Part shown: positions 1-64,000 of the stretch, one piece after another
How the letters are laid out: each line of letters begins with the position of its first letter
Numbering within the stretch: the stretch's first letter is position 1
Assembly (NCBI RefSeq): GCF_044324875.1
Contig: NZ_CP172185.1
Source: Escherichia coli
GTDB lineage: Bacteria > Pseudomonadota > Gammaproteobacteria > Enterobacterales > Enterobacteriaceae
Length of the DNA stretch: 64,000 bases
Strand: one strand, 5' to 3'
Notes under the pieces: generated by a model
The model's input: the letters and a program-made list of their open reading frames with translations, nothing else
Told to the model about the DNA's origin: nothing
Database searches by the model: none
Made by a program: the position numbers and the translations under genes

Positions 1-740
1 TATGTAGCACCTAACGTAAATTCGTTACTTCTGACATCAACAGAGGATTTATATGTATCCTGCCCGTCTTCATACGTCAGGGTTGAATCACCTGCATCAA
101 GATAGCGATAAGCAAGGTCAAGACTGAAATCCGGGGTGACCTCATATTTCACGCCAACACCAAGGCTCCATGCGAAATTGTTATCATATCCCGAGTAATG
201 TAATGAAGAAGCATCACTTACTTCACCTGATTTATTCCAGGAGGTATCGGTGTATGTTGCCTTATGATGTACCCGCGCATAACCCAGTCCGGCTGATACC
301 CACGGAGTGAAAGCACTGCTGTTTCTGAAATCATAATACGTGTTCACCATCAGGGTATTCACGCTGAGCCTGTTTTGTGTGTCTTCCTTCCAACCATTAT
401 CTCCAGACGGGGACTCCCATGTATCCAGTGGATAGCGGGAATTCGCAGAGCCGCGACCATAGAATTCAACTTCCGTGCGTACAGGGACATTGTAGTGCTG
501 ATAAAAGTCGTATCCCACCGCAAGGCCAGCACCAAAAACCGTATCGCTCTTGTCACCGCCTTTATACTTATAAACATCATCCCCAAAGTCCTGACTAAAG
601 CGCTGATTATCCTGAGTGATAACAGATGCACCAGCCTTACCCGTGATATAGAAACCGGTTTTATCCGCATCTGCCAGCGTCAGCGTTGAAAACGTACCGG
701 TAAGCGCAGCTACCGCAGTGAGTGCCAGTAACTTTTTCAC
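1..740 (-). CDS. outer-membrane beta-barrel protein (porin/OmpA-like family), C-terminus cut by window edge
   Basis: Minus-strand frame opens with GTG at 740-738 behind an AGGAGAGG Shine-Dalgarno; N-terminus MKKLLALTAVAALTGTFSTLTLADA is a signal peptide; body is aromatic- and Gly-rich with alternating hydrophobic beta-strand pattern; no stop before position 1. Confidence 0.5.
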   Translation of the reverse strand, partial: MKKLLALTAVAALTGTFSTLTLADADKTGFYITGKAGASVITQDNQRFSQDFGDDVYKYKGGDKSDTVFGAGLAVGYDFYQHYNVPVRTEVEFYGRGSANSRYPLDTWESPSGDNGWKEDTQNRLSVNTLMVNTYYDFRNSSAFTPWVSAGLGYARVHHKATYTDTSWNKSGEVSDASSLHYSGYDNNFAWSLGVGVKYEVTPDFSLDLAYRYLDAGDSTLTYEDGQDTYKSSVDVRSNEFTLGAT

Positions 741-1054
741 AATCCACCTCTCCTGATGTTTCCTTCAGACATATGAATTTGTCCAATTTTAAGACGGATT
801 TCTCATTGGTAAAATGAATTGTACAGATCGTATCGATCGATAAAATCGATCGTTAAGCAGAAAAAAGATTTATCGTCAGCGAAGATTTGTTTATGGAAAT
901 GAGTGAAAAACGGGTTAAAAAACAGACTGTGCTGCTCATGTGAAACGGGAAGTGACGGGATAAGAAGTTATGTGAGGATTGTTACGGGAAATGCTGTTTT
1001 ACGTTGTTAAAATGTAACTCCGCAATGAAACTATTCCCTGTGGAGGTCCTGTAA

Positions 1055-1408
1055 ATGAACAAAGCACTCTCTTCCATTCTGCTCATCTTCGGTATCTGTA
1101 CATCATCACTGGCCGCTGAAAAAAACAGAACCGTCAGTTTTCCACGATGTGAAGGGCAGGAATCATCGGCTGTTGCAGCCAGCGTCAAACGGGACTATCT
1201 CCAGAAACAGGTGCTTCAGTGGAAAGATGACCAGGAAATTCTCGGTCAGCTGCGCCCCGTTGTCTGGGTGAATCTTCGTGAGCCGGTAAATAAAGGTGAT
1301 AATGTCATCACGGTGCATCTCACTGCCCGTGGAAAGAAAGCAGATATTCAGTATCGTGTGCGCGTTGACTGTAAGAACGGAAGTGCTACCTGGCAACGCC
1401 AGGGATGA
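1055..1408 (+). CDS. hypothetical small secreted protein (117 aa)
   Basis: ORF track; GGAGG 8 nt upstream of ATG; N-terminal signal peptide MNKALSSILLIFGICTSSLAA; no family recognised. Confidence 0.5.
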   Translation: MNKALSSILLIFGICTSSLAAEKNRTVSFPRCEGQESSAVAASVKRDYLQKQVLQWKDDQEILGQLRPVVWVNLREPVNKGDNVITVHLTARGKKADIQYRVRVDCKNGSATWQRQG

Positions 1409-1454
1409 ACGGGTGAAGTTGAATACAGAGCCCGAACGAACAGGCTCTCCATAC

Positions 1455-1929
1455 TCATCGTATATAACTGAATGCGGTGATGACGTGTTTCACCCCCGCC
1501 ACGCGACTGGCGATATCAGCAGCAGCCTGTCCTTCCTTCTCTGTAACTCTCCCCATAAGAAAGACTTCACCATTCTCCGTCAGTACCTTTACATCTGACA
1601 GTTTCACCCTGCTGCTCTTCAGTAACTGTGCCCGGATTTTTGTGGTCAGCCACGCATCAGTAGCTGTTTTATCAGCCCGAAGTGGTTTTCCCGTCCTTAT
1701 TTCATTCCATACCTGCACAGTCCCCTCAACACCATCTGCAATCTGACGGGCTTTTTCACCTGCACTACGGTCTGGTGCCTGCCCTGTCAGCAGTACAGTG
1801 CCCTGGTATGCTGTGACGATGATTCGCGCATCCCCCCTGAGTTGTGAGTCCTTCGACAGCGCACGGCTGACCCTTGCTTCCAGAATTTCATCATCAATCT
1901 GCGTTCCCGCACTTCGGGGGTCCACTGAC
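1455..1929 (-). pseudogene. BON-domain (OsmY/YraP-like) protein, 5-prime end replaced by IS21-family terminus
   Basis: ORF 1455..2015 has two BON-like segments; its first ~29 codons are encoded by the IS terminal repeats (1930-2015), so the native N-terminus and signal peptide are missing. Confidence 0.5.
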
Positions 1930-2050
1930 TGCAAAATGGCATCTGAATCGATCGCAGTTTGGCATTCGAATCGATCATGATTTGGCATCCATCTCCGATC
2001 ACAGTTTGGCATCACAATCGATCACGATTTGGCATGCTTCCGATCATTGA
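1930..2050 (+). repeat. IS21-family left-end multiple terminal repeats
   Basis: Five tandem copies of a ~20-bp unit (TTTGGCAT..CGATCG..GAT variants) between 1930 and 2050; typical IstA binding sites of IS21-family ends. Confidence 0.6.
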
Positions 2051-2131
2051 TTGGCATCCTGCCAGTCACTCCGGGAATTAACTCTTTTCACCACAGTCTC
2101 CATTGCCGTGTTTAAACCAGTGGAGACGTCA

Positions 2132-3697
2132 ATGTCCAGAAAGAGAAAATCCAGGAGCACTATGGAAACCTGTTTTAAGATCCTTCAGCTCAAGTTCGAC
2201 AAGAAGCTGACTAACCGTTGTATCGGACTGACGTTACACATCAGCGCCTCAACCGTTTTTGAGGTTCTTGCCCGCTTCAAAGCCTCTTCTCTGTCATGGC
2301 CATTACCTGCTGATATATCCCATGACACGCTGGAGAAACTCATTTTTCCGCCCAAAGACACCTTTGCATCAGAGCTTGTAATGCCTGACATGTTGTACTT
2401 CGATACGGAAATGAGAAAACCAGGTGTGACGCGGCAACTGTTGTGGATGGAATACAAGGCACAGGCGGGTAACAAAGCGATGGGATACTCGCACTTCTGC
2501 CGTTGCTACCGGGAGTGGAAAAAAACGCGACGTCTCTCCATGCGCCAGGAGCATCGTGCCGGCGAAAAGCTTTTTATCGACTTCTGTGGTCCTACGGTTC
2601 CTGTTATTAATCCGGACACCGGTGAGATACGCCGCGTGGCAATCTTCGTGGCCGTAATGGGGGCGTCCAACTATACCTACGTTGAAGCGTGCGAAGGTCA
2701 GGACATGATGTCATGGTTAAATGCCCACAGCCGTTGCCTGACCTTCCTGGGCGGCGTACCGAAGCTGCTCATCCCCGATAACCTCAGAAGCGCAGTGAAA
2801 AAGGCCGATCGATATGAGCCTGTCATCAACGACAGTTATCAGGCACTGGCTGAGCACTATGGCACGGTTATCATCCCGGCCCGACCACGCAAACCTAAAG
2901 ATAAACCAAAAGCAGAAAACGGCGTCCTCATCGTTGAACGATGGCTTCTTGCCCGCATCCGTAATGAAACCTTCCACACGCTCAGGGCGCTGAATGCGCG
3001 CCTTAGGGAGTTACTGACAGACATGAATAACCGGCCAATGAAGGGGTACGGCAATCAAACCCGTGCAGAACGCTTCCGCATACTGGATGCGCCAGCACTC
3101 TCTCCGCTGCCTCTGGCACCTTATGAATACACGGAATACAAAGCTGTGAAGGTTGGCCCTGACTACCACGTTGAATATGCCCGTCACTGGTACTCCGTTC
3201 CACACGAACTGGTCGGTCAGCGTCTGTCACTGAAGGCGGGGCAGTCGGTGGTACAGCTCTGGCACAAGGGGCAGTGTGTGGCGCAACATCCGCGCAGCAC
3301 ACATGAATATAAACACACAACCAATCCGCTTCACATGCCAGAGCGCCACCGGCAGCACGGGACATGGACACCGGAACGCCTGATCGAGCAGGGAAAACGT
3401 ACGGGCCCGTCCACAGGCCGGGTGGTTGAATCCATGCTGAAGGCAAAACCCCATCCGGAACTGGCTTATCGTGCAGTTCTGGGGCTGCTGGCACTTCAGA
3501 AAAAATACGGCCCGGAACGGCTGGAAAAGGCCTGTTACGTTGCCCTGCACTATAACGCCCCTGACAGACGCTTTATCGACAATCTGCTGCGTCACCATCG
3601 GGAGAACCTGGAGCTTCCATTATCCCGCCAGGGCGAACAACATCCGGCATATGCTTCAGAGCATGAAAACCTGCGTGGTCCGGGCTACTACCACTGA
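2132..3697 (+). CDS. istA: IS21-family transposase IstA
   Basis: ORF track 2051..3697; long ORF begins inside the terminal repeats, so the GGAGACG-preceded ATG at 2132 is the more likely start; N-terminal HTH then DDE-type catalytic region; followed by istB. Confidence 0.85.
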   Translation: MSRKRKSRSTMETCFKILQLKFDKKLTNRCIGLTLHISASTVFEVLARFKASSLSWPLPADISHDTLEKLIFPPKDTFASELVMPDMLYFDTEMRKPGVTRQLLWMEYKAQAGNKAMGYSHFCRCYREWKKTRRLSMRQEHRAGEKLFIDFCGPTVPVINPDTGEIRRVAIFVAVMGASNYTYVEACEGQDMMSWLNAHSRCLTFLGGVPKLLIPDNLRSAVKKADRYEPVINDSYQALAEHYGTVIIPARPRKPKDKPKAENGVLIVERWLLARIRNETFHTLRALNARLRELLTDMNNRPMKGYGNQTRAERFRILDAPALSPLPLAPYEYTEYKAVKVGPDYHVEYARHWYSVPHELVGQRLSLKAGQSVVQLWHKGQCVAQHPRSTHEYKHTTNPLHMPERHRQHGTWTPERLIEQGKRTGPSTGRVVESMLKAKPHPELAYRAVLGLLALQKKYGPERLEKACYVALHYNAPDRRFIDNLLRHHRENLELPLSRQGEQHPAYASEHENLRGPGYYH

Positions 3698-3713
3698 CAG
3701 AAGGAACAACAGT

Positions 3714-4469
3714 ATGAGTGATAACCTGTTAAACAAACTGACCCAACTGAAACTCCCGGCGATGGCCGGGAGCCTGATACGGCAGCGGGAAACGCCTCAG
3801 ACCTACGACGAACTGTCGTTCGAGGAAAGGCTGACGCTGCTGGTTGATGACGAGCTTCTGAGCAGGGAAAACAGCCGTGTGGCACGGTTGAGAAAAAATG
3901 CCGGCCTGAAATACCAGGCAACACCGGAAGGGCTGCGCTATCCGGCCTCAAGAGGTCTGCGGGCTGAACAGATGAGAGAACTGCTGAACGGCCACTACAT
4001 AACCCACAGGAAAAACCTGCTGATAACCGGTCCGACAGGATGTGGCAAGAGCTGGATAGCCAATGCGCTGGGCGAACAGGCATGTCGACAGAAACACAGC
4101 GTCCGGTACTGTAGAACCGGGCGATTACTGGAACAACTGGCTCAGGGACGTGTTGATGGCAGCTGGCTGAAATATCTGAAACAGTTGCAAAAAATACAGG
4201 TTCTAATCCTGGACGATCTGGGGCTGGAACAGTTAAGTAACGCCCAGTGTAATGACCTTCTGGAGCTCATAGAGGATCGTTACGGACAAAGCAGCACGAT
4301 AGTGGTAAGCCAGTTCCCGGTAGATAAATGGCATGGTCTGATGGAGAACCCAACAACAGCAGATGCCATCCTGGACAGACTGGTACATAACTCACACCGA
4401 GTGGTCCTTCAGGGAGAGTCACTGAGGAAAAATCCCCCGGTAGTGGAAAGCAGCGAAAAAACGCGTTAA
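3714..4469 (+). CDS. istB: IS21-family helper ATPase IstB
   Basis: Walker A GPTGCGKS, Walker B LILDDLG; start at ATG 3714 (MSDNLLNKL) with SD AAGGAA, not the longer in-frame track ORF 3471..4469. Confidence 0.9.
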   Translation: MSDNLLNKLTQLKLPAMAGSLIRQRETPQTYDELSFEERLTLLVDDELLSRENSRVARLRKNAGLKYQATPEGLRYPASRGLRAEQMRELLNGHYITHRKNLLITGPTGCGKSWIANALGEQACRQKHSVRYCRTGRLLEQLAQGRVDGSWLKYLKQLQKIQVLILDDLGLEQLSNAQCNDLLELIEDRYGQSSTIVVSQFPVDKWHGLMENPTTADAILDRLVHNSHRVVLQGESLRKNPPVVESSEKTR

Positions 4470-4759
4470 AAAGCGGTAGAAAAAGTTAAGTTCCCGGTTG
4501 ATCGAATGGATGCGAATCGCTGATCGGACTTCGATGCCAATCCGTGATCGAATAGAGCGGAATACGCAGGGAACCACACAGGGTATGGACAAACATAATA
4601 ACAATAACAGGATGAAAATATTGAATAAAAAATAAAAACCGAGACATCATCATTTGCAGTAATAGCCACCTCCTTACCGAAAAGTGTGAGTTGCCGGACA
4701 TTTTTTAAACGCATGATAAGGTCTGATGATACAGTCACCCTGCAACCAGGAGGTACATC

Positions 4760-5011
4760 ATGCGTATACGTGTTTTTGGTTACCGGCACTGCCCTTCAGT
4801 CCATCGCATCATGCATCACGCAACGCGAATCCCCGATGAAATGGAACCGGATGTTGTGTTTATTGATGTCGCGAAGCACAGTGTGACGCTGCGGGATATG
4901 GCTGACCGTGCAGGCTGCCCGGTGGATAACTTCCCGTGTGTGTTTGTTGATGATGTGTATCTGGAGCCCCTTCCACCAGAGCCGGGCAAACCGCACTTTA
5001 CATACTGCTGA
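4760..5011 (+). CDS. small thioredoxin/glutaredoxin-fold-like protein (83 aa)
   Basis: Strong SD AGGAGG 7 nt upstream; pattern MRIRVFGY-HCPS ... FPCVFVDDVYL resembles the glutaredoxin/NrdH layout but with the CxxC replaced by HCPS; function uncertain. Confidence 0.35.
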   Translation: MRIRVFGYRHCPSVHRIMHHATRIPDEMEPDVVFIDVAKHSVTLRDMADRAGCPVDNFPCVFVDDVYLEPLPPEPGKPHFTYC

Positions 5012-5178
5012 ATATTTATTACCGGATATGGACAATCGCTTTCATTCGGGATAAAAAATACTGCGCGTTCCTGGTTTATTTTGCGTTGCTGTCATGACGT
5101 GTTTGCCTTCATTGCCGGGATCGCGCACTTTTTGTTATAACTCCCCGGAGGACACTGTCTGTAATCAGATGGAAACCT

Positions 5179-5613
5179 TTATCTCAGTGATGTCCTGGTT
5201 AATACAGAATACTGCCCCGGACCAAGTAACATAATGGCAATCCCCCCCATGAAATACAGCATTTCATTTTCAAGCCCCCACGCCCCTACTTCAGTCAGTG
5301 TGAAAAACTTCCCTGTTCCGACCAGAAGCGTGGCAACAATCAGTGTCAGCGCATAAATCAGAGCAGCAGGTCTGGTAAATATCCCAAGAATGATAAGTAC
5401 CGGAGCCACGATTTCACCAATATACACACCATAGGCAATAAATCCTGGCAAACCAGCATCCTGCAACATTGATATAATCCAGTTGACACCGTGCTCTATT
5501 TTGGCCACACCATGGAACAGCATCAATATACCAAATGTCAGTCTCAGCAACAGAAGACCTGTATCCGGGTAGTCTGTCAGTCTGGTAAAGAACATATTTA
5601 TTCTTGCTGGCAT
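5179..5613 (-). CDS. DoxX-family inner membrane protein
   Basis: 144-aa protein with four hydrophobic helices and DoxX-like motifs (LLLRLTFGILMLFHG, GGIAIMLLGPG). Confidence 0.7.
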   Translation of the reverse strand: MPARINMFFTRLTDYPDTGLLLLRLTFGILMLFHGVAKIEHGVNWIISMLQDAGLPGFIAYGVYIGEIVAPVLIILGIFTRPAALIYALTLIVATLLVGTGKFFTLTEVGAWGLENEMLYFMGGIAIMLLGPGQYSVLTRTSLR

Positions 5614-6198
5614 AAAAAACCTCGTTAAACGATAACAGATAATGAAGAAACTATTATCGTTGAGTCGACACCATCAATTGACCAGATATTTCTGACATTC
5701 ATAATCAAAAAATTTGACAAAACTGTAAACGTTCGCTTTTTATACCAACACAGAATCCACTCAGTCACACAACCTGTATGCGTCATTTCCTGCTGTTATT
5801 TAAAAAATTTCTCACGTAACAGACATTTCAAAAAAACACTAAAAAATACCAGAACAATTAAGATAATATTACGATCAAATAAGTAAAAGTCTTTTGTCTG
5901 TTATTTTTATTTTCTGTGATTACTGTCATTCTTTCACCACTTTAATTAACATCGCATAATAATCCGGGAGGTGGATAAGATATGAAAATTAACTATCCTT
6001 TACTGGCGCTGGCGTTGAATTATTACCTGTAGAGCTCACTCCGGATGAGCAGAAAGAACCGATGGTGGCTCTTACTCCACTTTTATCCACTCCTTCACAC
6101 AGCACTGTCAGTGCAGGTGCCTGAAAGATCTCGTTCCGTCACGGTAAAATGACGCTGGAAAATTCTTCACCAGAACTGCTCACTGTGTTAATTCGTGA

Positions 6199-6372
6199 AC
6201 TGACCTGGGGGGAATGCGTGGTACCCTGCTGTACGGACTAATCGGAACCTGTCGGTTGAACGGTATCGATCCGGAAGCGTATCTGCGCCATATCCTGAAC
6301 GTTCTACCGGAATGGCCTTCCTGCATGGTTGATGAACTCCTGCCATGGAATATGGTGCTCCCATTGGGGTAA
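6199..6372 (+). pseudogene. IS66-family transposase (TnpC) C-terminal remnant
   Basis: Frame reads ...[50 protein letters not shown], matching the conserved C-terminus of the intact TnpC at 8167..9618; GTAAGCG-type end just downstream. Confidence 0.6.
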
Positions 6373-6491
6373 GCGTCAATACGGCGTTCGCTTAACTTAA
6401 CACTTACTTTCAAAGCCTGATATCTGTCCTACGCTTTTCCTCAATACCACATCGCCAGCAGGAAACAACCTAATGCCTGTGTTGGGGTCTG

Positions 6492-6516
6492 AATTACTAA
6501 TGATAATCATTTGCAT
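6492..6516 (+). promoter_or_regulatory. Fur box-like operator upstream of sitA
   Basis: AATTACTAATGATAATCATTTGCATT contains the AATGATAATCATT core of the Fur consensus. Confidence 0.55.
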
Positions 6517-6536
6517 TGTGTATAGCTTATGCTATA

Positions 6537-6558
6537 AAACATAGCCGTTGCTATGTTT
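6537..6558 (+). promoter_or_regulatory. MntR box upstream of sitA
   Basis: Palindrome AAACATAGC-CGTT-GCTATGTTT matches the MntR operator consensus; an adjacent second palindrome TATAGC-TTAT-GCTATA lies at 6521-6536. Confidence 0.6.
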
Positions 6559-6590
6559 GTTCTAATTTTACTCACTATAGGTACTGAATT

Positions 6591-7505
6591 ATGCACTCAA
6601 TAAAAAAAGTAACCATGCTCCTGGGGTGCCTCGCCCTCACCTGCTCGATAGCATTTCAGGCGAGTGCAACTGAAAAATTCAAGGTCATTACAACATTTAC
6701 CATCATCGCAGATATGGCCAAAAACGTGGCTGGAGATGCTGCAGAAGTCTCATCCATAACCAGGCCCGGTGCAGAAATTCATGAGTATCAGCCTACCCCT
6801 GGCGATATTAAACGTGCGCAGGGGGCACAACTGATTCTCGCCAACGGTATGAATCTGGAATTGTGGTTCCAGCGCTTTTACCAGCATCTCAGTGGTGTTC
6901 CAGAAGTGATTGTCTCTTCGGGTGTGACGCCAGTAGGGATCACCGAAGGCCCCTACGAGGGAAAACCTAACCCTCATGCCTGGATGTCGCCAGATAATGC
7001 TTTGATTTACGTCGATAATATTCGTGATGCGTTGATAAAATACGATCCGGCAAATGCAAAAACATACCAACGTAATGCCGATACTTATAAAGCCAAGATT
7101 ACCCAAACCCTTGCCCCCCTGCGTAAGCAGATTGCTGAACTCCCTGAGAATAAAAGATGGATGGTCACCAGTGAAGGGGCTTTTTCTTATCTCGCACGCG
7201 ATTTGGGGCTAAAAGAGCTTTATCTGTGGCCGATAAATGCCGATCAACAAGGAACACCCCAGCAGGTACGTAAAGTGGTTGATATAGTGAAGAAAAATAA
7301 TATCCCAGCGGTATTTAGTGAGAGTACGGTTTCCGATAAACCAGCGCGTCAGGTTGCGCGTGAAACCGGCGCACACTACGGCGGTGTGCTCTATGTCGAT
7401 TCCCTGAGCACAGAAAACGGCCCGGTACCTACGTATATCGACCTTCTGAAGGTTACTACCAGTACGCTGGTGCAGGGAATTAAAGCCGGGAAAAGGGAGA
7501 AGTAA
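6591..7505 (+). CDS. sitA: Mn/Fe ABC transporter periplasmic substrate-binding protein SitA
   Basis: 304 aa with signal peptide; cluster-9 metal-binding SBP fold; followed by a sitB start overlapping the stop (TAATG); Fur and MntR boxes upstream. Confidence 0.85.
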   Translation: MHSIKKVTMLLGCLALTCSIAFQASATEKFKVITTFTIIADMAKNVAGDAAEVSSITRPGAEIHEYQPTPGDIKRAQGAQLILANGMNLELWFQRFYQHLSGVPEVIVSSGVTPVGITEGPYEGKPNPHAWMSPDNALIYVDNIRDALIKYDPANAKTYQRNADTYKAKITQTLAPLRKQIAELPENKRWMVTSEGAFSYLARDLGLKELYLWPINADQQGTPQQVRKVVDIVKKNNIPAVFSESTVSDKPARQVARETGAHYGGVLYVDSLSTENGPVPTYIDLLKVTTSTLVQGIKAGKREK

Positions 7506-7640
7506 TGATGCAATCTGCGGGTATTGTCGTTAATGGCGTTACTGTCACCTAGCGAAACGGGCAGAAAGCACTGCGCGATGCATCCTTCACAGTACCAGGC
7601 GGATCTATTGCCGCTCTGCTTGGGGTAAACGGTTCCGGTG
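7505..7640 (+). pseudogene. sitB: sitB 5-prime fragment (ABC ATPase) with premature stop
   Basis: MMQSAGIVVNGVTVT then TAG, then ...ALRDASFTVPGGSIAALLGVNGSG; homology ends inside the Walker A motif at about 7640; sitCD absent. Confidence 0.65.
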
Positions 7641-7986
7641 AAATCGTCTTGACACGTTTCTGGGCTCGTCATCAGCGGTTGTTGCGAATGATCGCCGCCC
7701 TGCGATGGTTGATTTATTTTATTGCGCCCCGGCGTCTGCCTTGCCAGGTACCGGAGGCGGGCTCTGAAGGACTGAGTAGGGTGAGCGCGTCAGGCCGCGA
7801 AGTACTGACACGGGAGTTTGTGGCAGGCAGTGAAGTCCTGACCAGGGTAAGGGAGGCGCTGACGTGCAGGTCCTGACTGTCAGCCAGGCGCATGGTGACT
7901 GACTTTCTCAATAACCCGCTGTCAGGCGCTCAACGCCCGACAGCAGGCCATGGCCCGGTGTGCAAAGACCTGACGGCAGGTGTTGT

Positions 7987-8127
7987 GTCACCCGGAGAAG
8001 GTAAATCCCTCAAGAGGCAGCAGCTCAGCCAGTCGGTCCTCAGGCCACTCCGGCAGGCGCGTCAGTACGTCCGTCAGCCAGGCATGTGGCTCCAGACCAT
8101 TACGCTTTGCTGTTTCCAGAAGACTCA
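7987..8127 (-). pseudogene. second IS66-family TnpC C-terminal fragment
   Basis: Minus frame MSLLETAKRNGLEPHAWLTDVLTRLPEWPEDRLAELLPLEGFTFSG* parallels the TnpC C-terminus; abuts the end of the complete IS66 element. Confidence 0.5.
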
Positions 8128-8166
8128 TTGTAAGCGTACAGCGAGGGCCGTATTGACGGGGATGTG

Positions 8167-9728
8167 TTATTCAGCTGGCAGTGCTATGCGCCACGGAAGC
8201 AGTTCGCTGACCCGGTTGACCGGCCAGTCTGCTATGACGCCAAGCACATGGCGAAGGTAGCTTTCTGGATCCACGTCATTCAGTTTGCACGTCCCTATCA
8301 GGCTGTACAGTAGCGCTCCCCGCTCACCACCATGGCCAGAGCCGAAGAACAGGAAGTTTTTACGACCCAGACTTACCGCCCGCAGGGCATTTTCAGCGAT
8401 GTTGTTGTCGATTTCCACCCAGCCATCGTTCGCATAGTACGTCAGTGCCGGCCACTGGTTAAGTGCGTACGCGAACGCCTTCGCCAACTCTGAGTGTCGC
8501 GACAGGGTCTTCATCTTTTCACGCAACCAGCTTTCCAGGGATTTCAACAGCGGTTTCGTTTTTCGCTGACGTTCAGCAAGCCGCTGCTCTGCCGGCATTC
8601 CCCTTATATCCGCCTCTATGGCGTACAACTGACCGATCTGCTCCAGGGCTTCTTCCGTCAGTGCTGACGGGATGCGGACGTGCACATCGTGGATCTTTCG
8701 GCGGGCATGAGCCCAGCAGGCAGCTTCCGTTATCCCACCATTGCGATACAGCTCGTTGAACCCGGCGTACGCATCCGCTTGCAGCACACCGCTGAAGCAA
8801 GCAAGATGAGTCTGCGGATGGATGCCTTTTCTGTCCGGGCTGTAAGCGAACCACACTGCAGGTGCCAACGCTGACCCGGCATTGCGGTCATCACGAACAT
8901 ACACCCACAGCCGGCCCGTCCGGGTTTTACCGCTCCCCGGCTCCAGCACTTTCACCGGGGTATCGTCCGTGTGCTGTTTGCTGCTCTCCATCACGTAGCG
9001 GTTCAGCGCATCGTGCAGGGGACTGAGTCGTTCTGCGGTCATCGCCACCCACCGGACCAGCGTGTTTCGGCTCAGTTCCACACCCTGGCGGCTGAAGATG
9101 ACGGACTGACGATGCAGCGGGGTATGGTCACAGTATTTACTCACCAGGATGCGGGCCAGCAGGCCCGCACCGGCCACACTGCGGGTCAGAGGTTTCGGGA
9201 GGAGTGGGGCCTGGACTATCACATCGCAGCGGCTGCAGGCCAGCTTCGGGCGCACCGTTTCGATGACCTTAAAGGCGCTGCGGATTATCTCCAGTTGCTC
9301 TGAGACGGTTTCACTCATCACCTTCAGGTCGCCGCCGCATTTCGGGCAGACAGTCACTGTCGGGGTGATGCGCCGGGTTTCACGTGGCAGGTCTGCCGGC
9401 AGTTTCTGACGACGGGAGCGGCGTGCAGGCCGGTCCTGTGGGGCGACCGCCACCGGGGGCTCTGCCTGCTCAACCGTACTGACAGTGGGCTCATCGTCCT
9501 GCAGACAGCGTTTTGCCGCTGCAAGACGGTTTTCCAGCTCAGCCAGCCGCTTCTCTGCCTGGCGGATTTTATTTTCCAGTTTATTGCGGCTTTTCTCTGA
9601 ACTCTGCCCGAACAGCATCCGCCGCAGCTTATCAACTTATCAAGCTGTGCCTTCAGCCGTTCGATTTCCTGTTCGTAGTCGGCAACCTGTCCGGCGTACT
9701 GGCGCAGCCGGGCCTGCTGCTTTTTCAT
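8167..9728 (-). pseudogene. tnpC: IS66 transposase TnpC, frameshifted
   Basis: N-terminal coiled-coil part (track ORF 9354..9728) and catalytic part (8167..9618) are in different frames; tandem 8-bp duplication CTTATCAA at 9628-9643 explains the shift. Confidence 0.75.
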
Positions 9729-9837
9729 GGTAACATTTAGCTGTTACACAGCAACCTGCTGCTGACGCAACAGGGCTTTCAGCTGGTCGATATTATCAGG
9801 AAGCGGGATATTTTTCATCCTGCCCAGGTAAAGGGAT

Positions 9838-10185
9838 TCAGATCCGCAGACTATTACTTTTCGACCTTCCCGGTTGCATCCAGACTATACCCTCCAGCAG
9901 CATGGCAAGCTGTGCCGGGGTCAGATACACCTTTCCCTCCCGGGCGACCGGCCAGATGAACGTTCCCCGTTCAAGTCTTTTCATATAGATGCAGAGCCCT
10001 CCGCTGTCTGCCCACAGGAGTTTTACCAGCCTGCCCCTGCGTCCCCGGAAGATGAAGAGATGGCCGGAGATCGGGTCATCCTTCAGGGTGTTCTGGACCT
10101 TTGCGGCCAGACCGTTGAAGCCGTTTCTCATGTCGGTGATGCCGGCCACGAGCCAGATACGGCTGCCAGCCGGAAGCGTAATCAT
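9838..10185 (-). CDS. tnpB: IS66 Orf2 (TnpB)
   Basis: 115 aa, near-identical to the second IS66 TnpB at 52659..53006. Confidence 0.85.
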   Translation of the reverse strand: MITLPAGSRIWLVAGITDMRNGFNGLAAKVQNTLKDDPISGHLFIFRGRRGRLVKLLWADSGGLCIYMKRLERGTFIWPVAREGKVYLTPAQLAMLLEGIVWMQPGRSKSNSLRI

Positions 10186-19821: not shown

Positions 19822-21369
19822 TTATGCCGCGTTCAGGGCGTTGTGGTTGATAGCCATCATCGTCATCAGCCGTTCTTCGTTAGCGTCGTCACCGTGGATC
19901 TCGCCAGTTAACCGGCCTTCACTAAGGGTGATGATCCGGTCAGACACCGCCATCACTTCAGGCAGATCGGAGGAGATCACGATCACCGCCACGCCCTTTT
20001 TCGCCATATCAAACAGCACCTGGTGCACTTCCGATTTGGTTCCAACGTCGATGCCACGCGTCGGCTCATCGACAATCAACACCCGTGGATTGAGCGCCAT
20101 GCAGCGCGCGAGGATAACTTTCTGCTGGTTGCCGCCAGAGAGCTTACGCACCTCTTGCGTGCTGTTGACCATTTTGATCTGCAGCGCCTGGCGGTAGGAC
20201 TCAATCAGGTCGTCCTCTTTGCGGGTATTCACAAACCAGCGCCACTGCAACAGCGAGGAGAGGCAGGAGAGCGACAGGTTGTAGCGAATCGACAGACCCA
20301 GCACCGCCCCCTCTTTTTTGCGATCTTCCGGCACCAGCGCCAGCCCTTGCTCCAGCGCATAAAGTGGGTCACGCGGCTGGTACGGCACGCCGTCCAGTTC
20401 AAAGCTGCCGGTGGTAAAGGCGTCGGCGCCAAACAGGCAGCGCGCTACCTCAGTACGACCAGCCCCCACCAGCCCAGCGATACCCAGAACTTCCCCAGCA
20501 TGGACGTGAAAACTGATGTCATGCAGGGCGATGCCGTGTGGATCCAGCGGCGGTTTTTCCCGGCTTAACCCCTTCACCGACAAACGGACAGGTTTGTCTT
20601 CATGGTGGGTTTCGCTGGCAGGGCGGCGGTTAAAGGCCACATCACGCCCTACCATCAGGCGGATCAACTGCTCTACGTTCGTCTCCGTCACTGCGCCGGT
20701 GCCGGTGAAACGGCCATCCTGGAAAACGGTGAAACGATCGCAAAGCTGGAAAACTTCATGCAGACGGTGAGTAACGTAAATAATGCTCACGCCGCGGTTT
20801 TTAAGCTCCCGCACCACGCGGTGCAGGCTTTCCACCTCGCTGTCACTCAGGGCGGCGGAGGGTTCATCCATGATGATCAGCCTGGCATTGAGGGTCAGCG
20901 CCCGGGCAATCTCCACCATCTGCTGCTGGGCCACGCTCAGACGGGCGACTGGCGTGGTGGGTGCGACATTCAGTTGCAGATAATCGAGAATCACCTGCGC
21001 TTCCTGATTGACCGCTTTTTCGTCGACGATCAGGTTACGTTTACGCGGTTCGCGTCCGAGAAACATGTTTTCCGCAACGGTCATATTGGGCAGCAGGTTG
21101 AATTCCTGATAGATGGTGATAATGCCCTTGTTCTGCCGTTCTACCGGGGAGTCGTCCACCGGCAGCGTTTCGCCATTGAACCAGATCTCCCCGCGCGTTT
21201 GTGGCTGTGCGCCCGCGAGTGCCTTCAACAGCGTGGATTTCCCAGCGCCGTTTTCGCCCAGCAAAGCGTGAATTTCACCCGTGCCGACGGTGAGCTGGGC
21301 GCTGCTCAGCGCCCATACGCCGGAAAAGCTTTTTGCCAGGTCGGTTACTTTCAGTAAGGGTTGCGACAT
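19822..21369 (-). CDS. sugar ABC transporter ATP-binding protein, duplicated NBD
   Basis: 515 aa, two nucleotide-binding domains (GENGAGKST Walker A; second degenerate), RbsA-like. Confidence 0.85.
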   Translation of the reverse strand: MSQPLLKVTDLAKSFSGVWALSSAQLTVGTGEIHALLGENGAGKSTLLKALAGAQPQTRGEIWFNGETLPVDDSPVERQNKGIITIYQEFNLLPNMTVAENMFLGREPRKRNLIVDEKAVNQEAQVILDYLQLNVAPTTPVARLSVAQQQMVEIARALTLNARLIIMDEPSAALSDSEVESLHRVVRELKNRGVSIIYVTHRLHEVFQLCDRFTVFQDGRFTGTGAVTETNVEQLIRLMVGRDVAFNRRPASETHHEDKPVRLSVKGLSREKPPLDPHGIALHDISFHVHAGEVLGIAGLVGAGRTEVARCLFGADAFTTGSFELDGVPYQPRDPLYALEQGLALVPEDRKKEGAVLGLSIRYNLSLSCLSSLLQWRWFVNTRKEDDLIESYRQALQIKMVNSTQEVRKLSGGNQQKVILARCMALNPRVLIVDEPTRGIDVGTKSEVHQVLFDMAKKGVAVIVISSDLPEVMAVSDRIITLSEGRLTGEIHGDDANEERLMTMMAINHNALNAA

Positions 21370-21420
21370 CAGCCTGCTCCTTATTTATGGGGAGCCGCCC
21401 GTACGGCGGCTCCAGACAAA

Positions 21421-22350
21421 TCAGTTACCGGCCTCAGCAATACGCTCAGCCTGTTGCAGGTTCTCTTTGGTGATCAGCGTCGGCGGATAGTCCGCCCCGG
21501 TGATAGTTTTTTTCTCACGCACGTTAGCCACCAGTTGGCTCATCGCCGTGGTCACCGCAAAGCCGGGACGCTGATCCGCCGTAACCGCCAGCCAGCCGTC
21601 GCGCACGCGGGCCAGTGCTTCCGGTACCGCATCAAAACCGGTGACCAGGATTTCACCCGGTTTCACACCCTGACTCTGCAGCGCTTCAATCGCCCCCAGC
21701 GCCATATCATCGTTGGCAGAGAGGATCACCTGAGGACGTTTTGGCAGCGACGGCAAAACGCTTTCGACAATGCGCATCCCTTCCGAGCGCATCCAGTTGC
21801 CGGTCTGATCGGCGACGATCTTGTACATATCCCCGCCAGCCTTCAGGCTGTCACGGATCCCTTTGGTGCGTTCAATGTTGGAGGAGGAACCCGGTTGACC
21901 GGTCAACAGAATGATCTCCGCGCCGTTGGGGAATTTGGTTTTGACGAAGTCGCCAATCGCCTGGCCGCCCTTGTAGTTGTTGGCACCAAAGTGCGGCACT
22001 TTTTTCTGGCTGTCGACAGAGCGGTCAAGCGTAACGACCGGCAGCTTCGTATCCTGAATTTCATCTACCGCACTGGAGACCGCGTTCACATCGTTCGGGG
22101 AGACGATAAAGCCCTGCGCACCACGGGTGATGGCGTTTTCCAGGTCAGCCACCTGCTTCGGTGAGCTGCCCTGACCGTCCAGTACCTGAAGTTTCACCCC
22201 CATCTCTTTTGCGGCTTTCACCGCCGTGCGCTGCATGTGAACTTCAAACGGCATGGCCAGGTTTGGCGTACTGAAAACAATTTGCTCGTTTTCGGCTATG
22301 GCGGCCCCGGATGTCATGGCGATTAGGGCGGCTAAGATCAGTTTTTTCAT
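21421..22350 (-). CDS. periplasmic sugar-binding protein of ABC transporter
   Basis: Track ORF 21421..22398; start at MKKLILAALIAMTSGAAIA (signal peptide) preferred; RbsB-like fold. Confidence 0.8.
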   Translation of the reverse strand: MKKLILAALIAMTSGAAIAENEQIVFSTPNLAMPFEVHMQRTAVKAAKEMGVKLQVLDGQGSSPKQVADLENAITRGAQGFIVSPNDVNAVSSAVDEIQDTKLPVVTLDRSVDSQKKVPHFGANNYKGGQAIGDFVKTKFPNGAEIILLTGQPGSSSNIERTKGIRDSLKAGGDMYKIVADQTGNWMRSEGMRIVESVLPSLPKRPQVILSANDDMALGAIEALQSQGVKPGEILVTGFDAVPEALARVRDGWLAVTADQRPGFAVTTAMSQLVANVREKKTITGADYPPTLITKENLQQAERIAEAGN

Positions 22351-22381
22351 TATTATGTCTCTCTGTGTAGGGTTGTTGTGT

Positions 22382-23368
22382 TTAGAGGACGATCTCACGC
22401 TGGCAACGCAGTGATTCCAGCGCTTTATCCGCTAGGTACAGCGCACGTTCACCATCATCGCCGCTGCAATCAGGCACCGCTTCGCCGCGCAGAACCGCAA
22501 CAAAGTGCTCCCATTCCGCTGCGTAAGCGGATTTGTAGCGTTGCAGGAAGAAGTGTTCCGGCAGCGCGCTGGTGCAACCCTGTTTGCCGTAGTGCTGCAC
22601 CTGGTTTTCAAGGATATTGCCCGCGCACAGCAGCCCTTCGGAACCGTGTAGCTCCAGGCGCTGGTCGTAGCCGTATGAAGAGCGGCGACTGTTGACGATG
22701 GTCGCCATCGCGCCGGAGGCATATTTCAGAACGATAAATGCGGTGTCGATATCTCCCGCTCCGCCAATCGCCGGCTCCACCAGATTGCTGCCCTGTGCAT
22801 ACACCGACACCGGCTCTTCACCCATGATGAAGCGTGCCATGTCAAAGTCGTGGATGGTCATATCACGGAACATGCCGCCGGAAACACGCACGTACTCCGC
22901 AGGCGGTGGAGACGGATCGCGGGAGATGATCAGCAGTGATTCCGGTTTGCCGATACGCCCGGCCTGAGTGTCGGTTTTCACGCGACGGAACTGTGGGTCA
23001 AAGCGGCGGTTAAAACCGATAAACAGCGGTACGTCATACTCTTTGACCACTTTCAGGCAGTCGCGTACGCGGGCAAGATCAAGGTGTACCGGTTTTTCAC
23101 AGAAAATGGCTTTGCCGTAACGGGCGGCCATTTCAATCAGATCCGCGTGGGTGTCGGTCGCGGAGGCGATCAATACGGCATGAACGTTCGGATCGGTCAT
23201 CGCCTCATCCAGGCTCTGCTGGCGCGCCTGATACTGTGTCGCGAGACGCGTGGCGAACTCCTGATTCGGGTCTACCACAGACCAGAGCGTGGTCGCACTA
23301 TGGCTGGCGATGTTAGCTGCATGTACCTGGCCAATTCGGCCAGCGCCCAGTAAAGCAATGTTAAACAT
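22382..23368 (-). CDS. iolG: myo-inositol 2-dehydrogenase IolG
   Basis: 328 aa Gfo/Idh/MocA protein, GAGRIGQVHA dinucleotide motif and CEKP. Confidence 0.8.
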   Translation of the reverse strand: MFNIALLGAGRIGQVHAANIASHSATTLWSVVDPNQEFATRLATQYQARQQSLDEAMTDPNVHAVLIASATDTHADLIEMAARYGKAIFCEKPVHLDLARVRDCLKVVKEYDVPLFIGFNRRFDPQFRRVKTDTQAGRIGKPESLLIISRDPSPPPAEYVRVSGGMFRDMTIHDFDMARFIMGEEPVSVYAQGSNLVEPAIGGAGDIDTAFIVLKYASGAMATIVNSRRSSYGYDQRLELHGSEGLLCAGNILENQVQHYGKQGCTSALPEHFFLQRYKSAYAAEWEHFVAVLRGEAVPDCSGDDGERALYLADKALESLRCQREIVL

Positions 23369-23570
23369 AACGGCTCCCGGTGTTGATGAATGCGGTGAAC
23401 TAACGACACTACAAATAAAACATTTATTTCATTTTTATAAATAGTGAAAATTATATTTTGAGTGCCAGTTAACACTTTTGAGATGTATTAGATAAATTTT
23501 GTTATCAATCTCACAACGCCGAGGAAGATATGTCCCTCCATTACAAGGGGGGGAGGGAATAAAAACTGTA

Positions 23571-23601
23571 CCATCCCCTCTCCCGTTGGGAGAGGGGATG
23601 G
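23571..23601 (-). terminator. perfect 14-bp-arm palindrome, likely terminator after iolD
   Basis: CCATCCCCTCTCCC-GTT-GGGAGAGGGGATGG followed on minus strand by TTTTTATT; second GC hairpin (TCCCTCC...GGAGGGA) at 23533-23558. Confidence 0.5.
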
Positions 23602-23652
23602 GTGAGGGGAAAAAAGAAAAATGAAATGAAAATTTCGTTACGACAGGAAAAC

Positions 23653-25578
23653 TCAATACTGACGAGCTTTTTTCACCTGAGCCTGTGTTTGCTCGGCGGC
23701 CTGGCGCACTGCTGGCGACTCTGCCACCTGTGCGTTGCCGGTTCGCCACCATGACGCGTAATCATGGGTCATGGTTTTTGGTAGCACTTTGATGTCGAGG
23801 AGCGTCGGTCCCGGGTGAGCGCGCGAGGCTTCCAGCGCCGCCAGCAGGCTTTTCTCATTATGTACCCGCCATGCGCGGCAACCGTAGCTTTCCGCGTTTT
23901 GCGCAAAATCGACCTTCACCAACGGCCCGTCAAGCTGACCTGTTTTCGGATTACGGTAACGATTTTCTGTGCCAAAACTCCCCATTCCGTGCCCCATCTG
24001 CAGGTTATTAATGCAGCCGAAGCTGGCGTTATCAAACAGCAGAATGGTGACCTTAATTCCCTCCTGTACGGCAGTTTGCAGCTCTGAGTGCAGCATCATG
24101 TACGAACCATCGCCTACCATGGCATACACCGGCTGCTGAGGTTTTGCCAGCTTCGCACCAATAGCCGCTGCGACCTCATACCCCATGCAGGAGTAACCAT
24201 ACTCCAGATGGTAACTGTCAGGCGTTTTAACCTGCCAGAGGCGTTGCAAATCCCCTGGCAGCGATCCGGCCGCCCCCACCACAATGGCGTTATCCTCAAT
24301 ATGCTGGTTAATGAGCCCCAACACCCGCGTCTGGGTCAGGTGTGTGTTGAGCGTTTCACCGTATTCCATTAGCTGTGCATCAAGGTGCCCTGCCACTTCG
24401 GGAACGTCGTCAGGATGCCACTGGCGTTCCCACAGTCGACAGCATTCATCGTGCCAAGCGGATTTCGCATGGGCAATCGCCTCCCCCCAGCCACTACGAT
24501 AATCTTTCAGTGCGTGGGTCAACGCTGTCAGACCAGTTCGGGCATCGGCAATGAGCGCGGTGGCATCCAGCTTCAGGGAGTCAAACTCAGCCACGTTCAG
24601 CAGCAGGAACTCGACGTCGGGATGAGAAAAGAGCGCCTTAGAGCCGGTAGTAAAATCCGTCAGGCGCGTGCCGATGCCAATCACTAAGTCAGCCTGCGGC
24701 GCAAGCTGGTTGGCAGCCATTCCGCCCGTCACGCCCACCCCGCCCAGATTAAGCGGGTGGTCACTTACCAGCGCCCCCTTACCGGCCTGGGTTTCGGCAA
24801 ACGGCAATTGCAGCACTTCAACAAATTCCCGTAACGCCTCATGCGCACCGGAGTAACGCACGCCACCGCCGCACACCACCAGTGGACGGCGCTTGCGGGA
24901 AATCAATGCATGAGCCTGCGCCAGTCGCTGCGGGTCAGGCGGACGGCGTTCAATATGATGCACCCGACGCGCAAAGAAACTCAGGGGGTAATCCCAGGCC
25001 TCCCCCTGCACATCCTGAGGTAGGCAAATGGTCACCGCTCCTGTATTTGCGGGGTCAGTAAGCGTTCGCATCGCACTTAACATCGCGCTCATAAGCTGTT
25101 CAGGACGGTTGATGCGGTCCCAGTAGCGGGAAACCGGGCGGAAGCAATCGTTGGTACTGATGCTGAGATCGTGATACTGCTCGATCTGCTGCAACACGGG
25201 GTCAGGCTGGCGGCAGGCGTAGATATCCCCTGGCAGTAGCAGCAGTGGAATGCGGTTCGCCGTGGCCGTCGCTGCCGCCGTCACCATATTGGCAGCGCCA
25301 GGCCCAACGGATGAGGTGACAGCAAAAATACGCTGACGGCGATGCTGTTTGGCGAATCCCGTCGCCATATGGGCAATCCCCTGCTCGTTACAGCCTTGCA
25401 TCACCTGCAGATGACCAGGATCCTGCTCCAGCGCCTGGCCGATACCGAGCACGTTACCGTGCCCAAAGATCGTTGCCACGCCCTCCACAAAGGGCGTTTC
25501 TTTACCATCAACGCTAACATATTGTTGGTTAAGAAATCTGACCAGCGCCTGGGCCATAGTCATACGTTCGGTTTGCAT
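23653..25578 (-). CDS. iolD: 3D-(3,5/4)-trihydroxycyclohexane-1,2-dione hydrolase IolD
   Basis: 641 aa thiamine-diphosphate enzyme (GDGS TPP motif); start may be a few codons internal. Confidence 0.85.
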
Positions 25579-25589
25579 AAAACCCCCTG

Positions 25590-27095
25590 TCAGCCCAGCG
25601 TCGGCATGGAGAACGCTGCACCTGTCTCCTGCTGCATTTCCGGCCAGCGTGCAGTGATGGTTTTCATTCGGGTGTAGAAACGCACGCCATCGTTCCCGTG
25701 AACATTGAGCGCGCCAAAAATGGAACGTTTCCAGCCACCGAAACAGTGGAATGCCATTGGCACCGGGATCGGCACGTTGACCCCCACCATACCCGCCTGC
25801 ACCTCTTCACAAAAGCGGCGTGCGCAGCCACCGTCACGGGTGAAAATGGCCGAGCCATTACCATATTCGTGTCGGTTAATCAGATCCACCGCGCTGGCGT
25901 AATCTGCTACGCGCACCACAGAAAGCACCGGTCCGAAAATTTCTTCTTTATAGATGGTCATCTCCGGGGTGACGTTATCGAACAGAGTCGGCCCAACGAA
26001 ATAGCCCTGCTCGTGCCCTTTCACTCTGAGGCCACGCCCGTCCACACGCAGGTTAGCCCCCTGAGCTTCGCCACTGTCGATATAGCCCAACACTTTGCTG
26101 CGGTGTGCGGCGGAGATCAGCGGCCCCATCTCGTTTTCTGGCGTCTGGTTCAGGCCAGGTCCGACGCGCAACGAAGCGATCTTTTTTTCCAGCCGGGCGC
26201 AGAGTTCATCAGCCGTTTTATCGCCAACCGCCACCACCACGGAAAGCGCCATGCAGCGTTCTCCTGCCGCACCATAAGCTGCGCCCATTATGGCGTTTGT
26301 CGCCATATCCATATCGGCATCCGGCATTAAAATGCAGTGGTTTTTCGCACCGCCGAGCGCCTGACAGCGCTTACCGTGGGCGGACGCAGTCAGGTACATG
26401 TATTCGGCAATCGGTGTTGAACCGACAAAACTGACGGCCTGCACGCGCGGGTCGGTCAGGAGCACATCAACGGATTCTTTATCGCCCTGCACCACGTTGA
26501 ATACGCCGTCCGGCAGGCCTGCCTCTTTCAGCAGTTTCGCCAGCGCGAGCGCCAGAGACGGATCTTTTTCCGACGGTTTCAGCACGAAGGTGTTGCCTGT
26601 CGCCAGAGCTATCGGGAACATCCACATTGGCACCATCGCCGGGAAGTTAAACGGCGTGATCCCGGCGCAGACCCCGAGCGGCTGCATCAGTGAGTGGCTG
26701 TCGACACCTGTGCCAACGTTCGCAGAGTGTTCGCCTTTTTGCAGATGTGGGATGCCGCAGGCGAATTCTACCACTTCCAGACCACGGGTCAGTTCACCTA
26801 CTGCATCTGAGAAGACCTTACCGTGTTCTTCACTGATAATACGGGCCAGACGCTCCATATTCTCTTCAAGCAACGCTTTGAAGCGGAACATCACACGCGC
26901 GCGCTTGAGTGGAGCAAAACGTGCCCACGCGGGAAACGCCAACTGTGCTGCGGCAATCGCCTGTTCGGTTTCCTGTGCCGTACTCATCACCACCTGGCGA
27001 ATCTGCTCGCCAGTGGCCGGGTTGAAGATCGCCTGAATGCGCTGGCCTGAACCGGTGACACATTCGCCGTGAATAAAATTCGCTACCGTCTCCAT
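25590..27095 (-). CDS. iolA: malonate/methylmalonate-semialdehyde dehydrogenase IolA
   Basis: 501 aa aldehyde dehydrogenase with catalytic Cys region GERCMA and EEIFGPV. Confidence 0.85.
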
Positions 27096-27385
27096 CCTTA
27101 ACCTCTCGCTGTTGATACGTGATTGTTACCTGAACGTTATGTACTGAACACTATATATGAAACAAATATTCCATTTTAAGTTGAAATAAAATAAATAATG
27201 ATTATTGTGATCAAGGATGGATTTTTATGTGAACAGCCAGCATCACTGACTCAGCCTGAGCTATTAGGAGTTTCGGGCGAGGAAATGACTGAAGCTTCTG
27301 TTTCATTTTTGCTGCCAAGTGGATGGCCAACATTTAAAAGACGCGGTTTTGCGTTTAGAATCATGAGACTGGATAGGGGGATAAC

Positions 27386-28246
27386 ATGACGACAGCAACC
27401 AGCCTGAACGAACTACAAAAGCAAATCCGCGATCGCTACGATAGCCTGAGCAAAAGGCTGCAGCAGGTCTCCCGCTATGTACTGGATAATACGAACAGTG
27501 TCGCGTTTGATACGGTTGCGGTCATAGCCGAACGTGCCGATGTTCCACCCTCTACACTGATTCGTTTTGCCAATGCCTTTGACTTCACCGGCTTCAACGA
27601 AATGAAACAGTTATTTCGTATGCACCTGGTGGAGGAAACCGCCAGCTACAGCGATCGTGCGCGACTGTTCCGCGAAATGGAGAGCGAAGCCGTACCTGAA
27701 ACGCCGCTCGATATTTTGCAGGAGTTCGCCAGTTCGAACTCGCAGGCGCTGCAGCAGTTGGCTGCCCGCGCCGAACCGGAGATGCTGGAGCACGCCGTAC
27801 AACTACTGGCCTACGCCGACACCATTTACATCGCCGGATTACGCAGATCCTTTAGCATTGCTGCTTATCTTACCTATGCTTTAAGCCACCTAGAGTGCCG
27901 CCCTATTCTGCTTGACGGGATGGGCGGCATGCTGCGCGAACAGATCAGCCGTATTAAGGCGTGCGACATTGTGGTGTCGATCAGTTTCTCGCCGTACGCG
28001 GAAGAAACGGCGATGGTCAGCAAAACCGCCGCCAGCGTCGGCGCTCGGCAGATTGTGATTACGGATAGCCAGATCAGCCCACTGGCAACGTTCAGTGATC
28101 TCTGCTTTGTGGTGAAAGAGGCTCAGGTGGACGCATTTCGGTCTCAGTCGGCAACATTGTGTCTGGTGCAGTCGTTAGTGGTCGCGCTAGCTTACCGTTT
28201 AGGAGATAAAAAACATAATAATACCCAGGAAAACAGTAACCAATAA
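27386..28246 (+). CDS. iolR: RpiR-family transcriptional repressor IolR
   Basis: 286 aa, N-terminal HTH plus C-terminal SIS domain, divergent from iolA. Confidence 0.8.
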   Translation: MTTATSLNELQKQIRDRYDSLSKRLQQVSRYVLDNTNSVAFDTVAVIAERADVPPSTLIRFANAFDFTGFNEMKQLFRMHLVEETASYSDRARLFREMESEAVPETPLDILQEFASSNSQALQQLAARAEPEMLEHAVQLLAYADTIYIAGLRRSFSIAAYLTYALSHLECRPILLDGMGGMLREQISRIKACDIVVSISFSPYAEETAMVSKTAASVGARQIVITDSQISPLATFSDLCFVVKEAQVDAFRSQSATLCLVQSLVVALAYRLGDKKHNNTQENSNQ

Positions 28247-28354
28247 TAACCAATGAACTCCTCCCCCGAGTCCATATAAGAGTAAATGATTCGGTGCCAG
28301 TAGCGATACAGACTTCAGATTGAATATCAACTGTACTGCTATCTCCCTAAAAGG

Positions 28355-28835
28355 TCATGCCCCATGTGAGCGTACAACGAGAGCCTTAATCCTTAATAGC
28401 GAAGAAGATTTCTCTAGTAGGTGGTAATGTAACCCAGATATAACGGCTTCTTTAAACAGTTTATTTACCATCGTTTTCTTACCTAGCAGGCGCTGAAGTT
28501 CTTTAATTTTATTCATGGCGGCAGCAAGTTCAGAGGCCGGAATACCCTTTTCTTCGGCTGTCACAGTAGTGAAGCTTCCTTCAAGGTAATGATACGCCAG
28601 AGAAATAACGGGCTGACCACCATACCATGTTGCCAGGCAATCAGGAAGACCATCATTCCTGGTTCAAAACTCTGTTGAACAGTAGCGATTTTGCGTGTGT
28701 GATGCGCAGTCTGCGTTTCTCCGATCCTGAGACATCAATCATCTGTTCTATATGAACGCATCCCGTTTGCAAGGCTTTCGTAGTTTTGACATTGACGGTA
28801 GGTTGCAGCTCTATATCCGGCCTTGTTGCAGCCAT
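28355..28835 (-). pseudogene. IS2-like (IS3-family) orfA remnant
   Basis: Track ORF 28355..28564 has ...[33 protein letters not shown], matching the IS2 InsC leucine zipper; upstream fragment 28653..28835 is frameshifted; no orfB. Confidence 0.55.
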
Positions 28836-29020
28836 GAAGCTGCGGGCCCCTATGTAATACGCTGACTCGCGCCTTATTCTCCCAGCGAGCTTTAATCTCC
28901 AGAACAGATTCAGGTTTAGCGAGTCCCGGTCTTACCTGTCGTTGTCATCACTACGGCTGCCCACGCAACCTTTCAGCATTCACCTTTTTGTAAAGAGTTT
29001 ATGTTTATCGGTATCAGCGA

Positions 29021-29791
29021 TTAATAAGGCCTGATACTGACATGATTTTTGTCGTATTTACGTCCGTGAGCGGCTATTGCCCACACCGTTCGCGCCAGCT
29101 TGTTTGCCATTGCGACGATTGCCACGCTGGCCGGACGACGTTTTTTCAGTTCGGTTATCCACGGCCCAGGTTCTTTGGTCAGTAATGCTGCCGCCCTTGC
29201 ACCATGAATAAACAGGGTTCGCAGATATTTATCACCACGTTTGCTTATTCCCAGCAGGCGGATTTTTCCTCCTGAGCCTGTCTGTCTGGGCACCAGACCA
29301 ACATAAGCCGCGAACTCTCGCCCTGATTTAAACACTGATGCTTTCCCCATGATGGCCAACGCTGCCGTTGCAATAAGTGGCCCAACGCCAGGAATATCCA
29401 GCAACCGTCTACAGGTTTCATTCTGTCTCGCCACACTGGTAAGCTGTTTTTCTATATCATCTATCAGTGAGTCCAGTTCATTCAGCCTGTAGTACTGATT
29501 TTCCAGCACTGTAATGAGATACAGTGGCAGTCTCTCTTTCATCCGCTCCAGTGCTTCAGGGAACTCCCGTTCCATCGCTGCCCGACCTTTGTGGATGGTT
29601 TCACCAAACTCCAGTAACGTCCCGTGCAGGGCATTAATTTGCGCGGTCCGGAACTTCACCAGTTGTCTGCGGGAACGGTGCAGAACCAGTATTGACTGTT
29701 GTTCTTCTGTTTTGACGGCGATTTCTTTGCCTGGCTGCTGTACCGCCATCCAGATAGCTCGCGCATCCATCACGTCATTCTTATTGCCCAT
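29021..29791 (-). pseudogene. IS110-family transposase, N-terminally truncated by IS629
   Basis: 256-aa ORF matches the C-terminal two-thirds of IS110/IS1111-type transposases; N-terminal domain missing, IS629 end at 29817. Confidence 0.65.
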
Positions 29792-29857
29792 GACGAATGC
29801 TTTAACGAAGCGAGCTGAACCGCCCCGGGTTTCCTGGAGAGTGTTTTATCTGTGAAC

Positions 29858-32237
<2,380 letters not shown>

Positions 32238-32242
32238 GCAAA

Positions 32243-32707
32243 CACATCAATGATGAACGCCACATAGACGACCCCCTCCCATGTGCTGACGTAAGTAAAA
32301 TCAGCCACCCACAACTGGTCAGGACGTTCTGCCACAAACTGACGGTTTACGCGGTCGCCTGCGGCAACGGCTTTCCGGCTGACGGTAGTGCGGACCTTTT
32401 TACCCCGGAGAACACCGGCAAGTCCCATAACCGCCATGAGGCGCGCCACTGTACATCTGGCTACCCTGATTCCTTCCCGTAACAACTGACGCCAGACTTT
32501 ACGCACACCGTATACCTGATGATTCCCATCGTATACGCGCAGTATCTCTTTCTTCAGCCAGTCATCGCGCTGCGCACGGGCACTGCGTTTATAAGGATGA
32601 TGTCGCTGTTGCTGACAGTGGTAATACGTTGACGGGGCAATATGTAGTTCACTGCATACCGGTCCGACCCCGTACAGCTTACGCAGCTTATCCAGCAGTG
32701 GCATCAC
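32243..32707 (-). pseudogene. IS629 orfB, N-terminal part
   Basis: Identical to OrfB residues 1-154 of copy 2, then runs into the IS100 end. Confidence 0.8.
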
Positions 32708-33030
32708 TTTTTCCAGAGGCGGTCGAACTCCGCCTTCGCAAAATAAGCGGAAGCCTGGCGAAGGATATCGTTACTGCGGCGCAGTTCACGATTTTCACGT
32801 TCCAGCTCTTTCAGACGCTGACGTTCAGCGGTGGTGAGCCCGCCATCACCGCCTCCGGTATCCCGCTCATGCTGGCGTACCCAGACACGCAGAGTCTCCG
32901 GTGTACAGCCAATCTTTGGGGCAATGGAACAAATTGCCGCCCACTGTGAGTCATATTCGCCCTGACTTTCCAGAACCATACGAATCGCCCTCTGACGGAC
33001 TTCGGGGGAAAAACGAGTATTTTTAGTCAT
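32704..33030 (-). CDS. IS629 OrfA
   Basis: 108 aa, identical to copy 2 OrfA (38056..38382). Confidence 0.85.
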
Positions 33031-33083
33031 TCTGTTTACCTCTTTCTCAGGGAGTTTAGTCTCCAGGATTCCCGGGGCGGTTC

Positions 33084-33448
33084 ACGGGAGCCAGGACCTT
33101 AAAATAACTACTTACAGGCTGTTGTATTCCAGCTGGTAATACGATTTCTGCACTGTCAACAAACGGAATGCCGTCTTTAAAGTCTGCCCTGTCATTAGCC
33201 TCATTGAGAATGAAATCGACTAGAACAGGCTCTTCGTTCACCAGTCCTTGATGGTTAAGAAATTTGACGTAAAGTTTAAGTGTATTGCTGACGGGATAAA
33301 TTTTTCCAAGAGCATTGGTAACAACATGGGCTGCGGTGAGAATCTTTTGCTGCTGACCATTATCGAAACCAAACGCAGTTGCTTCGAGATGGCTACTAAA
33401 ATGAGGATCATTGCTTACATAGATTTTACAAACGTAGTTTTCAAACAT
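33084..33448 (-). pseudogene. S1 (trypsin-like) protease-like gene, 3-prime end cut by IS629
   Basis: N-terminal 120 aa with catalytic-His motif ILTAAHVV; reading frame continues into the IS629 inverted repeat. Confidence 0.4.
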
Positions 33449-44096: not shown

Positions 44097-44677
44097 TAGC
44101 GGATAACCGCTGAAACGATATCGGAGTGCATATCGTCAATTGTGCGGCCGCGACAGGCATGGCCATGGGCGGTAAAGTCCCAGTTGCCGTTATTACGGCG
44201 CAGCGAAGAAATAACGATCCCGGTATGTGAGCCCTGCTCAGTCAGCTTGTAGCGAGCCAGCTCTTTGCCGGTTTGATCGACAACGCGGCAGAACGCGTTT
44301 TCGACGTCATTGAACGACTGACCACGGAAGCTGTTTACCGTAAACGCCAGGTATTCAACGTTTGCAGGCAGTCGGGAGAGGTTGACCTTAATCACTTCAT
44401 CGTCACCGTCACCCTCACCGGTCAGGTTATCGCCACTGTGCACAACAGCGCCGCAGGTGGATTCCAGTTTGCGGAACCAGATGGTGTCAATTGTTTTACC
44501 GGTGCTGTCCATTAATACGCAGCCAGCATCGAGATCGATTGAGTCGTTGCCTCCAAACAATCCTCCAAGAAGACCTTTTTTCTTAACCGGATCCCAACCG
44601 AGACCGAAATGAAGCTGGCTTAATGCAGATGATTCTTTGCTGAGTGATACCGTCTGGTTCTTAACTAATGAAACCAT
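44096..44677 (-). CDS. terZ: tellurium resistance protein TerZ
   Basis: 193 aa TerD-family protein, first gene of the operon, divergent from the biosynthetic module. Confidence 0.85.
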   Translation of the reverse strand: MVSLVKNQTVSLSKESSALSQLHFGLGWDPVKKKGLLGGLFGGNDSIDLDAGCVLMDSTGKTIDTIWFRKLESTCGAVVHSGDNLTGEGDGDDEVIKVNLSRLPANVEYLAFTVNSFRGQSFNDVENAFCRVVDQTGKELARYKLTEQGSHTGIVISSLRRNNGNWDFTAHGHACRGRTIDDMHSDIVSAVIR

Positions 44678-44998
44678 GTTTTATTCCTTAAAATGGTAAT
44701 GACCGAGACAATCAAAGGTATATTTAGTAACTGACGAAGAAAATCATATCATGATGAAGTTCTCTGACAAGGGAAATTTTGGTAGTTTTCTGTAAAAACA
44801 CAAAAATAAATCCTTTTCAGGGTGTTAATTTTCTATTTTTAATTTAAATATCAATATTTTATCACGAATCCAAAAAACACTGGCGCACTCCATAACCACG
44901 GAAGTTATTAATCATATTATGATTGACATGCAGCTTAGACACTCATAGACTCACTTCTCAATCATAAATTTGCATGGCGTTCCGGATAATTAAAAAAA

Positions 44999-46057
44999 AT
45001 GAACAAGAAAATTTGGTTTATGGAAGGTTTATCCTCCCAGCGAGATATTATTCATGGGGTAAAATCATTTGCACAAAAAAATAATTTTGCCATTACCGTT
45101 TTTGCCTCCCACCGTAACGAAAGAAATGAAATCCTTTCCGTTGCCGATTATTCTTTGACTGAACCTGAAGATCCTCAAAAACGTCTTCAGTTTATCCAGG
45201 AAACCATTCAGACCTACGGTATCCACCATATTCATACTGGCCGTAACAGCCAGTGGTTTGAAGAACACCGTTCAGCCATTGAATCGACCGGTGCCACCCT
45301 TACTACCGGTGCAACGGGCGTCGACTGGTTAACTCTGGCTGACGAAAAAGTTACTTTTGCTCAGTTTATGGAGCAAAAGGGTCTCCCGGTCGTACCATCC
45401 TGGCGGGTGAATACGCTGGCAGAATTAAAGACACACCTCGCGGCCCCGCCGTTCACTGACAGCCCGGTATGCGTGAAGCCGGTGACGGGTATCTATGGCA
45501 TGGGATTCTGGCGCTTTGATGACAGTGCTTCGCCTATGGCCGTCTTTAATCATCCCGAACATCGTCTGGTCAGTCCGCAACAGTATATTGCAGCAGCATC
45601 TGCTGCTGAGTCGTTTAAACCCCTTGTTTTGATGCCGTACCTGCCAGGCCCGGAATTTTCCGTCGATATCCTCGCGGATAAGGGCGAAATACTCGCAGCC
45701 GTGGGACGCCGTAAGGAAGGGGCTATCCAGTATCTGGTAAACGAAGGAAGCGCCTGGGAACTGGCGTGTGACTGCGCCCGTGTTATGAAGGCCGACGGGC
45801 TGGTGAATGTTCAGACGCGAAACGATGTGAATGGCAACCCGGTGCTGCTTGAAACCAACATGCGTCCGTCAGGGGGGGTGGGTTATACCCTTCACAGCGG
45901 GGTGAACCTTCCTGGGTTATTTGCTGCCTTTAAGCTCGGTCTGATGTCTGAAGATATGGTACGCCAGAGCGCTAAAAACACCTTTTCTCCGGTTGCGGTG
46001 AGATCCATTACGGATGTAATTGCATACCCGGAATCACTCTCTAACCTTCTGAGTTAA
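44999..46057 (+). CDS. ATP-grasp domain protein of ter-associated biosynthetic module
   Basis: 352 aa; gene order ATP-grasp/PRTase/HAD/StiP/HpcH next to ter genes matches the described ter-linked module; assignment from context and overall architecture, not from motifs I could verify. Confidence 0.6.
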   Translation: MNKKIWFMEGLSSQRDIIHGVKSFAQKNNFAITVFASHRNERNEILSVADYSLTEPEDPQKRLQFIQETIQTYGIHHIHTGRNSQWFEEHRSAIESTGATLTTGATGVDWLTLADEKVTFAQFMEQKGLPVVPSWRVNTLAELKTHLAAPPFTDSPVCVKPVTGIYGMGFWRFDDSASPMAVFNHPEHRLVSPQQYIAAASAAESFKPLVLMPYLPGPEFSVDILADKGEILAAVGRRKEGAIQYLVNEGSAWELACDCARVMKADGLVNVQTRNDVNGNPVLLETNMRPSGGVGYTLHSGVNLPGLFAAFKLGLMSEDMVRQSAKNTFSPVAVRSITDVIAYPESLSNLLS

Positions 46058-46066
46058 GGCGTATTT

Positions 46067-47209
46067 ATGTCTGATATCCTCGAAGATATGATTTATCGCC
46101 GTACCCTCTCATGCGGTACGATTCAGGTAACCCGTGACCAGGGTGAAGTTTCGCTCGATGACCTGTTTGACATCGCTGAAAGACGTAACCCGAAACGCGC
46201 CTTTCTGTTTGTCAGCAAAGTACTCGGCAGGCACATTCCCGTGCCACCCTCAGTCATGCGGCAGGCCTACAGACAGCTTGCCAGCCAGTTCCCCTCGACA
46301 CTGACAGGACCCGTACTGTTTATCGGTATGGCTGAAACCGCCGTTGGGCTTGGGGCCGGTGTATTTGATGAAGTGCGCCACCAGCATCGTGAATCTGTCT
46401 ATCTGACCTCTACCCGTCACCCGGTTGATGGCACGTTGCTTTGCGAGTTCAAGGAAGAACACAGCCACGCCACCGATCATCTGATCTATCTGCCAGATGA
46501 TGAAGAGAAAAGACGTCGTGTTACCAACGCACGAACGCTGGTTTTGATTGATGACGAGGCAACCACCGGTAATACCTTTATTAACCTGCTTTCTGCCCTG
46601 CGTAATACCGGCAAGCTTCAACATATTGAACAGGTTATCGCCGTAACGCTGACCGACTGGAGTGGCAATGCCCTGTCGGAGCGCACCCCCTTGCCAGTCA
46701 CTTCGGTTTCGCTTGTAAGCGGTCAGTGGGGATGGACCCCATTACCTGATGCACATGTCCCGGACATGCCTAAAGTCAACGTAACTTCACGAGGAGAATG
46801 GGACATCCAGGGAAAACAGTCCTGGGGCCGACTGGGGATGCTCGCACCTGCGGCCGATCTCGGCCATGAGGTCTCCGTCCACAAGGGGGAACGTATTCTG
46901 GTTCTCGGGACCGGGGAATTCGTCTGGGAGCCGTTCCTGCTTGCTGAACGGCTCGAAGCTGCCGGAGCACAGGCATTTTATGGATCGACCACCCGCTCCC
47001 CTATCGCCGTTGGTTATGCCATTGAGTCCGCCATTTCCTTTACGGATAACTACGGGCTGGGCATCCCCAATTTTGTCTATAACGTCGCCCACCAGCAGTT
47101 TGACCGCATTCTTGTGTGTACTGAGACACCCGCAGAAAGTATTGACACGCAGCTTCTTAAAGCGCTGGCTGAGGTTGCGCCCGTCGTGGAGATTGTTACC
47201 TATGAATAA
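46067..47209 (+). CDS. phosphoribosyltransferase-domain protein
   Basis: 380 aa; PRPP-binding loop VLIDDEATTGNT. Confidence 0.7.
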   Translation: MSDILEDMIYRRTLSCGTIQVTRDQGEVSLDDLFDIAERRNPKRAFLFVSKVLGRHIPVPPSVMRQAYRQLASQFPSTLTGPVLFIGMAETAVGLGAGVFDEVRHQHRESVYLTSTRHPVDGTLLCEFKEEHSHATDHLIYLPDDEEKRRRVTNARTLVLIDDEATTGNTFINLLSALRNTGKLQHIEQVIAVTLTDWSGNALSERTPLPVTSVSLVSGQWGWTPLPDAHVPDMPKVNVTSRGEWDIQGKQSWGRLGMLAPAADLGHEVSVHKGERILVLGTGEFVWEPFLLAERLEAAGAQAFYGSTTRSPIAVGYAIESAISFTDNYGLGIPNFVYNVAHQQFDRILVCTETPAESIDTQLLKALAEVAPVVEIVTYE

Positions 47210-47975
47210 ACCCGTTGTTCTGAGCGACCTTGACGACACGCTCTTTCAGACCCGTCGTAAAATGGTGGACGAGCTGGCCCTGGAGCCATTCCGTACCGGT
47301 GCCGTTGATCGCACCCTGAATCCACGAAGCTTTATGACGGAAGAACAGTCCATGTTGGTGGACTGGCTCCTGGAGCAGGCTGAACTCATACCCGTTACCG
47401 CACGGGGTACTGAAGAAATCAGCCGCGTACGGATCCCTTTCCACTCCTGGGCAATCACAACGCACGGGGCCGTCATTCTCACGCCTGAAGGCAAACCCGA
47501 CGAGGAGTGGAAGGCCCATATGCTCGGCCAGCTGGCTCCCTACCAGGAAAAGCTGACATCGATGCAGCGTCTGATCACTGAAATGATGGACGCAAAAGGG
47601 CTCAATGCCTGGGCAAGGCTGAACTTCGAATACGGTGAAACGGCGGTTTATATGGTGATGAAACACCGCGACAGCACCCGCCTTGACGAGCTCAATGCCA
47701 TTGCAGATGAGATAGAAACGGTGTTTCCGACCGAGGGCTTCTACATCCACCGCAACAGTAATAACGTGGCCTGGCTTCCCACCCCGGTTGAGAAAGGGCT
47801 GGCAGTCAGCTGGCTGCTTGAAAAACTTCGGGCTGAACGAGGAGTTTTCCCCGTAATTGGTTTGGGCGACAGCCTGAGCGATCATCGTTTTATGAAACTG
47901 TGCAGCTGGTTTGGCATCCCGCGTCAGAGTCAGTTTGCAGATGCCATTTCACAGCGAATTTTTGGAGAAAATTAA
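47202..47975 (+). CDS. HAD-family hydrolase
   Basis: Track ORF 46866..47975; start at ATG 47202 (MNKPVVLSDLDDTLF) gives the HAD motif-I DxDxT at the N-terminus. Confidence 0.75.
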   Translation: MNKPVVLSDLDDTLFQTRRKMVDELALEPFRTGAVDRTLNPRSFMTEEQSMLVDWLLEQAELIPVTARGTEEISRVRIPFHSWAITTHGAVILTPEGKPDEEWKAHMLGQLAPYQEKLTSMQRLITEMMDAKGLNAWARLNFEYGETAVYMVMKHRDSTRLDELNAIADEIETVFPTEGFYIHRNSNNVAWLPTPVEKGLAVSWLLEKLRAERGVFPVIGLGDSLSDHRFMKLCSWFGIPRQSQFADAISQRIFGEN

Positions 47976-47976
47976 A

Positions 47977-49056
47977 ATGCAGCCACATGAAACATTTACC
48001 GGCTCATACCAGCCCGGTGACGTGGAATTTCTGCTAAAGCCGGTTGTCATTGAGATGACGCCGGTTGAGAAAAAAGAAGAACTGATTCAGTCCGGGAAGA
48101 AACATTATTCGGACATGCTCAGCCAGGAGCCAGCGCCTACACAATGGCATCTTGATTTGTTTCACCGGGCGCTGGATCGGGGCGCAGAGAGGCTTGCAAA
48201 AGAAGTCACACAGCTCGCTATTGCTCTGGCCGAACGCTTCGGTGATGAGCCCATTGTACTGGCCAGTCTTGTCAGGGCTGGCGTTCCGCTCGGCGTTATG
48301 CTGCACCAGGCCCTGCGTGACATGGGGAAAACCTCATGGCATTACGGTATCAGCATTATCCGAGATCGTGGAATTGACGGTGCAGCCCTCGACGTCATTG
48401 AAGAGCGCCATGGTACCAGCGGTATTGTCTTTGTTGACGGATGGACAGGTAAAGGCGCAATTACCGGAGAGCTTGTACGCGCACTGAAAGATCGCCCGGG
48501 CTATCCTGAGCAGCCGCGACTGGTTGTCCTGGCCGATCCCTGTGGCTGCTCCTGGCTTGCAGCCAGTGATGATGACTGGCTCATTCCTTTTGGCATCATG
48601 GGTGCGCCGGTATCAGGCCTGATCTCCCGGTCAGTATGGTCCTCTGAAGGATTACATGGGTGCATGGTTTGCGAGCATCTCAGTGAATTCGAATGCAGCC
48701 GGATGCTTGTCGATACCGTCGCCCATTTCCGTAAGAAATTAACCCCGTCATCCCTCGCTACCCTGAGCTGGAATATGGAGTCAGCCCGGGTCTTATGGCA
48801 GACAAGTCGCGACGTTATCGCGTTCCTAGCCGATGAATTTAAAGTGGACAGCGTCAATCGTATTAAACCCGGTATTGCTGAAGCAACCCGGGCTGTATTA
48901 CGTCGGGTACCGGACCATGTATTTGTGCGTTCTATTGACGACCCGGACGTTGCCTTGCTTGTAGGGCTTGCTCGTGAAAAGGGAATAGTTGTTACAGAAA
49001 TGGGGGGAACCCTCGGCCAGTATCGGGCTGTAACCATTATCAAGAAGGTACTCTGA
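47977..49056 (+). CDS. StiP-like cysteine protease family protein
   Basis: Track ORF 47911..49056; ATG at 47977 (MQPHETF); family call from position in the ter module, not from a verified motif. Confidence 0.5.
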   Translation: MQPHETFTGSYQPGDVEFLLKPVVIEMTPVEKKEELIQSGKKHYSDMLSQEPAPTQWHLDLFHRALDRGAERLAKEVTQLAIALAERFGDEPIVLASLVRAGVPLGVMLHQALRDMGKTSWHYGISIIRDRGIDGAALDVIEERHGTSGIVFVDGWTGKGAITGELVRALKDRPGYPEQPRLVVLADPCGCSWLAASDDDWLIPFGIMGAPVSGLISRSVWSSEGLHGCMVCEHLSEFECSRMLVDTVAHFRKKLTPSSLATLSWNMESARVLWQTSRDVIAFLADEFKVDSVNRIKPGIAEATRAVLRRVPDHVFVRSIDDPDVALLVGLAREKGIVVTEMGGTLGQYRAVTIIKKVL

Positions 49057-50012
49057 TGAAAAATCGTCTTTCTCCCTGGAATCTGGGAGCCACGCTATAC
49101 ATGCCTGCAACACGGGAAGATATTGCTGATGCCGTCCTGCACGGGAAAATCCCGGGTTTGCGCTCTCTGGTGATTTGCCTGGAGGATGCTGTCAGTGAAG
49201 CAGACATCCCCGTCGCCCTCAAAAATCTGGAGCACCTGCTGCACGAGCTCAGTAACAGCATGCGTAGCCTGGGTAAAAATGACTGGCCTCTGGTGTTCAT
49301 TCGCCCCCGGCATGCCGAAATGGGCAGATGGTTAAAAGCGCATTATGATCTTTCCGCTGTCGACGGGTTTGTGTTGCCGAAATTTACCCTGAGTTCGTTA
49401 GCTGAATGGTGGGATATCATGGGCGGGACTCACCTGTGCATGATGCCAACGCTGGAAACAGAAGACGTCTTTGACGTGGTTCAGATGCGCGAGCTGGCCA
49501 CCCATCTGGTGGAACATCCCTGCCACGACCGCATTATTGCGCTTCGAATCGGCGGCAACGATCTAATGAACGTTGTGTCGCTTCGCCGTCCCCGCGACCT
49601 GACGCTGTATGACAGCCCGATGGGCTACGTCATCAAAATGCTCGTTTCGGTCTTCGGCCCGCGTGATTTTGCCCTGACCGCGCCCGTATGTGAGCATATT
49701 GACGATCATGCCGTTATGGCCAGAGAGCTGGCTCTTGATATGGCACATGGGCTTGTTGGGAAAACGGCCATTCACCCGGGTCAGATAGAGGTCATTCAAA
49801 ACGCGCTGATGGTCACTCAGGGTGAGCATTCTGACGCTCTGCGGATCCTGAACTCTACCCAGGCCGTGTTTAAGTCTCAGGGAGCGATGTGTGAACCCGC
49901 CACACATCGCCGCTGGGCGGCTGGCATTCTGGACAGAGCTCGTTTTTATGGGTTACAGAACGAGCAAAGCGCTGATGGAATCAGATTACTTACCGTGACC
50001 CAGCATCATTAA
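49056..50012 (+). CDS. HpcH/HpaI aldolase / citrate-lyase beta-like protein
   Basis: 318 aa TIM-barrel-like; start overlaps preceding stop. Confidence 0.6.
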   Translation: MKNRLSPWNLGATLYMPATREDIADAVLHGKIPGLRSLVICLEDAVSEADIPVALKNLEHLLHELSNSMRSLGKNDWPLVFIRPRHAEMGRWLKAHYDLSAVDGFVLPKFTLSSLAEWWDIMGGTHLCMMPTLETEDVFDVVQMRELATHLVEHPCHDRIIALRIGGNDLMNVVSLRRPRDLTLYDSPMGYVIKMLVSVFGPRDFALTAPVCEHIDDHAVMARELALDMAHGLVGKTAIHPGQIEVIQNALMVTQGEHSDALRILNSTQAVFKSQGAMCEPATHRRWAAGILDRARFYGLQNEQSADGIRLLTVTQHH

Positions 50013-50022
50013 GGAAATCATA

Positions 50023-51231
50023 ATGGGGTTCAGGTTCAGAAAGTCGATCAACATTATTCCTGGCGTTCGCCTCAACCTGAGTAACGGTGCACCGAGCCTG
50101 AGTGTCGGGCCGAGAGGTGCTTCCGTTTCTTTTGGAAGCCGGGGGACCTATGCCAATCTGGGCTTGCCCGGTACCGGGCTGAGTTACCGTACCCGGCTTG
50201 ACCGGGCCGCGCGTTCCGGAGGTGGGAACCGGACGGCAACCGACCCGGGGCTCAGACAGGCGCTTGAGCAGGAAGCCGCTGAACTCATGTCAGCGGTGAC
50301 CGCAATCCGTAATATTCACGAGCTCACGCCGGATCCAAAAACAGGCATCAGCTGGGCAGAGCTGGAGGCAGTATACCTGCATAACAGAACGTCGCCTTTT
50401 CAGGTTCCGGCACCGGTACGTCCAGAAAAGCCAGACTACCTTGCATTGCCGGAAAAGCCTGCCGAGAGCGAAGGCATTAGTTTTCTGGGTAAATGGTTTG
50501 AATCGGAATCAGCTAAAGCTGAGCGCCACGCCGAAAATCTTCGCCGGTGGCAGCAGGAGCTGATTGATGTGGAGCGTGAGAATACCCTTCGACAGCACCG
50601 GTACCAGCAACAACGGACGGCCTGGGCCGAACAGTATGCAAACTGGAAGTTTGAAGCTGAAGAACATGAAAAACGGCTCGCCACGGCTCAGGCAGATGCC
50701 CGGCAGCAGTTCCGGACAGACGCCGCGTTTTTCGAATCATACCTGGCGGGTGTGCTGGCAGAAACTGAATGGCCGCGTGAAACGCTTGTTGCATTTGAAG
50801 TAAAGCCGGAGCTATCAGCAGTCCTGCTGGACGTTGATTTAGCTGAGATTGAAGATTTCCCTGATAAGATTTACGGCGTTAATGCCCGGGGCACGGAGCT
50901 GACGGAAAAAGCCATGACGCAAAAAGCCGTACGCGAAAACTATGCCCGCCACGTTCATGGCTGCTTGTTCCGCCTGGTCGGTATCGTTTTACATACGCTA
51001 CCTTTCGACAACGTGATTGTGTCAGGCTTTACGCAACGGGTCAGTAAGCGGACCGGCTATCTGGAGGATGAGTATATCCTGTCCTGCAAATGCACTCGCA
51101 GCCAGATGTCGTCAGTAAATTTTGCAGGCATAGAACACATTGATCCGGTTGAAGCGTTAGGCGATCACCCGGTTATTCGAAAGATGAGCAGTACCTTCAT
51201 TTTTCAGCCTATTGAACCACTAACCCTTTAA
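50023..51231 (+). CDS. DUF4236-like N-terminal domain protein (402 aa)
   Basis: N-terminus MGFRFRKSINIIPGVRLNLSNGAPSLSVGPRG... matches the Gly-rich DUF4236 pattern; central Glu/Arg/Gln-rich probable coiled coil. Confidence 0.5.
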   Translation: MGFRFRKSINIIPGVRLNLSNGAPSLSVGPRGASVSFGSRGTYANLGLPGTGLSYRTRLDRAARSGGGNRTATDPGLRQALEQEAAELMSAVTAIRNIHELTPDPKTGISWAELEAVYLHNRTSPFQVPAPVRPEKPDYLALPEKPAESEGISFLGKWFESESAKAERHAENLRRWQQELIDVERENTLRQHRYQQQRTAWAEQYANWKFEAEEHEKRLATAQADARQQFRTDAAFFESYLAGVLAETEWPRETLVAFEVKPELSAVLLDVDLAEIEDFPDKIYGVNARGTELTEKAMTQKAVRENYARHVHGCLFRLVGIVLHTLPFDNVIVSGFTQRVSKRTGYLEDEYILSCKCTRSQMSSVNFAGIEHIDPVEALGDHPVIRKMSSTFIFQPIEPLTL

Positions 51232-51248
51232 GCAGGCTAAATCTTACG

Positions 51249-51716
51249 ATGCAATTAAATACCAGACAGGCCCGGATTTTTAAGCTTGCCAACTTACTGG
51301 GCACCGGCAAGCCCGTTTCCGCTGCCGACATTATAACCAGTCTGGAATGCTCAGAGCCGACATTAACCCGGGCCCTCAAAGAGCTACGCGAGTCATATTC
51401 TGCGGAGATCAAATACAGCAAGGCAGGTCATTCCTACCATCTCGTTAATCCGGGCCAGCTGGATAAAAAGACCCTTCGCCGGATGAATGAAGCGCTCGCA
51501 CAGAATGCTGAACTGAAAACCGGTGAGTCCACAGGGAAGGTCGTACTCGATAAGGATAAAAAAACAGCCGTGTCATTATCGCTACGCATGCGGATTTTAA
51601 GAAAAATTGACCGTCTGGCTGCGCTGAGTGGCTCGACCCGAAGTGAAGCGGTAGAGAAGCTGGCTCTGCACTCCGTTGATGAACTGATAAAAGAATACAG
51701 CGCTAAAAAGTCCTGA
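51249..51716 (+). CDS. terW: TerW-like DNA-binding regulator
   Basis: 155 aa, size and position as for TerW of ter islands; N-terminal helix-turn-helix-like segment. Confidence 0.65.
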   Translation: MQLNTRQARIFKLANLLGTGKPVSAADIITSLECSEPTLTRALKELRESYSAEIKYSKAGHSYHLVNPGQLDKKTLRRMNEALAQNAELKTGESTGKVVLDKDKKTAVSLSLRMRILRKIDRLAALSGSTRSEAVEKLALHSVDELIKEYSAKKS

Positions 51717-51730
51717 CGCTAAATCTCAGA

Positions 51731-51753
51731 CCGGGGTGAAAACCCCGGTTTTG
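51731..51753 (+). terminator. rho-independent terminator after terW
   Basis: CCGGGGT-GAAAA-CCCCGG followed by TTTTGT, 15 nt after the terW stop. Confidence 0.55.
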
Positions 51754-51981
51754 TCATATTTCACCTCTGTATCTGCGTGACGGAGTTTTGATCTATTCTC
51801 CTCCCGCAATGTCAGCAGCGCCTTTCTGCCTACAAAACCTGGTGTCTTGACATCCTCTTGTGCTACACATCAATCTTTGGGCGATTTACACTCCATTCAT
51901 GCAGATCTGTGATGTATGATGATTTTCAGTAACCGGCTCATTTAAACCGTCTGGTCTGTTTCCTCCGGCTCTACAAAAATA

Positions 51982-52659
51982 ATGTCCATCATTTTTAATG
52001 GACATTATCGTATGAAACACCGGACCTGGATCACTGAAGCTTTACGTCTTCACTTTGAAGAACATTTACCCCGGGTTGTGGCCGGGCGTCGCCTGGGTGT
52101 ACCAAAATCAACAGTTTGTAGTATGTTCGTGCGCTTTCGGAGAGCTGGCCTTTCGTGGCCTTTGCCCGCAGGCATGTCGGAGCAGGAACTTGATGCCTGC
52201 CTTTACGGACAATTTTCCACGGTACCAGTCGTACGTCCTGAAAGCACCGTTATATCCGAAGCCCCCGTGGTAAAAAAACGTCCCCGGCGGCCCAACTTCC
52301 CTTATGAGTTTAAAATCGCCTTAGTGGAGCAGTCACTGCAGCCCGGAGCCTGTGTGGCGCAGATCGCCCGGGAAAACGGAATCAACGATAACCTGCTCTT
52401 CAACTGGCGCCATCAATACCGGAAAGGTGGCCTGCTGCCTTCCGGAAAAAATATGCCGGCACTGCTTCCCGTGACGTTAACGCCGGAGCCGGATAATAAA
52501 ATCCCGGCCCCCGCACAGGAACCAGAGCAGATAAATACACCGTCCGACAGTCTGTGTTGTGAGCTGGTTCTGCCGGCCGGAACTCTCAGGCTTAAAGGTA
52601 AACTGACGCCGGCGTTATTACAGACACTTATCCGCGAAATAAAAGGGAGCAGCCACTGA
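51982..52659 (+). CDS. tnpA: IS66-family Orf1 (TnpA)
   Basis: 225 aa; C-terminal half aligns with TnpA of the other IS66 copy. Confidence 0.75.
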   Translation: MSIIFNGHYRMKHRTWITEALRLHFEEHLPRVVAGRRLGVPKSTVCSMFVRFRRAGLSWPLPAGMSEQELDACLYGQFSTVPVVRPESTVISEAPVVKKRPRRPNFPYEFKIALVEQSLQPGACVAQIARENGINDNLLFNWRHQYRKGGLLPSGKNMPALLPVTLTPEPDNKIPAPAQEPEQINTPSDSLCCELVLPAGTLRLKGKLTPALLQTLIREIKGSSH

Positions 52660-53006
52660 TGATATCTCTCCCTGCAGGTTCGCGTATCTGGCTGGTTGCA
52701 GGTATCACCGATATGCGAAATGGCTTTAACGGCCTGGCATCAAAAGTTCAGAACGTCCTGAAGGATGACCCGTTCTCCGGACACCTGTTCATCTTCCGCG
52801 GACGCCGGGGTGACCAGATAAAAGTGTTGTGGGCTGACAGTGACGGACTGTGCCTCTTCACCAAACGCCTGGAGCGGGGCCGCTTCGTCTGGCCAGTCAC
52901 CCGTGACGGCAAGGTGCACCTTACTCCGGCTCAGTTATCCATGCTTCTTGAAGGTATCAACTGGAAGCACCCGAAACGAACGGAACGCGCTGGAATCCGC
53001 ATATAA
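52659..53006 (+). CDS. tnpB: IS66-family Orf2 (TnpB)
   Basis: 115 aa, MISLPAGSRIWLVAGITDMRNGFNGLA..., near-identical to 9838..10185. Confidence 0.85.
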   Translation: MISLPAGSRIWLVAGITDMRNGFNGLASKVQNVLKDDPFSGHLFIFRGRRGDQIKVLWADSDGLCLFTKRLERGRFVWPVTRDGKVHLTPAQLSMLLEGINWKHPKRTERAGIRI

Positions 53007-53601
53007 CCCGTTGTAAAGTGAGGATATGGACACCTCACTTGCTCATGAGAACGCCCGCCTGCGGGCACTGTTGCAGACGCAACAGGACACCATCCGCCAG
53101 ATGGCTGAATACAACCGCCTGCTCTCACAGCGGGTGGCGGCTTATGCTTCCGAAATCAACCGGCTGAAGGCGCTGGTTGCGAAACTGCAACGTATGCAGT
53201 TCGGTAAAAGCTCAGAAAAACTTCGTGCAAAAACCGAACGGCAGATACAGGAAGCACAGGAGCGAATCAGCGCACTTCAGGAAGAAATGGCGGAAACGCT
53301 GGGTGAGCAATATGACCCGGTACTGCCATCCGCCCTGCGCCAGTCTTCAGCCCGTAAACCGTTACCGGCCTCACTTCCCCGTGAAACCCGGGTTATCCGG
53401 CCGGAAGAGGAATGCTGTCCTGCCTGTGGTGGTGAACTCAGTTCTCTGGGATGTGATGTGTCAGAGCAACTGGAGCTTATCAGCAGCGCCTTTAAGGTTA
53501 TCTGCGTATTCCGCTCTATTCGATCACGGATTGGCATCGAAGTCCGATCAGCGATTCGCATCCATTCGATCAACCGGGAACTTAACTTTTTCTACCGCTT
53601 T

Positions 53602-54357
53602 TTAACGCGTTTTTTCGCTGCTTTCCACTACCGGGGGATTTTTCCTCAGTGACTCTCCCTGAAGGACCACTCGGTGTGAGTTATGTACCAGTCTGTCCAG
53701 GATGGCATCTGCTGTTGTTGGGTTCTCCATCAGACCATGCCATTTATCTACCGGGAACTGGCTTACCACTATCGTGCTGCTTTGTCCGTAACGATCCTCT
53801 ATGAGCTCCAGAAGGTCATTACACTGGGCGTTACTTAACTGTTCCAGCCCCAGATCGTCCAGGATTAGAACCTGTATTTTTTGCAACTGTTTCAGATATT
53901 TCAGCCAGCTGCCATCAACACGTCCCTGAGCCAGTTGTTCCAGTAATCGCCCGGTTCTACAGTACCGGACGCTGTGTTTCTGTCGACATGCCTGTTCGCC
54001 CAGCGCATTGGCTATCCAGCTCTTGCCACATCCTGTCGGACCGGTTATCAGCAGGTTTTTCCTGTGGGTTATGTAGTGGCCGTTCAGCAGTTCTCTCATC
54101 TGTTCAGCCCGCAGACCTCTTGAGGCCGGATAGCGCAGCCCTTCCGGTGTTGCCTGGTATTTCAGGCCGGCATTTTTTCTCAACCGTGCCACACGGCTGT
54201 TTTCCCTGCTCAGAAGCTCGTCATCAACCAGCAGCGTCAGCCTTTCCTCGAACGACAGTTCGTCGTAGGTCTGAGGCGTTTCCCGCTGCCGTATCAGGCT
54301 CCCGGCCATCGCCGGGAGTTTCAGTTGGGTCAGTTTGTTTAACAGGTTATCACTCAT
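53602..54357 (-). CDS. istB: IS21-family IstB
   Basis: Identical to 3714..4469. Confidence 0.9.
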   Translation of the reverse strand: MSDNLLNKLTQLKLPAMAGSLIRQRETPQTYDELSFEERLTLLVDDELLSRENSRVARLRKNAGLKYQATPEGLRYPASRGLRAEQMRELLNGHYITHRKNLLITGPTGCGKSWIANALGEQACRQKHSVRYCRTGRLLEQLAQGRVDGSWLKYLKQLQKIQVLILDDLGLEQLSNAQCNDLLELIEDRYGQSSTIVVSQFPVDKWHGLMENPTTADAILDRLVHNSHRVVLQGESLRKNPPVVESSEKTR

Positions 54358-54373
54358 ACTGTTGTTCCTTCTG

Positions 54374-64000: not shown

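What the first reader, a model, noticed from the sequence alone, without database searches (positions are those of the whole stretch)
1455..1929. BON-domain gene lost its 5-prime end to the IS21-family insertion
The two BON domains are intact, but the first ~29 codons of the ORF come from IS terminal repeats, so the native signal peptide or lipobox is gone. A protein may still be made from IS-borne signals but would be mislocalised.
Basis: seen in the sequence. Interest (0 to 1): 0.25.

Follow-up and report, generated by a model that had tools for sequence, protein, structure and literature searches.

The report
IS-truncated DolP-like lipoprotein pseudogene
A spare, island-borne copy of the outer-membrane lipoprotein gene dolP lost its first 33 codons and its upstream region when a mobile element arrived and 230 bases were deleted, leaving an ordinary dead gene remnant that a public annotation nevertheless names as an intact lipoprotein.

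Summary
Window 1455-1929 (- strand) is the 3' part, codons 34-190 plus stop, of a 190-aa DolP/YraP-like dual-BON lipoprotein gene. It is 100% identical to the intact allele in E. coli strain 135 and about 17 other complete E. coli chromosomes. At 1929|1930 it abuts the left end of a 2639-bp IS21-family element (ISSso4-like; 1930-4568).

This is not a simple insertion. The IS copy has no target-site duplication and replaces 230 bp of the intact locus: codons 1-33 (signal peptide and lipobox LLQG-C18), the GGAGG ribosome-binding site and 132 bp upstream. Those 230 bp occur nowhere else in the window.

Both BON domains and the lipid-binding Trp are intact. One IS-internal ATG (1988) has a GGAG Shine-Dalgarno. 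No promoter-like site faces the remnant, and the new N-terminus is hydrophilic. Any product would therefore be cytoplasmic and unlipidated, and by analogy with K-12 DolP non-functional.

Verdict: ordinary IS-mediated pseudogenisation of an accessory paralogue. Side notes: NCBI names the 177-aa chimera as an intact DolP, and the same IS hit the same gene independently in another strain.

The parts
1455..1929 (-). Retained native 3' part of the island dolP-like gene: third base of codon 33, codons 34-190 and the stop codon (1455-1457).
   Evidence: 100% identical to L001 (E. coli strain 135), where it is the 3' part of a 190-aa lipoprotein gene. NCBIfam DolP model matched from profile position 35 to 191.
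1692..1895 (-). BON domain 1 (aa 41-108 of the 186-aa ORF), complete.
   Evidence: Pfam PF04972, profile positions 1-67 of 69, E=2.5e-15 on the N-terminal half alone.
1464..1661 (-). BON domain 2 (aa 119-184), complete. It includes the Trp (TDAWLTT) equivalent to the phospholipid-binding W127 of K-12 DolP.
   Evidence: Pfam PF04972, profile positions 1-67 of 69. Alignment to PDB 7A2D. Role of W127 from PMC7806268.
1930..2015 (-). IS-derived 5' extension of the mechanical ORF (28 2/3 codons, [29 protein letters not shown]). It reads antisense through the IS left terminal repeats.
   Evidence: The sequence belongs to the IS, being identical in hundreds of plasmid and chromosomal copies. It has no hydrophobic core.
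1986..1996 (-). The only Shine-Dalgarno-like start inside the IS end: GGAG (1996-1993), a 4-nt spacer, then ATG (1988-1986). It gives the 177-aa chimera that NCBI lists as WP_395762518.1.
   Evidence: Duplex with the anti-SD is -6.6 kcal/mol, against +0.3 for GTG2015 and ATG2012 and -9.3 for the native start. The exact 177-aa sequence is in NCBI, named as a DolP lipoprotein.
1930..4568 (+). IS21-family insertion sequence, copy A (2639 bp, TGCA...CGCA; PGAP name: ISSso4 family). It has no target-site duplication (flanks ACTGAC and GGGAAC).
   Evidence: Other copies carry 5-7 bp duplications.
1947..2058 (+). Left terminal inverted repeat region, made of five 20-23 bp direct repeats (CGATCnnnGTTTGGCAT): the IstA binding-site type of repeat.
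   Evidence: the repeat finder family D2, with inverted matches to 4475-4556. Multiple L1/L2 repeats are typical of the IS21 family (PMC10122671).
2132..3697 (+). istA transposase. PGAP starts it at 2162 in other copies.
   Evidence: Pfam rve and Mu-transpos_C_2. Annotation of identical copies.
3714..4469 (+). istB AAA+ helper ATPase.
   Evidence: Pfam IstB_IS21, E=2e-60. Annotation of identical copies.
4569..4759 (.). What remains (191 bp) of the 323-bp divergent intergenic region between the dolP-like gene and the glutaredoxin-like ORF at 4760-5011 (+). The 132 bp nearest dolP are deleted.
   Evidence: Comparison with L001 4129-4451.
53503..56141 (-). Second copy (B) of the same IS, 100% identical and inverted. 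It has a perfect 6-bp target duplication (53497-53502 and 56142-56147) and sits inside an ISCro1 (IS66-family) transposase gene. It serves as the internal control for what a simple insertion of this IS looks like.

Best explanation
Window 1455-1929 is a pseudogene remnant. An accessory, island-borne paralogue of the outer-membrane lipoprotein gene dolP (yraP) was hit by a 2639-bp IS21-family element.

Either during that event or afterwards, 230 bp next to the IS left end were deleted. The likely route is an IS-mediated adjacent deletion or intramolecular transposition. Less likely is recombination between two nearby direct copies.

The deletion removed codons 1-33 (signal peptide, lipobox Cys18 and most of the flexible linker), the GGAGG ribosome-binding site and 132 bp of upstream DNA, where the promoter presumably lay.

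Shown:
- the junctions, the deletion and the absence of a target duplication
- two intact BON domains
- loss of every export and lipidation signal

Inferred:
- The remnant is not, or only weakly, transcribed.
- If it is translated from the IS-internal GGAG-ATG (1988), the 177-aa product stays in the cytoplasm, unlipidated. It then cannot do what DolP-type proteins do at the inner leaflet of the outer membrane.
- The event is recent. The remnant has no further mutations, and the two IS copies in the window are identical.
For: - Identity of the remnant: window 1-1929 and 4569-7339 match the intact locus L001 at 100% and 99.9%, with L001 4031-4260 (230 bp) missing. The same gap of 230-231 bp (BLAST coordinates) between the two flanks is seen in every record that BLAST lists for both flanks.
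- What the missing segment encodes: MQRWFLPFLSTLLLLQGCVAAALVGTAAVGTKV, plus the ribosome-binding site.
- The 230 bp have no match anywhere in the 64-kb window.
- IS ends are defined by seven other copies. Six of these (copy B and five plasmid copies) carry 5-7 bp target duplications, while copy A has none. IS21-family integration normally leaves short direct repeats (PMC10122671).
- All homologues keep LLLQGC and the linker.
- The NCBIfam DolP model is matched only from position 35.
- The new N-terminus is hydrophilic.
- No sigma-70-like promoter lies in 1400-2300 on either strand. The IS21 left-end -10 box faces inward.
- DolP function requires acylation of Cys19 and outer-membrane targeting (PMC7806268).
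Against: - Expression cannot be excluded. A GGAG-N4-ATG start exists in the IS end, the consensus promoter scan is crude, and antisense or read-through transcription across the IS is untested.
- The coding part shows no decay and is 100% identical to the intact allele. Sequence alone therefore cannot show that it is non-functional.
- PGAP called the chimera as an ordinary gene.
- The requirement for outer-membrane localisation was shown for K-12 DolP, which is 62% identical, not for this paralogue.
Confidence: 0.88

Rival explanations
1. The chimeric ORF is expressed from IS-borne signals (ATG 1988 with GGAG). It yields a soluble cytoplasmic dual-BON protein that retains some activity, such as binding anionic phospholipid at the cytoplasmic face of the inner membrane, or that acts as a new or dominant-negative factor.
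For: - An SD-like GGAG lies 4 nt upstream of ATG 1988, with a duplex energy of -6.6 kcal/mol.
- Both BON domains and the W127-equivalent Trp are intact.
- The coding sequence is undamaged.
- E. coli does have a cytoplasmic BON protein, Kbp, with no predictable signal sequence (PMC7806268).
Against: - No promoter-like site faces the remnant.
- Known IS21 promoter elements point the other way.
- The 4-nt spacer is short.
- Mislocalised DolP variants do not complement.
- Nothing suggests selection for the fusion. In another strain the same gene is cut at a different codon by the same IS.
Confidence: 0.07
2. A simple IS insertion followed by recombination between the two inverted IS copies in the window (inversion). 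On this reading the 5' end of the gene survives next to the other copy.
For: Two 100% identical inverted copies lie 49 kb apart.
Against: - The right flank of copy A is collinear with the intact locus, only 230 bp further on.
- Copy B has a perfect 6-bp target duplication and interrupts ISCro1 cleanly.
- The missing 230 bp match nothing in the window.
Confidence: 0.01
3. An assembly artefact. The IS was placed or collapsed wrongly by the assembler, and the gene is really intact or simply interrupted.
For: The element is a multi-copy repeat in this genome and in E. coli generally: 1826 of 5426 genomes match its left end.
Against: - Both junctions are base-precise at the true IS termini.
- Repeat collapse does not remove 230 bp of unique sequence.
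- The window otherwise matches relatives at 99.4-100%, apart from a 30.3-39.3 kb stretch that differs from strain 135.
- An independent, truncating insertion of the same IS in this gene exists in another assembly.
Confidence: 0.03

Closest known systems
DolP (YraP) of E. coli K-12, the dual-BON outer-membrane lipoprotein (PDB 7A2D; NCBIfam NF008247)
   Same: Same architecture in the intact allele: signal peptide, lipobox, flexible linker, BON1 and BON2. It is 62% identical over 172 ungapped residues, and the phospholipid-binding Trp is conserved.
   Different: This is a second, accessory copy in a genomic island, found in about 18 of 5426 complete E. coli genomes. It lies next to a yebF paralogue and a beta-barrel OMP gene, not at the core dolP locus downstream of diaA. 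In this window it also lacks codons 1-33, so it has no signal peptide or lipidated Cys.
IS21-family insertion sequences (IS21, IS5376, ISSso4-like)
   Same: istA (DDE transposase) and istB (AAA+) genes, TG...CA termini, multiple terminal direct repeats, and 5-7 bp target duplications in other copies.
   Different: Copy A has no target duplication and is associated with a 230-bp flanking deletion.
IS-mediated gene truncation and adjacent deletion (classical pseudogene formation in Enterobacteriaceae)
   Same: The IS end abuts a truncated ORF, the flanking DNA is lost, no duplication remains, and a chimeric ORF extends into the IS end.
   Different: Nothing unusual. The one point worth recording is that automated annotation named the chimera as an intact lipoprotein.

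Membership tests
DolP/YraP lipoprotein (NCBIfam NF008247 equivalog) | Two tandem BON domains (PF04972) | tested here: met
   BON1 at aa 41-108 and BON2 at aa 119-184, both full length.
DolP/YraP lipoprotein (NCBIfam NF008247 equivalog) | Whole-protein score above the curated cut-off | tested here: met
   233.9 bits against a cut-off of 184, but only profile positions 35-191 are matched. The intact allele scores 279.4 bits over positions 10-191.
DolP/YraP lipoprotein (NCBIfam NF008247 equivalog) | Sec/Lol signal peptide with a lipobox and an acylated Cys (C19 in K-12) | tested here: not met
   The window ORF starts with IS-derived hydrophilic residues and has no L-x-G-C motif. The intact allele has LLQG-C18. 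The window gene is therefore a truncated derivative, not a functional member.
DolP/YraP lipoprotein (NCBIfam NF008247 equivalog) | BON2 alpha-1 Trp (W127) needed for binding anionic phospholipid | tested here: met
   TDAWLTTKIR aligns with NDTWITTKVR of 7A2D. The role of this residue comes from PMC7806268.
DolP/YraP lipoprotein (NCBIfam NF008247 equivalog) | Core-genome locus (downstream of diaA, with sigma-E promoters) | tested here: not met
   The gene lies in an accessory island between a yebF paralogue and a glutaredoxin-like/DoxX pair, and is present in only about 18 of 5426 genomes. Only a weak sigma-E-like match was found upstream of the intact allele. It is a paralogue or xenologue, not the orthologue.
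DolP/YraP lipoprotein (NCBIfam NF008247 equivalog) | Outer-membrane localisation and a role in envelope integrity | not testable with these tools
   This needs fractionation and complementation experiments.
IS21 family insertion sequence | istA (DDE/rve transposase) followed by istB (IstB_IS21 AAA+ ATPase) | tested here: met
   PGAP names them in identical copies.
IS21 family insertion sequence | Terminal inverted repeats that end in TG...CA and are built of multiple direct repeats | tested here: met
   Termini TGCA...CGCA. Five 20-23 bp repeats lie at the left end, with inverted matches at the right end. Family description in PMC10122671.
IS21 family insertion sequence | Short target-site duplication flanking the element | tested here: not met
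   Copy A has ACTGAC on one side and GGGAAC on the other, so no duplication. This is explained by the 230-bp deletion. Copy B and five of six plasmid copies have 5-7 bp duplications. The element itself is therefore a normal family member, and only this copy's flanks are rearranged.

The most novel reading that the evidence does not exclude
The truncation may not be neutral decay. On this reading the island DolP paralogue is repeatedly inactivated by the same IS21-family element: two independent hits are shown, and a further recurrent contig break falls at codon 41. That could reflect selection for its loss in poultry-associated E. coli. Alternatively, the IS-provided GGAG-ATG start could produce a cytoplasmic dual-BON protein with a new lipid-binding role at the inner membrane.
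Probability: 0.05. Interest if true: 0.35.

Novelty: already known. Interest (0 to 1): 0.08.

Why it matters
It matters little for biology. This is a textbook IS-mediated pseudogenisation of a non-essential accessory paralogue, and the strain almost certainly keeps its core dolP.

Its practical value is for annotation. The chimeric 177-aa ORF is deposited as a normal 'division/outer membrane stress-associated lipid-binding lipoprotein' (WP_395762518.1) although it has no signal peptide or lipobox. The case shows how ORFs that run into IS ends escape pseudogene flagging.

It also documents an active, recently expanding ISSso4-like element. The window holds two identical copies, and the same gene was hit in another strain. 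The element is remodelling a large sit/iol/ter island in poultry-associated E. coli.

Tried and rejected
1. Inversion between the two inverted IS copies, with the 5' end surviving elsewhere. Rejected: the right flank is collinear with the intact locus, copy B has a perfect duplication, and the 230 bp match nothing in the window.

2. An outward promoter in the IS left end. The consensus scan found none in 1400-2300. My relaxed scan gave only one 8-of-12 match (GTGACT-15-AATGAT, 2069-2043) and two weak sigma-E-like matches, so nothing convincing.

3. GTG 2015 or ATG 2012 as real starts. Rejected because neither has a Shine-Dalgarno.

4. Finding the source record through the exact 177-aa protein. 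It was not on record in the contig index. No complete E. coli genome in the collection carries this junction.

5. Ambiguity over whether the IS is 2639, 2640 or 2641 bp, because C precedes and G follows both copies in the window. Resolved by six plasmid copies and L003, where those flanking bases vary.

6. Other 'partial' members of the protein cluster. L013-L015 are plain contig ends with no IS sequence visible and are uninformative.

7. A sigma-E promoter upstream of the intact allele. Only a weak 5/7 plus 4/5 match was found, so no conclusion.

Full report
**1. What is in the sequence**

The - strand ORF at 1455..2015 (186 aa) exists and contains two complete BON domains. Pfam PF04972 scores E=6e-34. 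BON1 covers aa 41-108 and BON2 covers aa 119-184, each matching profile positions 1-67 of 69.

Immediately to its right lies an IS21-family element. Its istA gene carries rve and Mu-transposase-C domains, and its istB gene matches IstB_IS21 at E=2e-60. The element is near-identical to hundreds of plasmid and chromosomal copies that PGAP calls 'ISSso4 family'.

The left end carries five 20-23 bp direct repeats (1947-2058), with inverted counterparts at 4475-4556. This is the L1/L2...R1/R2 architecture described for the IS21 family (PMC10122671).

**2. Exact IS boundaries**

I compared copy A, a second 100% identical inverted copy in the window (53503-56141) and six plasmid copies. The element is 2639 bp, TGCA...CGCA.

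The base before TGCA and the base after CGCA vary between copies, so neither belongs to the IS.

Five of the six plasmid copies and copy B carry 5-7 bp target duplications. For copy B the duplication is GTTATC, which is present once in the uninterrupted ISCro1 transposase gene of strain 135.

Copy A therefore spans 1930-4568. Its flanks, ACTGAC and GGGAAC, are not a duplication.

**3. The intact locus**

The left flank (900-1929) and the right flank (4570-5600) both occur on about 17-18 of 5426 complete E. coli chromosomes, mostly from poultry isolates. In every record that BLAST lists for both flanks they are separated by 230-231 bp (BLAST coordinates), not by an IS.

In strain 135 (L001) the gene is annotated dolP and encodes 190 aa starting MQRWFLPFLSTLLLLQGCVAAALVGTAAVGTKVSVDPRS....

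Window 1-1929 equals L001 2102-4030 at 100% identity. Window 4569-7339 equals L001 4261-7030 at 99.9%.

The window therefore lacks L001 4031-4260, which is 230 bp. This segment comprises:
- codons 1-33, apart from the last base of codon 33
- the GGAGG Shine-Dalgarno
- 132 bp of the 323-bp divergent intergenic region

These 230 bp have no significant match anywhere in the 64-kb window.

**4. Comparison with the family**

The intact protein passes the NCBIfam DolP equivalog model (279 bits). The window ORF still passes at 234 bits against a cut-off of 184, but only from profile position 35.

It is 62% identical, without gaps, to E. coli K-12 DolP/YraP (PDB 7A2D). The Trp equivalent to the phospholipid-binding W127 is conserved.

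In an alignment with the intact allele and eight further DolP-family homologues, including more distant ones, all of them carry LLLQGC and the Gly/Ala-rich linker. The window ORF has unrelated hydrophilic residues up to ...AILQ and is then identical to the intact allele from S34 onward.

Hydrophobicity of the first 45 residues (maximum Kyte-Doolittle value over 11 residues) is 0.77 in the window ORF and 2.3 in the intact protein.

**5. Could it still be expressed?**

Translation:
- GTG 2015 and ATG 2012 have no Shine-Dalgarno (+0.3 kcal/mol).
- ATG 1988 is preceded by GGAG (1996-1993) with a 4-nt spacer (-6.6 kcal/mol).
- The native start scores -9.3 kcal/mol.

Transcription:
- No sigma-70-like site at 9 or more of 12 positions exists in 1400-2300 on either strand. 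My relaxed scan found only one marginal hit.
- In IS21 the left TIR holds a -10 box and the right TIR a -35 box, and both serve istA. They point into the element at the left end, away from the remnant (PMC10122671).

Expression is therefore unsupported but not excluded.

**6. Consequence**

For K-12 DolP, three changes each abolished complementation: the C19A mutation (no acylation), replacement of the signal peptide by PelB (periplasmic targeting), and re-targeting to the inner membrane. Inner-membrane targeting also abolished septal localisation (PMC7806268).

By homology, which is inference, a cytoplasmic and unlipidated 177-aa chimera cannot perform a DolP-type function.

The gene is an accessory island paralogue. 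It sits next to a yebF paralogue and a beta-barrel OMP gene. Its loss is therefore expected to be tolerated.

**7. Mechanism of the rearrangement (inferred)**

The most likely route is insertion followed by an IS-mediated adjacent deletion, that is, intramolecular transposition of one end. This leaves one IS copy, no duplication and a missing flank.

Two nearby direct insertions followed by recombination would give the same end state.

Inversion between copies A and B is excluded (section 3).

The event looks recent, because the remnant carries no further mutations and copies A and B are identical.

**8. Things seen in passing**

(a) NCBI holds exactly the 177-aa chimera (WP_395762518.1 / XJR43857.1, on a 5.75-Mb contig), named as a normal DolP lipoprotein. 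This is an annotation error.

(b) In assembly GCA_019436705.1 a contig begins with the last 19 nt of the same IS (equal to window 4550-4568). It is fused to the same gene at about nt 229, in the opposite orientation, so this is an independent hit.

(c) Eleven contigs from other assemblies all begin at gene nt 121. The cause is unknown.

(d) The window is a large island carrying sit, iol and ter genes and a serine-protease autotransporter. It is collinear with strain 135 apart from IS differences.

**9. Verdict**

This is an ordinary IS-mediated 5' truncation that produced a pseudogene. Novelty: already known. Interest: low.

Noticed in passing
window 53503-56141 (- strand); duplications at 53497-53502 and 56142-56147: A second, 100% identical copy of the same 2639-bp IS21-family element, inverted relative to copy A. 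It has a clean 6-bp target duplication (GTTATC) and sits inside an ISCro1 (IS66-family) transposase gene. Two identical inverted copies 49 kb apart could invert the sit/iol/ter segment by homologous recombination.
   Followed up: yes
window 1458-1988 (- strand): The exact 177-aa chimeric ORF, starting at the IS-internal ATG, is deposited in NCBI as WP_395762518.1 / XJR43857.1. It is named 'division/outer membrane stress-associated lipid-binding lipoprotein' although it has no signal peptide or lipobox. It should be flagged as a pseudogene.
   Followed up: partly
L003 1-40 (GCA_019436705.1, JAGKKP010000043.1): Another E. coli assembly has the right end of the same IS (GAATAGAGCGGAATACGCA) fused to the same dolP-like gene at about nt 229 (codon 76/77), in the opposite orientation. 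This is an independent insertion of the same element into the same small gene.
   Followed up: partly
L004, L005, L006 position 1 (gene nt 121, codon 41): Eleven contigs from several assemblies all begin at exactly the same base of this gene. This suggests a repeat element inserted there in another lineage. The element itself is not visible on these contigs.
   Followed up: no
window 4569-5011: The divergent glutaredoxin-like ORF (4760-5011, +; weak Pfam Glutaredoxin hit) keeps 191 bp of its upstream region. That region now abuts the IS right end, which in IS21 carries an outward-facing -35 box, so its expression might be altered. The consensus scan found no promoter in 4400-4800.
   Followed up: partly
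window 1-1408: The neighbours of the dolP-like gene are a YebF-family paralogue (1055-1408, +; about 84% DNA identity to another E. coli yebF-family copy) and an 8-stranded-type beta-barrel OMP gene (about 3-740, -). Together they form a small envelope-protein module within the island.
   Followed up: partly
window about 30283-39311: This stretch is not collinear with strain 135. IS3-family sequence occurs twice (32238-33084 and 38002-39311), with about 4.6 kb between the copies that is absent from the strain 135 stretch compared here (L002, 50 kb).
   Followed up: no
P0002 (cluster of 6 sequences): A near-identical allele of the intact island protein has Leu instead of the conserved BON2 Trp (TDALLTT). 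This is the residue whose mutation abolishes lipid binding in K-12 DolP.
   Followed up: no

Follow-up and report, generated by a model that had tools for sequence, protein, structure and literature searches.

The window analysed here, a stretch of 64,000 nucleotides of Escherichia coli DNA, contains a small open reading frame just outside one end of an IS21 element, whose product had been described in an earlier note as a glutaredoxin-like protein with a degenerate active site. This locus raises three questions: (i) whether the frame is a real gene, (ii) from which protein it descends, and (iii) what a protein of this layout may do when one cysteine of the redox motif has been lost.

A small gene under purifying selection

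Two features define the locus:
4748..4753, + strand: perfect Shine-Dalgarno sequence AGGAGG, read directly from the DNA, with a 6-nt spacer to the ATG
4760..5011, + strand: CDS of the Grx1-derived protein, 83 amino acids, stop codon included in the coordinates; supported by the ORF list, the sequence, dN/dS, Grx1 homology, and the fold

The 83-residue translation of positions 4760-5011 on the + strand is MRIRVFGYRHCPSVHRIMHHATRIPDEMEPDVVFIDVAKHSVTLRDMADRAGCPVDNFPCVFVDDVYLEPLPPEPGKPHFTYC. The strong ribosome-binding site that had been noted for this frame is borne out by the perfect AGGAGG, and it is also retained across the family, which consists of three clades: CAGGAGG is kept in clades 1 and 2, the former including the window gene, and AGGAGG is found in clade 3.

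Comparison of the window gene with its clade-2 relative, to which it is 69% identical at the amino acid level and 71% identical at the nucleotide level, gave dN/dS values of 0.07-0.09 with saturated synonymous divergence (dS >2), and the exact sequence of the window protein is recorded from 677 contigs. Taken together, the low dN/dS at saturated dS and the number of contigs identify the frame as a real gene rather than a chance frame, and this gene is strongly constrained by purifying selection. For the main clade-2 protein, at least 1000 contigs are known. The product is of a cytoplasmic type, as a hydrophobic N-terminus is absent.

Not all alleles are intact. Some genomes carry an annotated 97-residue form, WP_001222695, in which the tail is frameshifted by a 1-nt deletion. 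In the nine closest complete E. coli genomes, the locus is one base shorter than in the window, and these genomes probably share the same tail frameshift, the sequence itself having been checked in one of them, E. coli TUM9803 (L001). The existence of tail-frameshifted alleles in close E. coli relatives suggests that the gene is dispensable in some strains. The allele carried by the window is the intact one.

Descent from glutaredoxin 1 and fold

Each of the three clades is recognised by the NCBIfam GrxA models, with E-values from 7e-8 to 5e-10. The scores are far below those of curated family members: the window protein obtains 32.5 and 27 bits against NF008401 and TIGR02183, for which the cutoffs are 84 and 106.5 bits, respectively, and clades 3 and 2 obtain 39.4 and 34.9 bits, also below these cutoffs. 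With the Pfam Glutaredoxin family PF00462, the window protein scores 17.1 bits (E 0.006), under the gathering threshold of 22.9 bits, and clades 2 and 3 give no match to this family. In a search of all PDB sequences, the sole significant matches were E. coli glutaredoxin 1 and its C14S mutant, with E 1.8e-5 for the single sequence and 9.5e-9 for the family profile. Profile-profile comparison by hhalign with eleven GrxA proteins aligned residues 1-69 with Grx1 residues 1-70 at a probability of 97.2% (E 3e-11), and the identity to Grx1 over residues 1-69 is 23-29%.

The predicted structure points in the same direction. An AF2 model for which the input was restricted to five sequences of the family has a pLDDT of 69, and its top Foldseek match is 1GRX (probability 0.99, TM 0.55); almost all of the remaining top matches are other thioredoxin-fold proteins, including the non-redox proteins KaiB and SH3BGRL3. 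In the AF2 models, the secondary structure consists of strands at 2-7, 31-36, 60-63, and 66-70 and helices at 12-21 and 44-51, a third helix being absent, and the top structural matches are glutaredoxins. This arrangement contains the beta-alpha-beta-alpha-beta-beta core of the thioredoxin fold; a cysteine stands at the start of helix 1, and a cis-proline loop precedes strand 3, the cis conformation of P59 being taken from the alignment. The glutaredoxin-like layout proposed earlier is therefore confirmed by both hhalign and the AF2/Foldseek comparison, and the thioredoxin-fold prediction that the earlier note had named as a check was obtained by profile-profile comparison as well as from AF2 models.

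Profile-profile and structural similarity together establish common descent with Grx1, and the gene is a rare offshoot of glutaredoxin 1 (GrxA). It is not a GrxA itself, since its scores stay below the cutoffs and it has neither the CPYC and GG motifs nor the last helix. It is more aptly regarded as a divergent variant of the glutaredoxin-1 fold, and filing it as GrxA or 'Glutaredoxin 1' would be inappropriate.

Active site, glutathione-contacting residues, and C-terminal tail

Comparison of the family with Grx1 revealed three segments of particular interest:
4790..4801, + strand: codons of C11-P12-S13-V14, the counterpart of Grx1 C11-P-Y-C14 according to the alignments
4934..4939, + strand: codons of P59, the counterpart of Grx1 cis-Pro60, and of C60, according to the alignment
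4967..5008, + strand: codons of tail residues P70-C83, PLPPEPGKPHFTYC, specific to the family and found in place of the Grx1 GG motif and last helix

The nucleophilic cysteine of the Grx1 dithiol C-P-Y-C is kept in the family, whereas the resolving Cys14 is replaced by valine, or by threonine in clade 3. C11 is invariant across all clades, and the clade-3 motif is C-N-L-T. The earlier note had described the CxxC dithiol as replaced by 'HCPS'; the loss of the second cysteine stands, but the register was off by one residue, as it is C11-P-S-V14 that aligns with CPYC. P59 is likewise invariant in the family, and the cis-proline loop T-V-P of Grx1 has become (N/K)-F-P. Next to it, Q61 of Grx1 is replaced by cysteine, C60, which is conserved except in one singleton variant with serine at this position. 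Judged by these alignments, the family keeps both elements that a thiol enzyme of the thioredoxin fold minimally needs for catalysis, namely C11 and the cis-proline loop with P59.

Other positions have changed jointly. R8 of Grx1 is replaced by an invariant tyrosine, with a lysine or arginine conserved at position 9 instead; Y13 by serine, or leucine in clade 3; and K45 by an invariant leucine. The GG motif and the C-terminal helix, which in Grx1 hold the gamma-glutamyl end of glutathione, were not found: residues 70-83 are proline-rich, and the hhalign alignment ends at residue 69. According to the alignments, most of the residues that hold or activate glutathione in canonical glutaredoxins (R8, Y13, K45, the GG motif, and the C-terminal helix) are lost. 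The conserved lysine or arginine at position 9 is displaced by one residue from the canonical site and could compensate in part for the lost activator.

Enzymatically active glutaredoxins are reported to have only positively charged residues three positions before the catalytic cysteine, and the tyrosine of CPY(C/S) and an acidic residue starting the last helix contribute to the interaction with glutathione (Begas et al. 2017, PMC5382279). The residue at the former position in the family, position 8, is the invariant tyrosine, which departs from the pattern of active class I enzymes. Measured against these published criteria, the window protein is probably not an enzyme that depends on glutathione in the canonical manner.

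The tail that replaces the end of Grx1 has the consensus E-P-L-P-P-x-P-G-x-P-(H/Y)-(F/Y)-T-(Y/W)-C, in which L71, P72, P73, P75, G76, T81, and the terminal C83 are invariant over the three clades. Its AF2 confidence is low (pLDDT 56-67), and a short strand is predicted at residues 80-82; if this strand is read at face value, C83 need not be close to C11. Among the remaining residues, H15 is invariant across the family, and the surroundings of helix 1 are unusually rich in histidine in the E. coli clades (HCPSVHRIMHH). H19, H20, and C53 of the E. coli clades correspond to asparagine, lysine, and histidine, respectively, in clade 3.

Distribution of the family

The family is tiny. An exhaustive HMMER search of 1.84 billion representative proteins yielded three clades, the matches being an E. 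coli cluster, the 60%-identical protein P0015 that represents clade 3, and fragments of members; the next matches beyond the family were one true GrxA protein at E 3e-4 and two repeat-protein artefacts. A word-indexed search of 5.8 billion proteins gave 14 clusters, and all those with a named source are from E. coli. No relatives were found in 100,044 GTDB species representatives or in the IMG/VR and phage records, and a plasmid collection contained only one genuine GrxA at 27% identity. A role in phage biology or defence was considered and rejected, as neither PHROGs nor PADLOC gave a match.

Among complete E. coli genomes, the family is present in 65 of 5426, at 82 places, all of them on the chromosome; a single genome has at most three copies, and poultry is the source of many of the listed carriers. 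Clade 3 is known from one contig, where the adjoining katG is 90% identical to Kluyvera katG, so the host is assigned to a Kluyvera-like enterobacterium.

The sequences are already public under vague names, and our literature search found no paper naming the gene or its accessions. Clade-1 proteins are annotated variously as 'hypothetical', 'thioredoxin domain-containing', or 'glutaredoxin domain-containing', and one UniRef name for the family, 'Glutaredoxin 1', is misleading. Most clade-2 copies, flanked by iha and decayed ICE genes, are left unannotated by PGAP.

Genomic contexts

The neighbourhood of the window gene is delimited by two features:
1930..4568, + strand: IS21 copy A, given for context, as it sets the upstream boundary and has no part in the function of the gene
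5179..5613, - strand: DoxX family gene, the convergent neighbour (Pfam PF07681, E 2e-19)

The gene was seen in four contexts, clades 1a, 1b, 2, and 3, and no neighbour is common to all of them. Clade 1a comprises the window, L001, and a third sequence, L002. Its island encodes an integrase, EcsC, a hypothetical gene, an outer-membrane protein, a yebF paralogue, and a dolP paralogue; the gene is divergent from the dolP paralogue and is followed by the convergent doxX and then by sitABCD. In clade 1b, represented by the sister island L010, the upstream module is as in clade 1a, whereas the downstream part differs and lacks DoxX: homology between the window and L010 stops at position 5130, 119 bp past the stop codon and before doxX. 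A TonB-dependent receptor is encoded further along L010. The clade-2 gene is located between iha and the decayed ICE genes (TIGR03757, TIGR03756), and homology to the window is limited to positions 4653-5015. The clade-3 gene is convergent with katG and has sodC nearby. Because only the segment 4653-5015 is common to the window and clade 2, and because no neighbour recurs in all four contexts, the conserved unit is the frame together with about 107 bp upstream. This stand-alone unit moves among genomic islands of Enterobacteriaceae.

The position just outside the end of IS21 copy A was correctly described before: the right end of the element is 191 bp upstream of the ATG, and these 191 bp are native sequence. 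The identification of the neighbouring frame as DoxX is likewise backed by the Pfam match. The proposed functional pairing with DoxX is not supported. Adjacency of the two genes was seen in 17 E. coli genomes as well as in the window; however, they are convergent and separated by 167 bp, and thus do not form an operon, and the synteny with L010 breaks at 5130, between both genes. There is no DoxX near the clade-2 or clade-3 genes, so the co-occurrence across genomes, suggested as a check, is not conserved over the four contexts. Moreover, doxX is frameshifted in L002, where the glutaredoxin-like gene is intact. The genes are neither co-directional nor conserved as a pair, and we rejected the partnership on the grounds of orientation and synteny; that the protein is the redox partner of the adjacent membrane protein is the least credible of all the explanations considered here.

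Several observations concern the surrounding island in its own right. IS21 copy A is 100% identical to an inverted copy at 53503-56141, each being 2639 bp long, and the two copies bracket about 49 kb of cargo that includes sit, IS66, iol, and ter genes, among others. Compared with the uninterrupted island of L001, copy A replaces 230 bp, including the first codons of the dolP paralogue (1455-2015); the deletion removes the signal/lipobox region of this paralogue, and the missing segment was not found elsewhere in the window. The upstream island module corresponds to positions 1-2015 of the window, with the YebF paralogue at 1055-1408, the DolP/BON paralogue at 1455-2015, and an integrase of the tyrosine type. 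This module of envelope-protein paralogues travels together and occupies three chromosomal sites: after gcvP, near ulaE, and near lptG. Downstream of the gene, sitA is intact in the window (6591-7505). In L001, insertions of IS66 and IS21 cut the sit operon short behind sitA, and the window too has an IS66-family transposase frame, at 8167-9618. Further along are a myo-inositol catabolism cluster at 13990-28246 (an iolC-type kinase/aldolase, iolD, methylmalonate-semialdehyde dehydrogenase, and a sugar ABC transporter), a TerC/Alx family membrane protein with unassigned frames at 36598-52659, a 1291-residue autotransporter at 57745-61620, and an AbgT-family transporter at 61932-63491.

Upstream block and candidate regulation

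The region preceding the gene contains two candidate regulatory features:
4653..4759, + strand: conserved upstream block of about 107 bp that accompanies the frame, presumed promoter/operator and 5' UTR
4682..4703, no strand assigned: CRP-consensus-like palindrome AAGTGTGAGTTGCCGGACATTT, a putative operator found by consensus scan

Between clades 1 and 2, identity is 67% in the upstream block, 33% at the four-fold sites of the frame, and about 50% in the outer flanks. The excess over both the four-fold sites and the flanks indicates that the block is under constraint. It has no match in Rfam and no unusual RNA fold (z-score +0.6), and neither a consensus sigma-70 promoter on the + strand of the block nor an intrinsic terminator was found. 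The CRP-like palindrome occupies an aligned position in all four upstream regions, with 12-14 of the 16 specified consensus bases and a shuffle p of at most 0.02 in each.

Upstream of the clade-3 gene (L008, positions 1278-1314), 18 of 20 positions agree with the OxyR consensus. The grxA promoter of K-12 served as positive control; its site reaches 17/20 and lies at a similar distance from its ATG. At the aligned place in the E. coli clades, the OxyR-like site scores 11-12/20, which is not significant. Scans of the upstream regions with the Fur, FNR, MntR, SoxS, Zur, IscR, and NsrR consensus sequences gave no significant match.

Possible function

The explanation that we tentatively prefer, and hold at somewhat under even confidence, is that the gene encodes a stand-alone thiol protein that makes no canonical use of glutathione, has C83 or C60 as the resolving cysteine, and has a role in oxidative or thiol stress. 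C11 would still perform thiol chemistry, attacking a disulfide, a sulfenate, or a similar group on a target, and this chemistry would be independent of glutathione in the canonical sense. The resulting mixed disulfide would be resolved by a new cysteine of the family itself, either C83 on the flexible tail or C60 beside the cis-proline. The role would probably lie in oxidative or thiol stress; the link to oxidative stress is drawn from the clade-3 OxyR box, which is as good as that of grxA, and from the neighbouring katG and sodC. Against this explanation are the low-confidence model of the tail, in which C83 need not be close to C11, the replacement of C60 by serine in one singleton, the basic residue at position 9 as a partial substitute for the activator, the degenerate OxyR-like site of the window clade, and the frameshifted alleles. 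A bolder proposal, which we regard as slightly more doubtful, is a glutathione-free redox module in which a Grx1 core carries a proline-rich, cysteine-ended 'swinging arm' that would resolve or relay the C11 mixed disulfide, or in which a Cys/His metal site would be made up of the arm, H15, and C60; this module would be a promoter-plus-ORF cassette spread among enterobacterial islands and induced by oxidative stress.

Other explanations account for part of the same evidence. The residues C11, H15, and C83 are invariant, C60 is nearly so, and H15 lies one helical turn past C11; together with H19, H20, and C53 in the E. coli clades, where helix 1 is surrounded by histidines, they could form the site of a metal or Fe-S protein on the Grx1 scaffold, acting as a metallochaperone or sensor. 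Nearby cargo is often metal-related as well (sitABCD, iha, and the TonB-dependent receptor in L010), but these neighbours vary by context and are of the sort usually found in islands, and their presence near the gene may be fortuitous. Given in addition that H19, H20, and C53 are not kept in clade 3 and that homology searches revealed no known metal-binding family, we consider a metal site unlikely. The dismantled glutathione site and the replacement of the last helix by a conserved tail would also suit a non-catalytic adaptor or regulator, in which the glutaredoxin fold and the proline-rich, aromatic-ended tail bind a partner protein. Fold neighbours such as KaiB and SH3BGRL3 are non-redox proteins, and ROXY9 is reported inactive on standard substrates (PMC11724882). 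However, the strict retention of C11 and the cis-proline and the gain of an invariant terminal cysteine speak for thiol chemistry, and no conserved partner gene is found nearby; an adaptor role is about as improbable as a metal site.

An ordinary glutathione-dependent monothiol glutaredoxin, deglutathionylating its substrates through C11 alone in the manner of engineered Grx1 C14S, would explain why C11 and the cis-proline are retained and why a basic residue (R/K9) is conserved beside the canonical activator position; the C14S mutant (PDB 1GRX, 1QFN) is stable and forms mixed disulfides. We give this explanation a smaller chance still, since several glutathione contacts are altered together (tyrosine for R8, serine or leucine for Y13, and leucine for K45), neither the GG motif nor the last helix is present, and the scores are far under the curated glutaredoxin cutoffs. 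It is very improbable that the gene is a decaying relic with no present function. Its rarity (65 of 5426 genomes), the frameshifted and truncated alleles, the location in IS-ridden islands, and the clade-2 copies that PGAP mostly passes over would fit decay, but a dN/dS of 0.08 over saturated synonymous divergence, the conserved upstream region, and the dominance of intact alleles (677 and at least 1000 contigs) speak against it.

If the preferred chemistry, that of a thiol protein with its own resolving cysteine, is true, the family would represent a natural Grx1 scaffold recast to dispense with the canonical glutathione site and provided with a C-terminal cysteine arm, and it would be relevant to how thioredoxin-fold enzymes switch substrate and reductant. 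The gene is a mobile accessory gene whose islands are also home to sit, iha, ter, and iol genes. Its annotation is inconsistent and includes copies that are not called at all, and counts of functional Grx1 should leave it out. It is a tidy case of active-site remodelling in a mobile accessory gene, a modest curiosity with no sign of a new system.

Comparison with known systems

E. coli GrxA (PDB 1EGO/1GRX) and the window protein are alike in length (85 and 83 residues, respectively), in the core fold, in the position of C11, and in the cis-proline. They differ in the active-site motif (CPYC in GrxA versus CPSV or CNLT in the family), at R8 (tyrosine), at K45 (leucine), in the cis-proline loop (TVP versus (N/K)FP), and at Q61 (cysteine). 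Furthermore, GrxA has the GG motif and the C-terminal helix, whereas the window family has the tail PLPPEPGKPHFTYC with its invariant terminal cysteine.

The class II monothiol glutaredoxins with a CGFS motif, such as E. coli Grx4, likewise have one active-site cysteine. They are inactive in standard oxidoreductase assays, and their Fe-S binding needs glutathione contacts of a kind that is absent in the window protein. The CGFS motif was not found in the window protein, which has CPSV, and no class II sequence matched, the PDB searches finding only Grx1.

In the plant class III glutaredoxins, function is carried by a conserved C-terminal motif, and ROXY9, KaiB, and SH3BGRL3 are examples of thioredoxin- or glutaredoxin-fold proteins that act without redox turnover. 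The window protein resembles ROXY9 in combining the glutaredoxin fold with altered glutathione sites (PMC11724882). The plant class III proteins belong to an unrelated lineage and have kept the last helix; the likeness is one of analogy only.

The nearest mechanistic analogue of this natural 'C14V' variant is the engineered Grx1 C14S (1GRX, 1QFN), which has a single active-site cysteine in a CPYS-like motif. In Grx1 C14S, the glutathione-binding site is complete and the last helix is retained, which is not the case in the window protein.

Follow-up and report, generated by a model that had tools for sequence, protein, structure and literature searches.

How should an intact sitA gene be understood when the genes for its transporter have been lost? 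SitABCD, known from Salmonella SPI-1, Shigella, and APEC and equivalent to YfeABCD of Yersinia, is an ABC importer of Mn2+ and Fe2+ with Fur and MntR as its repressors. Both regulators are documented to repress sitABCD, and mntH as well, in Salmonella (PMC8970401). The stretch of E. coli DNA analyzed here, 64 kb in its entirety and called the window below, contains a full-length sitA orthologue with the operator layout of an intact sitABCD and with the same overlap of the sitA stop and the sitB start. Unlike in an intact operon, the ATPase gene breaks off at codon 45 and has TAG in place of codon 16, and both permease genes are gone, so that no transporter is encoded. Such a locus may be in decay, or its binding protein may work with a permease encoded elsewhere. 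We propose that the locus is, with high probability, the surviving 5′ end of a second, island-borne sitABCD operon truncated by IS66, and likely a recent, effectively neutral, and redundant remnant. The features on which the argument turns are collected in Table 1.

Table 1. Positions of the sit remnant, its predicted operators, and the adjoining IS66-family sequences in the window.
Feature	Position	Strand	Details
Older IS66-family 3′ end remnant	6199–6395	+	Directly upstream of the sit promoter
Fur-box-like operator (predicted)	6495–6513		15/19 match to GATAATGATAATCATTATC; core 6498–6511 exact
MntR operator palindrome (predicted)	6537–6558		AAACATAGC-N4-GCTATGTTT; same in five sit lineages
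sitA, periplasmic Mn/Fe-binding protein	6591–7505	+	304 aa, intact, uninterrupted ORF; signal-peptide-like N-terminus
sitB stub	7505–7638	+	44 codons plus 2 nt; TAG for Trp16 (TGG); ends in the Gly45 codon
IS66-family outer (3′) end remnant	7643–8130	−	Abuts the sitB breakpoint
Near-complete IS66-family element	8131–10677	−	Inside the remnant; ends GTAAGCG...CGCTTAC

The sitA gene was predicted to be intact, and the full 304-codon reading frame is indeed present. Comparison of the encoded protein with the Yersinia YfeA structure in the PDB (5uxs) gives E = 5e-124. Residues H64, H129, E195, and D270 of SitA align with residues 76, 141, 207, and 282 of YfeA, which we take to be the metal ligands of the YfeA structures. 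The protein matches the Pfam ZnuA family (PF01297), and by alignment it is a cluster A-I (ZnuA/TroA-fold) binding protein with a His-His-Glu-Asp metal site; a search of NCBIfam with SitA returned no model at or above the cutoff. The same protein, WP_112047416.1, is found without change in nine genomes and in every carrier examined, as discussed below, and it is 98.4% identical to the SitA proteins of intact E. coli island copies. Only two substitutions, K58R and N101S, are specific to the orphan SitA, and both are conservative. They must be older than the truncation, because contig CAUANH010000033.1, which has an intact sitBCD, encodes the same SitA. It is probable that SitA is still exported and still binds metal. 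Import of that metal by way of its own locus cannot occur.

The region upstream of sitA is preserved as well. In a motif scan of the 64 kb, the MntR site was found as a perfect palindrome, AAACATAGC-CGTT-GCTATGTTT, with 0 mismatches. It is the sole match in the window, where 0.06 matches are expected at three or fewer mismatches, in full agreement with the original prediction. The assignment was verified by comparison with the region upstream of K-12 mntH, in which a palindrome just 5′ of the start codon has half-sites identical to those of the window. In K-12, a Fur-like box lies farther upstream than the MntR-type palindrome. The palindrome is identical across all five aligned sit lineages. 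A “terminator-like” flag that the sigma-70 scan placed on the palindrome was rejected as an artefact of its symmetry. The Fur site had been described as near-consensus. That description holds for the 14-mer core, TAATGATAATCATT, which is exact and for which the window scan gives an expectation of 0 by chance, but it does not hold for the full 19-mer, which by manual count agrees with the consensus at 15 of 19 positions; with this level of agreement, the 19-mer was missed by a scan that allowed three mismatches. The core is kept, nearly identical, in four intact sit operons from three lineages. The two operators are thus features of the sitA promoter at the level of sequence only. A scan upstream of sitA for a strict sigma-70 consensus found no promoter; conservation with the intact operons suggests that the promoter is active. 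With both the Fur and the MntR operators untouched, transcription of sitA at low Fe and Mn is probably preserved.

Immediately upstream of this promoter is a remnant of an IS66-family 3′ end. It includes an ORF for a transposase C-terminus at 6214–6372, and its end sequence, GTAAGCG, begins at 6371. At the matching position in relatives, PGAP reports an incomplete transposase domain-containing protein. Since the same remnant also precedes the intact operon of CFSAN061770, it is older than the sitB truncation.

The sitB gene begins at 7505, overlapping the sitA stop, and reads MMQSAGIVVNGVTVT before it meets a TAG at 7550–7552, after 15 codons. Its match to intact sitB runs through GGTTCCGG (7631–7638) and breaks off within codon 45, a glycine of the Walker A sequence GVNGSGKS, and sitB stops within about 5 bp of the IS end. 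Both the premature TAG and the loss of homology within Walker A had been proposed for this locus, and both are found as proposed. PGAP annotates the stub as “internal stop; incomplete”. A complete ATP-binding subunit, with Walker A, signature, and Walker B, is absent, as sitB stops within Walker A, and the two ABC-3 family permease genes, sitC and sitD, are absent from the operon. When the window was searched by tblastn with SitA to SitD of an intact relative, SitA and a 51-residue SitB stub were found. SitC and SitD had no match anywhere in the 64 kb, and no further SitB was detected there; the predicted absence of sitCD is thereby upheld. A candidate for a hidden distal sit fragment, at 19930–21324, was rejected, as the SitB-like hits are ABC ATPases of only 25–27% identity among the iol genes. 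The reading frame of the sitB stub is shared by an ORF of the IS66 remnant (7505–7876, plus strand). Where codon 16 of a relative is TGG, gene callers predict a 123-aa chimera of sitB and the IS remnant, and the TAG abolishes this chimera.

What lies past the break had been called IS66 debris. The term suits the end remnant that abuts sitB, but not the near-complete element that follows. The end remnant shares ~79% identity with the 3′ ends of complete IS66-family elements and retains the C-terminal 46 residues of a transposase on the minus strand, at 7988–8128. Homology to full IS66-family elements starts at base 3 of a query beginning at 7641. The position of the IS end, near 7643, was set by this start of homology to independent copies and is accurate to a few bases. 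When the terminal inverted repeats of the remnant type were sought in the full copy of strain C11, only matches of 7–8 bp were obtained.

The element inside the remnant has tnpA (10182–10592), tnpB (9838–10185), and tnpC (8167–9728) in order, the last in two overlapping ORFs, together with terminal inverted repeats. PGAP labels the same element in relatives tnpA, tnpB, and tnpC, with tnpC frameshifted. The three-gene layout and the GTAAGCG termini are those of IS66-family insertion sequences. Because tnpC is split, the activity of the element is doubtful. The split tnpC, and the lack of a simple target duplication, set it apart from a simple IS66-family insertion. The flanks of the element have no simple target-site duplication, and its right flank differs from the sequence of uninterrupted relatives. 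The far flank does not resume the remnant sequence, and therefore the arrival of the second element was coupled to a rearrangement. Four genomes with the truncated locus, ECCNB12-2, LH50-c, CM2, and Br_112, lack the second element, and in these the sequence runs on into more of the tnpC of the first element.

The segment of 1.3 kb that includes the promoter, sitA, the stub, and the junction was recovered at full length from nine genomes, with 99.8–99.9% identity, when 5,426 complete E. coli genomes were searched, the nine being counted apart from the window’s own genome. These carriers are mostly isolates from chicken or chicken meat and come from China, Pakistan, the USA, Switzerland, Japan, Brazil, and Viet Nam. 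Further assemblies beyond the nine have the same breakpoint, and in a collection of assemblies the exact SitA sequence is indexed in 368 blocks. In ~2,350 other genomes, sit is found at 90–99% identity, and the homology stops at the junction. PGAP annotates sitA (WP_112047416.1) followed by a sitB pseudogene in all nine carriers; the loci of strain 135 are KZ312_RS13255 and KZ312_RS13250, respectively. The configuration of the locus is, therefore, already known from RefSeq annotation, and an event of this kind is very common.

Strain 135 offers the closest comparison. It is 99.95% identical to the window over 15 kb and colinear with it to the window’s end, save for IS differences. At the truncated locus, the DNA is 99.9% identical, and the breakpoint and SitA are the same. 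The window differs from strain 135 in that position 6896 is T, a synonymous change, that an additional copy of an IS21-family element lies 2 kb before the locus, and that there are private differences at 4957–4981. The last are three changes within 25 bp (G/C, a 1-bp insertion, and G/A) at which the nine relatives agree with each other. They shorten a small ORF (4760–5011), annotated in relatives as thioredoxin-domain or hypothetical, from 97 to 83 aa, and they could be either a real cluster of mutations or a local assembly error.

Variation among the carriers indicates the order of events. Besides the window, five of the nine complete genomes and two assemblies outside that set have TAG at codon 16 of sitB. 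The other four of the nine, which are the four genomes named above, have TGG, as do the intact relatives. Since these truncated genomes and the intact relatives alike keep TGG, the truncation came first and the TAG arose later by a G-to-A change. In two assemblies (L026 and L028), the second IS66 element is found together with TGG.

A counterpart of the locus before the truncation is available in contig CAUANH010000033.1. There, downstream of a gene for exactly the same SitA, sitB, sitC, and sitD are all intact and encode 275, 285, and 292 aa, respectively. As far as the breakpoint, contig and window are 99.6% identical, and the contig shares the island neighborhood of the window, with genes for an OMP, YebF, BON, and DoxX. 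This arrangement is the ancestral state of the truncated locus. The proposal that the locus is decaying is borne out by an IS-bounded truncation shared by nine assemblies, by an intact ancestor, and by a secondary TAG in what was already a dead stub. In CFSAN061770 (10784–11641), an island-type sit operon is otherwise intact and its sitD has an internal stop, which is a second, independent decay route of the same redundant island operon.

Is the island copy redundant in the genomes that carry it? The original prediction had raised a second sit system elsewhere in the genome as the point to check, and such a system is found in relatives. Strain 135 has a complete, unflagged sitABCD, 106 kb from the remnant and next to uspF-ompN, and HCM-27C-1 also has an intact uspF-linked sitABCD. 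It follows that “orphan” is a fitting word for the locus and not for the genomes of these two strains. At least two sitA places are present in eight of the nine carrier chromosomes, and the chromosome of strain 135 has a third. In GPEC1040, the orphan is the only sitA of the chromosome (a count for the chromosome only, plasmids not included), and redundancy is therefore not universal. For the window’s own genome, the relatives make a second sit copy likely.

The proteins of the island-type and uspF-type operons are 96.7% (SitA), 96.0% (SitB), 96.8% (SitC), and 90.8% (SitD) identical. At this level of identity, the orphan SitA could plausibly dock on the resident permease. A precedent in E. coli is MppA, an orphan binding protein that uses OppBCDF, the permease of its paralogue (PMC10622912). 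As with MppA, an intact binding-protein gene is found here with no cognate permease at the locus, apart from any permease genes, and in two relatives, strain 135 and HCM-27C-1, a paralogous complete transporter is encoded elsewhere. MppA, whose function has been demonstrated, is a paralogue that diverged long ago and has a substrate of its own. Unlike MppA, the orphan SitA is a very recent product of deletion and is 96.7% identical to the resident protein, and any function it has is hypothetical.

The pattern of variation in sitA bears on whether the gene is under selection. Within the truncated clade, sitA varies at three sites (6761, 6896, and 7256), and all of the changes are synonymous. 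From the codon content, three synonymous and no nonsynonymous changes have a neutral P of ~0.011, for n = 3 and with one of the sites homoplasious. The pattern is a hint that the gene may be under some constraint. Among the nine genomes, no variable site at all is found in the adjacent 2 kb, which is for the most part non-coding or in decay, and divergence within the truncated clade is too low for selection to be detected.

Two other explanations need to be weighed against that of a redundant remnant. One is that the TAG, or the truncation as a whole, is an artefact of assembly or sequencing, the operon being really intact in the window’s strain. A local assembly error is conceivable in view of the three private differences clustered at 4957–4981, one of them a 1-bp insertion. 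Against this, nine complete genomes from seven countries, and further assemblies, have one and the same breakpoint, and sitCD are found nowhere in the 64 kb. The TAG, for which a check of read support had been proposed, recurs in independent assemblies, five of them complete genomes and two others, and is therefore real and no sequencing error. The chance that the operon is intact is negligible, and we regard the artefact explanation as effectively refuted.

The other explanation gives the orphan SitA a role. It would be a selected accessory binding protein that, under Fe or Mn limitation, feeds the SitBCD of the uspF-linked operon or of a ColV-type plasmid and so adds capacity or alters metal preference. 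The ORF, the metal ligands, and the operators are all intact, as such a role would have it; orphan and resident SitA share 96.7% identity, and two carriers have an intact resident SitBCD; the in-clade changes in sitA are three synonymous to none nonsynonymous; and MppA and OppBCDF provide a precedent in E. coli (PMC10622912). We nevertheless think this role unlikely. A near-identical SitA comes from the resident operon in any case, so that any benefit would be one of dosage only, and the substitutions K58R and N101S are conservative and older than the truncation. The clade has diverged too little to show selection, with the adjacent non-coding DNA equally conserved, and the genes of the surrounding island are decaying, many being frameshifted or partial CDSs. 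GPEC1040, moreover, is without another chromosomal sitA and so probably has no chromosomal sit permease for the orphan to feed. It is tempting to go further and propose that the island SitA, its sitBCD lost, has been kept by selection in the poultry lineage, where, as an additional periplasmic Mn/Fe binding protein under Fur and MntR control, it would feed uspF-linked or plasmid SitBCD or buffer periplasmic metal. This we consider very unlikely; were it true, a newly born orphan binding protein would have been caught at the moment of its origin.

We favor, then, the redundant remnant, with the following history. In a redundant island-borne copy of sitABCD, an IS66-family element mediated loss of the distal operon, that is, the rest of sitB, sitC, and sitD. 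The distal genes may have been removed by insertion and then deletion, by recombination between IS copies, or by a one-step IS-mediated adjacent deletion. A single breakpoint has come down to a group of E. coli most of which are associated with poultry. In sublineages, a second IS66-family element later came to lie inside the first, the downstream sequence was rearranged, and codon 16 changed from TGG to TAG. Any contribution by SitA would need a paralogous SitBCD, such as those beside uspF in strain 135 and HCM-27C-1.

The truncated operon is a textbook case of erosion, by insertion sequences, of a redundant virulence-associated operon in a mosaic island, and it has little general biological weight. 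It has practical consequences. Typing by gene presence would score the lineage as sitA positive and wrongly credit it with a Sit system at this locus. The shared breakpoint, together with the TGG/TAG and IS66 variants, makes a convenient marker by which one set of poultry E. coli can be recognized as a lineage. Should the orphan SitA prove to have a function, the locus would serve as a dated instance of the origin of an orphan binding protein.

The island in which the remnant lies is large and mosaic, with modules for myo-inositol (iol), tellurite resistance (ter), an S6-peptidase autotransporter, and sodC, and with many partial transposase genes. Its position varies among carriers. In strain 135, the island adjoins sapF-ycjD with a tyrosine integrase. 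In HCM-27C-1, the orphan sitA is 2.4 Mb from uspF. In GPEC1040, the region expected from the strain 135 layout to contain uspF holds ftsY-to-rtcA genes, and the island is elsewhere on the chromosome. The left neighbors are different in LH50-c (cptA and glycosyltransferases). The island module moves or recombines between chromosomal contexts.

Some further observations concern the window itself. A MarR-family regulator gene at 11394–11723, 3′ of the IS66 element, is frameshifted in near-identical relatives and is adjoined by an integrase-core fragment with an internal stop; the damage to these genes is evidence of general decay around the sit remnant. By colinearity with a relative (L016), the segment 18570–64000 contains iol genes for myo-inositol catabolism, clustered with a sugar ABC transporter, and the ter cluster in full. 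It also encodes an AbgT transporter and an autotransporter peptidase of the S6 family (SPATE-type) and has several copies of IS3, IS110, and IS66. Within it, 30284–39311 has extra or rearranged IS copies in comparison with strain 135.

An IS21-family element is present in the window as two inverted copies, 1930–4568 (minus strand) and 53503–56141 (plus strand), and strain 135 has neither at these sites. Both copies are 99.8% identical to an ISSso4-like istAB element of CFSAN061770. The right copy is a simple insertion in the transposase gene of an ISCro1-like IS66 element, with a duplication of GTTATC. The left copy has no duplication; it replaces 230 bp and removes the 5′ end of a dolP-like (BON-domain) gene. 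Lying 49 kb apart, the two inverted copies could mediate inversion of the segment with the sit remnant.

In strain SMS-3-5 (9001–18915), a sit operon whose sitA is 98.9% identical lies beside iutA, iucD, and iucC, together with sodC, amid IS fragments. This sit region and the window’s island have the sodC module in common, which suggests that the SMS-3-5 and window-type islands are built from common ColV-plasmid-like blocks.

Follow-up and report, generated by a model that had tools for sequence, protein, structure and literature searches.

An 8-bp tandem duplication lies exactly where the reading frame of an IS66-family tnpC gene breaks, and it is very probably an inherited lesion that arose once in an orphan type of IS66 element, was the first point lesion to disable it and preceded its present state of a fixed, non-autonomous relic. 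The element lies in a stretch of 64,000 nucleotides from Escherichia coli, referred to here as the window, where it sits within the remnant of an IS3-family element, with iolB and the gene for a MarR-family regulator upstream. The duplication and the genes concerned are as follows.

9628-9643, minus strand: perfect 8-bp tandem duplication, CTTATCAA twice on the plus strand and TTGATAAG twice on the coding strand, after tnpC codon 62
8167-9818, minus strand: tnpC pseudogene, product starting MKNIPLPDNIDQL..., 547 codons with both lesions repaired, assigned by translation, Pfam and homologue alignment
9744-9746, minus strand: TAA nonsense codon, codon 25 of tnpC, in frame and upstream of the duplication; GAA in single-copy alleles and in the fragment at locus 2
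9838-10185, minus strand: tnpB, intact, 115 amino acids (TnpB_IS66, E = 3e-36; RefSeq WP_000631642.1)
10182-10592, minus strand: tnpA, intact, 136 amino acids (HTH_Tnp_1; RefSeq WP_000443280.1)

Read directly from the window sequence, CTTATCAA occurs twice in direct tandem, at 9628-9635 and 9636-9643, and the plus strand across the site runs CCGCAG CTTATCAA CTTATCAA GCTGTG. The borders of the unit are unambiguous and free of microhomology, because the G in front of the unit does not match its last base (A), nor does the G behind it match its first base (C). The duplication amounts to a +8 (effectively +2) frameshift after codon 62, and the break in the tnpC frame coincides precisely with the repeat, with an upstream ORF at 9728-9354 and a downstream ORF at 9618-8167. 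Translation from 9818 accordingly yields MKNIPLPDNIDQL...AV*QLNVTMKK...AQLDKL and then an out-of-frame tail. The preliminary description had placed a tandem duplication at this frame break and had stated that removal of one copy rejoins the downstream ORF. Both statements hold: the repeat is real, and with one 8-mer removed a frame of 1644 nt results, which is a multiple of three, remains open to the stop at 8167 and has the conserved junction restored. Within the 64-kb window, the CTTATCAA pair is the single perfect non-trivial 8-mer tandem repeat. Markov-1 simulations gave a mean of 0.98 such tandems per 64 kb, with at least one in 58% of the simulated windows, and the repeat alone is statistically unremarkable because about one is thus expected by chance. 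Its mere count fits a chance repeat, but this explanation was rejected, as single-copy alleles that are otherwise near-identical prove a real insertion.

The identity of the gene as an IS66 tnpC, also asserted at the outset, is borne out by the four IS66 TnpC Pfam domains of the repaired product, i.e. PF13007 LZ_Tnp_IS66 (54-145), PF13005 zf-IS66 (153-196), PF03050 DDE_Tnp_IS66 (211-496; E = 9e-105) and PF13817 DDE_Tnp_IS66_C (503-540), as well as by the presence of tnpA and tnpB upstream, which overlap by 4 nt. However, the ATG at 9728, implicitly taken as the start of tnpC in the preliminary description, is not the real start. Translation begins at 9818, because residues M1, P7, D8 and L13 encoded from there are invariant in the homologues. 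The alignment with full-length IS66-family homologues that had been proposed as a check comprised 17 such sequences, 52-73% identical, and the repaired junction matches their invariant residues: K61, L62, R64, M65, F67, G68, E72 and K73 are the same in 18/18 aligned sequences. Programmed frameshifting was dismissed, since a single frame codes for TnpC in the relatives and the TAA upstream stops translation in any case. RefSeq labels the gene as 'frameshifted' (PGAP annotation).

A search of 5,426 complete E. coli genomes used a 96-nt query with the repeat at its centre and a 241-nt query. The segment is present in 29 of them, in each case as one contiguous match. Seventeen of the 29 carry two copies of the 8-mer (100% identity) and 12 carry one (88-nt match); the 241-nt query returned the same split. 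Of the metagenome contigs with the left junction (n = 5), four have two copies and one has a single copy. The single-copy allele resides at the same chromosomal locus (4 loci examined), and the order iolB, hypothetical gene, MarR-family regulator gene, IS3-family integrase fragment and IS66 element is common to both alleles, which are ~98-99% identical over the native part (19-21 SNPs in ~2.6 kb). The 17 two-copy genomes were obtained by different laboratories, in different countries and from different hosts; the 29 carriers of the element come from poultry, cattle and human sources. The frameshift, common to 17/29 complete genomes carrying the element, represents a stable lineage marker.

Best matches to this IS type in the plasmid search are 66-70% identical, with the ISSfl3 family at ~66%, and the best full-length relatives in a collection of 5.8 billion proteins are 69-73% identical. 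In the same collection, 100% matches are confined to ORFs truncated at the duplication, which start after it. Since no intact copy was found on plasmids or among the 5.8 billion proteins, the 5' two-thirds of tnpC represent an orphan type of the IS66 family of which only pseudogenes are known, namely at one E. coli locus and as a fragment at a second.

The ends of the element and the 3' part of tnpC have a composite structure, which comprises the following features.

10659-10678, minus strand: left terminal inverted repeat, which starts at 10678 with GTAAGCGACCCGTCAGAG (also read as GTAAGCGACCCG)
10679-10686, minus strand: GATTTTAC, the left copy of the original target-site duplication (8 bp), still in place
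8897-8902, minus strand: crossover interval, with 8903 as the last orphan-specific base, 8896 as the first ISEc8-specific base and the 6 nt GTATGT common to both
8130-8896, minus strand: ISEc8-derived 3' third of tnpC and right inverted repeat, 763/767 identical to an ISEc8 copy (99.5%)
ending at 8130, minus strand: right terminal inverted repeat, ...GTACGCTTAC, of the ISEc8 type
7988-8128, minus strand: C-terminal tnpC fragment of another IS66-family copy, abutting the ISEc8-type right end

Terminal inverted repeats starting with GTAAGCG, as in the IS66 family, are present at both ends. The two ends stem from different elements, because the right repeat is of the ISEc8 type. The native element measures 2534 bp and has GATTTTAC on both sides (lineage-B alleles L005, L013 and L017). 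In the window, the right copy of GATTTTAC is absent and the right flank reads AATGAGTC, so that the flanks do not form an 8-bp target-site duplication. This mismatch between GATTTTAC on the left and AATGAGTC on the right means that the window copy has been rearranged since insertion. Moreover, the present right junction differs from the site of the original insertion, because the tnpC fragment of another IS66-family copy (8128-7988) abuts it. From the tnpC start, the window equals the two-copy allele L002 for 922 nt and then diverges abruptly at 8896. The segment 8130-8896 is 99-100% identical (100-99.1%) to annotated ISEc8 in >2,600 records, i.e. at a nucleotide identity of at least 95%, and only 63.5% identical to the native 3' part. 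The hybrid junction is in register and in frame and is common to five genomes. ISEc8 has replaced the 3' third together with the right end of the element, thereby taking away the right copy of the target duplication. This orphan-type/ISEc8 hybrid is useful for the history of the sitA-adjacent island.

The crossover lies within six common bases of parents that are only 58-64% identical, yet it occurred at exactly homologous positions. Parental homology at this place is too low for ordinary RecA recombination. A second in-register IS66 hybrid is found in L004 (JML285), in which 4526-5452 corresponds to window 10158-9232: the 5' part of its tnpB shows 64-71% identity to the window, and from 9903 on the two sequences do not differ. 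The place of the switch (9904/9903) is also where ISEc62, an IS21-family element, has its 6-bp target duplication (9898-9903) in TUM9803 (L003).

How did the duplication come about? Most likely, a short palindrome was spontaneously miscopied or misrepaired. The ancestral palindrome CAGCTT-ATC-AAGCTG (CAGCTTATCAAGCTG) has a stem of 6-7 bp and a 3-nt loop (-5.6 to -5.9 kcal/mol, z ~ -2.3). Simple slippage is disfavoured by the microhomology-free borders and the lack of a repeat tract, in which the duplication is unlike the other indels in these alleles; a 2-nt microhomology (CA) one base away would yield another product, GCTTATCA twice. The two-copy and single-copy lineages differ by 16 SNPs in 8897-9746 versus five in the 1.75 kb upstream (9750-11500), which is a 6-7-fold higher density (P = 5e-5). 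As the duplication is located in this SNP-dense block, it may have come by gene conversion from another copy and not have formed in situ. The distribution of SNPs suggests that the 5' block of tnpC is a gene-conversion tract between IS copies carrying the duplication.

A different origin would be a transposition footprint. In this scenario, an element generating 8-bp target-site duplications (IS66-family, IS256, IS26 or ISL3-type) entered CTTATCAA and was exactly removed afterwards, or an aborted integration was followed by gap fill-in after the staggered cut, and both target copies were left behind. The IS66 family generally produces 8-bp target-site duplications, and 8 bp is also the length of the target duplication of the native element itself (GATTTTAC; L005, L013, L017). 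An 8-nt direct repeat has likewise been reported for the IS66-family element ISDge4 (PMC12898284). In addition, the unit is AT-rich (2/8 G+C) in G+C-rich surroundings, similar to the AT-rich target GATTTTAC, and lies in a hotspot of IS traffic, with ISEc62 at a distance of 260 bp in TUM9803, IS256-family elements at the 3' end (L002, L007-L010) and ISEc8 recombined in. The observed combination of a length equal to the target duplication of a transposase at the locus with borders devoid of microhomology is necessary for a footprint, but far from sufficient. The coincidence in length carries little weight because chance alone would give approximately one 8-mer tandem in 64 kb. Moreover, an occupied allele was not encountered: 29/29 genomes are contiguous across the site, 0 metagenome contigs have the 8-mer followed by A or G, and 5/5 left-junction contigs contain one or two copies. 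When bacteria lose an IS element, one of the target copies (precise excision) or some flanking DNA normally goes with it, and classical end-joining is absent from E. coli. To our knowledge, footprints keeping both target copies are of the eukaryotic type and have no established precedent for IS66. Our literature search for both-copy footprints retrieved nearly exclusively eukaryotic cases plus one archaeal casposon, and no bacterial precedent emerged. All this makes a footprint very unlikely. If it were true, it would provide the first evidence of footprints retaining both target copies in E. coli and of IS66 relatives inactivating one another, and it would bear on the poorly understood mechanism of IS66 transposition.

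Besides its origin, the reading preferred here, i.e. an inherited duplication as the first disabling lesion, concerns the order in which lesions accumulated. At the main locus, TAA is present at codon 25 in every two-copy allele examined. A two-copy allele also occurs at a second site in three genomes (JML285, ZYB39 and UTME-7), whose copies at locus 1 have the length of single-copy alleles; in JML285, locus 1 combines the single copy with GAA. The second-locus segment (JML285, L004; metagenome contig L015) equals window 9903-9232 except for GAA at 9746, and adjoins a hemagglutinin-repeat pseudogene in both. Thus, the haplotypes seen are GAA with a single copy, GAA with the duplication and TAA with the duplication, while TAA with a single copy never appeared among the alleles compared. 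The duplication consequently preceded the TAA codon, because GAA occurs together with the duplication and TAA with a single copy is absent; the reverse order is ruled out by the GAA-containing two-copy fragment at the second locus. A later G-to-T change created TAA at codon 25 in the lineage of the window.

Nevertheless, the duplication might have been incidental, in that the element was already dead on its arrival and nothing was inactivated by it. The window copy does have further defects (the nonsense mutation in codon 25, a 3' end derived from ISEc8 and the loss of the target duplication), and all known alleles of the orphan type are pseudogenes, with no intact copy among 5.8 billion proteins. 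However, the haplotypes make the duplication older than TAA, and the ISEc8 replacement is restricted to a subset of the two-copy alleles, i.e. those of the five genomes; it postdates the duplication, because L002 possesses the same 5' part and the native 3' part. The single-copy lineage has lesions of its own, namely a GA-repeat expansion (+4) near 8989, a CAG-to-TAG stop and a -1 deletion near 8597, to which some single-copy alleles add a -1 deletion at 9202. In L002, which belongs to lineage A and has the native 3' part, the ORF is otherwise open until its truncation by IS256. No lesion common to lineages A and B was found, which argues that the element was probably intact at this locus when the two lineages split. 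With a probably intact ancestor and a duplication older than TAA, the duplication would be the first disabling lesion of its lineage, and an incidental duplication is highly improbable.

An assembly or sequencing artefact concealing a truly single-copy sequence, in favour of which nothing speaks beyond the general possibility raised in the preliminary description, can be excluded with near certainty, because the identical two-copy allele recurs in 17 complete genomes and four independent metagenome assemblies, is found at two loci and in the context of several distinct haplotypes, co-segregates with linked SNPs and involves an 8-mer that is neither a homopolymer nor another low-complexity tract prone to systematic error.

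What are the consequences of the inherited duplication for the element? The frameshift after codon 62 severs the leucine-zipper, zinc-finger and DDE domains from the conserved segment at the N-terminus, so that no full-length transposase is to be expected. Together, frameshift and TAA predict that full-length TnpC is not made, and TnpC function has thus probably been lost, as judged from the sequence. Downstream of the duplication, a 483-codon ORF starting with M65 (MLFGQSSEK...; 8167-9618, minus strand) remains open, with the zinc-finger and DDE domains retained. Public collections list the corresponding predicted protein (P0004, 19 contigs), and no obvious Shine-Dalgarno sequence precedes its start. 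This predicted ORF, being still open, may count against a total loss of TnpC function. The element had initially been regarded as probably non-autonomous on account of the duplication, and this assessment is corroborated by a broader set of defects: its non-autonomy rests on more than the duplication, because the TAA codon, the ISEc8-derived 3' third and right end and the lost target-site duplication contribute as well. The case is one of ordinary IS decay, already flagged in public annotation. Beyond annotation its significance appears small, as it concerns an IS66-family copy presumably unable to move on its own.

The element is surrounded by further IS elements, in the window as well as at the corresponding locus of other genomes. 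As the preliminary description had stated, an IS21-family insertion interrupts the other IS66-family copy of the window; the two parts of its tnpC occupy 53059-53514 and 56124-57239, and the inserted element (2655 bp) occupies 53489-56143. The flanks of this second IS66 copy (~52.0-57.3 kb; ends read by eye) differ, GATTTTCA versus GTCTAAAA, and because of this mismatch the copy adds no target information. An IS21-interrupted element at 29.8-33.1 kb was considered as the other IS66 copy and rejected, as it belongs to the IS3 family. Two inverted, 100% identical copies of the 2655-bp IS21-family element (1928-4582 and 53489-56143) bracket 48.9 kb, which could be a composite-transposon-like or invertible segment. 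The IS3-family element (29808-33084) is split by a 1954-bp IS21-family element (30284-32237); an intact inverted copy of it is present 5-8 kb away (38002-39319), and a fragment of an IS110-family transposase is located at 29021-29791. On the other side of the tnpC pseudogene, sitA (6591-7505) is intact, and the neighbouring sitB remnant is truncated (region 6208-8149). The two are flanked by C-terminal fragments of IS66-family transposases (6208-6363, plus strand; 8015-8149, minus strand), and the pair has the appearance of a stranded piece of the sitABCD operon, which encodes an iron/manganese transporter. In L002 and L007-L010 (locus ~5560-6810), which are two-copy alleles with the native 3' part, the last ~19 codons of tnpC are cut off by an IS256-family element that is itself frameshifted and is followed by a partial IS66 tnpC and then an IS3 fragment. 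Owing to this succession, the locus can be viewed as a graveyard of nested insertion sequences.

Taken together, the element can be compared with several known systems. It has the same tnpA-tnpB-tnpC layout as other IS66 elements of Enterobacteriaceae (ISSfl3-like and unnamed elements of Enterobacter, Klebsiella and Salmonella), the same leucine-zipper, zf-IS66, DDE_Tnp_IS66 and C-terminal domains in TnpC, the same GTAAGCG... ends and, in the native allele, an 8-bp target duplication. However, the protein encoded by the orphan 5' two-thirds is only 69-73% identical to the nearest full-length relatives and ~66% identical to ISSfl3. Annotated ISEc8 copies match the window at 99.5% identity in 8896-8130, whereas upstream of 8903 identity drops to 58%, and at the site of the duplication ISEc8 has one, different 8-mer, CTGGATAAAC. 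The footprints of the eukaryotic hAT/Ac-Ds elements, which generate 8-bp target-site duplications, likewise consist of a tandem duplicate of target-duplication length at an otherwise unoccupied site. In contrast to the lesion described here, they depend on end-joining and are usually imperfect, and such footprints are not established for IS66 or other IS elements of E. coli. A further parallel is provided by frameshifted IS transposase pseudogenes, in which a small indel breaks the frame, is fixed by vertical inheritance, is joined by accumulating lesions and ends up with the PGAP label 'frameshifted'. The present case differs from these in that the frame is broken by a clean, microhomology-free 8-bp duplication and not by a homopolymer or simple-repeat change, whereas indels of the simple-repeat kind are exactly what the sister single-copy lineage has acquired.

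Follow-up and report, generated by a model that had tools for sequence, protein, structure and literature searches.

BoxC repeats and similar intergenic elements

BoxC repeats, short G/C-rich intergenic sequences dispersed in E. coli, Enterobacter, and numerous other bacteria, belong to a family that is said to have been known since 1992 and characterised between 2000 and 2016, Bergler 1992 and Hoyne et al. 2000 reportedly being the earlier references. The motif was first named BoxC, was re-described as PIT by Hoyne and Maher, and then became TMECO, according to Holder et al. 2015 (PMC4666352). Its published pattern is 5'-CCCTCNCCC N3-6 GGGNGAGGG N3 GGGNGAGGG-3' (PMC4666352). That paper (PMC4666352) credits K-12 with 23 copies, all intergenic and without orientation bias relative to genes, and counts 3610 copies across 262 proteobacterial genomes, among them up to 143 in Enterobacter asburiae, 20 in E. 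coli ATCC 8739, and none in Salmonella; for E. coli in general, it gives a range of 1–29. It distinguishes two types by the second loop, TTA in type A and CCG in type B, and describes inverted A+B pairs as frequent. It reports formation of the TMECO triplex in vitro without a footprint in vivo, raised variability of TMECO loci, and a 'palindrome effect'. As regards transcription, it cites Hoyne & Maher 2002 for the lack of promoter and terminator activity of PIT elements, and states that RNA polymerase is unaffected by them. Kaplan et al. 2016 described the same sequences as G-quadruplex-hairpin-duplex switches, HPG1/HPG2, and their table includes the K-12 copies at frlR/yhfS (HPG1 no. 38), fabI, and ilvC/ppiC (PMC5100583).

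REP/BIME elements resemble the BoxC family in being short dispersed extragenic palindromes, which frequently lie in 3' untranslated regions or separate transcription units. A stabilising effect on the mRNA upstream is also possible, the stable 3' hairpins of REP elements protecting the transcript that precedes them.

The iolD–iolG spacer of an accessory island

The window, that is, the whole stretch of DNA analysed here (64,000 nucleotides of Escherichia coli, RefSeq assembly GCF_044324875.1, contig NZ_CP172185.1), contains an iol gene cluster for the utilisation of inositol. The genes iolA (25590–27095), iolD (23653–25578), and iolG (22382–23368) lie on the minus strand, and iolR, which encodes an RpiR-type regulator (27386–28246), is divergent from the iol genes. 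Past iolG follow an ABC transporter, a Gfo/Idh/MocA oxidoreductase, iolC, iolE, and iolB. Within the 64-kb window, the 284-bp spacer between iolD and iolG houses both inverted repeats discussed here, which are thus intergenic, as BoxC copies always are.

The iol region is regarded as an accessory island because only 44 of 5426 complete genomes of E. coli, that of ATCC 8739 being one, have the spacer, the GC content is raised, and insertion sequences of the IS110, IS21, and IS3 families border the region. In strain C11 the spacer is 100% identical to that of the window. The GC content of the iol segment (16001–28000) is 0.56–0.59, compared with 0.46–0.52 in the flanking 4-kb bins, a contrast that fits a recent gain from an Enterobacter- or Citrobacter-like donor.

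Geometry and folding of the two hairpins

The larger hairpin (hairpin 1) consists of two 14-nt arms at 23571–23584 and 23588–23601, 100% complementary and separated by a 3-nt loop. The smaller one (hairpin 2), found by the inverted-repeat search, has 7-nt arms at 23533–23539 and 23552–23558 and a 12-nt loop. Both are considered here as parts of the minus-strand transcript of the iol genes. Between them, at 23558–23570, lies a spacer that is homologous to GATAGTTCGGTGCGGTTTTCCCT of Enterobacter and carries a T-run on the coding strand, where the sequence past hairpin 1 reads TACAGTTTTTATT. The preliminary description had placed two hairpins in the iolD–iolG spacer, had called the 14-bp-arm palindrome perfect, and had noted a T-run after it on the coding strand. 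All three observations hold: the arms lie where they had been located, 14 of 14 pairs close the GTT loop in an arrangement absent from 100 shuffles, and TACAG-TTTTT-ATT follows at 23570–23558.

The 31-nt palindrome at 23571–23601 is absent from 100 shuffles, and neither it nor its 10-mer core has a second site within the 64 kb. As RNA, hairpin 1 folds at −27.6 kcal/mol (z = −6.0), a value equalled by 0 of 200 shuffles. The fold of hairpin 2 (−11.1 kcal/mol, z = −1.8) by itself is within chance, because 10 of 200 shuffles fold equally well.

Identification of the pair as BoxC repeats

The element is identifiable as BoxC by virtue of a third block, GGGTGAGGG at 23600–23608, a direct near-repeat of the right arm of hairpin 1 that runs past the end assigned to the feature in the preliminary description; the right arm GGGAGAGGGGA as a whole is directly repeated as GGGTGAGGGGA at 23599–23610. 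The published pattern is matched exactly at 23576–23608 on the plus strand, once in the 64-kb window and never in 100 shuffles. The intact motif, at 23576–23609, reads CCCTCTCCC-GTT-GGGAGAGGG-GAT-GGGTGAGGG-G on the plus, G-rich strand. All nine of its nine triads with the hairpin would be permitted in the purine motif (G*G:C, A*A:T, T*A:T), judged by sequence, and the four G-runs at 23588–23609 make up the only G4 motif on the plus strand of the window. Because the iol genes are transcribed from the G-rich strand as template, their mRNA carries the C-rich version together with the hairpin.

By its sequence, the motif at 23576–23608 is a member of the BoxC/PIT/TMECO (= HPG1/HPG2) family. It shares with the family the three-block pattern, the intergenic site, and a triad-compatible hairpin followed by a third G-block, and the inverted A+B pair (seen at the orthologous locus of Enterobacter), the variability between strains and genera, and the 'palindrome effect' are likewise family traits. 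It differs in its GAT second loop, its 14-bp stem, its decayed partner, and its location in an accessory island instead of the core genome. The published types have TTA or CCG as the second loop, whereas the E. coli copies have GAT and plasmid p14EC033c has GTA. We take GAT as the mark of a variant, which does not exclude membership since the published pattern admits any N3. The comparison with HPG1/HPG2 leads to the same family: four G-runs are preceded by a complementary C-rich block, and copies occur as opposite-strand pairs less than 50 bp apart, the difference being that the second G4 loop of the window copy is AT (GGGG-AT-GGG).

The family name was obtained by a full-text literature search with the sequence blocks. 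In the RefSeq record of K-12, the frlR/yhfS copy has no annotated repeat features, and thus annotation supplied no name; the exact sequence of the iol copy was not found in the accessible part of the text of Holder et al. 2015 (PMC4666352). We conclude that the two hairpins are very probably an inverted pair of BoxC ("triplex-motif") repeats, the second of which has decayed. What sets the window copy apart within the known family is solely the GAT second loop, the lengthened stem, and the decayed partner.

Distribution of related copies

BLAST detects related copies in 4946 of 5426 E. coli genomes, the median genome having 4 such copies and none more than 11 places, and the K-12 frlR/yhfS intergenic copy is among the relatives so detected. 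A BLAST search with the p14EC033c element as the query found related copies on 328 plasmids in varied intergenic contexts, for example, after ilvC in Klebsiella and before lsrK in Enterobacter. All copies have a common asymmetric architecture, CCCTCACCC-NNN-CCCTCTCCC-loop-GGGAGAGGG. The copy-number search of the palindrome that the preliminary description had proposed as a check thus turned up related copies, rather than identical ones, in many genomes and plasmids.

A scan of 100,044 species genomes with the left half CCCTCACCCNNNCCCTCTCCC indicates the breadth of the family and not the counts in Enterobacterales. Among the matches listed, metagenome-assembled genomes (MAGs) of Archangium, Afipia, Contendobacter, and an unclassified bacterium have dozens of copies each, and every match listed contains the same hairpin. 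In the unclassified bacterium represented by MAG JANYBJ01 (L016–L043), the BoxC-like core is embedded in a dispersed, near-identical repeat of ~90 nt (…TAACGCGGGCGGAGCCCGCAA-CCCTCACCCCGACCCTCTCCCAGAGGGCGAGGGAGGGGGCAACAACGTTCTTTTTATCAC…), which suggests a MITE-like carrier.

History of the locus across genera

Orthologous iolD–iolG spacers were gathered by means of IolG homologues. In nine of the ten loci with an E. cloacae-type IolG (L151, L152, L154–L160), and likewise in the E. asburiae locus L139, an intact inverted A+B pair occupies the same position. Element 1 of this Enterobacter pair, CCCCTCACCC-TAA-CCCTCTCCC-ACT-GGGAGAGGG, is of type A on the C strand, and element 2, which follows after a spacer of ~23 nt, is CCCTCTCCC-TGAG-GGAGAGGG-CCG-GGGTGAGGGG, of type B on the G strand; the second loops are accordingly TTA (TAA on the C strand) and CCG. 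Plasmid p14EC033c has an iol operon of 91% similarity, and its IolG is the Enterobacter cloacae protein. There and in locus L153, the pair is found in a collapsed form, a perfect palindrome with 22–23-bp arms (TCCCCTCACCCTACCCCTCTCCC-ACT-GGGAGAGGGGTAGGGTGAGGGGA in p14EC033c), which is an instance of the 'palindrome effect' of PMC4666352. Both E. asburiae L139 (GCA_900447185.1) and locus L002 have their iol genes called as many short fragments, with iolD split in both and, in L139, iolG fused to a binding protein; these fragmented calls could be due to pseudogenisation or to assembly errors at homopolymer runs.

In the E. coli island, element 1 has been kept, with the second loop changed from TAA to ATC. 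The stem was lengthened from 9–10 bp to 14 bp because the ATC loop complements the 3' flank GATGG (GATAG in Enterobacter), and the outer five pairs of hairpin 1, CCATC/GATGG, are made of these loop-2 and flank bases. Downstream, TACAGTTTTTATT aligns with the inter-element spacer of Enterobacter, and hairpin 2 aligns with CCCTC(G/T)CCC..GGGAGA(G/A)GG of the type B partner, leaving a 22-nt gap opposite Enterobacter CCGGGGTGAGGGG. As far as this alignment can tell, hairpin 2 is the decayed hairpin part of a type B motif that has lost its third block.

Citrobacter portucalensis, whose IolG is 96% identical, has a decayed copy, CTTCATCCATCGCCTCCTTCC-TGAAC-GGAAGGGGG, that retains the ATC of the E. 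coli type, and its spacer contains no second element. In the same species (locus L135, 2157–2260), REP/BIME copies (GCCGGATG...TTATCCGGCCTACA) lie between the iolD stop codon and an operator-like box, and this spot has gathered two repeat families, REP/BIME beside decayed BoxC. Unrelated hairpins or tandem repeats occupy the spot in Pluralibacter, Edwardsiella, Buttiauxella, Yersinia, and Dickeya. In Yersinia pseudotuberculosis (L142, 2140–2260), tandem repeats of ~20 nt (GCAGAAGATAGGGTTGGCA) take the place of the variable segment, and in Aeromonas hydrophila (L140/L141, 705–2500), the segment is a 1.8-kb insert with either an additional ORF or part of an IS.

When pairs are counted in ten distinct sequences, the inner nine of the hairpin hold almost everywhere, whereas the outer five are confined to the alleles of E. 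coli and the collapsed variant of Enterobacter, which differs by double changes at two neighbouring pairs (AU to UA and UA to AU). Of the E. coli alleles, ATCC 8739, MS85-1, GXU, and NCTC10444 are substituted in the third block, and further allelic changes affect the C-run of hairpin 2. None of the E. coli alleles examined varies in the right arm of hairpin 1, and the one change in the left arm, C to T, retains a G-U pair. The invariant arm and the G-U-preserving change would also fit selection on an RNA hairpin, that is, a local function; the allele sample is small, and selection and recent common descent are not separable by it.

The control region of iolG

The context of the repeat pair is set by a region outside it. 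At 23369–23532 lies a conserved control region of iolG (minus strand) with a CRP-like site, a promoter region, a candidate operator, and a ribosome-binding site. It is near-invariant in E. coli, Enterobacter, Citrobacter, Pluralibacter, Edwardsiella, Buttiauxella, Yersinia, and Dickeya. The CRP-like site at 23500–23515, present as GTTGTGAGATTGATAACA within the stretch conserved across these eight genera, lies upstream of iolG and reads TGTTATCAATCTCACA, with one mismatch to TGTGA-N6-TCACA; also conserved in the eight are the region TGTTAAC...CTCAAAAxATAATTTTCAC and AAAATGAAATAAATGTTTTAT. A search of the window for the CRP pattern gave 2 matches against 2.3 expected, which is not significant, and because this count is within chance, it is solely the conservation across genera that speaks for the site. 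CRP binding is documented for the iol promoters of Salmonella (PMC10783015).

With up to two mismatches allowed, a palindromic 18-mer, ATGAAA-N6-TTTCAT, matches the window 12 times, compared with 4.0 expected, and none of 100 shuffles reaches 12. The best sites are 23415–23432, 23621–23638, 27157–27174 (in the iolA promoter), and 27602–27619, and another lies at 27289–27306. The site at 23621–23638 (ATGAAATGAAAATTTCGT) is located, together with a T/C tract, at the start of the iolD 3' untranslated region (23610–23652, minus strand), and the operator-like box is conserved in six of the eight genera. We infer that these sites may be IolR operators; PMC5349611, which was searched for an IolR binding motif, gives none.

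The two 18-mers of the spacer (23415–23432 and 23621–23638) flank the repeat pair. The repeats thus lie in the only non-conserved stretch, between the candidate operators, and therefore the hairpins are not the conserved part of the spacer; because the pair falls within a variable stretch, it is not a required part of iol regulation. Eight genera share the flanking blocks of the spacer, which argues that iolG has a control region of its own and supports the idea of the preliminary description that this spot divides two transcription units. Its suggestion of a REP-like element separating two iol units was right insofar as a dispersed intergenic repeat does lie upstream of the conserved iolG control region; the sequence is not that of a classical REP.

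Alternative readings of the hairpins

According to the preliminary description, the hairpins probably terminate the iolA–iolD transcript, a claim that our results do not support. That hairpin 1 and the T-run form a Rho-independent terminator ending this transcript appears doubtful to us. As in intrinsic terminators, a G/C-rich stem-loop lies past the stop codon and has a U-run in its vicinity: the 14-bp stem is highly stable (−27.6 kcal/mol), TTTTTATT is found downstream on the coding strand, the site is listed by a lenient scanner, and a transcript end would be sensible at a place where the following gene has its own conserved control region. However, UACAG (5 nt) intervenes between the stem and UUUUU, so that the U-run starts 6 nt past the stem. 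The tail score nT is 1.4 compared with 4.7 for a control, the trp terminator, and the d score, a rough value obtained with a formula reportedly due to d'Aubenton-Carafa et al. 1990, is −5.4 compared with +30 for the same control. The hits of the lenient scanner in the region are at the level of chance (7 versus 6.5 expected from shuffles). The combination of stem and U-tract is unconserved as well: the Enterobacter orthologues have only GGUUUU at 15 nt from the stem, the collapsed form has no U-run, and the other genera have unrelated hairpins. Besides, PIT elements are cited as being without terminator activity (Hoyne & Maher 2002, via PMC4666352). Partial termination or pausing at hairpin 1 is conceivable all the same. 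A transcript end of another sort would be provided if the RNA past the iolD stop codon, being rich in C and poor in G, were a loading site for Rho and the hairpin acted, like a REP, as a pause site and a protector of the 3' end. The first 67 nt past the stop codon, which include the C-rich strand of the motif, contain 23 C and 4 G, and a 78-nt window from 23666 contains 25 C and 7 G; C-rich windows past iolD are found also in Enterobacter, Citrobacter, Edwardsiella, Buttiauxella, and Dickeya, and the REP elements supply a precedent for protection. Because such RNA is common to most of the other genera, Rho termination combined with 3'-end protection by the hairpin is a reasonable alternative, albeit an unlikely one: the evidence is purely compositional, Pluralibacter and Yersinia have no such C-rich window, and in K-12, BoxC copies are not biased in their orientation with respect to genes (PMC4666352).

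A role of the DNA itself is very unlikely. The G-rich template strand would have to form a triplex or G-quadruplex that serves as a roadblock or switch for read-through between the iol units, and it does carry both the G-rich motif and the sole plus-strand G4 motif of the window, with family members reported to adopt a triplex (PMC4666352) or a G4/hairpin switch (PMC5100583) in vitro. We do not favour this reading because the in vivo literature is negative, with no triplex footprint and RNA polymerase unaffected by PIT elements (PMC4666352), and because the third block has decayed in alleles (substituted in ATCC 8739, MS85-1, GXU, and NCTC10444) and in Citrobacter, where the whole motif has decayed; other genera with the same operon lack the motif altogether. 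Being palindromic, extragenic, and repeated, the element could be mistaken for a classical REP/BIME element mobilised by a REP-associated tyrosine transposase (RAYT), an origin that we regard as extremely improbable. It has no sequence relationship to the E. coli REPs that lie beside the K-12 family member or to those in the Citrobacter spacer, neither the window copy nor the family consensus has a GTAG/CGTC head or REP consensus, and the E. coli copy number is only tens per genome, far below the hundreds expected of REPs; BoxC has a third block in addition, and we know of no RAYT partner for it. The probability of a riboswitch, an attenuator, or a small ORF (23435–23752, minus strand, 105 aa) is practically negligible. 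The RNA is structured and the ORF, a mechanical call, spans the segment; however, in other genera the segment is replaced by unrelated sequence, and the ORF begins within iolD, out of frame with it. Rfam searches of the whole window at the gathering threshold and of the spacer at E ≤ 10 gave no relevant match, the best (E = 0.07) being to a eukaryotic/archaeal snoRNA model, and neither conserved alternative pairings nor a conserved peptide was seen in the orthologues. The small ORF and the riboswitch were rejected on the ground that the segment is unconserved between genera, and the same finding, together with the Rfam result, leaves without support the preliminary suggestion of an attenuator separating the iol units.

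Proposed course of events and its meaning

The reading of the hairpins as an inverted BoxC pair can be put together as follows. Each BoxC element consists of three 9-nt blocks, CCCTCNCCC, GGGNGAGGG, and GGGNGAGGG, of which the first two pair as a hairpin and the third, in vitro, can occupy the groove of the hairpin as a purine-motif triplex or contribute its G-runs to a quadruplex. The pair probably reached E. coli as part of the iol island, which was acquired horizontally. Element 1 has stayed intact, its stem growing to 14 perfect pairs as the bases of loop 2 came to complement the 3' flank, presumably by hairpin-templated (quasi-palindrome) mutation or by selection, and element 2 has decayed to the weak 7-bp hairpin. 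Read-through from iolA–iolD would then yield RNA with a very stable hairpin, and by analogy with REP elements, the consequences may amount to at most weak termination or pausing and protection of the 3' end from exonucleases.

The hairpin has been lengthened twice at this locus, by ATC/GAT in E. coli and into the palindrome with 22–23-bp arms in the Enterobacter lineage. It is a long shot that BoxC in the C-rich orientation constitutes a portable 3'-end module, in which a G-poor Rho-loading tract is combined with an exonuclease-blocking hairpin and the stem lengthening reflects selection and not templated mutation. If true, this would be the first physiological role of the long-orphan BoxC/TMECO family.

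With the hairpins identified as BoxC repeats, they should not be annotated as an iol-specific terminator or attenuator, which on its own carries little weight. The locus also offers a natural series, comprising an intact pair, a collapsed palindrome, one intact lengthened element with one decayed, a fully decayed form, and absence. The flanks are conserved throughout this series, which is usable to probe the effects of BoxC on read-through, mRNA stability, and local instability.

Insertion sequences beside the iol region

The IS-rich flank of the island extends over 29021–32707 and 38337–39269 and contains an IS110-family transposase, IS21 IstA/IstB, and IS3. There are two IS3-family copies in opposite orientation, each with a full-score ALIL frameshift pseudoknot, located at 32633–32749 on the minus strand in copy 1 and at 38337–38453 on the plus strand in copy 2. 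A vWA-TerF-like gene (37144–37716) lies between them, and the arrangement may be a composite element.

Follow-up and report, generated by a model that had tools for sequence, protein, structure and literature searches.

The 290 bp between the divergent genes iolA and iolR in an accessory island of Escherichia coli probably constitute a bidirectional promoter and control region, compact and conserved across the Enterobacterales, whose palindromes are most likely bound by the regulator IolR. The candidate operator that emerges from sequence comparison has the form ATGRAA-N6-TTYCAT.

The window, a 64,000-nucleotide (64-kb) stretch of E. coli DNA, harbours an 11-gene cluster for myo-inositol catabolism, as revealed by a list of open reading frames and by family scans. 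On the minus strand the genes follow one another by coordinate as iolB, iolE, iolC, a Gfo/Idh/MocA-type oxidoreductase gene, the genes for an ABC permease, an ATPase and a binding protein, iolG, iolD and iolA; iolR lies alone on the plus strand, divergent from the rest. The cluster, ABC transporter included, comprises only three transcription units. The gene iolA/mmsA (25590–27095, minus strand) heads the iolA-iolD unit and encodes a CoA-acylating (methyl)malonate-semialdehyde dehydrogenase (TIGR01722, 675.7 bits) whose orthologues align from residue 1. The iolR gene (27386–28246, plus strand) is preceded by a Shine-Dalgarno sequence, AGGGGGA (27375–27381, plus strand), and GGGG or GGAG is kept before the ATG in related genomes. 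As iolA ends at 27095 and iolR starts at 27386, the gap spans 27096–27385 and measures exactly 290 bp, which bears out the original prediction of two divergent genes about 290 bp apart. RefSeq records of identical E. coli DNA annotate both genes alike and leave the gap empty in 50 of 51 genomes. In E. coli ATCC 8739, which also carries the island, the gap is 99.3% identical. Within the species the island is rare accessory DNA, present in 51 of 5426 complete genomes (1%), with seven copies on plasmids and many carriers isolated from cattle and poultry. It is flanked by insertion sequences, and those at the border beside iolR differ between strains. A literature search retrieved no paper on this type of E. 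coli cluster.

The product of iolR carries an HTH_6 domain (residues 10–86, 38 bits) and a SIS domain (residues 141–267, 61 bits), both above the Pfam gathering scores. An N-terminal HTH_6 domain followed by a C-terminal sugar-phosphate-binding SIS domain defines the RpiR/MurR family, to which the protein belongs; the matches to RpiR families in NCBIfam are all below threshold. Over 268 residues the protein is 62% identical to IolR of the Salmonella Typhimurium type, and the HTH segment is almost identical. Judged by this orthology to a characterised IolR and by its linkage to iol catabolic genes, the regulator is an RpiR-type IolR.

For comparison, a scan with the IolR protein, restricted to one genome per species, yielded 80 related loci, which belong to about 20 enterobacterial genera, encode IolR proteins 72–96% identical and furnish 78 distinct orthologous gaps. 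The genera represented include Enterobacter, Lelliottia, Citrobacter, Pluralibacter, Yokenella, Edwardsiella, Buttiauxella, Yersinia, Cedecea, Pectobacterium, Dickeya, Brenneria, Pragia, Photorhabdus, Xenorhabdus and Providencia. The divergent pairing of neighbouring iolA and iolR holds in more than 70 of the 80 loci. The orthologous gaps measure 155–566 bp, mostly 247–345 bp. The description of the E. coli gap as long is thus apt only inside its own cluster, where just one other gap, iolD-iolG (284 bp), exceeds 51 bp; next to its orthologues the length is ordinary. Such a length is normal for a divergent gene pair with two promoters. The claim that the gap is AT-rich likewise holds overall, at 38.3% G+C (iol cluster 57%, window 51%), but the bias is uneven: only the left half, 27096–27235, is strongly AT-rich (29% G+C), with a core at 27150–27232 of 20.5%, whereas 27236–27385 reaches 47%.

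Alignment of the 78 gaps, scored as identity to the window, resolves sharp conserved blocks separated by variable DNA. The two hexamers of the palindrome termed O1, ATGAAA and TTCCAT, attain identities of 0.99 and 0.87, and the six bases between them 0.66. To the right of O1, the segment 27199–27212, which ends in TATTGTGATC, reaches 0.91, the element TTTTTATG at 27222–27229 reaches 0.96, and the right half of a second palindrome, O2 (TTTCAT), 0.79. By this measure the conserved blocks surpass the beginnings of the two coding sequences (first ten codons, 0.79 and 0.74). Identity is low in the iolA leader (0.50), at 27307–27332 (0.38) and at 27230–27288 (0.40). The last of these segments is a variable, dispensable spacer that carries a tandem repeat in its Yersinia pestis equivalent and is absent from the short gaps of Citrobacter koseri, Pluralibacter and Yokenella. 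C. koseri and two other Citrobacter (gaps of 213–215 bp), Pluralibacter gergoviae (158 bp) and Yokenella (155 bp) lack O2 along with most or all of the stretch between about 27235 and 27332.

O1 (27157–27174, ATGAAACAAATATTCCAT), the predicted high-affinity IolR operator, is found in all 78 relatives and scores 34.3 bits in the window. The palindrome is perfect, ATGAAA-N6-TTTCAT, in Pragia, Xenorhabdus, Providencia and some Photorhabdus. Its distance from the iolA ATG is 43–107 bp in most relatives. Consensus and weight-matrix (PWM) scans place the putative iolA promoter around it on the minus strand: the candidate −10 element, at 27150–27157, is TATAGT (27155–27150) or TATATA (27157–27152) and abuts O1, and the candidate −35 element, at 27174–27180, is TTAAAA (27179–27174) or CTTAAA (27180–27175), so that the promoter may be written TTAAAA-18-TATAGT or, equivalently, CTTAAA-17-TATATA. 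With 10.3 bits it is the best candidate on that strand in the PWM promoter scan. Among the 78 relatives, 75 have a promoter-like −10 in the equivalent place, often without the final T; ATATA directly follows O1 on the iolA side in nearly all of them, and the −35 reads TTGAAA in Photorhabdus, Xenorhabdus and Providencia. O1 occupies the spacer between the −35 and −10 elements of the iolA promoter candidate, which is the classical place for steric repression.

Two further palindromes lie towards iolR. O1b (27181–27198, TTGAAATAAAATAAATAA) is a weak operator-like site at a fixed centre-to-centre distance of +29 bp from O1; the site at this position is the second best in many genera. In E. coli the right half matches poorly, and Providencia has a better palindrome (TTGAAA-N6-TTCAAT). 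O2 (27289–27306, CTGAAGCTTCTGTTTCAT), the predicted second and weaker IolR operator, is situated 132 bp from O1 and scores 8 bits in the window. It takes the form ATGAATTATNTATTTCAT in Photorhabdus and Xenorhabdus and ATGAAGTCGCGCTTTCAT in Edwardsiella. Escherichia/Enterobacter, Edwardsiella, Photorhabdus and one Providencia have its centre at a distance of 88–91 bp from the iolR ATG. When the stretch from O1 to the iolR ATG is scored, its best site, not in every case O2, exceeds 95% of dinucleotide shuffles in 45 of the 78 gaps and 99% in 19.

On the plus strand two promoter candidates for iolR score nearly alike. The proximal one, TTTAAA-17-TAGAAT (27333–27361), is the best on that strand at 11.7 bits; its predicted start near 27368 would leave iolR with a leader of about 18 nt and would put O2 about 70 bp upstream. 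O2 at about −70 does not occupy a classical repression position. A TAnAAT element stands 25–35 nt ahead of the iolR ATG in many genera. Two natural rearrangements in Edwardsiella, both without the O1 core and iolA, favour this candidate. In E. ictaluri iolR is intact, and the native DNA ahead of it amounts to only about 60 bp and starts at the TTTAAA of TTTAAA-17-TAGAAT, which argues for the proximal promoter and its short leader; the orphan iolR of E. anguillarum retains the proximal promoter together with O2.

The distal candidate, TTGAAA-16-TATTGT (27181–27208, 11.5 bits), is arranged back-to-back with the iolA −35, overlaps O1b with its own −35 and spacer, and would, from a start near 27215, yield a leader of about 170 nt containing O2. 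That iolR is transcribed mainly from here, with a leader working through a DNA operator rather than through RNA, is a tentative alternative, a good deal less probable than the arrangement favoured above. A promoter-like −10 recurs at the homologous place, inside the most conserved block of the gap, in 55 of the 78 relatives. In the 155–158-bp gaps of Pluralibacter and Yokenella the ribosome-binding region follows almost directly after the TTTTTATG element, and in Xenorhabdus O2 is only 32 bp from the ATG, so that the promoter must lie upstream of O2 or over it. Against these observations stand the two orphan iolR genes of Edwardsiella, which keep the proximal promoter and not the distal core, a distal −35 conserved at only 0.64, a distal −10 without the A at position 2 in Providencia, and a would-be leader whose sole conserved sequence is O2 and which displays no structure. 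Were the distal promoter nevertheless used, O2 at about +80 might conceivably serve as a roadblock or as the anchor of a loop, with O1b covering the −35.

The specificity of the motif was assessed with a matrix built solely from O1 sites. In simulated DNA of the same dinucleotide content, 64 kb would be expected to yield 0.005 matches scoring 16 bits or more. The window contains two such matches in the iolD-iolG gap, neither of them part of the matrix set: CAAATAAAACATTTATTTCATTTT at 23412–23435 (29.3 bits), a predicted IolR-type operator upstream of the iolG-transporter-iolCEB operon, and a weaker operator-like site at 23618–23641 (16.2 bits). As the same type of operator precedes this operon, it is proposed that one repressor governs the whole cluster. 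A further match near 63.6 kb of the window (63648–63671) scores 15.9 bits. Across 570 kb of related loci, matches of at least 14 bits number 97 in the iolA-iolR gap, 43 at one intragenic position in iolR and 10 elsewhere, one of these in Providencia about 55 bp upstream of an inositol-dehydrogenase-like gene; none falls within iolA or iolD. The intragenic site of the window (ATGAAACAGTTATTTCGT, 27602–27619, 20.7 bits) is an operator-like 18-mer that spans the codons M-K-Q-L-F-R and scores at least 14 bits in 43 loci. Its lysine codon is AAA in all of the approximately 70 distinct orthologous sequences, and neighbouring synonymous sites vary; it is possibly a third site, or possibly a coincidence of coding.

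A palindrome GRAA-N6-TTYC in iol promoters, usually in more than one copy, is the mark of an RpiR-type IolR operator, and O1, O2 and the sites at 23412–23435 and 23618–23641 conform to it in sequence. In alphaproteobacteria, the regulon of the RpiR-type IolR is characterized by GGAA-N6-TTCC, often present more than once per promoter, and mutation of a copy derepresses iolC (PMC2597717). That motif and those of the gap share the same geometry, with 4-bp purine-rich half-sites 6 bp apart, whereas the half-sites here (ATGRAA and TTYCAT) are longer and richer in A and T than GGAA and TTCC. O1 and O2 are assigned to IolR because of linkage, recurrence and analogy. A count of exact dyads in seven iol promoters that cannot be aligned finds GAAA-N6-TTTC in three of them (shuffle mean 0.22); this test is not significant by itself after multiple testing, because over half of the shuffles contain some dyad with a count of at least three. 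Applied to representatives of the genera, the count largely reflects common descent.

The distance between O1 and O2 is 132–146 bp in most genera, and 170 and 186 bp in two others. The spacings of 132/133, 141–146, 170/171 and 186 bp reveal no fixed helical phase across relatives, and looping therefore finds no support in phasing. A scheme of autoregulation in which IolR tetramers bridge O1/O1b, O2 and the intragenic site in the manner of the lac and gal loops, with the TGTGATC box described below serving as the site of a second factor, is regarded as rather doubtful.

The best-conserved non-palindromic element of the gap is this box, TGTGATC-N9-TTTTTATG (27206–27229). With identities of 0.91 and 0.96 in its two parts it is nearly invariant, as conserved as O1, and it keeps a distance of 49–50 bp from O1 in 76 of the 78 relatives. 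The IolR-operator model leaves the box unaccounted for. Part of it may simply coincide with the distal promoter's −10 (TATTGT), or else with a −10 on the other strand (CACAAT). In the window a sequence of the form TGTGATC-N9-TTTTT is not rarer than chance (one found, 0.55 expected). The box holds the only GATC of the gap, so a Dam-based switch is a weak proposition. A comparison by eye with the consensus sequences of Fur, IHF, FNR and Cra brought out no convincing conserved match.

The box also lends some weight to the idea that the palindromes, the box, or both are bound by another regulator, for instance CRP or a global factor, and that IolR recognizes something else in the gap. TGTGATC, situated about 68–71 bp upstream of the predicted iolA start (near 27143–27146), reproduces the left half-site of the CRP consensus; in Salmonella CRP is required for growth on inositol, binds most iol promoters and has a consensus site in PiolA (PMC10783015). 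Ahead of iolG in the window there is a CRP-like site (23497–23518) that matches nine of ten core bases. Within the gap, however, the full-length site at 27203–27224 matches only six of the ten, those of the left half, and departs from the 22-bp TGTGA-N6-TCACA site expected at about −61.5, −71.5 and so on in a class I CRP-activated promoter; its score of 0.59 is unremarkable, 170 positions of the window reaching at least 0.6, and the right half is neither conserved nor TCACA-like in any genus. A second consideration comes from Salmonella itself, whose iolR and iolT1 promoters are bound by IolR in vitro and yet score just 2.6 and 8.6 bits. Either the matrix is too narrow or IolR recognizes other features as well. 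The best matches in the Salmonella-type island score 31.5, 18.5 and 12 bits in the iolC-iolD gap and 15 bits before reiD, and IolR shifts both of these promoters in EMSA (PMC5349611). Within the 570 kb of related loci and the 64-kb window, ATGRAA-N6-TTYCAT is confined to iol promoters linked to iolR, its geometry is that of the alphaproteobacterial IolR motif, and the HTH segment of IolR is nearly invariant relative to that of Salmonella. Recognition of these sites by a factor other than IolR is hence judged improbable.

It is more improbable still that the AT-rich stretch is merely horizontally acquired DNA silenced by H-NS, its conservation due to recent transfer rather than to specific operators. 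The core of 20–29% G+C inside a cluster of 57%, the mobility of the island and the binding of H-NS to most Salmonella iol promoters (PMC10783015) would suit that reading. Recent transfer is at odds, though, with discrete blocks, palindromic symmetry and fixed spacings that persist across genera whose IolA and IolR are 72–80% identical and whose flanking non-coding DNA is about 40% identical, and with half-sites that are conserved while the N6 spacer between them varies. Binding by H-NS is compatible with IolR control and no replacement for it.

A 63-codon open reading frame, ORF63 (27198–27389, plus strand), runs across the iolR leader, and its stop overlaps the iolR start (ATGA). It had been set aside as non-credible from the outset, and the comparison confirms that it is not a gene. 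An uninterrupted run of 63 codons exists only in the chromosomal E. coli copies (the window and two other loci); in most relatives the frame closes after at most 11 codons. Among these is an E. coli copy on a plasmid, which in common with most other genera has TGT TAA at codons 11–12. A single change of T to G at 27231 abolishes the TAA with which the frame elsewhere ends at codon 12. The start is not kept either, being ATG, TTG, TTA, GCA or TCA among relatives. Comparison of ORF63 with Pfam and NCBIfam gave no match. Neither the frame nor the start is thus conserved in the way expected of a small protein. A scan of 22000–30000 against Rfam at E ≤ 1 returned only a chance snoRNA match outside the gap, and compared with shuffled sequences the putative 186-nt iolR leader (z = +0.33) and the iolA leader (z = −0.04) show no excess of folding. 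The gap accordingly displays neither the conserved sequence and structure of a leader RNA or riboswitch nor membership of a known family. The suggestion that a long iolR leader could carry extra regulation finds no support in these results: with ORF63 unconserved, no Rfam match, no excess folding and a segment that is among the least conserved and is deleted in several genera, an RNA- or peptide-based mechanism is unlikely. Despite the ATGA overlap and a hypothetical protein annotated inside the gap in one of the 51 RefSeq genomes, regulation of iolR by a cis-acting leader RNA or by a translationally coupled ORF63 is scarcely credible.

Among the closest characterized counterparts of the E. 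coli cluster is the Salmonella GEI4417/4436 island, which encodes the homologous RpiR-type repressor already mentioned (PMC5349611, PMC10783015, PMC4513076). Salmonella IolR is a negative autoregulator that oligomerizes, occupies two or more sites per promoter that differ in affinity, and is antagonized by 2-deoxy-5-keto-D-gluconate 6-phosphate (DKGP) (PMC5349611); CRP and H-NS also act on the AT-rich iol promoters. The order of operator followed by TATAAT at PiolD1 resembles that of O1 and the iolA promoter here. The two islands differ in that Salmonella iolR adjoins iolT1 and not iolA, and in that the Salmonella island includes the activator ReiD, MFS importers and srfJ, whereas the E. coli island has an ABC transporter. 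No consensus operator has been defined in Salmonella, the footprint on Ppat (−112 to −70) included (PMC4513076), and, as seen above, two of its promoters match the present motif weakly. Caulobacter crescentus CC1297 and its relatives share with E. coli both the regulator family and a module that includes an ABC inositol transporter (PMC2597717). Caulobacter iolR is reported to be unresponsive to inositol (PMC2597717), whereas the layout in E. coli suggests autoregulation.

A similar arrangement is seen in Bacillus subtilis. There, IolR is of the DeoR type. As cited in PMC5349611 (refs 7, 8), iolABCDEFGHIJ and iolRS form a divergent operon and repressor pair sharing one control region, with operators for both directions, as proposed here, and with DKGP as inducer (PMC5349611). 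The B. subtilis protein belongs to a family non-homologous to the RpiR-type IolR (PMC2597717), and its operators are unrelated. Catabolite control is exerted through CcpA and cre rather than through CRP.

The original prediction expected IolR operators and promoters for both directions in this gap, and the conserved promoter-like elements and the palindromes of RpiR-type kind are consistent with that expectation. In the mechanism proposed, a core of about 60 bp and 20% G+C (27150–27212) would carry the promoter elements back-to-back. An IolR dimer or tetramer would most likely sit on O1 and keep RNA polymerase off the iolA-iolD promoter. O2, some 70 bp ahead of the proximal iolR start, and the degenerate O1b, 29 bp from O1, would provide further sites, and the three together could sustain multi-site cooperative binding and negative autoregulation of the kind known for Salmonella IolR. 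Induction would follow when DKGP binds the SIS domain and IolR is released.

For enterobacterial IolR of the RpiR type, strong multi-site binding has been reported (PMC5349611) together with the lack of a recognizable consensus (PMC4513076). What the present comparison adds is a concrete and testable candidate operator, ATGRAA-N6-TTYCAT, and its positions relative to the promoters. The general picture of catabolic divergons is unchanged, and the gap would be a conventional repressor-operator region. In Salmonella the induction of iol genes is described as bistable and hysteretic; if the rather doubtful scheme of operators bridged by IolR tetramers held, such an assembly could be its physical basis. 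An operator of this form would permit prediction of the regulon, the construction of operator mutants with which to dissect bistable induction, and an inositol-inducible expression switch. Inositol derived from dietary phytate is a carbon source in the gut, and in E. coli the genes for its use are accessory, mobile and sometimes plasmid-borne.

The gene order around iolR has been rearranged in several relatives. Xenorhabdus bovienii and Xenorhabdus miraniensis have lost iolA, so that iolR is divergent from iolD instead; in X. miraniensis a vestige of the start of iolA persists. Both loci keep the full array of predicted IolR operators and conserved boxes, in the order O1–O1b–TGTGATC–TTTTTATG–O2. 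In Edwardsiella anguillarum and Edwardsiella ictaluri iolR is intact (87–88% identical) but orphan, at about position 2500–3000 of the two loci: iolA and iolD are absent within 3 kb of the gene. E. anguillarum retains O2 and the proximal iolR promoter candidate, and E. ictaluri only ~60 bp with TTTAAA-17-TAGAAT. The arrangement is complete in Edwardsiella hoshinae.

Variation is also found within the iolA–iolR gap itself. Position 27231 is G here versus T in almost all relatives (TATGTG versus TATGTT): this substitution abolishes the TAA that ends ORF63, the 63-codon frame judged not to be a gene, at codon 12, and also changes a conserved hexamer that is −10-like or −35-like, on either strand. 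The Yersinia pestis gap contains three tandem copies of a ~17-bp unit resembling GATGATTGAGGTATTA between the conserved core and O2, which indicates that the core–O2 segment tolerates insertions.

Further matches to the O1-derived matrix lie outside this gap. The operator-like 18-mer ATGAAACAGTTATTTCGT (27602–27619, 20.7 bits) is located within iolR, where it covers the codons M-K-Q-L-F-R; in 43 related loci the site has a score of 14 bits or more. All ~70 distinct orthologous sequences use AAA for its Lys codon, and neighbouring synonymous positions are variable. The element may represent either a third site for IolR or a coding coincidence. A second match, AATATGGAAAGGTTATTTCATAAT (63648–63671, 15.9 bits against the O1-type motif), precedes an AbgT-family transporter ORF (61932–63491, minus strand) by ~157 bp; this ORF adjoins a Peptidase_S6 (SPATE-type) autotransporter (57745–61620, minus strand). 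The expected number of matches scoring 12 bits or more is ~0.06 per window.

Downstream of iolR, the border of the cluster (28247–32171) is a patchwork of mobile elements that includes a 5′-truncated IS110-family transposase ORF (29021–29791, minus strand) and IS21 istA/istB (30370–32171, plus strand). The same border in other E. coli harbours IS66, IS3 or IS30, together with an afimbrial adhesin fragment, and seven copies of the cluster are plasmid-borne.

A second control region occupies the iolD–iolG gap (23369–23652). It accommodates two predicted IolR-type sites (23412–23435 and 23618–23641), a CRP-like site with 9 of 10 core bases (23497–23518) and, 3′ of iolD, a terminator-like hairpin with a 14-bp stem (23571–23601, minus strand). 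This suggests that iolA–iolD and iolG…iolB form distinct units.

Follow-up and report, generated by a model that had tools for sequence, protein, structure and literature searches.

What is the protease-like fragment that lies against an insertion sequence in a 64,000-nucleotide stretch of Escherichia coli DNA (contig NZ_CP172185.1; hereafter, the window), and what was lost along with the rest of its gene? A preliminary description of this locus had proposed a trypsin-like protease gene cut by IS629, and had suggested that it was left over either from a secreted protease or from a defense or toxin module that an IS-mediated deletion had removed. We find that the fragment is very probably a pseudogene of an S1 protease, truncated at an IS629-type element, whose intact counterpart sits in a Bunzi-linked cassette on IncHI2 plasmids.

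The minus-strand open reading frame (ORF) at 33448..33056 encodes 130 amino acids, and comparison with the plasmid gene described below resolves it into two parts. Residues 1-121 are native and correspond to 33448..33086, and the first base of codon 122 is at 33085; the native part, 121 of 218 codons plus 1 nt from the 5' end of the protease gene, hence occupies 33085..33448 on the minus strand. The last nine codons, VNRPGNPGD, and the stop codon (33056..33084, minus strand) are read from the left inverted repeat of the IS, as would be seen if the 3' part of the gene had been replaced by the element, which is what had been claimed. The IS3-family element to the left of the ORF terminates with TGAACCGCCCCGGGAATCCTGGAGAC... 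at 33084; this end (TGAACCGCCCCGGGAATCC...) begins at 33084, and the 33084/33085 junction sets the left inverted repeat against the first base of codon 122. The true start of the fragment is 33085, and position 33084, given earlier, is the last base of the IS. In sister strains, RefSeq annotates the chimeric 130-aa ORF as hypothetical protein WP_225103086.1.

Does an intact version of the gene exist? A tblastn search for intact homologues and their neighborhoods had been proposed as the way to find out, and it proved productive. In a megablast search of complete E. coli genomes, eleven large plasmids carried the window DNA as part of a complete gene for a 218-aa protein. The intact gene encodes WP_000462754.1, a "trypsin-like serine protease" in RefSeq, on R478-type IncHI2 plasmids, where it lies in the accessory region adjoining the ter (tellurite) cluster. 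tblastn against PLSDB placed the gene on 471 plasmids, among them the IncHI2 prototype R478 (NC_005211). Residues 1-121 of the fragment are identical in amino acid sequence to the N terminus of the 218-aa protein on plasmid pMRGN207, and the DNA is 99.5% identical to the plasmid copy over 991 nt.

Against the Pfam Trypsin family (PF00089), the fragment alone scored 14.3 bits, under the cutoff of 20.6, and its motif therefore needed outside support. Perhaps the TAAHV match was fortuitous and no homologue would have an S1 protease fold? The full-length homologue scored 27.1 bits against the same family, over the cutoff. In an alignment of 22 homologues, H41, D98, and G175-C-S-G-G-P180, which contains the catalytic Ser177, are invariant; a PDB profile search aligned this GCSGGP (S177) to the GDSGGP of plasma kallikrein. 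The invariant H41 lies within ILTAAHVV (residues 36-43 of the fragment), and the reading of that stretch as the catalytic-histidine motif is borne out. An AlphaFold2 model of the intact protein (pLDDT 84, pTM 0.83) has the double beta-barrel chymotrypsin fold. Searched with Foldseek against the PDB, it matched 688 chains (E<=1e-3), with MarP and members of the Deg/HtrA family at the top; these leading matches (Rv3671c/MarP, DegS/DegP/HtrA, and plant Deg2/9) had a probability of 1.0 and TM scores of 0.55-0.6. The HtrA/DegS/DegP proteases and Mycobacterium tuberculosis MarP (Rv3671c), the best structural matches, share the double beta-barrel and the His-Asp-Ser order of the plasmid protease. However, HtrA/DegP/MarP are only 13-22% identical to it, a match at the level of the fold, and the plasmid protease, unlike these proteins, lacks a signal peptide, a PDZ domain, and transmembrane domains.

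These structural relatives bear on whether the fragment might be what remains of a secreted or periplasmic protease, such as an HtrA/DegP-like enzyme or an exported virulence protease. The nearest solved structures do include periplasmic HtrA-family proteases and MarP, and the window itself encodes a genuine secreted S6 protease, a SPATE-type autotransporter of 1,291 aa (57745-61620, minus strand; Peptidase_S6, 5.6e-92). The N terminus of the intact protein is nonetheless unlike a signal peptide: within the first ~30 residues the top 12-residue Kyte-Doolittle score is 0.53, with no signal-peptide-like segment, and the AlphaFold2 model confidently places residues 6-12 in a beta-strand of the first barrel. 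PDZ, transmembrane, and autotransporter domains are absent, and the structural matches do not extend beyond the fold. A hidden Markov model (HMM) search of 1.84 billion representative proteins returned only 17 relatives, all of them single-domain proteins of ~200-220 aa or fragments thereof. We conclude that the protease is cytoplasmic and not secreted, and consider a secreted origin highly improbable; this part of the preliminary description has to be given up. The family, which comprises 24 clusters, is confined to mobile elements of Enterobacterales and Vibrio, and in these searches it appears as a rare, sequence-isolated offshoot of the S1 fold. NCBIfam had no match to the protease. An anti-defense protein might be expected to have phage-encoded homologues, but tblastn against 50,697 phage records gave no match, and the three protease loci in IMG/VR all lie at contig ends. 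Among known defense families, PADLOC offered the protease itself only a sub-threshold LmuA match (0.0063, with no passing stretch), and we rejected this candidate.

Could the truncated protein still do something? The native part of the window copy ends at residue 121 and so spans approximately the first barrel of the pair. It retains His41 and Asp98 and lacks the GCSGGP serine (Ser177), leaving the His-Asp-Ser triad incomplete; since the serine and the second barrel are missing, the window copy should be incapable of protease activity. A different kind of function for the 130-aa product might be imagined, with the N-terminal beta-barrel acting as a decoy, an inhibitor, or a regulator. Its start and upstream region are intact, residues 1-121 match the plasmid gene at 100% amino acid identity with no further disabling mutations, and the same allele is kept in several strains. 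However, with one half of the two-barrel S1 fold missing, the remainder would probably not fold by itself. Recent capture accounts for the match to the plasmid copy (99.5% nucleotide identity), and common descent of the entire IS-flanked island accounts for the persistence of the allele; another 92 nt are gone from one strain, HCM-27C-1. We give a functional product very little credence. The fragment most likely does nothing and, as far as its sequence can tell, is a pseudogene of a small cytoplasmic single-domain S1 (PA clan) protease, a member of S1 by descent and not a functional enzyme.

We then asked what kind of element ends the gene, and how. The element is 1,310 bp long and of the IS3 family, with orfA and orfB, and it is present twice in the window. 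Copy 1 (29816..33084, minus strand) is split into 29816-30283 and 32238-33084 by a nested 1,954-bp IS21-family element (30284..32237, plus strand; istA at 30370-31392, istB at 31389-32171), which lies in its orfB and has TGTCA... terminal inverted repeats and a 5-bp duplication, GCAAA. Copy 2 (38002..39311, plus strand) is intact at 1,310 bp, ends with TGAACCGCCCCGG..., and lies in a vWA/TerF-like gene upstream of the ter cluster. Both copies contain the ALIL frameshift pseudoknot (Rfam, 116 bits). RefSeq labels the element "IS3 family transposase, programmed frameshift," and no tool annotation names it; from its ends and its OrfA sequence, we take it to be IS629.

Simple insertions of IS629 make 3-4-bp target-site duplications (PMC3271280), and the element is known for gene inactivation and for deletions (PMC9943667). 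Copy 2 fits the former pattern, with a 3-bp duplication (AAT/AAT) at its flanks. The flanks of copy 1, read on the minus strand, are CCG and GCT, with no target-site duplication. Was the protease gene nevertheless interrupted by a plain insertion, with no DNA lost and the 3' half waiting beyond the IS? IS629 often interrupts genes in this way, as copy 2 has done with the vWA gene. But on its far side copy 1 abuts a truncated IS110-family transposase gene (29021..29815, minus strand), followed by the iol (myo-inositol) island; this flank is unrelated to the protease locus, and the two flanks of the IS are therefore of different origin. The protease 3' half and the plasmid DNA that follows it (positions 1-8000 of R478-type locus L001), downstream genes included, have no match anywhere in the 64-kb window, which refutes the plain insertion there; moreover, none of 5,426 complete E. 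coli genomes has IS629 at the same site with the 3' half kept. We regard a plain insertion as scarcely credible. Unlike flanks and the missing 3' half thus point to an adjacent deletion or to recombination between IS copies, and the lack of a duplication at copy 1 would mark such a rearrangement or deletion, rather than a failure of the element to be IS629-type.

The sequence of events can be proposed as follows. A ter segment derived from an IncHI2 plasmid was captured into the chromosome. The DNA past codon 121 is gone, and with it the catalytic serine, both Bunzi-like genes, hipBA, and sequence beyond; IS629 probably removed it by an adjacent deletion or by recombining with a second copy of itself. 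Copy 1 was later struck by the IS21-family element. IS629-mediated gene inactivation and deletions in E. coli, O157:H7 for instance (PMC3271280, PMC9943667, PMC3064760), offer a parallel: here too there is a 1,310-bp IS3-family element within a ter-carrying island, of which copy 2 is a simple insertion with its 3-bp duplication and copy 1 has lost adjacent DNA and has no duplication. Unlike the O157:H7 cases, the present one involves an IncHI2-type segment captured by a non-O157 chromosome; the strains are mostly of chicken origin, and the IS was itself hit by a second IS.

What, then, was removed? On pMRGN207 and R478-type plasmids, the intact protease gene is followed on the same strand by genes for a 165-189-aa glycine-rich membrane protein and a 462-aa protein and then by hipBA. 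PADLOC identifies the 462-aa protein as BnzB (6.5e-53). The membrane protein matches BnzA weakly (4.2e-6) and only in the membrane-spanning middle of the model, at HMM positions ~272-414 of 544 (PADLOC match, 301-414); the region N terminal to HMM position ~270 is missing, and Pfam detects no TerB domain in the protein. Bunzi is an anti-phage system with experimental support and an unknown mechanism, whose BnzA is described as bearing TerB and transmembrane segments (Millman et al. 2022, 10.1101/2022.05.11.491447). A canonical locus, on Lactococcus plasmid pLG50, encodes a BnzA of 549 aa (1e-127, full length) and a BnzB of 511 aa (4e-152). The R478-type locus keeps the A-then-B order found on pLG50, and its BnzB match is strong; in contrast to the canonical BnzA of ~545 aa with TerB, its BnzA-like protein corresponds to the middle part alone, and the canonical system has no protease gene. 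The plasmid cassette hence looks like a TerB-less relative of Bunzi. The BnzB-like protein was modeled poorly by AlphaFold2 (pLDDT 68, pTM 0.49), and Foldseek returned nothing for it at E<=1e-3, with no PDB match. We found no paper linking IncHI2 with a trypsin-like protease and nothing mechanistic in the literature on "BnzB."

The genes for BnzA-like and BnzB-like proteins are both absent from the window and present only beside the intact protease gene; hipBA is missing from the window as well. The suggestion that a defense or toxin module had been removed by an IS-mediated deletion thus agrees with what follows the protease on the plasmids, and its deletion part with the missing duplication at copy 1. 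The intact cassette is a candidate membrane-acting, abortive-infection-type defense module related to Bunzi. Among IncHI2 backbones, the three genes form a 3.3-kb segment that is present or absent as a block; in a second IncHI2 lineage (261 E. coli plasmids), the whole 3.3-kb block is missing between hipB and a hairpin element. The ~336 nt of noncoding DNA upstream of the protease start (33449..33784, minus strand) belong to this segment.

Is the protease a working part of the module or only its neighbor? The three genes occur together in five contexts: two IncHI2-type plasmids, a Klebsiella P4-like island, a Yersinia integrative and conjugative element (ICE), and a Klebsiella chromosome near umuDC. 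Homology among these cassettes runs from ~8 nt before the protease ATG to just past the bnzB-like stop codon. The three genes have broadly comparable dS values (0.38-0.72 for the protease, 0.56-0.66 for bnzA-like, and 0.27-0.58 for bnzB-like), whereas dN/dS in the plasmid and island loci (L001 and L009-L012) is 0.27-0.49 for the protease versus 0.04-0.23 for its bnzA- and bnzB-like partners. A Citrobacter plasmid shares its bnzAB-like genes with R478-type plasmids at 98-100% DNA identity, yet DNA identity falls to 52-78% across the protease block (54% in amino acids); the breakpoint of this allele swap lies ~100 nt upstream of the bnzA-like start, so that bnzAB may have a promoter of its own. 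The dN/dS of the protease and the pattern of allele swapping are typical of an arms-race component or of relaxed constraint.

The protease is also found without the pair, and the pair without the protease. Seven other contexts have a homologue (49-61% identity) that stands alone. Several are defense hot spots: on a Vibrio ICE, the gene is located between genes for Mrr and for Gabija-like OLD/UvrD, and a Serratia P4-like island has it with DUF3800/DUF4365. These stand-alone loci share no conserved small partner gene or flank beyond 67-340 nt of clade-specific upstream sequence. Conversely, a short-BnzA/BnzB pair occurs without the protease in all three of the more distant loci examined, and BnzB-like proteins form more than 345 clusters versus 24 for the protease.

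How should these observations be weighed? The protease could be an independent single-gene module of mobile elements (for defense, for anti-defense, or housekeeping-like) that merely adjoins the Bunzi-like pair in a single accessory slot, in which case two unrelated neighbors, and not one system, were lost from the window. The solitary homologues, the pairs that lack a protease, and the confinement of the allele swap to the protease block all favor this reading, as would a promoter-like site inside the 3' end of the protease gene, ahead of the bnzA-like gene, except that our promoter and terminator scans gave no signal above shuffle expectation. Against it, at least four unrelated backbones have acquired the three genes jointly and with the same boundaries, the genes come and go as a block in IncHI2 and have broadly comparable dS values, and no terminator-like site separates the protease from the bnzA-like gene. 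We consider independence a serious contender, though one that we would not favor. We put the chance at about even that the protease belongs to the Bunzi-like cassette as an accessory gene, loosely coupled and exchangeable. From linkage only, it is a putative functional member, and a fast-evolving, swappable protease would then be an accessory sensing or activating component of the cassette. In either case, the statement that a module was removed by an IS-mediated deletion still holds.

A more specific possibility is that the 3.3-kb R478-type block is an undescribed three-gene variant of Bunzi, in which BnzA lacks its TerB N terminus and the S1 protease is the phage-sensing or effector-activating part. 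We think this rather unlikely. If it is true, the cassette could also add to the classical phage-inhibition phenotype of IncHI2 plasmids, and the window would hold only the scar of such a system.

Bacterial gasdermin systems offer a point of comparison, for there membrane effectors are activated by adjacent trypsin-like or caspase-like proteases. In both systems a protease gene lies directly upstream of genes for membrane-associated proteins in a mobile, defense-type locus. The BnzA-like and BnzB-like proteins, however, have no sequence or structural similarity to gasdermins, and their cleavage is purely hypothetical.

The one lead of wider interest lies outside the window, in the uncharacterized protease and TerB-less Bunzi cassette of R478-type plasmids. 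The intact gene represents a very small, sequence-isolated cytoplasmic S1 family on plasmids, ICEs, and P4-like islands. One clade of this family is tightly linked to the TerB-less Bunzi-like pair, and the presence of a protease-linked variant on R478, a tractable and well-studied plasmid, would make it a testable entry point.

When did the truncation arise? The same protease/IS junction and 130-aa chimeric ORF are present in the chromosomes of Br_112_kylling and PK-F-10122, which are chicken-associated; in TUM9803, the fragment and the iol-side flank are matched at equal spacing. Of these strains and HCM-27C-1, most are from chickens. In Br_112_kylling the IS carries a group II intron and no IS21-family element, and other sister strains have an uninterrupted IS629. 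Since sister strains differ in these secondary IS and intron insertions, the truncation is older than those events and was inherited. The ter type of the window matches ter-type 2 of PMC8193136, which that study located on IncHI2 plasmids and, often, in chicken isolates. Within the window there is an unremarkable pseudogene made by an IS, in an IncHI2-derived ter island that ISs have heavily remodeled; the pseudogene marks where the captured ter segment was trimmed, and is useful as a lineage marker for a mostly poultry-associated group of E. coli.

Several other elements were observed near the fragment. At 33783-34039 lies a 257-nt element with perfect 19-nt inverted arms (AATTGCATGTCCTCATCCC), which as single-stranded DNA folds into a long imperfect hairpin (-54.9 kcal/mol, z = -5.5). 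It is single copy, it is 90-95% conserved on the 261 E. coli IncHI2-type plasmids, and one of its arms is the exact edge of the 3.3-kb protease/Bunzi-like indel. The element has no Rfam match and might be a single-strand promoter, an initiation signal, or a recombination site. The 19-nt inverted repeat had raised the idea of a retron or another noncoding RNA upstream of the protease. We rejected this candidate: when 28000-40000 was scanned against Rfam by E-value, the two IS3 ALIL pseudoknots were the sole hits, and there is no reverse transcriptase nearby.

A 152-164-nt indel relative to R478-type plasmids, part of which some plasmids share, lies at 34076-34227. Three direct copies of AAGTTATGTCACTA at 34085-34158 stand upstream of a conserved 130/143-aa ORF (34269-34700, minus strand) that matches no family; these copies look like operator or iteron sites. 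At ~35246-35253, ~4.1 kb of the R478-type plasmid (L001 10008-14108) is missing from the window, encoding a 328-aa hypothetical protein and a UvrD-like helicase, which are possibly another defense pair. The second IncHI2 lineage lacks this stretch too, which suggests that it is a further slot for variable accessory genes.

Toward the right end of the window, the SPATE-type autotransporter and an AbgT-family transporter (61932-63491, minus strand) are unrelated to the protease fragment. Finally, inverted, 99.9%-identical copies of a 2,648-bp IS21-family element, which encodes a 548-aa IstA-like protein with a Mu-transposase C-terminal domain and a 332-aa IstB, are located at 1928-4575 and 53496-56143. 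The second copy splits an IS66 tnpC gene. Together the two copies bracket ~49 kb that includes the iol and ter islands, and they have the potential for large inversions.

Follow-up and report, generated by a model that had tools for sequence, protein, structure and literature searches.

Two putative TerW operators at predicted back-to-back promoters in the divergent control region of an Escherichia coli ter island

Introduction

How a single short stretch of AT-rich DNA might govern two gene sets that are transcribed away from each other is the question raised by the spacer between terZ, the first gene of the ter operon, and the ATP-grasp gene that leads a biosynthetic module on the opposite strand. 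We have examined this spacer in a chromosomal ter island of Escherichia coli carried on contig NZ_CP172185.1, using a stretch of 64,000 nucleotides (64 kb) that is called the window throughout. An earlier note on the same DNA made several claims about the spacer, and these are taken up where our results bear on them.

A substantial part of the answer is already available from published work on related islands. Valkovicova et al. 2011 (Biologia) reported experimental evidence that TerW binds the ter promoter region, as cited in PMC7843439, PMC9448990 and PMC12054061. Control of ter transcription by terW in E. coli has been described by Kravchenko et al. 2021 (PMC7843439), and that paper places a palindrome within the TerW-protected region. 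Its supplementary file lists two putative TerW operators of plasmid R478, named terZ1_R478 and terZ2_R478. As regards the direction of control, the lethality of terZA is countered by terW (Whelan 1997, as summarised in PMC4633105), and in Pectobacterium high terW expression coincides with low expression of both terZABCDE and the ATP-grasp operon (PMC7843439). PMC9448990 paraphrases the 2011 study differently, with TerW ‘inducing overexpression’ of ter genes. Other regulators have also been connected with these genes. PhoP is reported to control both operons in Pectobacterium and to repress the ATP-grasp operon (PMC7843439), and OxyR control of ter genes has been reported in Proteus and Yersinia, while in Klebsiella the authors of PMC8115787 found no OxyR site.

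Results

The spacer and its flanking genes

The earlier note described a 320-bp AT-rich spacer separating a terZABCDEF operon from a divergent ATP-grasp-led module. The gap, its base composition and the divergent orientation all hold, with a length of 321 bp between the terZ start codon and the ATP-grasp ATG (Table 1). The name of the operon needs correction because terF is only a remnant, and the left operon therefore comprises terZABCDE plus a truncated terF. The GC fraction of the spacer is 0.305 versus a mean of 0.509 for the window, and only 1.5% of 321-bp segments are equally AT-rich. Pfam matches, open reading frame layout and annotation agree that the spacer is flanked by a TerD-domain gene and a divergent ATPgrasp_Ter gene. 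In sequence comparisons, a few E. coli chromosomes matched the region at 99.9% identity and over 1200 plasmids, most of them of IncHI2 type, at 96–98.7%.

The module genes are tightly packed, with every intergenic gap or overlap measuring 17 bp or less. Its HAD-like open reading frame has no assignment in Pfam and is called a HAD hydrolase by the annotation of a near-identical record. The statement in the earlier note that a TerW-like regulator is encoded at the end of the module proved accurate, since terW is the last of seven module genes and its product is 100% identical to an NCBI-named TerW and 99–100% identical to proteins so named. The terW gene begins after a gap of 17 bp, the 550 bp upstream contain no promoter-like site, and a terminator-like hairpin follows the gene directly.

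Table 1. Coordinates of genes, predicted promoter elements and putative operators at the terZ/ATP-grasp control region
Feature	Position	Strand	Evidence
Divergent AT-rich intergenic control region	44678..44998	.	GC content; orthologous spacer length of 308–330 bp in 59/70 divergent loci
terZ, first gene of terZABCDE(F')	44096..44677	-	Pfam TerD domain, E 5.9e-46; TerZ/TerD-family in matching records
terZ Shine-Dalgarno AAGGAA	44684..44689	-	Read from sequence; columns 75–90% or more conserved in 49-sequence alignment
Box A core ATCATATCATGAT, putative TerW operator	44743..44755 (extended 44737-44761)	.	Exact pattern; 64–71 nt upstream of terZ ATG in 59 loci
Predicted terZ extended -10 TGATATGAT, inside box A	44743..44751	-	Scan 10/12 matches with TG; nearly invariant across loci
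Predicted terZ -35 TTGTCA, 16-bp spacer	44765..44770	-	TTG 75–90% or more conserved in 59 loci
A-tract (AAAA in terZ sense), 6–10 bp upstream of -35	44777..44780	-	Conserved block
Spacer centre	44791..44904	.	No conserved columns; length kept; AT-rich; family-wide 10.5–11 bp AA/TT periodicity
Box B core ATCATATTATGAT, putative TerW operator	44911..44923 (extended 44905-44929)	.	Exact pattern match; present in 59 loci
Predicted module -35 TTGACA, first T common with box B	44923..44928	+	At least 90% conserved
Predicted module -10 TAGACT, 17-bp spacer	44946..44951	+	T1, A2, A4 and T6 at least 75% conserved in ungapped register from box B
ATPgrasp_Ter gene, first gene of module	44999..46057	+	Pfam PF15632, E 8e-38
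Remaining module: PRTase_2/TRSP, HAD-like, StiP/PELOTA, C-C lyase, DUF4236	46067..51231	+	Tightly packed
terW, regulator, last module gene	51249..51716	+	Named TerW; winged helix plus RHH-like tail; 17 bp after preceding gene
Terminator-like GC-rich hairpin with T-run, 3' of terW	51728..51751	+	Sequence

Several other readings of the spacer were examined and set aside. Structured RNAs, riboswitches and small RNAs were rejected on the basis of a chance-level match and of unremarkable folding of the leaders: an Rfam scan of the spacer with permissive filters returned only AgvB (E 0.58, 19 bits versus a gathering score of 56), and the two predicted leaders fold no better than shuffled sequences (z +0.85 and +1.57). 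Small proteins were rejected as well, given that the six open reading frames of 20–36 aa overlapping the spacer fall in unconserved sequence. Finally, ATP-grasp variants of 381 aa do not owe their extra length to an N-terminal extension into the spacer, but to an internal duplication of 29 aa. There are four such E. coli Ter ATP-grasp variants of equal length (P0001–P0004). In P0001, the one in which the duplication was read, it is a tandem repeat of 29 residues within the ATP-grasp core (LPGPEFSVDILADKGEILAAVGRRKEGAI).

The island as a whole is eroded on both sides. The terF remnant retains about 129 N-terminal codons (39309-39698, minus strand), is cut by IS elements and lies near IS3/IS110 remnants, and terY and terX, which normally follow terW, have been replaced by an IS66-family element (51982 onward). 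The chromosome of E. coli strain 135 (L001/L076) is colinear with positions 1-30283 of the window. Next to sapABCDF/ycjD, its island carries an integrase of the tyrosine type, iol genes for myo-inositol utilisation clustered with an ABC transporter, the remains of sitA and numerous fragments of IS elements. This sapABCDF/ycjD context differs from that of the tRNA-linked ter elements of PMC8193136. Two segments of about 2.6 kb each (1930-4568 and 53503-56141) have a common sequence in inverted orientation, are missing from strain 135, which is nearly identical elsewhere, and look like extra IS copies, the right one adjoining the IS66-family (ISCro1-like) element after terW. Positions 30284-39311 of the window are also unlike strain 135.

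Conservation across loci and the prediction of two outward promoters

To compare the spacer among species, 15 ATP-grasp homologues were aligned to provide a query that fetched 74 loci from species-representative genomes, mostly of Enterobacterales with a few from other Gammaproteobacteria. The divergent terZ/ATP-grasp layout is kept in 70 of the 74, and in 59 of these 70 the spacer measures 308–330 bp even though the flanking proteins drop to 45–60% identity. An alignment of 49 spacers is conserved in only seven places, namely the terZ ribosome-binding site, box A, the terZ -35, the A-tract, box B, the TTGACA and the module -10. The central ~115 bp carry no sequence conservation.

A consensus scan of the spacer found two outward-facing sigma-70-like pairs, TTGTCA-16 bp-TGnTATGAT on the minus strand (44770-44743) and TTGACA-17 bp-TAGACT on the plus strand (44923-44951). 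Each site has 10 of 12 consensus matches, but the total of three sites against 2.3 ± 1.6 expected is not above chance. The promoter calls are instead based on the conservation of key bases in register across 49–59 spacers, and the conserved alignment blocks fall on the promoter-like sites that the scan had found. Judged by these conserved bases, the claim that the spacer holds both promoters appears to be correct. The predicted transcription start of terZ would lie near 44736 on the minus strand and that of the module near 44958 on the plus strand; the literature searched contained no start mapping for the ter locus. The A-tract upstream of the terZ -35 occupies the position of an UP element and may serve as one.

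Two palindromes that correspond to published TerW sites

The pattern ATCATATNATGAT occurs exactly at only two places in the 64 kb, and both are in the spacer (44743-44755, box A; 44911-44923, box B), where they form part of the palindrome copies AATCATATCATGATGAA (44742-44758) and TTAATCATATTATGATT (44908-44924). When the spacer was shuffled with its composition kept, 0.15% of the shuffled sequences contained an exact ATCAT-N3-ATGAT, and none of 20,000 contained two. These are the published palindromic TerW boxes (core AATCATATNATGAT). Positions 44905-44929 are identical to terZ1_R478 (TTATTAATCATATTATGATTGACAT), and positions 44737-44761 differ from terZ2_R478 (AGCTTCATCATGATATGATTTTCTT) by one mismatch. 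The extended -10 of the predicted terZ promoter falls within box A, whose centre lies at about -13 from the predicted start. Box B abuts the module -35, with the last T of the box common to both, and is centred at about -41.

The comparative data tie these boxes both to the spacer and to the regulator gene. Among the 74 loci, exact ATCAT-N3-ATGAT sequences number 110 in 25 kb of spacers and five in the other 1.33 Mb, a difference in density of more than 1000-fold. The position of box B is mostly 84–91 nt upstream of the ATP-grasp ATG, with a full range of 78–99 nt in the 59 loci. Box A has a constant orientation (central ATC) because its G provides the TG of the extended -10, and the centre of box B is either ATT or AAT. 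An exact box is located upstream of the ATP-grasp gene in 58 of 62 loci that have a terW homologue within 10 kb (61 of 62 if one mismatch is allowed), versus 2 of the 10 loci without terW that have enough flanking sequence. Fisher's exact test gives p = 1.7e-6 for this association, a value uncorrected for kinship among loci that share ancestry.

The ten loci without terW are informative individually. In one (L075), the ATP-grasp gene is broken and the boxes next to it are all degenerate; four (L056, L068, L070 and L071) have no box within two mismatches at the conserved positions; and three (L054, L055 and L063) have no exact box and a different gene arrangement. The boxes retained in the last two, with box A intact and box B degenerate in L004 and box A only in L008, look like decay on the basis of their sequences. 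The proposal that the spacer contains operators of the TerW-like regulator is thereby supported at the level of sequence, in that the two boxes match the putative R478 operators, are nearly exclusive to the spacer and co-occur with terW.

Additional sites and other identities for the palindrome were considered. The best matches to the box within 300–400 bp of terW, including those near the downstream gene, are no better than background, and we therefore reject the published weak terY1 sites as a general feature, there being no box enrichment beside terW. This island lacks the weak third site that has been suggested to precede terY1, because terY/terX have been replaced by the IS66-family element. 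A Fur reading of the palindrome was likewise rejected, because it has only ~9 of 19 matches to the 19-bp Fur box by eye and because the boxes track terW. In several lineages a further box lies at a distance of exactly 35 bp from box A; these are Yersinia similis and Y. pestis (L052/L059), Pantoea/Mixta (L060, L066, L069 and L073) and Enterobacillus (L050). The Enterobacillus spacer is just 178 bp long, and this 35-bp pair constitutes its only boxes.

Predicted architecture of TerW

An AlphaFold2 model of the TerW monomer (mean pLDDT 88) has a winged helix at residues 5–67 (helices 5–17, 25–32 and 36–50; strands 53–57 and 62–67), followed by a long helix (73–92), a low-confidence segment and two C-terminal helices (110–127 and 131–154). 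In the model, an invariant VSLSL segment together with these last two helices resembles a ribbon-helix-helix (RHH) unit, whose strand would form only in a dimer. Profile matches point in the same direction while remaining below curated cut-offs, with RHH_1 matching 14 of 30 TerW homologues (best E 3.6e-5; 16.0 bits for this TerW versus a cut-off of 20.5), the HicB RHH tail matching 21 of 30, and HTH_11 or HVO_A0261_N matching 26–28 of 30. A fold search with TerW gave only weak matches to winged-helix regulators of the MarR/ArsR type, and a sequence search found no solved relatives.

These models are suggestive of an N-terminal winged helix fused to a C-terminal RHH-like unit, an arrangement that is apparently new. 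TerW would thus be like the CopG/MetJ/NikR repressors in its strand-helix-helix tail (VSLSL plus two helices) and like the MarR/ArsR repressors in its winged helix (5–67). Unlike in those proteins, both modules would be present in one protein of 155 aa, which is unusual, and the Pfam hits are sub-threshold. The single invariant cysteine, Cys34, is located at the start of the recognition helix and is a candidate redox or tellurite sensor.

Discussion

Probable repression of both promoters by TerW

The spacer is the control region of the ter island with putative TerW sites as in R478. The earlier observation and its interpretation were right, and they describe something already known; the finding is not new because the palindromes had been published as TerW sites. 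What can be added is where these sites lie relative to the predicted promoters. We propose a bipartite control region in which two sigma-70 promoters stand back to back and answer to the TerW of their own locus, which would bind two palindromic operators of ~20 bp with the core ATCAT-N3-ATGAT. Box A lies over the terZ extended -10, so bound TerW would block RNA polymerase there, and box B abuts the TTGACA with one base in common, so TerW would occlude the module promoter as well. On balance, repression of both promoters seems likely to us, with TerW occluding the -10 of terZ and the -35 of the module.

The direction of control at both promoters, and the autoregulation discussed below, are what we infer from this map. 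Repression is the most likely direction given the centre of box A at about -13, the protection from terZA by terW and the expression data from Pectobacterium. Some points count against this conclusion or its exclusivity. The paraphrase in PMC9448990 would point to activation; the centre of box B at about -41 is also a classic activator position and argues against pure repression; and the reports on PhoP and OxyR argue against control by TerW only.

Given that terW is the last and tightly coupled gene of the module, TerW would limit its own synthesis through negative autoregulation. For this island, such autoregulation is consistent with the 17-bp gap, the promoterless 550 bp and the downstream hairpin. 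It should not be considered general because a gap of 240–400 bp precedes terW in Pectobacterium, Proteus and Yersinia, where the gene probably has its own promoter. Candidates for the inducing signal are the oxidation of the invariant Cys34 and a metabolite made by the module.

Does the DNA between the operators take part?

Beyond simple occlusion, the two operators and the intervening DNA could conceivably form one conserved three-dimensional device, in which A/T tracts are phase-locked to the boxes; we offer this idea only tentatively. According to this proposal, TerW molecules bound at boxes A and B would lie on the same face of the DNA and self-associate, and a loop of ~168 bp over curved AT-rich DNA would shut off both promoters cooperatively. 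Such looping is possible, although we would not wager on it. It would, with the same reservation, extend repression by occlusion rather than exclude it.

The distances between the boxes are the first argument in favour of a loop. Of the 59 typical spacers, 34 have a distance of 168–169 bp and 52 one of 165–171 bp, close to 16 turns of 10.5 bp. No distance falls at 160–164 bp, and the remaining seven measure 154–159 bp, most of them 157–159 bp. A class at 157–160 bp (~15 turns) recurs in at least four lineages, one of which is represented by a decaying, terW-less spacer at 160 bp that is not among the 59. The spacing in Yersinia (136 bp) corresponds to 12.95 turns, so that the spacing classes fall near 16, 15 and 13 turns. 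In contrast, the 255 bp of Affinibrenneria correspond to 24.3 turns, and the third box of some lineages is off phase at 3.3 turns (35 bp) from box A.

The second argument comes from the centre of the spacer, which keeps its length and not its sequence. In 28 dereplicated loci, the centre has a peak of AA/TT periodicity at 10.5–11 bp (z 6.7–8.1 versus dinucleotide-preserving shuffles, above all 300); 157 AT-rich control segments from these loci show no such peak. Measured from either box centre, moreover, the 10.5-bp component keeps a coherent phase (mean resultant 0.72 and 0.84, n = 27). In the window studied here, taken alone, the periodicity is not significant. The modelled TerW, with two potential oligomerising or DNA-binding modules, would be compatible with a looped complex.

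Taken together, spacing, periodicity and phase suggest a curved, phase-constrained architecture and possibly a repression loop. The combination of near-whole-turn box spacing with a phase-locked periodic centre is apparently new, and as a comparative pattern it is suggestive. The loci share ancestry, however, and descent, not selection, may account for the coherent phase as well as for the clustered spacings. The spacing could equally reflect the needs of two promoters and of nucleoid proteins, and binding of an H-NS-type protein to curved AT-rich DNA offers an alternative reading of the periodic centre.

Activation and global regulators as alternatives

It is also conceivable that TerW acts as an activator or in a dual role, recruiting RNA polymerase from box B to a weak module -10 and perhaps raising ter expression. 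The distance of ~41 bp between the centre of box B and the predicted module start is suitable for this role, and the module -10 (TAGACT) has only four of six consensus matches. Nevertheless, a protein bound to box A, on the terZ -10, can hardly activate, and the perfect TTGACA at the module -35 is unlike typical activator-dependent promoters. The guarding effect of terW against terZA toxicity, as summarised in PMC4633105, and the coincidence in Pectobacterium of high terW with both operons low (PMC7843439) also speak for repression. We therefore judge activation to be improbable.

Even less probable, in our estimation, is that the spacer is chiefly a target of global factors of the host, be it through silencing of the H-NS type or through PhoP or OxyR, with the palindromes being read by a host regulator and not by TerW. 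In favour of such factors are the GC content of 30% in this mobile island, the phased A/T tracts, a usual feature of curved DNA bound by H-NS, and the published links to PhoP in Pectobacterium (PMC7843439) and to OxyR in Proteus and Yersinia. Furthermore, the only exact PhoP-box consensus, (T/G)GTTTA-N5-(T/G)GTTTA, in the 64 kb lies close by on the plus strand (45015-45031, GGTTTATGGAAGGTTTA), ~57–73 nt downstream of the predicted module start. These bases encode codons 6–11 of the ATP-grasp protein (WFMEGL). Of 64 orthologous loci, 10 have the exact repeat (E. coli/IncHI2 type, Proteus and Cedecea), and the synonymous sites of these invariant codons vary in most other lineages; we consider the repeat probably a by-product of coding rather than a PhoP site. 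A pattern of four ATAG/CTAT elements at 10-bp spacing, admittedly crude, had no match with three or fewer mismatches anywhere in the window, and an OxyR-regulated promoter was rejected on this ground; the Klebsiella study (PMC8115787) had found none either. The boxes are also confined to the spacer, track terW and match the region that PMC7843439 reports as TerW-protected. Global factors may nonetheless act on top of TerW.

Relation to known control regions

The region is closest to those of R478, pTE53 (from E. coli KL53) and Pectobacterium versatile, with which it has in common the flanking genes and a terW gene in cis. The spacer is 96–98% identical to those of IncHI2 plasmids and contains both 25-bp palindromes of R478, one of them with a single mismatch. 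Unlike R478 and pTE53, the present island is chromosomal, lies beside sapF/ycjD, is riddled with IS elements and has a truncated terF.

There are also parallels to well-studied divergent regions. As in the tetR/tetA and merR regions, predicted promoters stand back to back in one spacer with palindromes over their core elements, and the regulator gene belongs to one of the units that it would control. The operators of those systems are adjacent, whereas here the putative operators are 168 bp apart and terW is 6 kb distant, in the last position of its operon; moreover, TerW belongs to neither the TetR nor the MerR family. The gal OE/OI, lac O1/O3, araO2/I1 and deo systems may resemble the present one in having two similar palindromes separated by near-integral helical turns with AT-rich, bendable DNA in between. 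For a possible loop at the ter spacer the evidence comes from the comparison of loci, and the pattern is broken in several lineages.

Implications for the ter island

The ter island is widespread, with carriers that include pathogenic E. coli, hypervirulent Klebsiella and resistance plasmids of the IncHI2 type. Relative to the published action of TerW, the gain from the current study consists of positional detail, broad comparative confirmation and a testable looping hypothesis. If that hypothesis is true, a loop would switch the Ter stress operon and the module for a nucleoside-like metabolite together, and the TerW loop would be the reason that the length of the spacer, but not its sequence, is conserved across Enterobacterales. 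The map of the switch, with putative operators on a predicted -10 and on a predicted -35 and with probable self-control by TerW, provides handles for finding the inducing signal. The same map should help to de-repress the biosynthetic module and thereby to identify its product.

Follow-up and report, generated by a model that had tools for sequence, protein, structure and literature searches.

The window, i.e. the whole stretch of 64,000 nucleotides of Escherichia coli DNA that was analyzed, contains a ter locus with genes on both strands (Table 1). The gene under study, hereafter X, is the sixth of seven closely spaced genes on the plus strand, where it follows the five genes of a biosynthetic set and precedes terW, with gaps of 10 nt to the C-C lyase gene and 17 nt to terW. 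Its reading frame of 402 codons and its place between an HpcH-like gene (PF15617) and terW were found to be exactly as given in the preliminary description of the locus. The Shine-Dalgarno-like AAGGAA in front of the start codon overlaps the TAA stop codon of the lyase gene. The gene spacing makes it probable that X shares a transcript with terW and the five biosynthetic genes, and the strong hairpin directly after terW likely marks the end of this transcription unit. TerW is named as a regulator of the divergent ter operons in PMC7843439, citing Valkovicova 2011. In Pectobacterium, TerW and PhoP sites are found at the equivalent intergenic position, while terW is under regulation of its own (PMC7843439). 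In PMC7824862, which summarizes Anantharaman 2012, the Ter system is viewed as a combination of a signal-producing pathway, the ligand-binding proteins TerB and TerD, the membrane protein TerC and sub-membrane scaffolds.

Table 1. Genes, protein domains and putative signals of the ter locus in the window, with nucleotide positions.
Feature	Position	Strand	Basis and remarks
terE	40127-40702	-	RefSeq annotation of L090; Pfam TerD matches in the 40127..44677 block
terD	40771-41349	-	RefSeq annotation of L090; Pfam TerD matches in the 40127..44677 block
terC	41398-42438	-	RefSeq annotation of L090
terB	42461-42916	-	RefSeq annotation of L090
terA	42939-44096	-	RefSeq annotation of L090; Pfam TerD matches in the 40127..44677 block
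terZ	44096-44677	-	RefSeq annotation of L090; Pfam TerD matches in the 40127..44677 block
Divergent intergenic region, terZ / ATP-grasp gene	44678..44998		About 320 bp; promoter-like sites on both strands, consensus matches only
ATP-grasp (PF15632)	44999-46057	+	Pfam; RefSeq annotation of identical locus L090
PRTase_2+TRSP	46067-47209	+	Pfam; RefSeq annotation of identical locus L090
HAD-like hydrolase	47202-47975	+	Pfam; RefSeq annotation of identical locus L090
StiP+PELOTA_1	47977-49056	+	Pfam; RefSeq annotation of identical locus L090
C-C lyase, HpcH-like	49056-50012	+	PF15617 C-C_Bond_Lyase, E=7e-114; adjoins X upstream
Shine-Dalgarno-like AAGGAA	50011..50016	+	Sequence reading; 6 nt before the X ATG; role inferred
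X, DUF4236 protein gene	50023..51231	+	ATG start, 402 aa; RefSeq 'DUF4236 domain-containing protein'
DUF4236 module, residues 3-56	50029..50190	+	Pfam PF14020; six short beta-strands, Gly-rich, basic
Helical and Pro-rich middle region, residues 75-161	50245..50505	+	A1 conservation; AlphaFold2
Single long polar helix, residues 162-230	50506..50712	+	AlphaFold2; 69 residues, invariant W208
C-terminal alpha/beta domain, residues 232-402	50716..51228	+	Absent from Pfam; conserved
terW, winged-HTH regulator	51249-51716	+	Begins 17 nt past the X stop codon
Terminator-like hairpin	51728..51751	+	Consensus scan; 10 pairs, 6 G-C; role inferred

Both X and its DUF4236 label are already part of the public annotation, and the ter island itself is well known. 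The label is attached by RefSeq to the gene in 956 out of 5426 complete E. coli genomes and likewise in 1255 plasmids of PLSDB, the majority of which are conjugative and come from Escherichia, Salmonella, Enterobacter and Klebsiella. No paper on what either DUF4236 or X does turned up in a literature search, the reach of which did not include Anantharaman, Iyer and Aravind 2012. What is added here is the domain anatomy of the protein, a fusion to TerD, independent linkages to Ter proteins and natural loss variants. Between genera, the dN of X is similar to that of the neighboring genes and synonymous sites are saturated, and the dN/dS ratio was therefore taken within E. coli, where a comparison of the window allele with that of O157 Xuzhou21 gave an omega of 0.24, i.e. 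purifying selection. Together with the existence, across many phyla, of full-length homologs with identities as low as about 30%, this identifies X as a real gene and not a chance frame.

Structure prediction, proposed as a check in the preliminary description, yielded confident AlphaFold2 models of both the full protein (mean pLDDT 87.8, from alignment A1 with 42 full-length homologs down to about 34% identity) and the C-terminal domain alone (pLDDT 96.7, pTM 0.89, from alignment A2 with 57 domain-only sequences at pairwise identities of at most 62%). The predicted anatomy is that of a basic, obligately N-terminal DUF4236 beta-module, a helical and proline-rich stalk, and a compact acidic alpha/beta domain. 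The glycine-rich, DUF4236-type N-terminus noticed earlier is borne out by PF14020, the profile of which matches residues 3-56 with all of its 55 positions (E=1.2e-21; score 77.4 bits, cut-off 27). Ten Gly, eight Lys/Arg and a single Asp/Glu occur in the first 60 residues, corresponding to a net charge of about +7, and the strands of the module are modeled at residues 8-58 with a pLDDT of about 80. The module starts at residue 3 also in the relatives P0240 and P0254, and a G[FL]RF-like motif opens 197 of the 226 relatives that have a long N-terminal region. In the middle region, helices are predicted at residues 75-96 and 111-123, followed by a conserved proline-rich stretch with high pLDDT that includes the invariant P131 and P134; an IHxxTPxP motif and the invariant P103 (A1) are also located in this region.

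A long, charged, probable coiled coil had been described in addition to this N-terminus. The charge holds, as K/R/D/E make up 36% of residues 161-235 and a 69-residue helix is predicted there, but a simple heptad test gave an a/d occupancy of 0.35, which is not significantly above the shuffle mean of 0.30 (p about 0.2), and the coiled-coil reading of residues 162-230 is not supported by this result; with Ala counted, the occupancy was 0.60 versus 0.48 in shuffled sequences (p 0.04). Nor is the tail coil throughout, since its last 170 residues constitute the confidently modeled alpha/beta domain. No transmembrane segment or signal peptide was found in X: the maximum 19-residue Kyte-Doolittle mean is 1.54, with this peak situated within a helix of the folded domain, and the N-terminus (MGFRFRKS) is polar. 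An internal amphipathic membrane-targeting helix was considered on account of a G-F-F-x-K-L-F consensus, which resembles the MinD tail. It is retained as no more than a weak lead, with the strict motif in 111 out of 260 proteins and a hydrophobic moment of only 0.35-0.54.

The C-terminal domain is new and, in its model, confidently folded with an invariant constellation of polar residues. W250, D272, E275, Y307, H312 and Q338 are invariant in A2, while P251, E253, T254, D270, E277, R304, S334, R339, G345, Y351, S354, R359 and R386 are conserved in at least 90% of its sequences; characteristic motifs are WPRET, DVDLPEIED, YAxHVHG and SG(F/Y)(S/T)QR. Residues 74-402 had no Pfam match even at E<=10, and X had none in NCBIfam or PADLOC-DB v2. 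The A2 profile gave zero matches against PDB sequences, as did a plain sequence search with the part outside DUF4236, the full-length A1 profile only compositional matches to the long helix (best E 0.068), and a Foldseek search of the PDB nothing at E<=0.001. None of the Pfam models of the Ter biosynthetic enzymes (ATPgrasp_Ter, PRTase_2/TRSP, HAD, StiP/PELOTA_1 and C-C_Bond_Lyase) matches X, and a TerD domain (PF02342) was not found in the X protein of the window. The earlier statement that the protein has no obvious enzymatic motif is thus correct with respect to enzyme families known to Pfam, NCBIfam, PADLOC and the PDB sequences, but it missed the invariant polar residues; given a folded alpha/beta domain carrying such residues, it is to be read as no known motif, and these residues would also fit a catalytic site. 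Two readings of DVDLPEIED, as part of a PD-(D/E)xK nuclease or of a Pol-beta-type nucleotidyltransferase, were rejected, as both suffer from a misfit in the predicted strand order and find no support in the fold, with the (D/E)xK motif missing for the former and the GS motif for the latter.

The fold scores that were obtained for the modeled domain reflect common architecture rather than family membership. The domain of CamS, or 'sex pheromone precursor' lipoprotein (PDB 3ib5), has 9% identity and is alignable over only about 60% of the domain, with a score under the level that indicates homology; moreover, CamS is an extracellular lipoprotein of Firmicutes. With the cytoplasmic metal-binding C-terminal domains of CDF transporters (MamM, MamB, CzrB, CzcD and ZnT), only the core is shared, at identities of 5-14%, whereas the X domain has additional strands and helices and comes without a transporter.

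By a filter-free search with residues 74-402 against 1.84 billion representative proteins, we found 956 clusters at E<=0.001, of which 136 also pass E<=1e-30. With few exceptions, these proteins measure about 400-460 aa and end in the domain, and this architecture is old and widespread, being found in Proteobacteria, Chloroflexi, Synergistota, Deinococcota and others. In 80 loci, obtained from a scan in which each GTDB species was represented by a single genome, and searched with the twelve Ter proteins of the window, the slot between lyase gene and terW was occupied by X in eight cases, all Gammaproteobacteria, and a separately retrieved Serratia locus is alike. Altogether, this gene order is distributed over Escherichia, Buttiauxella, Klebsiella, Rahnella, Serratia, Shewanella, Marinomonas, Rheinheimera and one Aeromonadaceae genome. 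About 70 of the 80 sampled species harbor a member of the X family that has no ter gene in the surrounding 10 kb; consequently, X is not a dedicated ter component and its candidate pocket of invariant residues cannot serve Ter alone.

Other associations with Ter proteins have a different structure. In Endozoicomonas, X follows TerZ-TerA as the last gene of a ter cluster that is arranged in another order, and in Extensimonas a possibly truncated copy abuts TerB/TerC. Psychromonas has the series TerD, second TerD (a fragment), X and a TerA-like gene, with the biosynthetic genes absent. Furthermore, the protein P0254, found on 13 contigs, naturally combines DUF4236, the C-terminal domain and a TerD domain (TerD E=4.5e-35) in one chain. 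In a neighbor-joining tree of the domain, the ter-operon clade and Psychromonas are monophyletic, while Endozoicomonas, Extensimonas and the fusion are each situated elsewhere, from which it follows that the linkage between X and Ter arose at least four times. No clue to function in the data is stronger than this repeated linkage, which is most specific for TerD-domain proteins. The original suggestion of a partner of the Ter module is plausible in the light of the fusion and the independent adjacency to TerD, but it does not extend to most of the relatives, which lie far from ter genes. The reading that we prefer, to which we assign a probability of roughly 45%, is that X is an accessory, non-biosynthetic cytoplasmic partner of TerD-domain proteins, the mechanism being one that we infer.

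Outside ter loci the family has no constant company, as all-against-all clustering of flanking ORFs revealed no conserved neighbor that recurs in over 6 of the approximately 80 loci. SNase genes were present in 8 out of 94 X loci examined (two of these being copies of one place) and directly adjoin X in L006, L030, L039 and L097, with several of the SNases also carrying an Excalibur domain. His-Xaa-Ser radical-SAM (Hxs) systems occurred in 4 of the 94 loci, and other recurrent neighbors are integrases, GmrSD and ArdA. The gene of the TerD fusion comes fourth in a row, behind genes for a Res-like helicase of type III, a TIR protein resembling ThsB and a Mod methylase, again of type III, and is adjoined by that of an RmrA-like regulator; the fusion had no match in PADLOC-DB v2. 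In addition, 17 IMG/VR contigs encode the X family. One of these copies is situated beside an S24 repressor and an antirepressor, while in others the domain is joined to a different N-terminus and lies between Fic/DOC or ORF6N genes and a tape-measure gene. In mobile elements, accessory cargo genes typically occupy such contexts. These positions fit the phage-inhibition and colicin phenotypes reported for ter loci (PMC8115787), as well as the account of Ter as a conflict and stress system in PMC7824862.

On this basis, X could be autonomous cargo of mobile elements, with a role in stress, defense, superinfection exclusion or anti-defense, that hitch-hikes in the ter island without any mechanistic tie to Ter proteins. 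Most members of the family are indeed isolated genes in variable regions, several are neighbors of the integrases, nucleases and other systems listed above or are viral, the TerD fusion itself belongs to an island with type III restriction-modification and a ThsB-like TIR protein, and some ter loci have lost X. We nevertheless regard this explanation as unlikely, because the syntenic slot of X is stable from Enterobacterales to Shewanella and Marinomonas, X is one-to-one with the biosynthetic genes of the operon in E. coli (956 versus 955 genomes), the domain is physically fused to TerD, and at least four independent links to Ter are far above what would be expected of random cargo, this expectation being a rough estimate. 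That none of the PADLOC models matches X also speaks against it.

Loci from which X is missing were retrieved through TerW homologs. An operon of five uncharacterized genes beside terW had been reported in Pectobacterium (PMC7843439), and we found one Pectobacterium genome and one Yersinia-type genome in which terZABCDE, the five enzymes and terW are present in the same order, with X absent. Absence from otherwise identical ter loci, one half of what the preliminary description had named as counter-evidence to its proposal, is thereby documented. In the Yersinia-type locus, a 320-bp gap still contains, in decayed form, the coding sequence for roughly the final 88 residues of X, and this 3' remnant indicates that X was lost there by deletion. 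X and the pathway genes are accordingly not strictly co-inherited, as there are enzymes without X in these two genomes and X without enzymes in Psychromonas. The genes terZ-F alone are moreover sufficient for tellurite resistance in E. coli K-12 (PMC8115787). X is, in consequence, an optional add-on and no core part of ter, with no obligatory tie to either the biosynthetic enzymes or tellurite resistance.

This dispensability counts against a pathway enzyme, i.e. against X as a sixth enzyme of the biosynthetic operon, whose C-terminal domain would act as a hydrolase or transferase on the predicted nucleoside-like metabolite. The position of X, directly behind the five enzyme genes on the same strand, would suit such a role, as would an active site composed of D272, E275, H312, Q338 and Y307 with the near-invariant D270, E277, R339, Y351 and R386. 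The idea nonetheless appears improbable, given that the enzymes persist where X has been lost, that X accompanies TerD proteins in the enzyme-free Psychromonas locus, that the approximately 70 loci remote from ter have neither TerD proteins nor enzymes, and that no enzyme is found among the significant fold or sequence matches of X. Still less credible is X as a co-regulator of TerW, for instance a sensor or anti-repressor with an influence on the binding of TerW in the ter intergenic region, since, although X lies directly upstream of terW throughout the ter-operon clade and PMC7843439 reports TerW as regulator of the divergent ter operons, TerW stays intact in the loci without X, the linkage of X is to TerD in Psychromonas, in Endozoicomonas and in the fusion, where no TerW homolog was found nearby, and a recognizable DNA-binding domain was not found in X (Pfam).

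If X is an accessory partner of TerD-domain proteins, as we prefer, its C-terminal domain would sense or bind a small ligand or divalent metal at a candidate pocket of invariant Asp, Glu, His, Gln, Arg and Tyr, and would be coupled to the TerD-type Ca2+-binding domains, within one chain (in cis) in the fusion and between separate proteins (in trans) in ter loci. The DUF4236 module might address the protein to a common cellular site; this is a guess based on the behavior of its domain partners, as the module is common to many phage and bacterial proteins with unrelated C-termini. In the window, the proposed partners are the TerD-family and membrane components encoded by terZ, terA, terB, terC, terD and terE. 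X would then tune how the Ter system responds to stress or phage conflict, and would not be required for tellurite resistance. A more autonomous version, in which the C-terminal 170 residues are an undescribed ligand- or metal-sensing (or catalytic) domain that together with DUF4236 forms a widespread stand-alone stress or phage-conflict protein, with TerD as a recurrent signaling partner, is put forward as a doubtful proposition. Should the sensor or catalytic reading of the domain be true, TerD proteins would have in X their first identifiable output or adaptor.

The ter locus is common on plasmids and islands of pathogenic E. coli, Klebsiella, Salmonella and Enterobacter, and has been linked to infection and gut fitness (PMC8115787). 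An unnamed component of it has here been narrowed down to one that is optional, lies outside the enzyme set and is repeatedly coupled to TerD domains. The fusion, the residues D272, E275 and H312, and the natural loss variants provide a handle on the target of TerD signaling. The gain is incremental, and current views of the Ter system are not overturned.

Two groups of known proteins lend themselves to comparison. DUF4236 proteins such as gp15 of Clostridium phage phiCD38-2 share with X the same N-terminal, glycine-rich and basic module of 55 residues, which in all cases starts at residue 1-3. This likeness is limited to the N-terminus, at most to the first 110 or so residues, and the phage proteins have neither the long helix nor the C-terminal domain. 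The vWA proteins TerF and TerY, proposed to be sub-membrane scaffolds, are similar to X in that they look non-enzymatic, are found in ter loci, are fused or adjacent to TerD and are optional across lineages. In contrast to them, X has no vWA domain and no relationship in sequence or fold, and most of its relatives are found outside ter loci, which is not the case for TerF and TerY. X is thus not a new type of system, but belongs, as a previously undescribed case, with the Ter-associated proteins that are optional.

X, the gene of the 402-aa DUF4236 protein beside terW, is absent from a Yersinia-type ter locus (L094, gap 9822-9980) and from a Pectobacterium ter locus (L093, gap 9657-10000). The Yersinia-type gap holds a decayed relic of the X 3' end, with 33% identity over 88 aa and including ...VIRKMS..FIF..IE..., while no remnant of X was found in the Pectobacterium gap. 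Within the most conserved motif of the X family lies residue 274 (window 50842-50844), which is Pro in more than 90% of the family (DLPEIED) vs Ala in E. coli (DLAEIED), both in the window allele and in the common E. coli allele (P0001).

In the window, terF (the TerD-N + vWA gene, 37144-39698) is split into two parts by an inserted IS3-family element. In strain TUM9803 the vWA gene is unbroken and encodes 413 aa, the rest of the ter region being identical to that of the window. Immediately 3' of terW is an IS66-family element (within 51982-57242), into which an IS21-like element has been inserted; the same two elements are present in TUM9803, there in a different, non-nested arrangement. Past these elements lies a 1291-aa ORF, which has an equivalent in TUM9803. 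Because this equivalent carries the RefSeq label of an S6-family (SPATE-type) autotransporter peptidase, the data suggest that the ter island is located in a pathogenicity-island-like region.

Insertion elements, terF parts and downstream ORF in the window
Feature	Position	Strand
TerF C-terminal part	37144-37716	-
IS3-family orfA	38056-38382	+
IS3-family orfB	38379-39269	+
TerF N-terminal part	39309-39698	-
IS66-family tnpA	51982-52659	
IS66-family tnpB	52659-53006	
IS66-family tnpC, two pieces	53026-53652 and 56106-57242	
IS21-like element (istB/istA)	53602-56020	-
1291-aa ORF	57745-61620	-

Outside ter loci, certain neighbors of the X family were found repeatedly (the loci concerned being L006, L061, L096 and L097, and also L030, L039, L048 and the contig of family member P0118). 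His-Xaa-Ser (Hxs) radical-SAM systems recur beside X-family genes in four loci, and SNase nuclease genes adjoin them or lie nearby in six places, some of these nucleases also containing an Excalibur domain. Each of SNase, Excalibur and TerD either depends on Ca2+ or binds it. In L096 and L097 an integrase adjoins the X-family gene as well.

At locus L007 (3298-13009), a gene fusing DUF4236, the conserved C-terminal domain of X and TerD (P0254) ends a tight gene block, in which it is preceded by genes for a type III Res-like helicase, a ThsB-like/PDC-S66 TIR protein and a type III Mod methylase (E=0). The block is adjoined by an RmrA-like HTH-M78 regulator, and could be a defence island that employs TerD outside any ter locus.

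The C-terminal domain was also found joined to a different, non-DUF4236 N-terminus in five IMG/VR prophage contigs (L108-L112). In the two of these that were examined, L108 and L110, the gene is flanked by a Fic/DOC or ORF6N gene and by the tape-measure gene. The same position, just 5' of the tape-measure gene, is occupied in Clostridium phage phiCD38-2 (L091) by gp15, a DUF4236-only protein.
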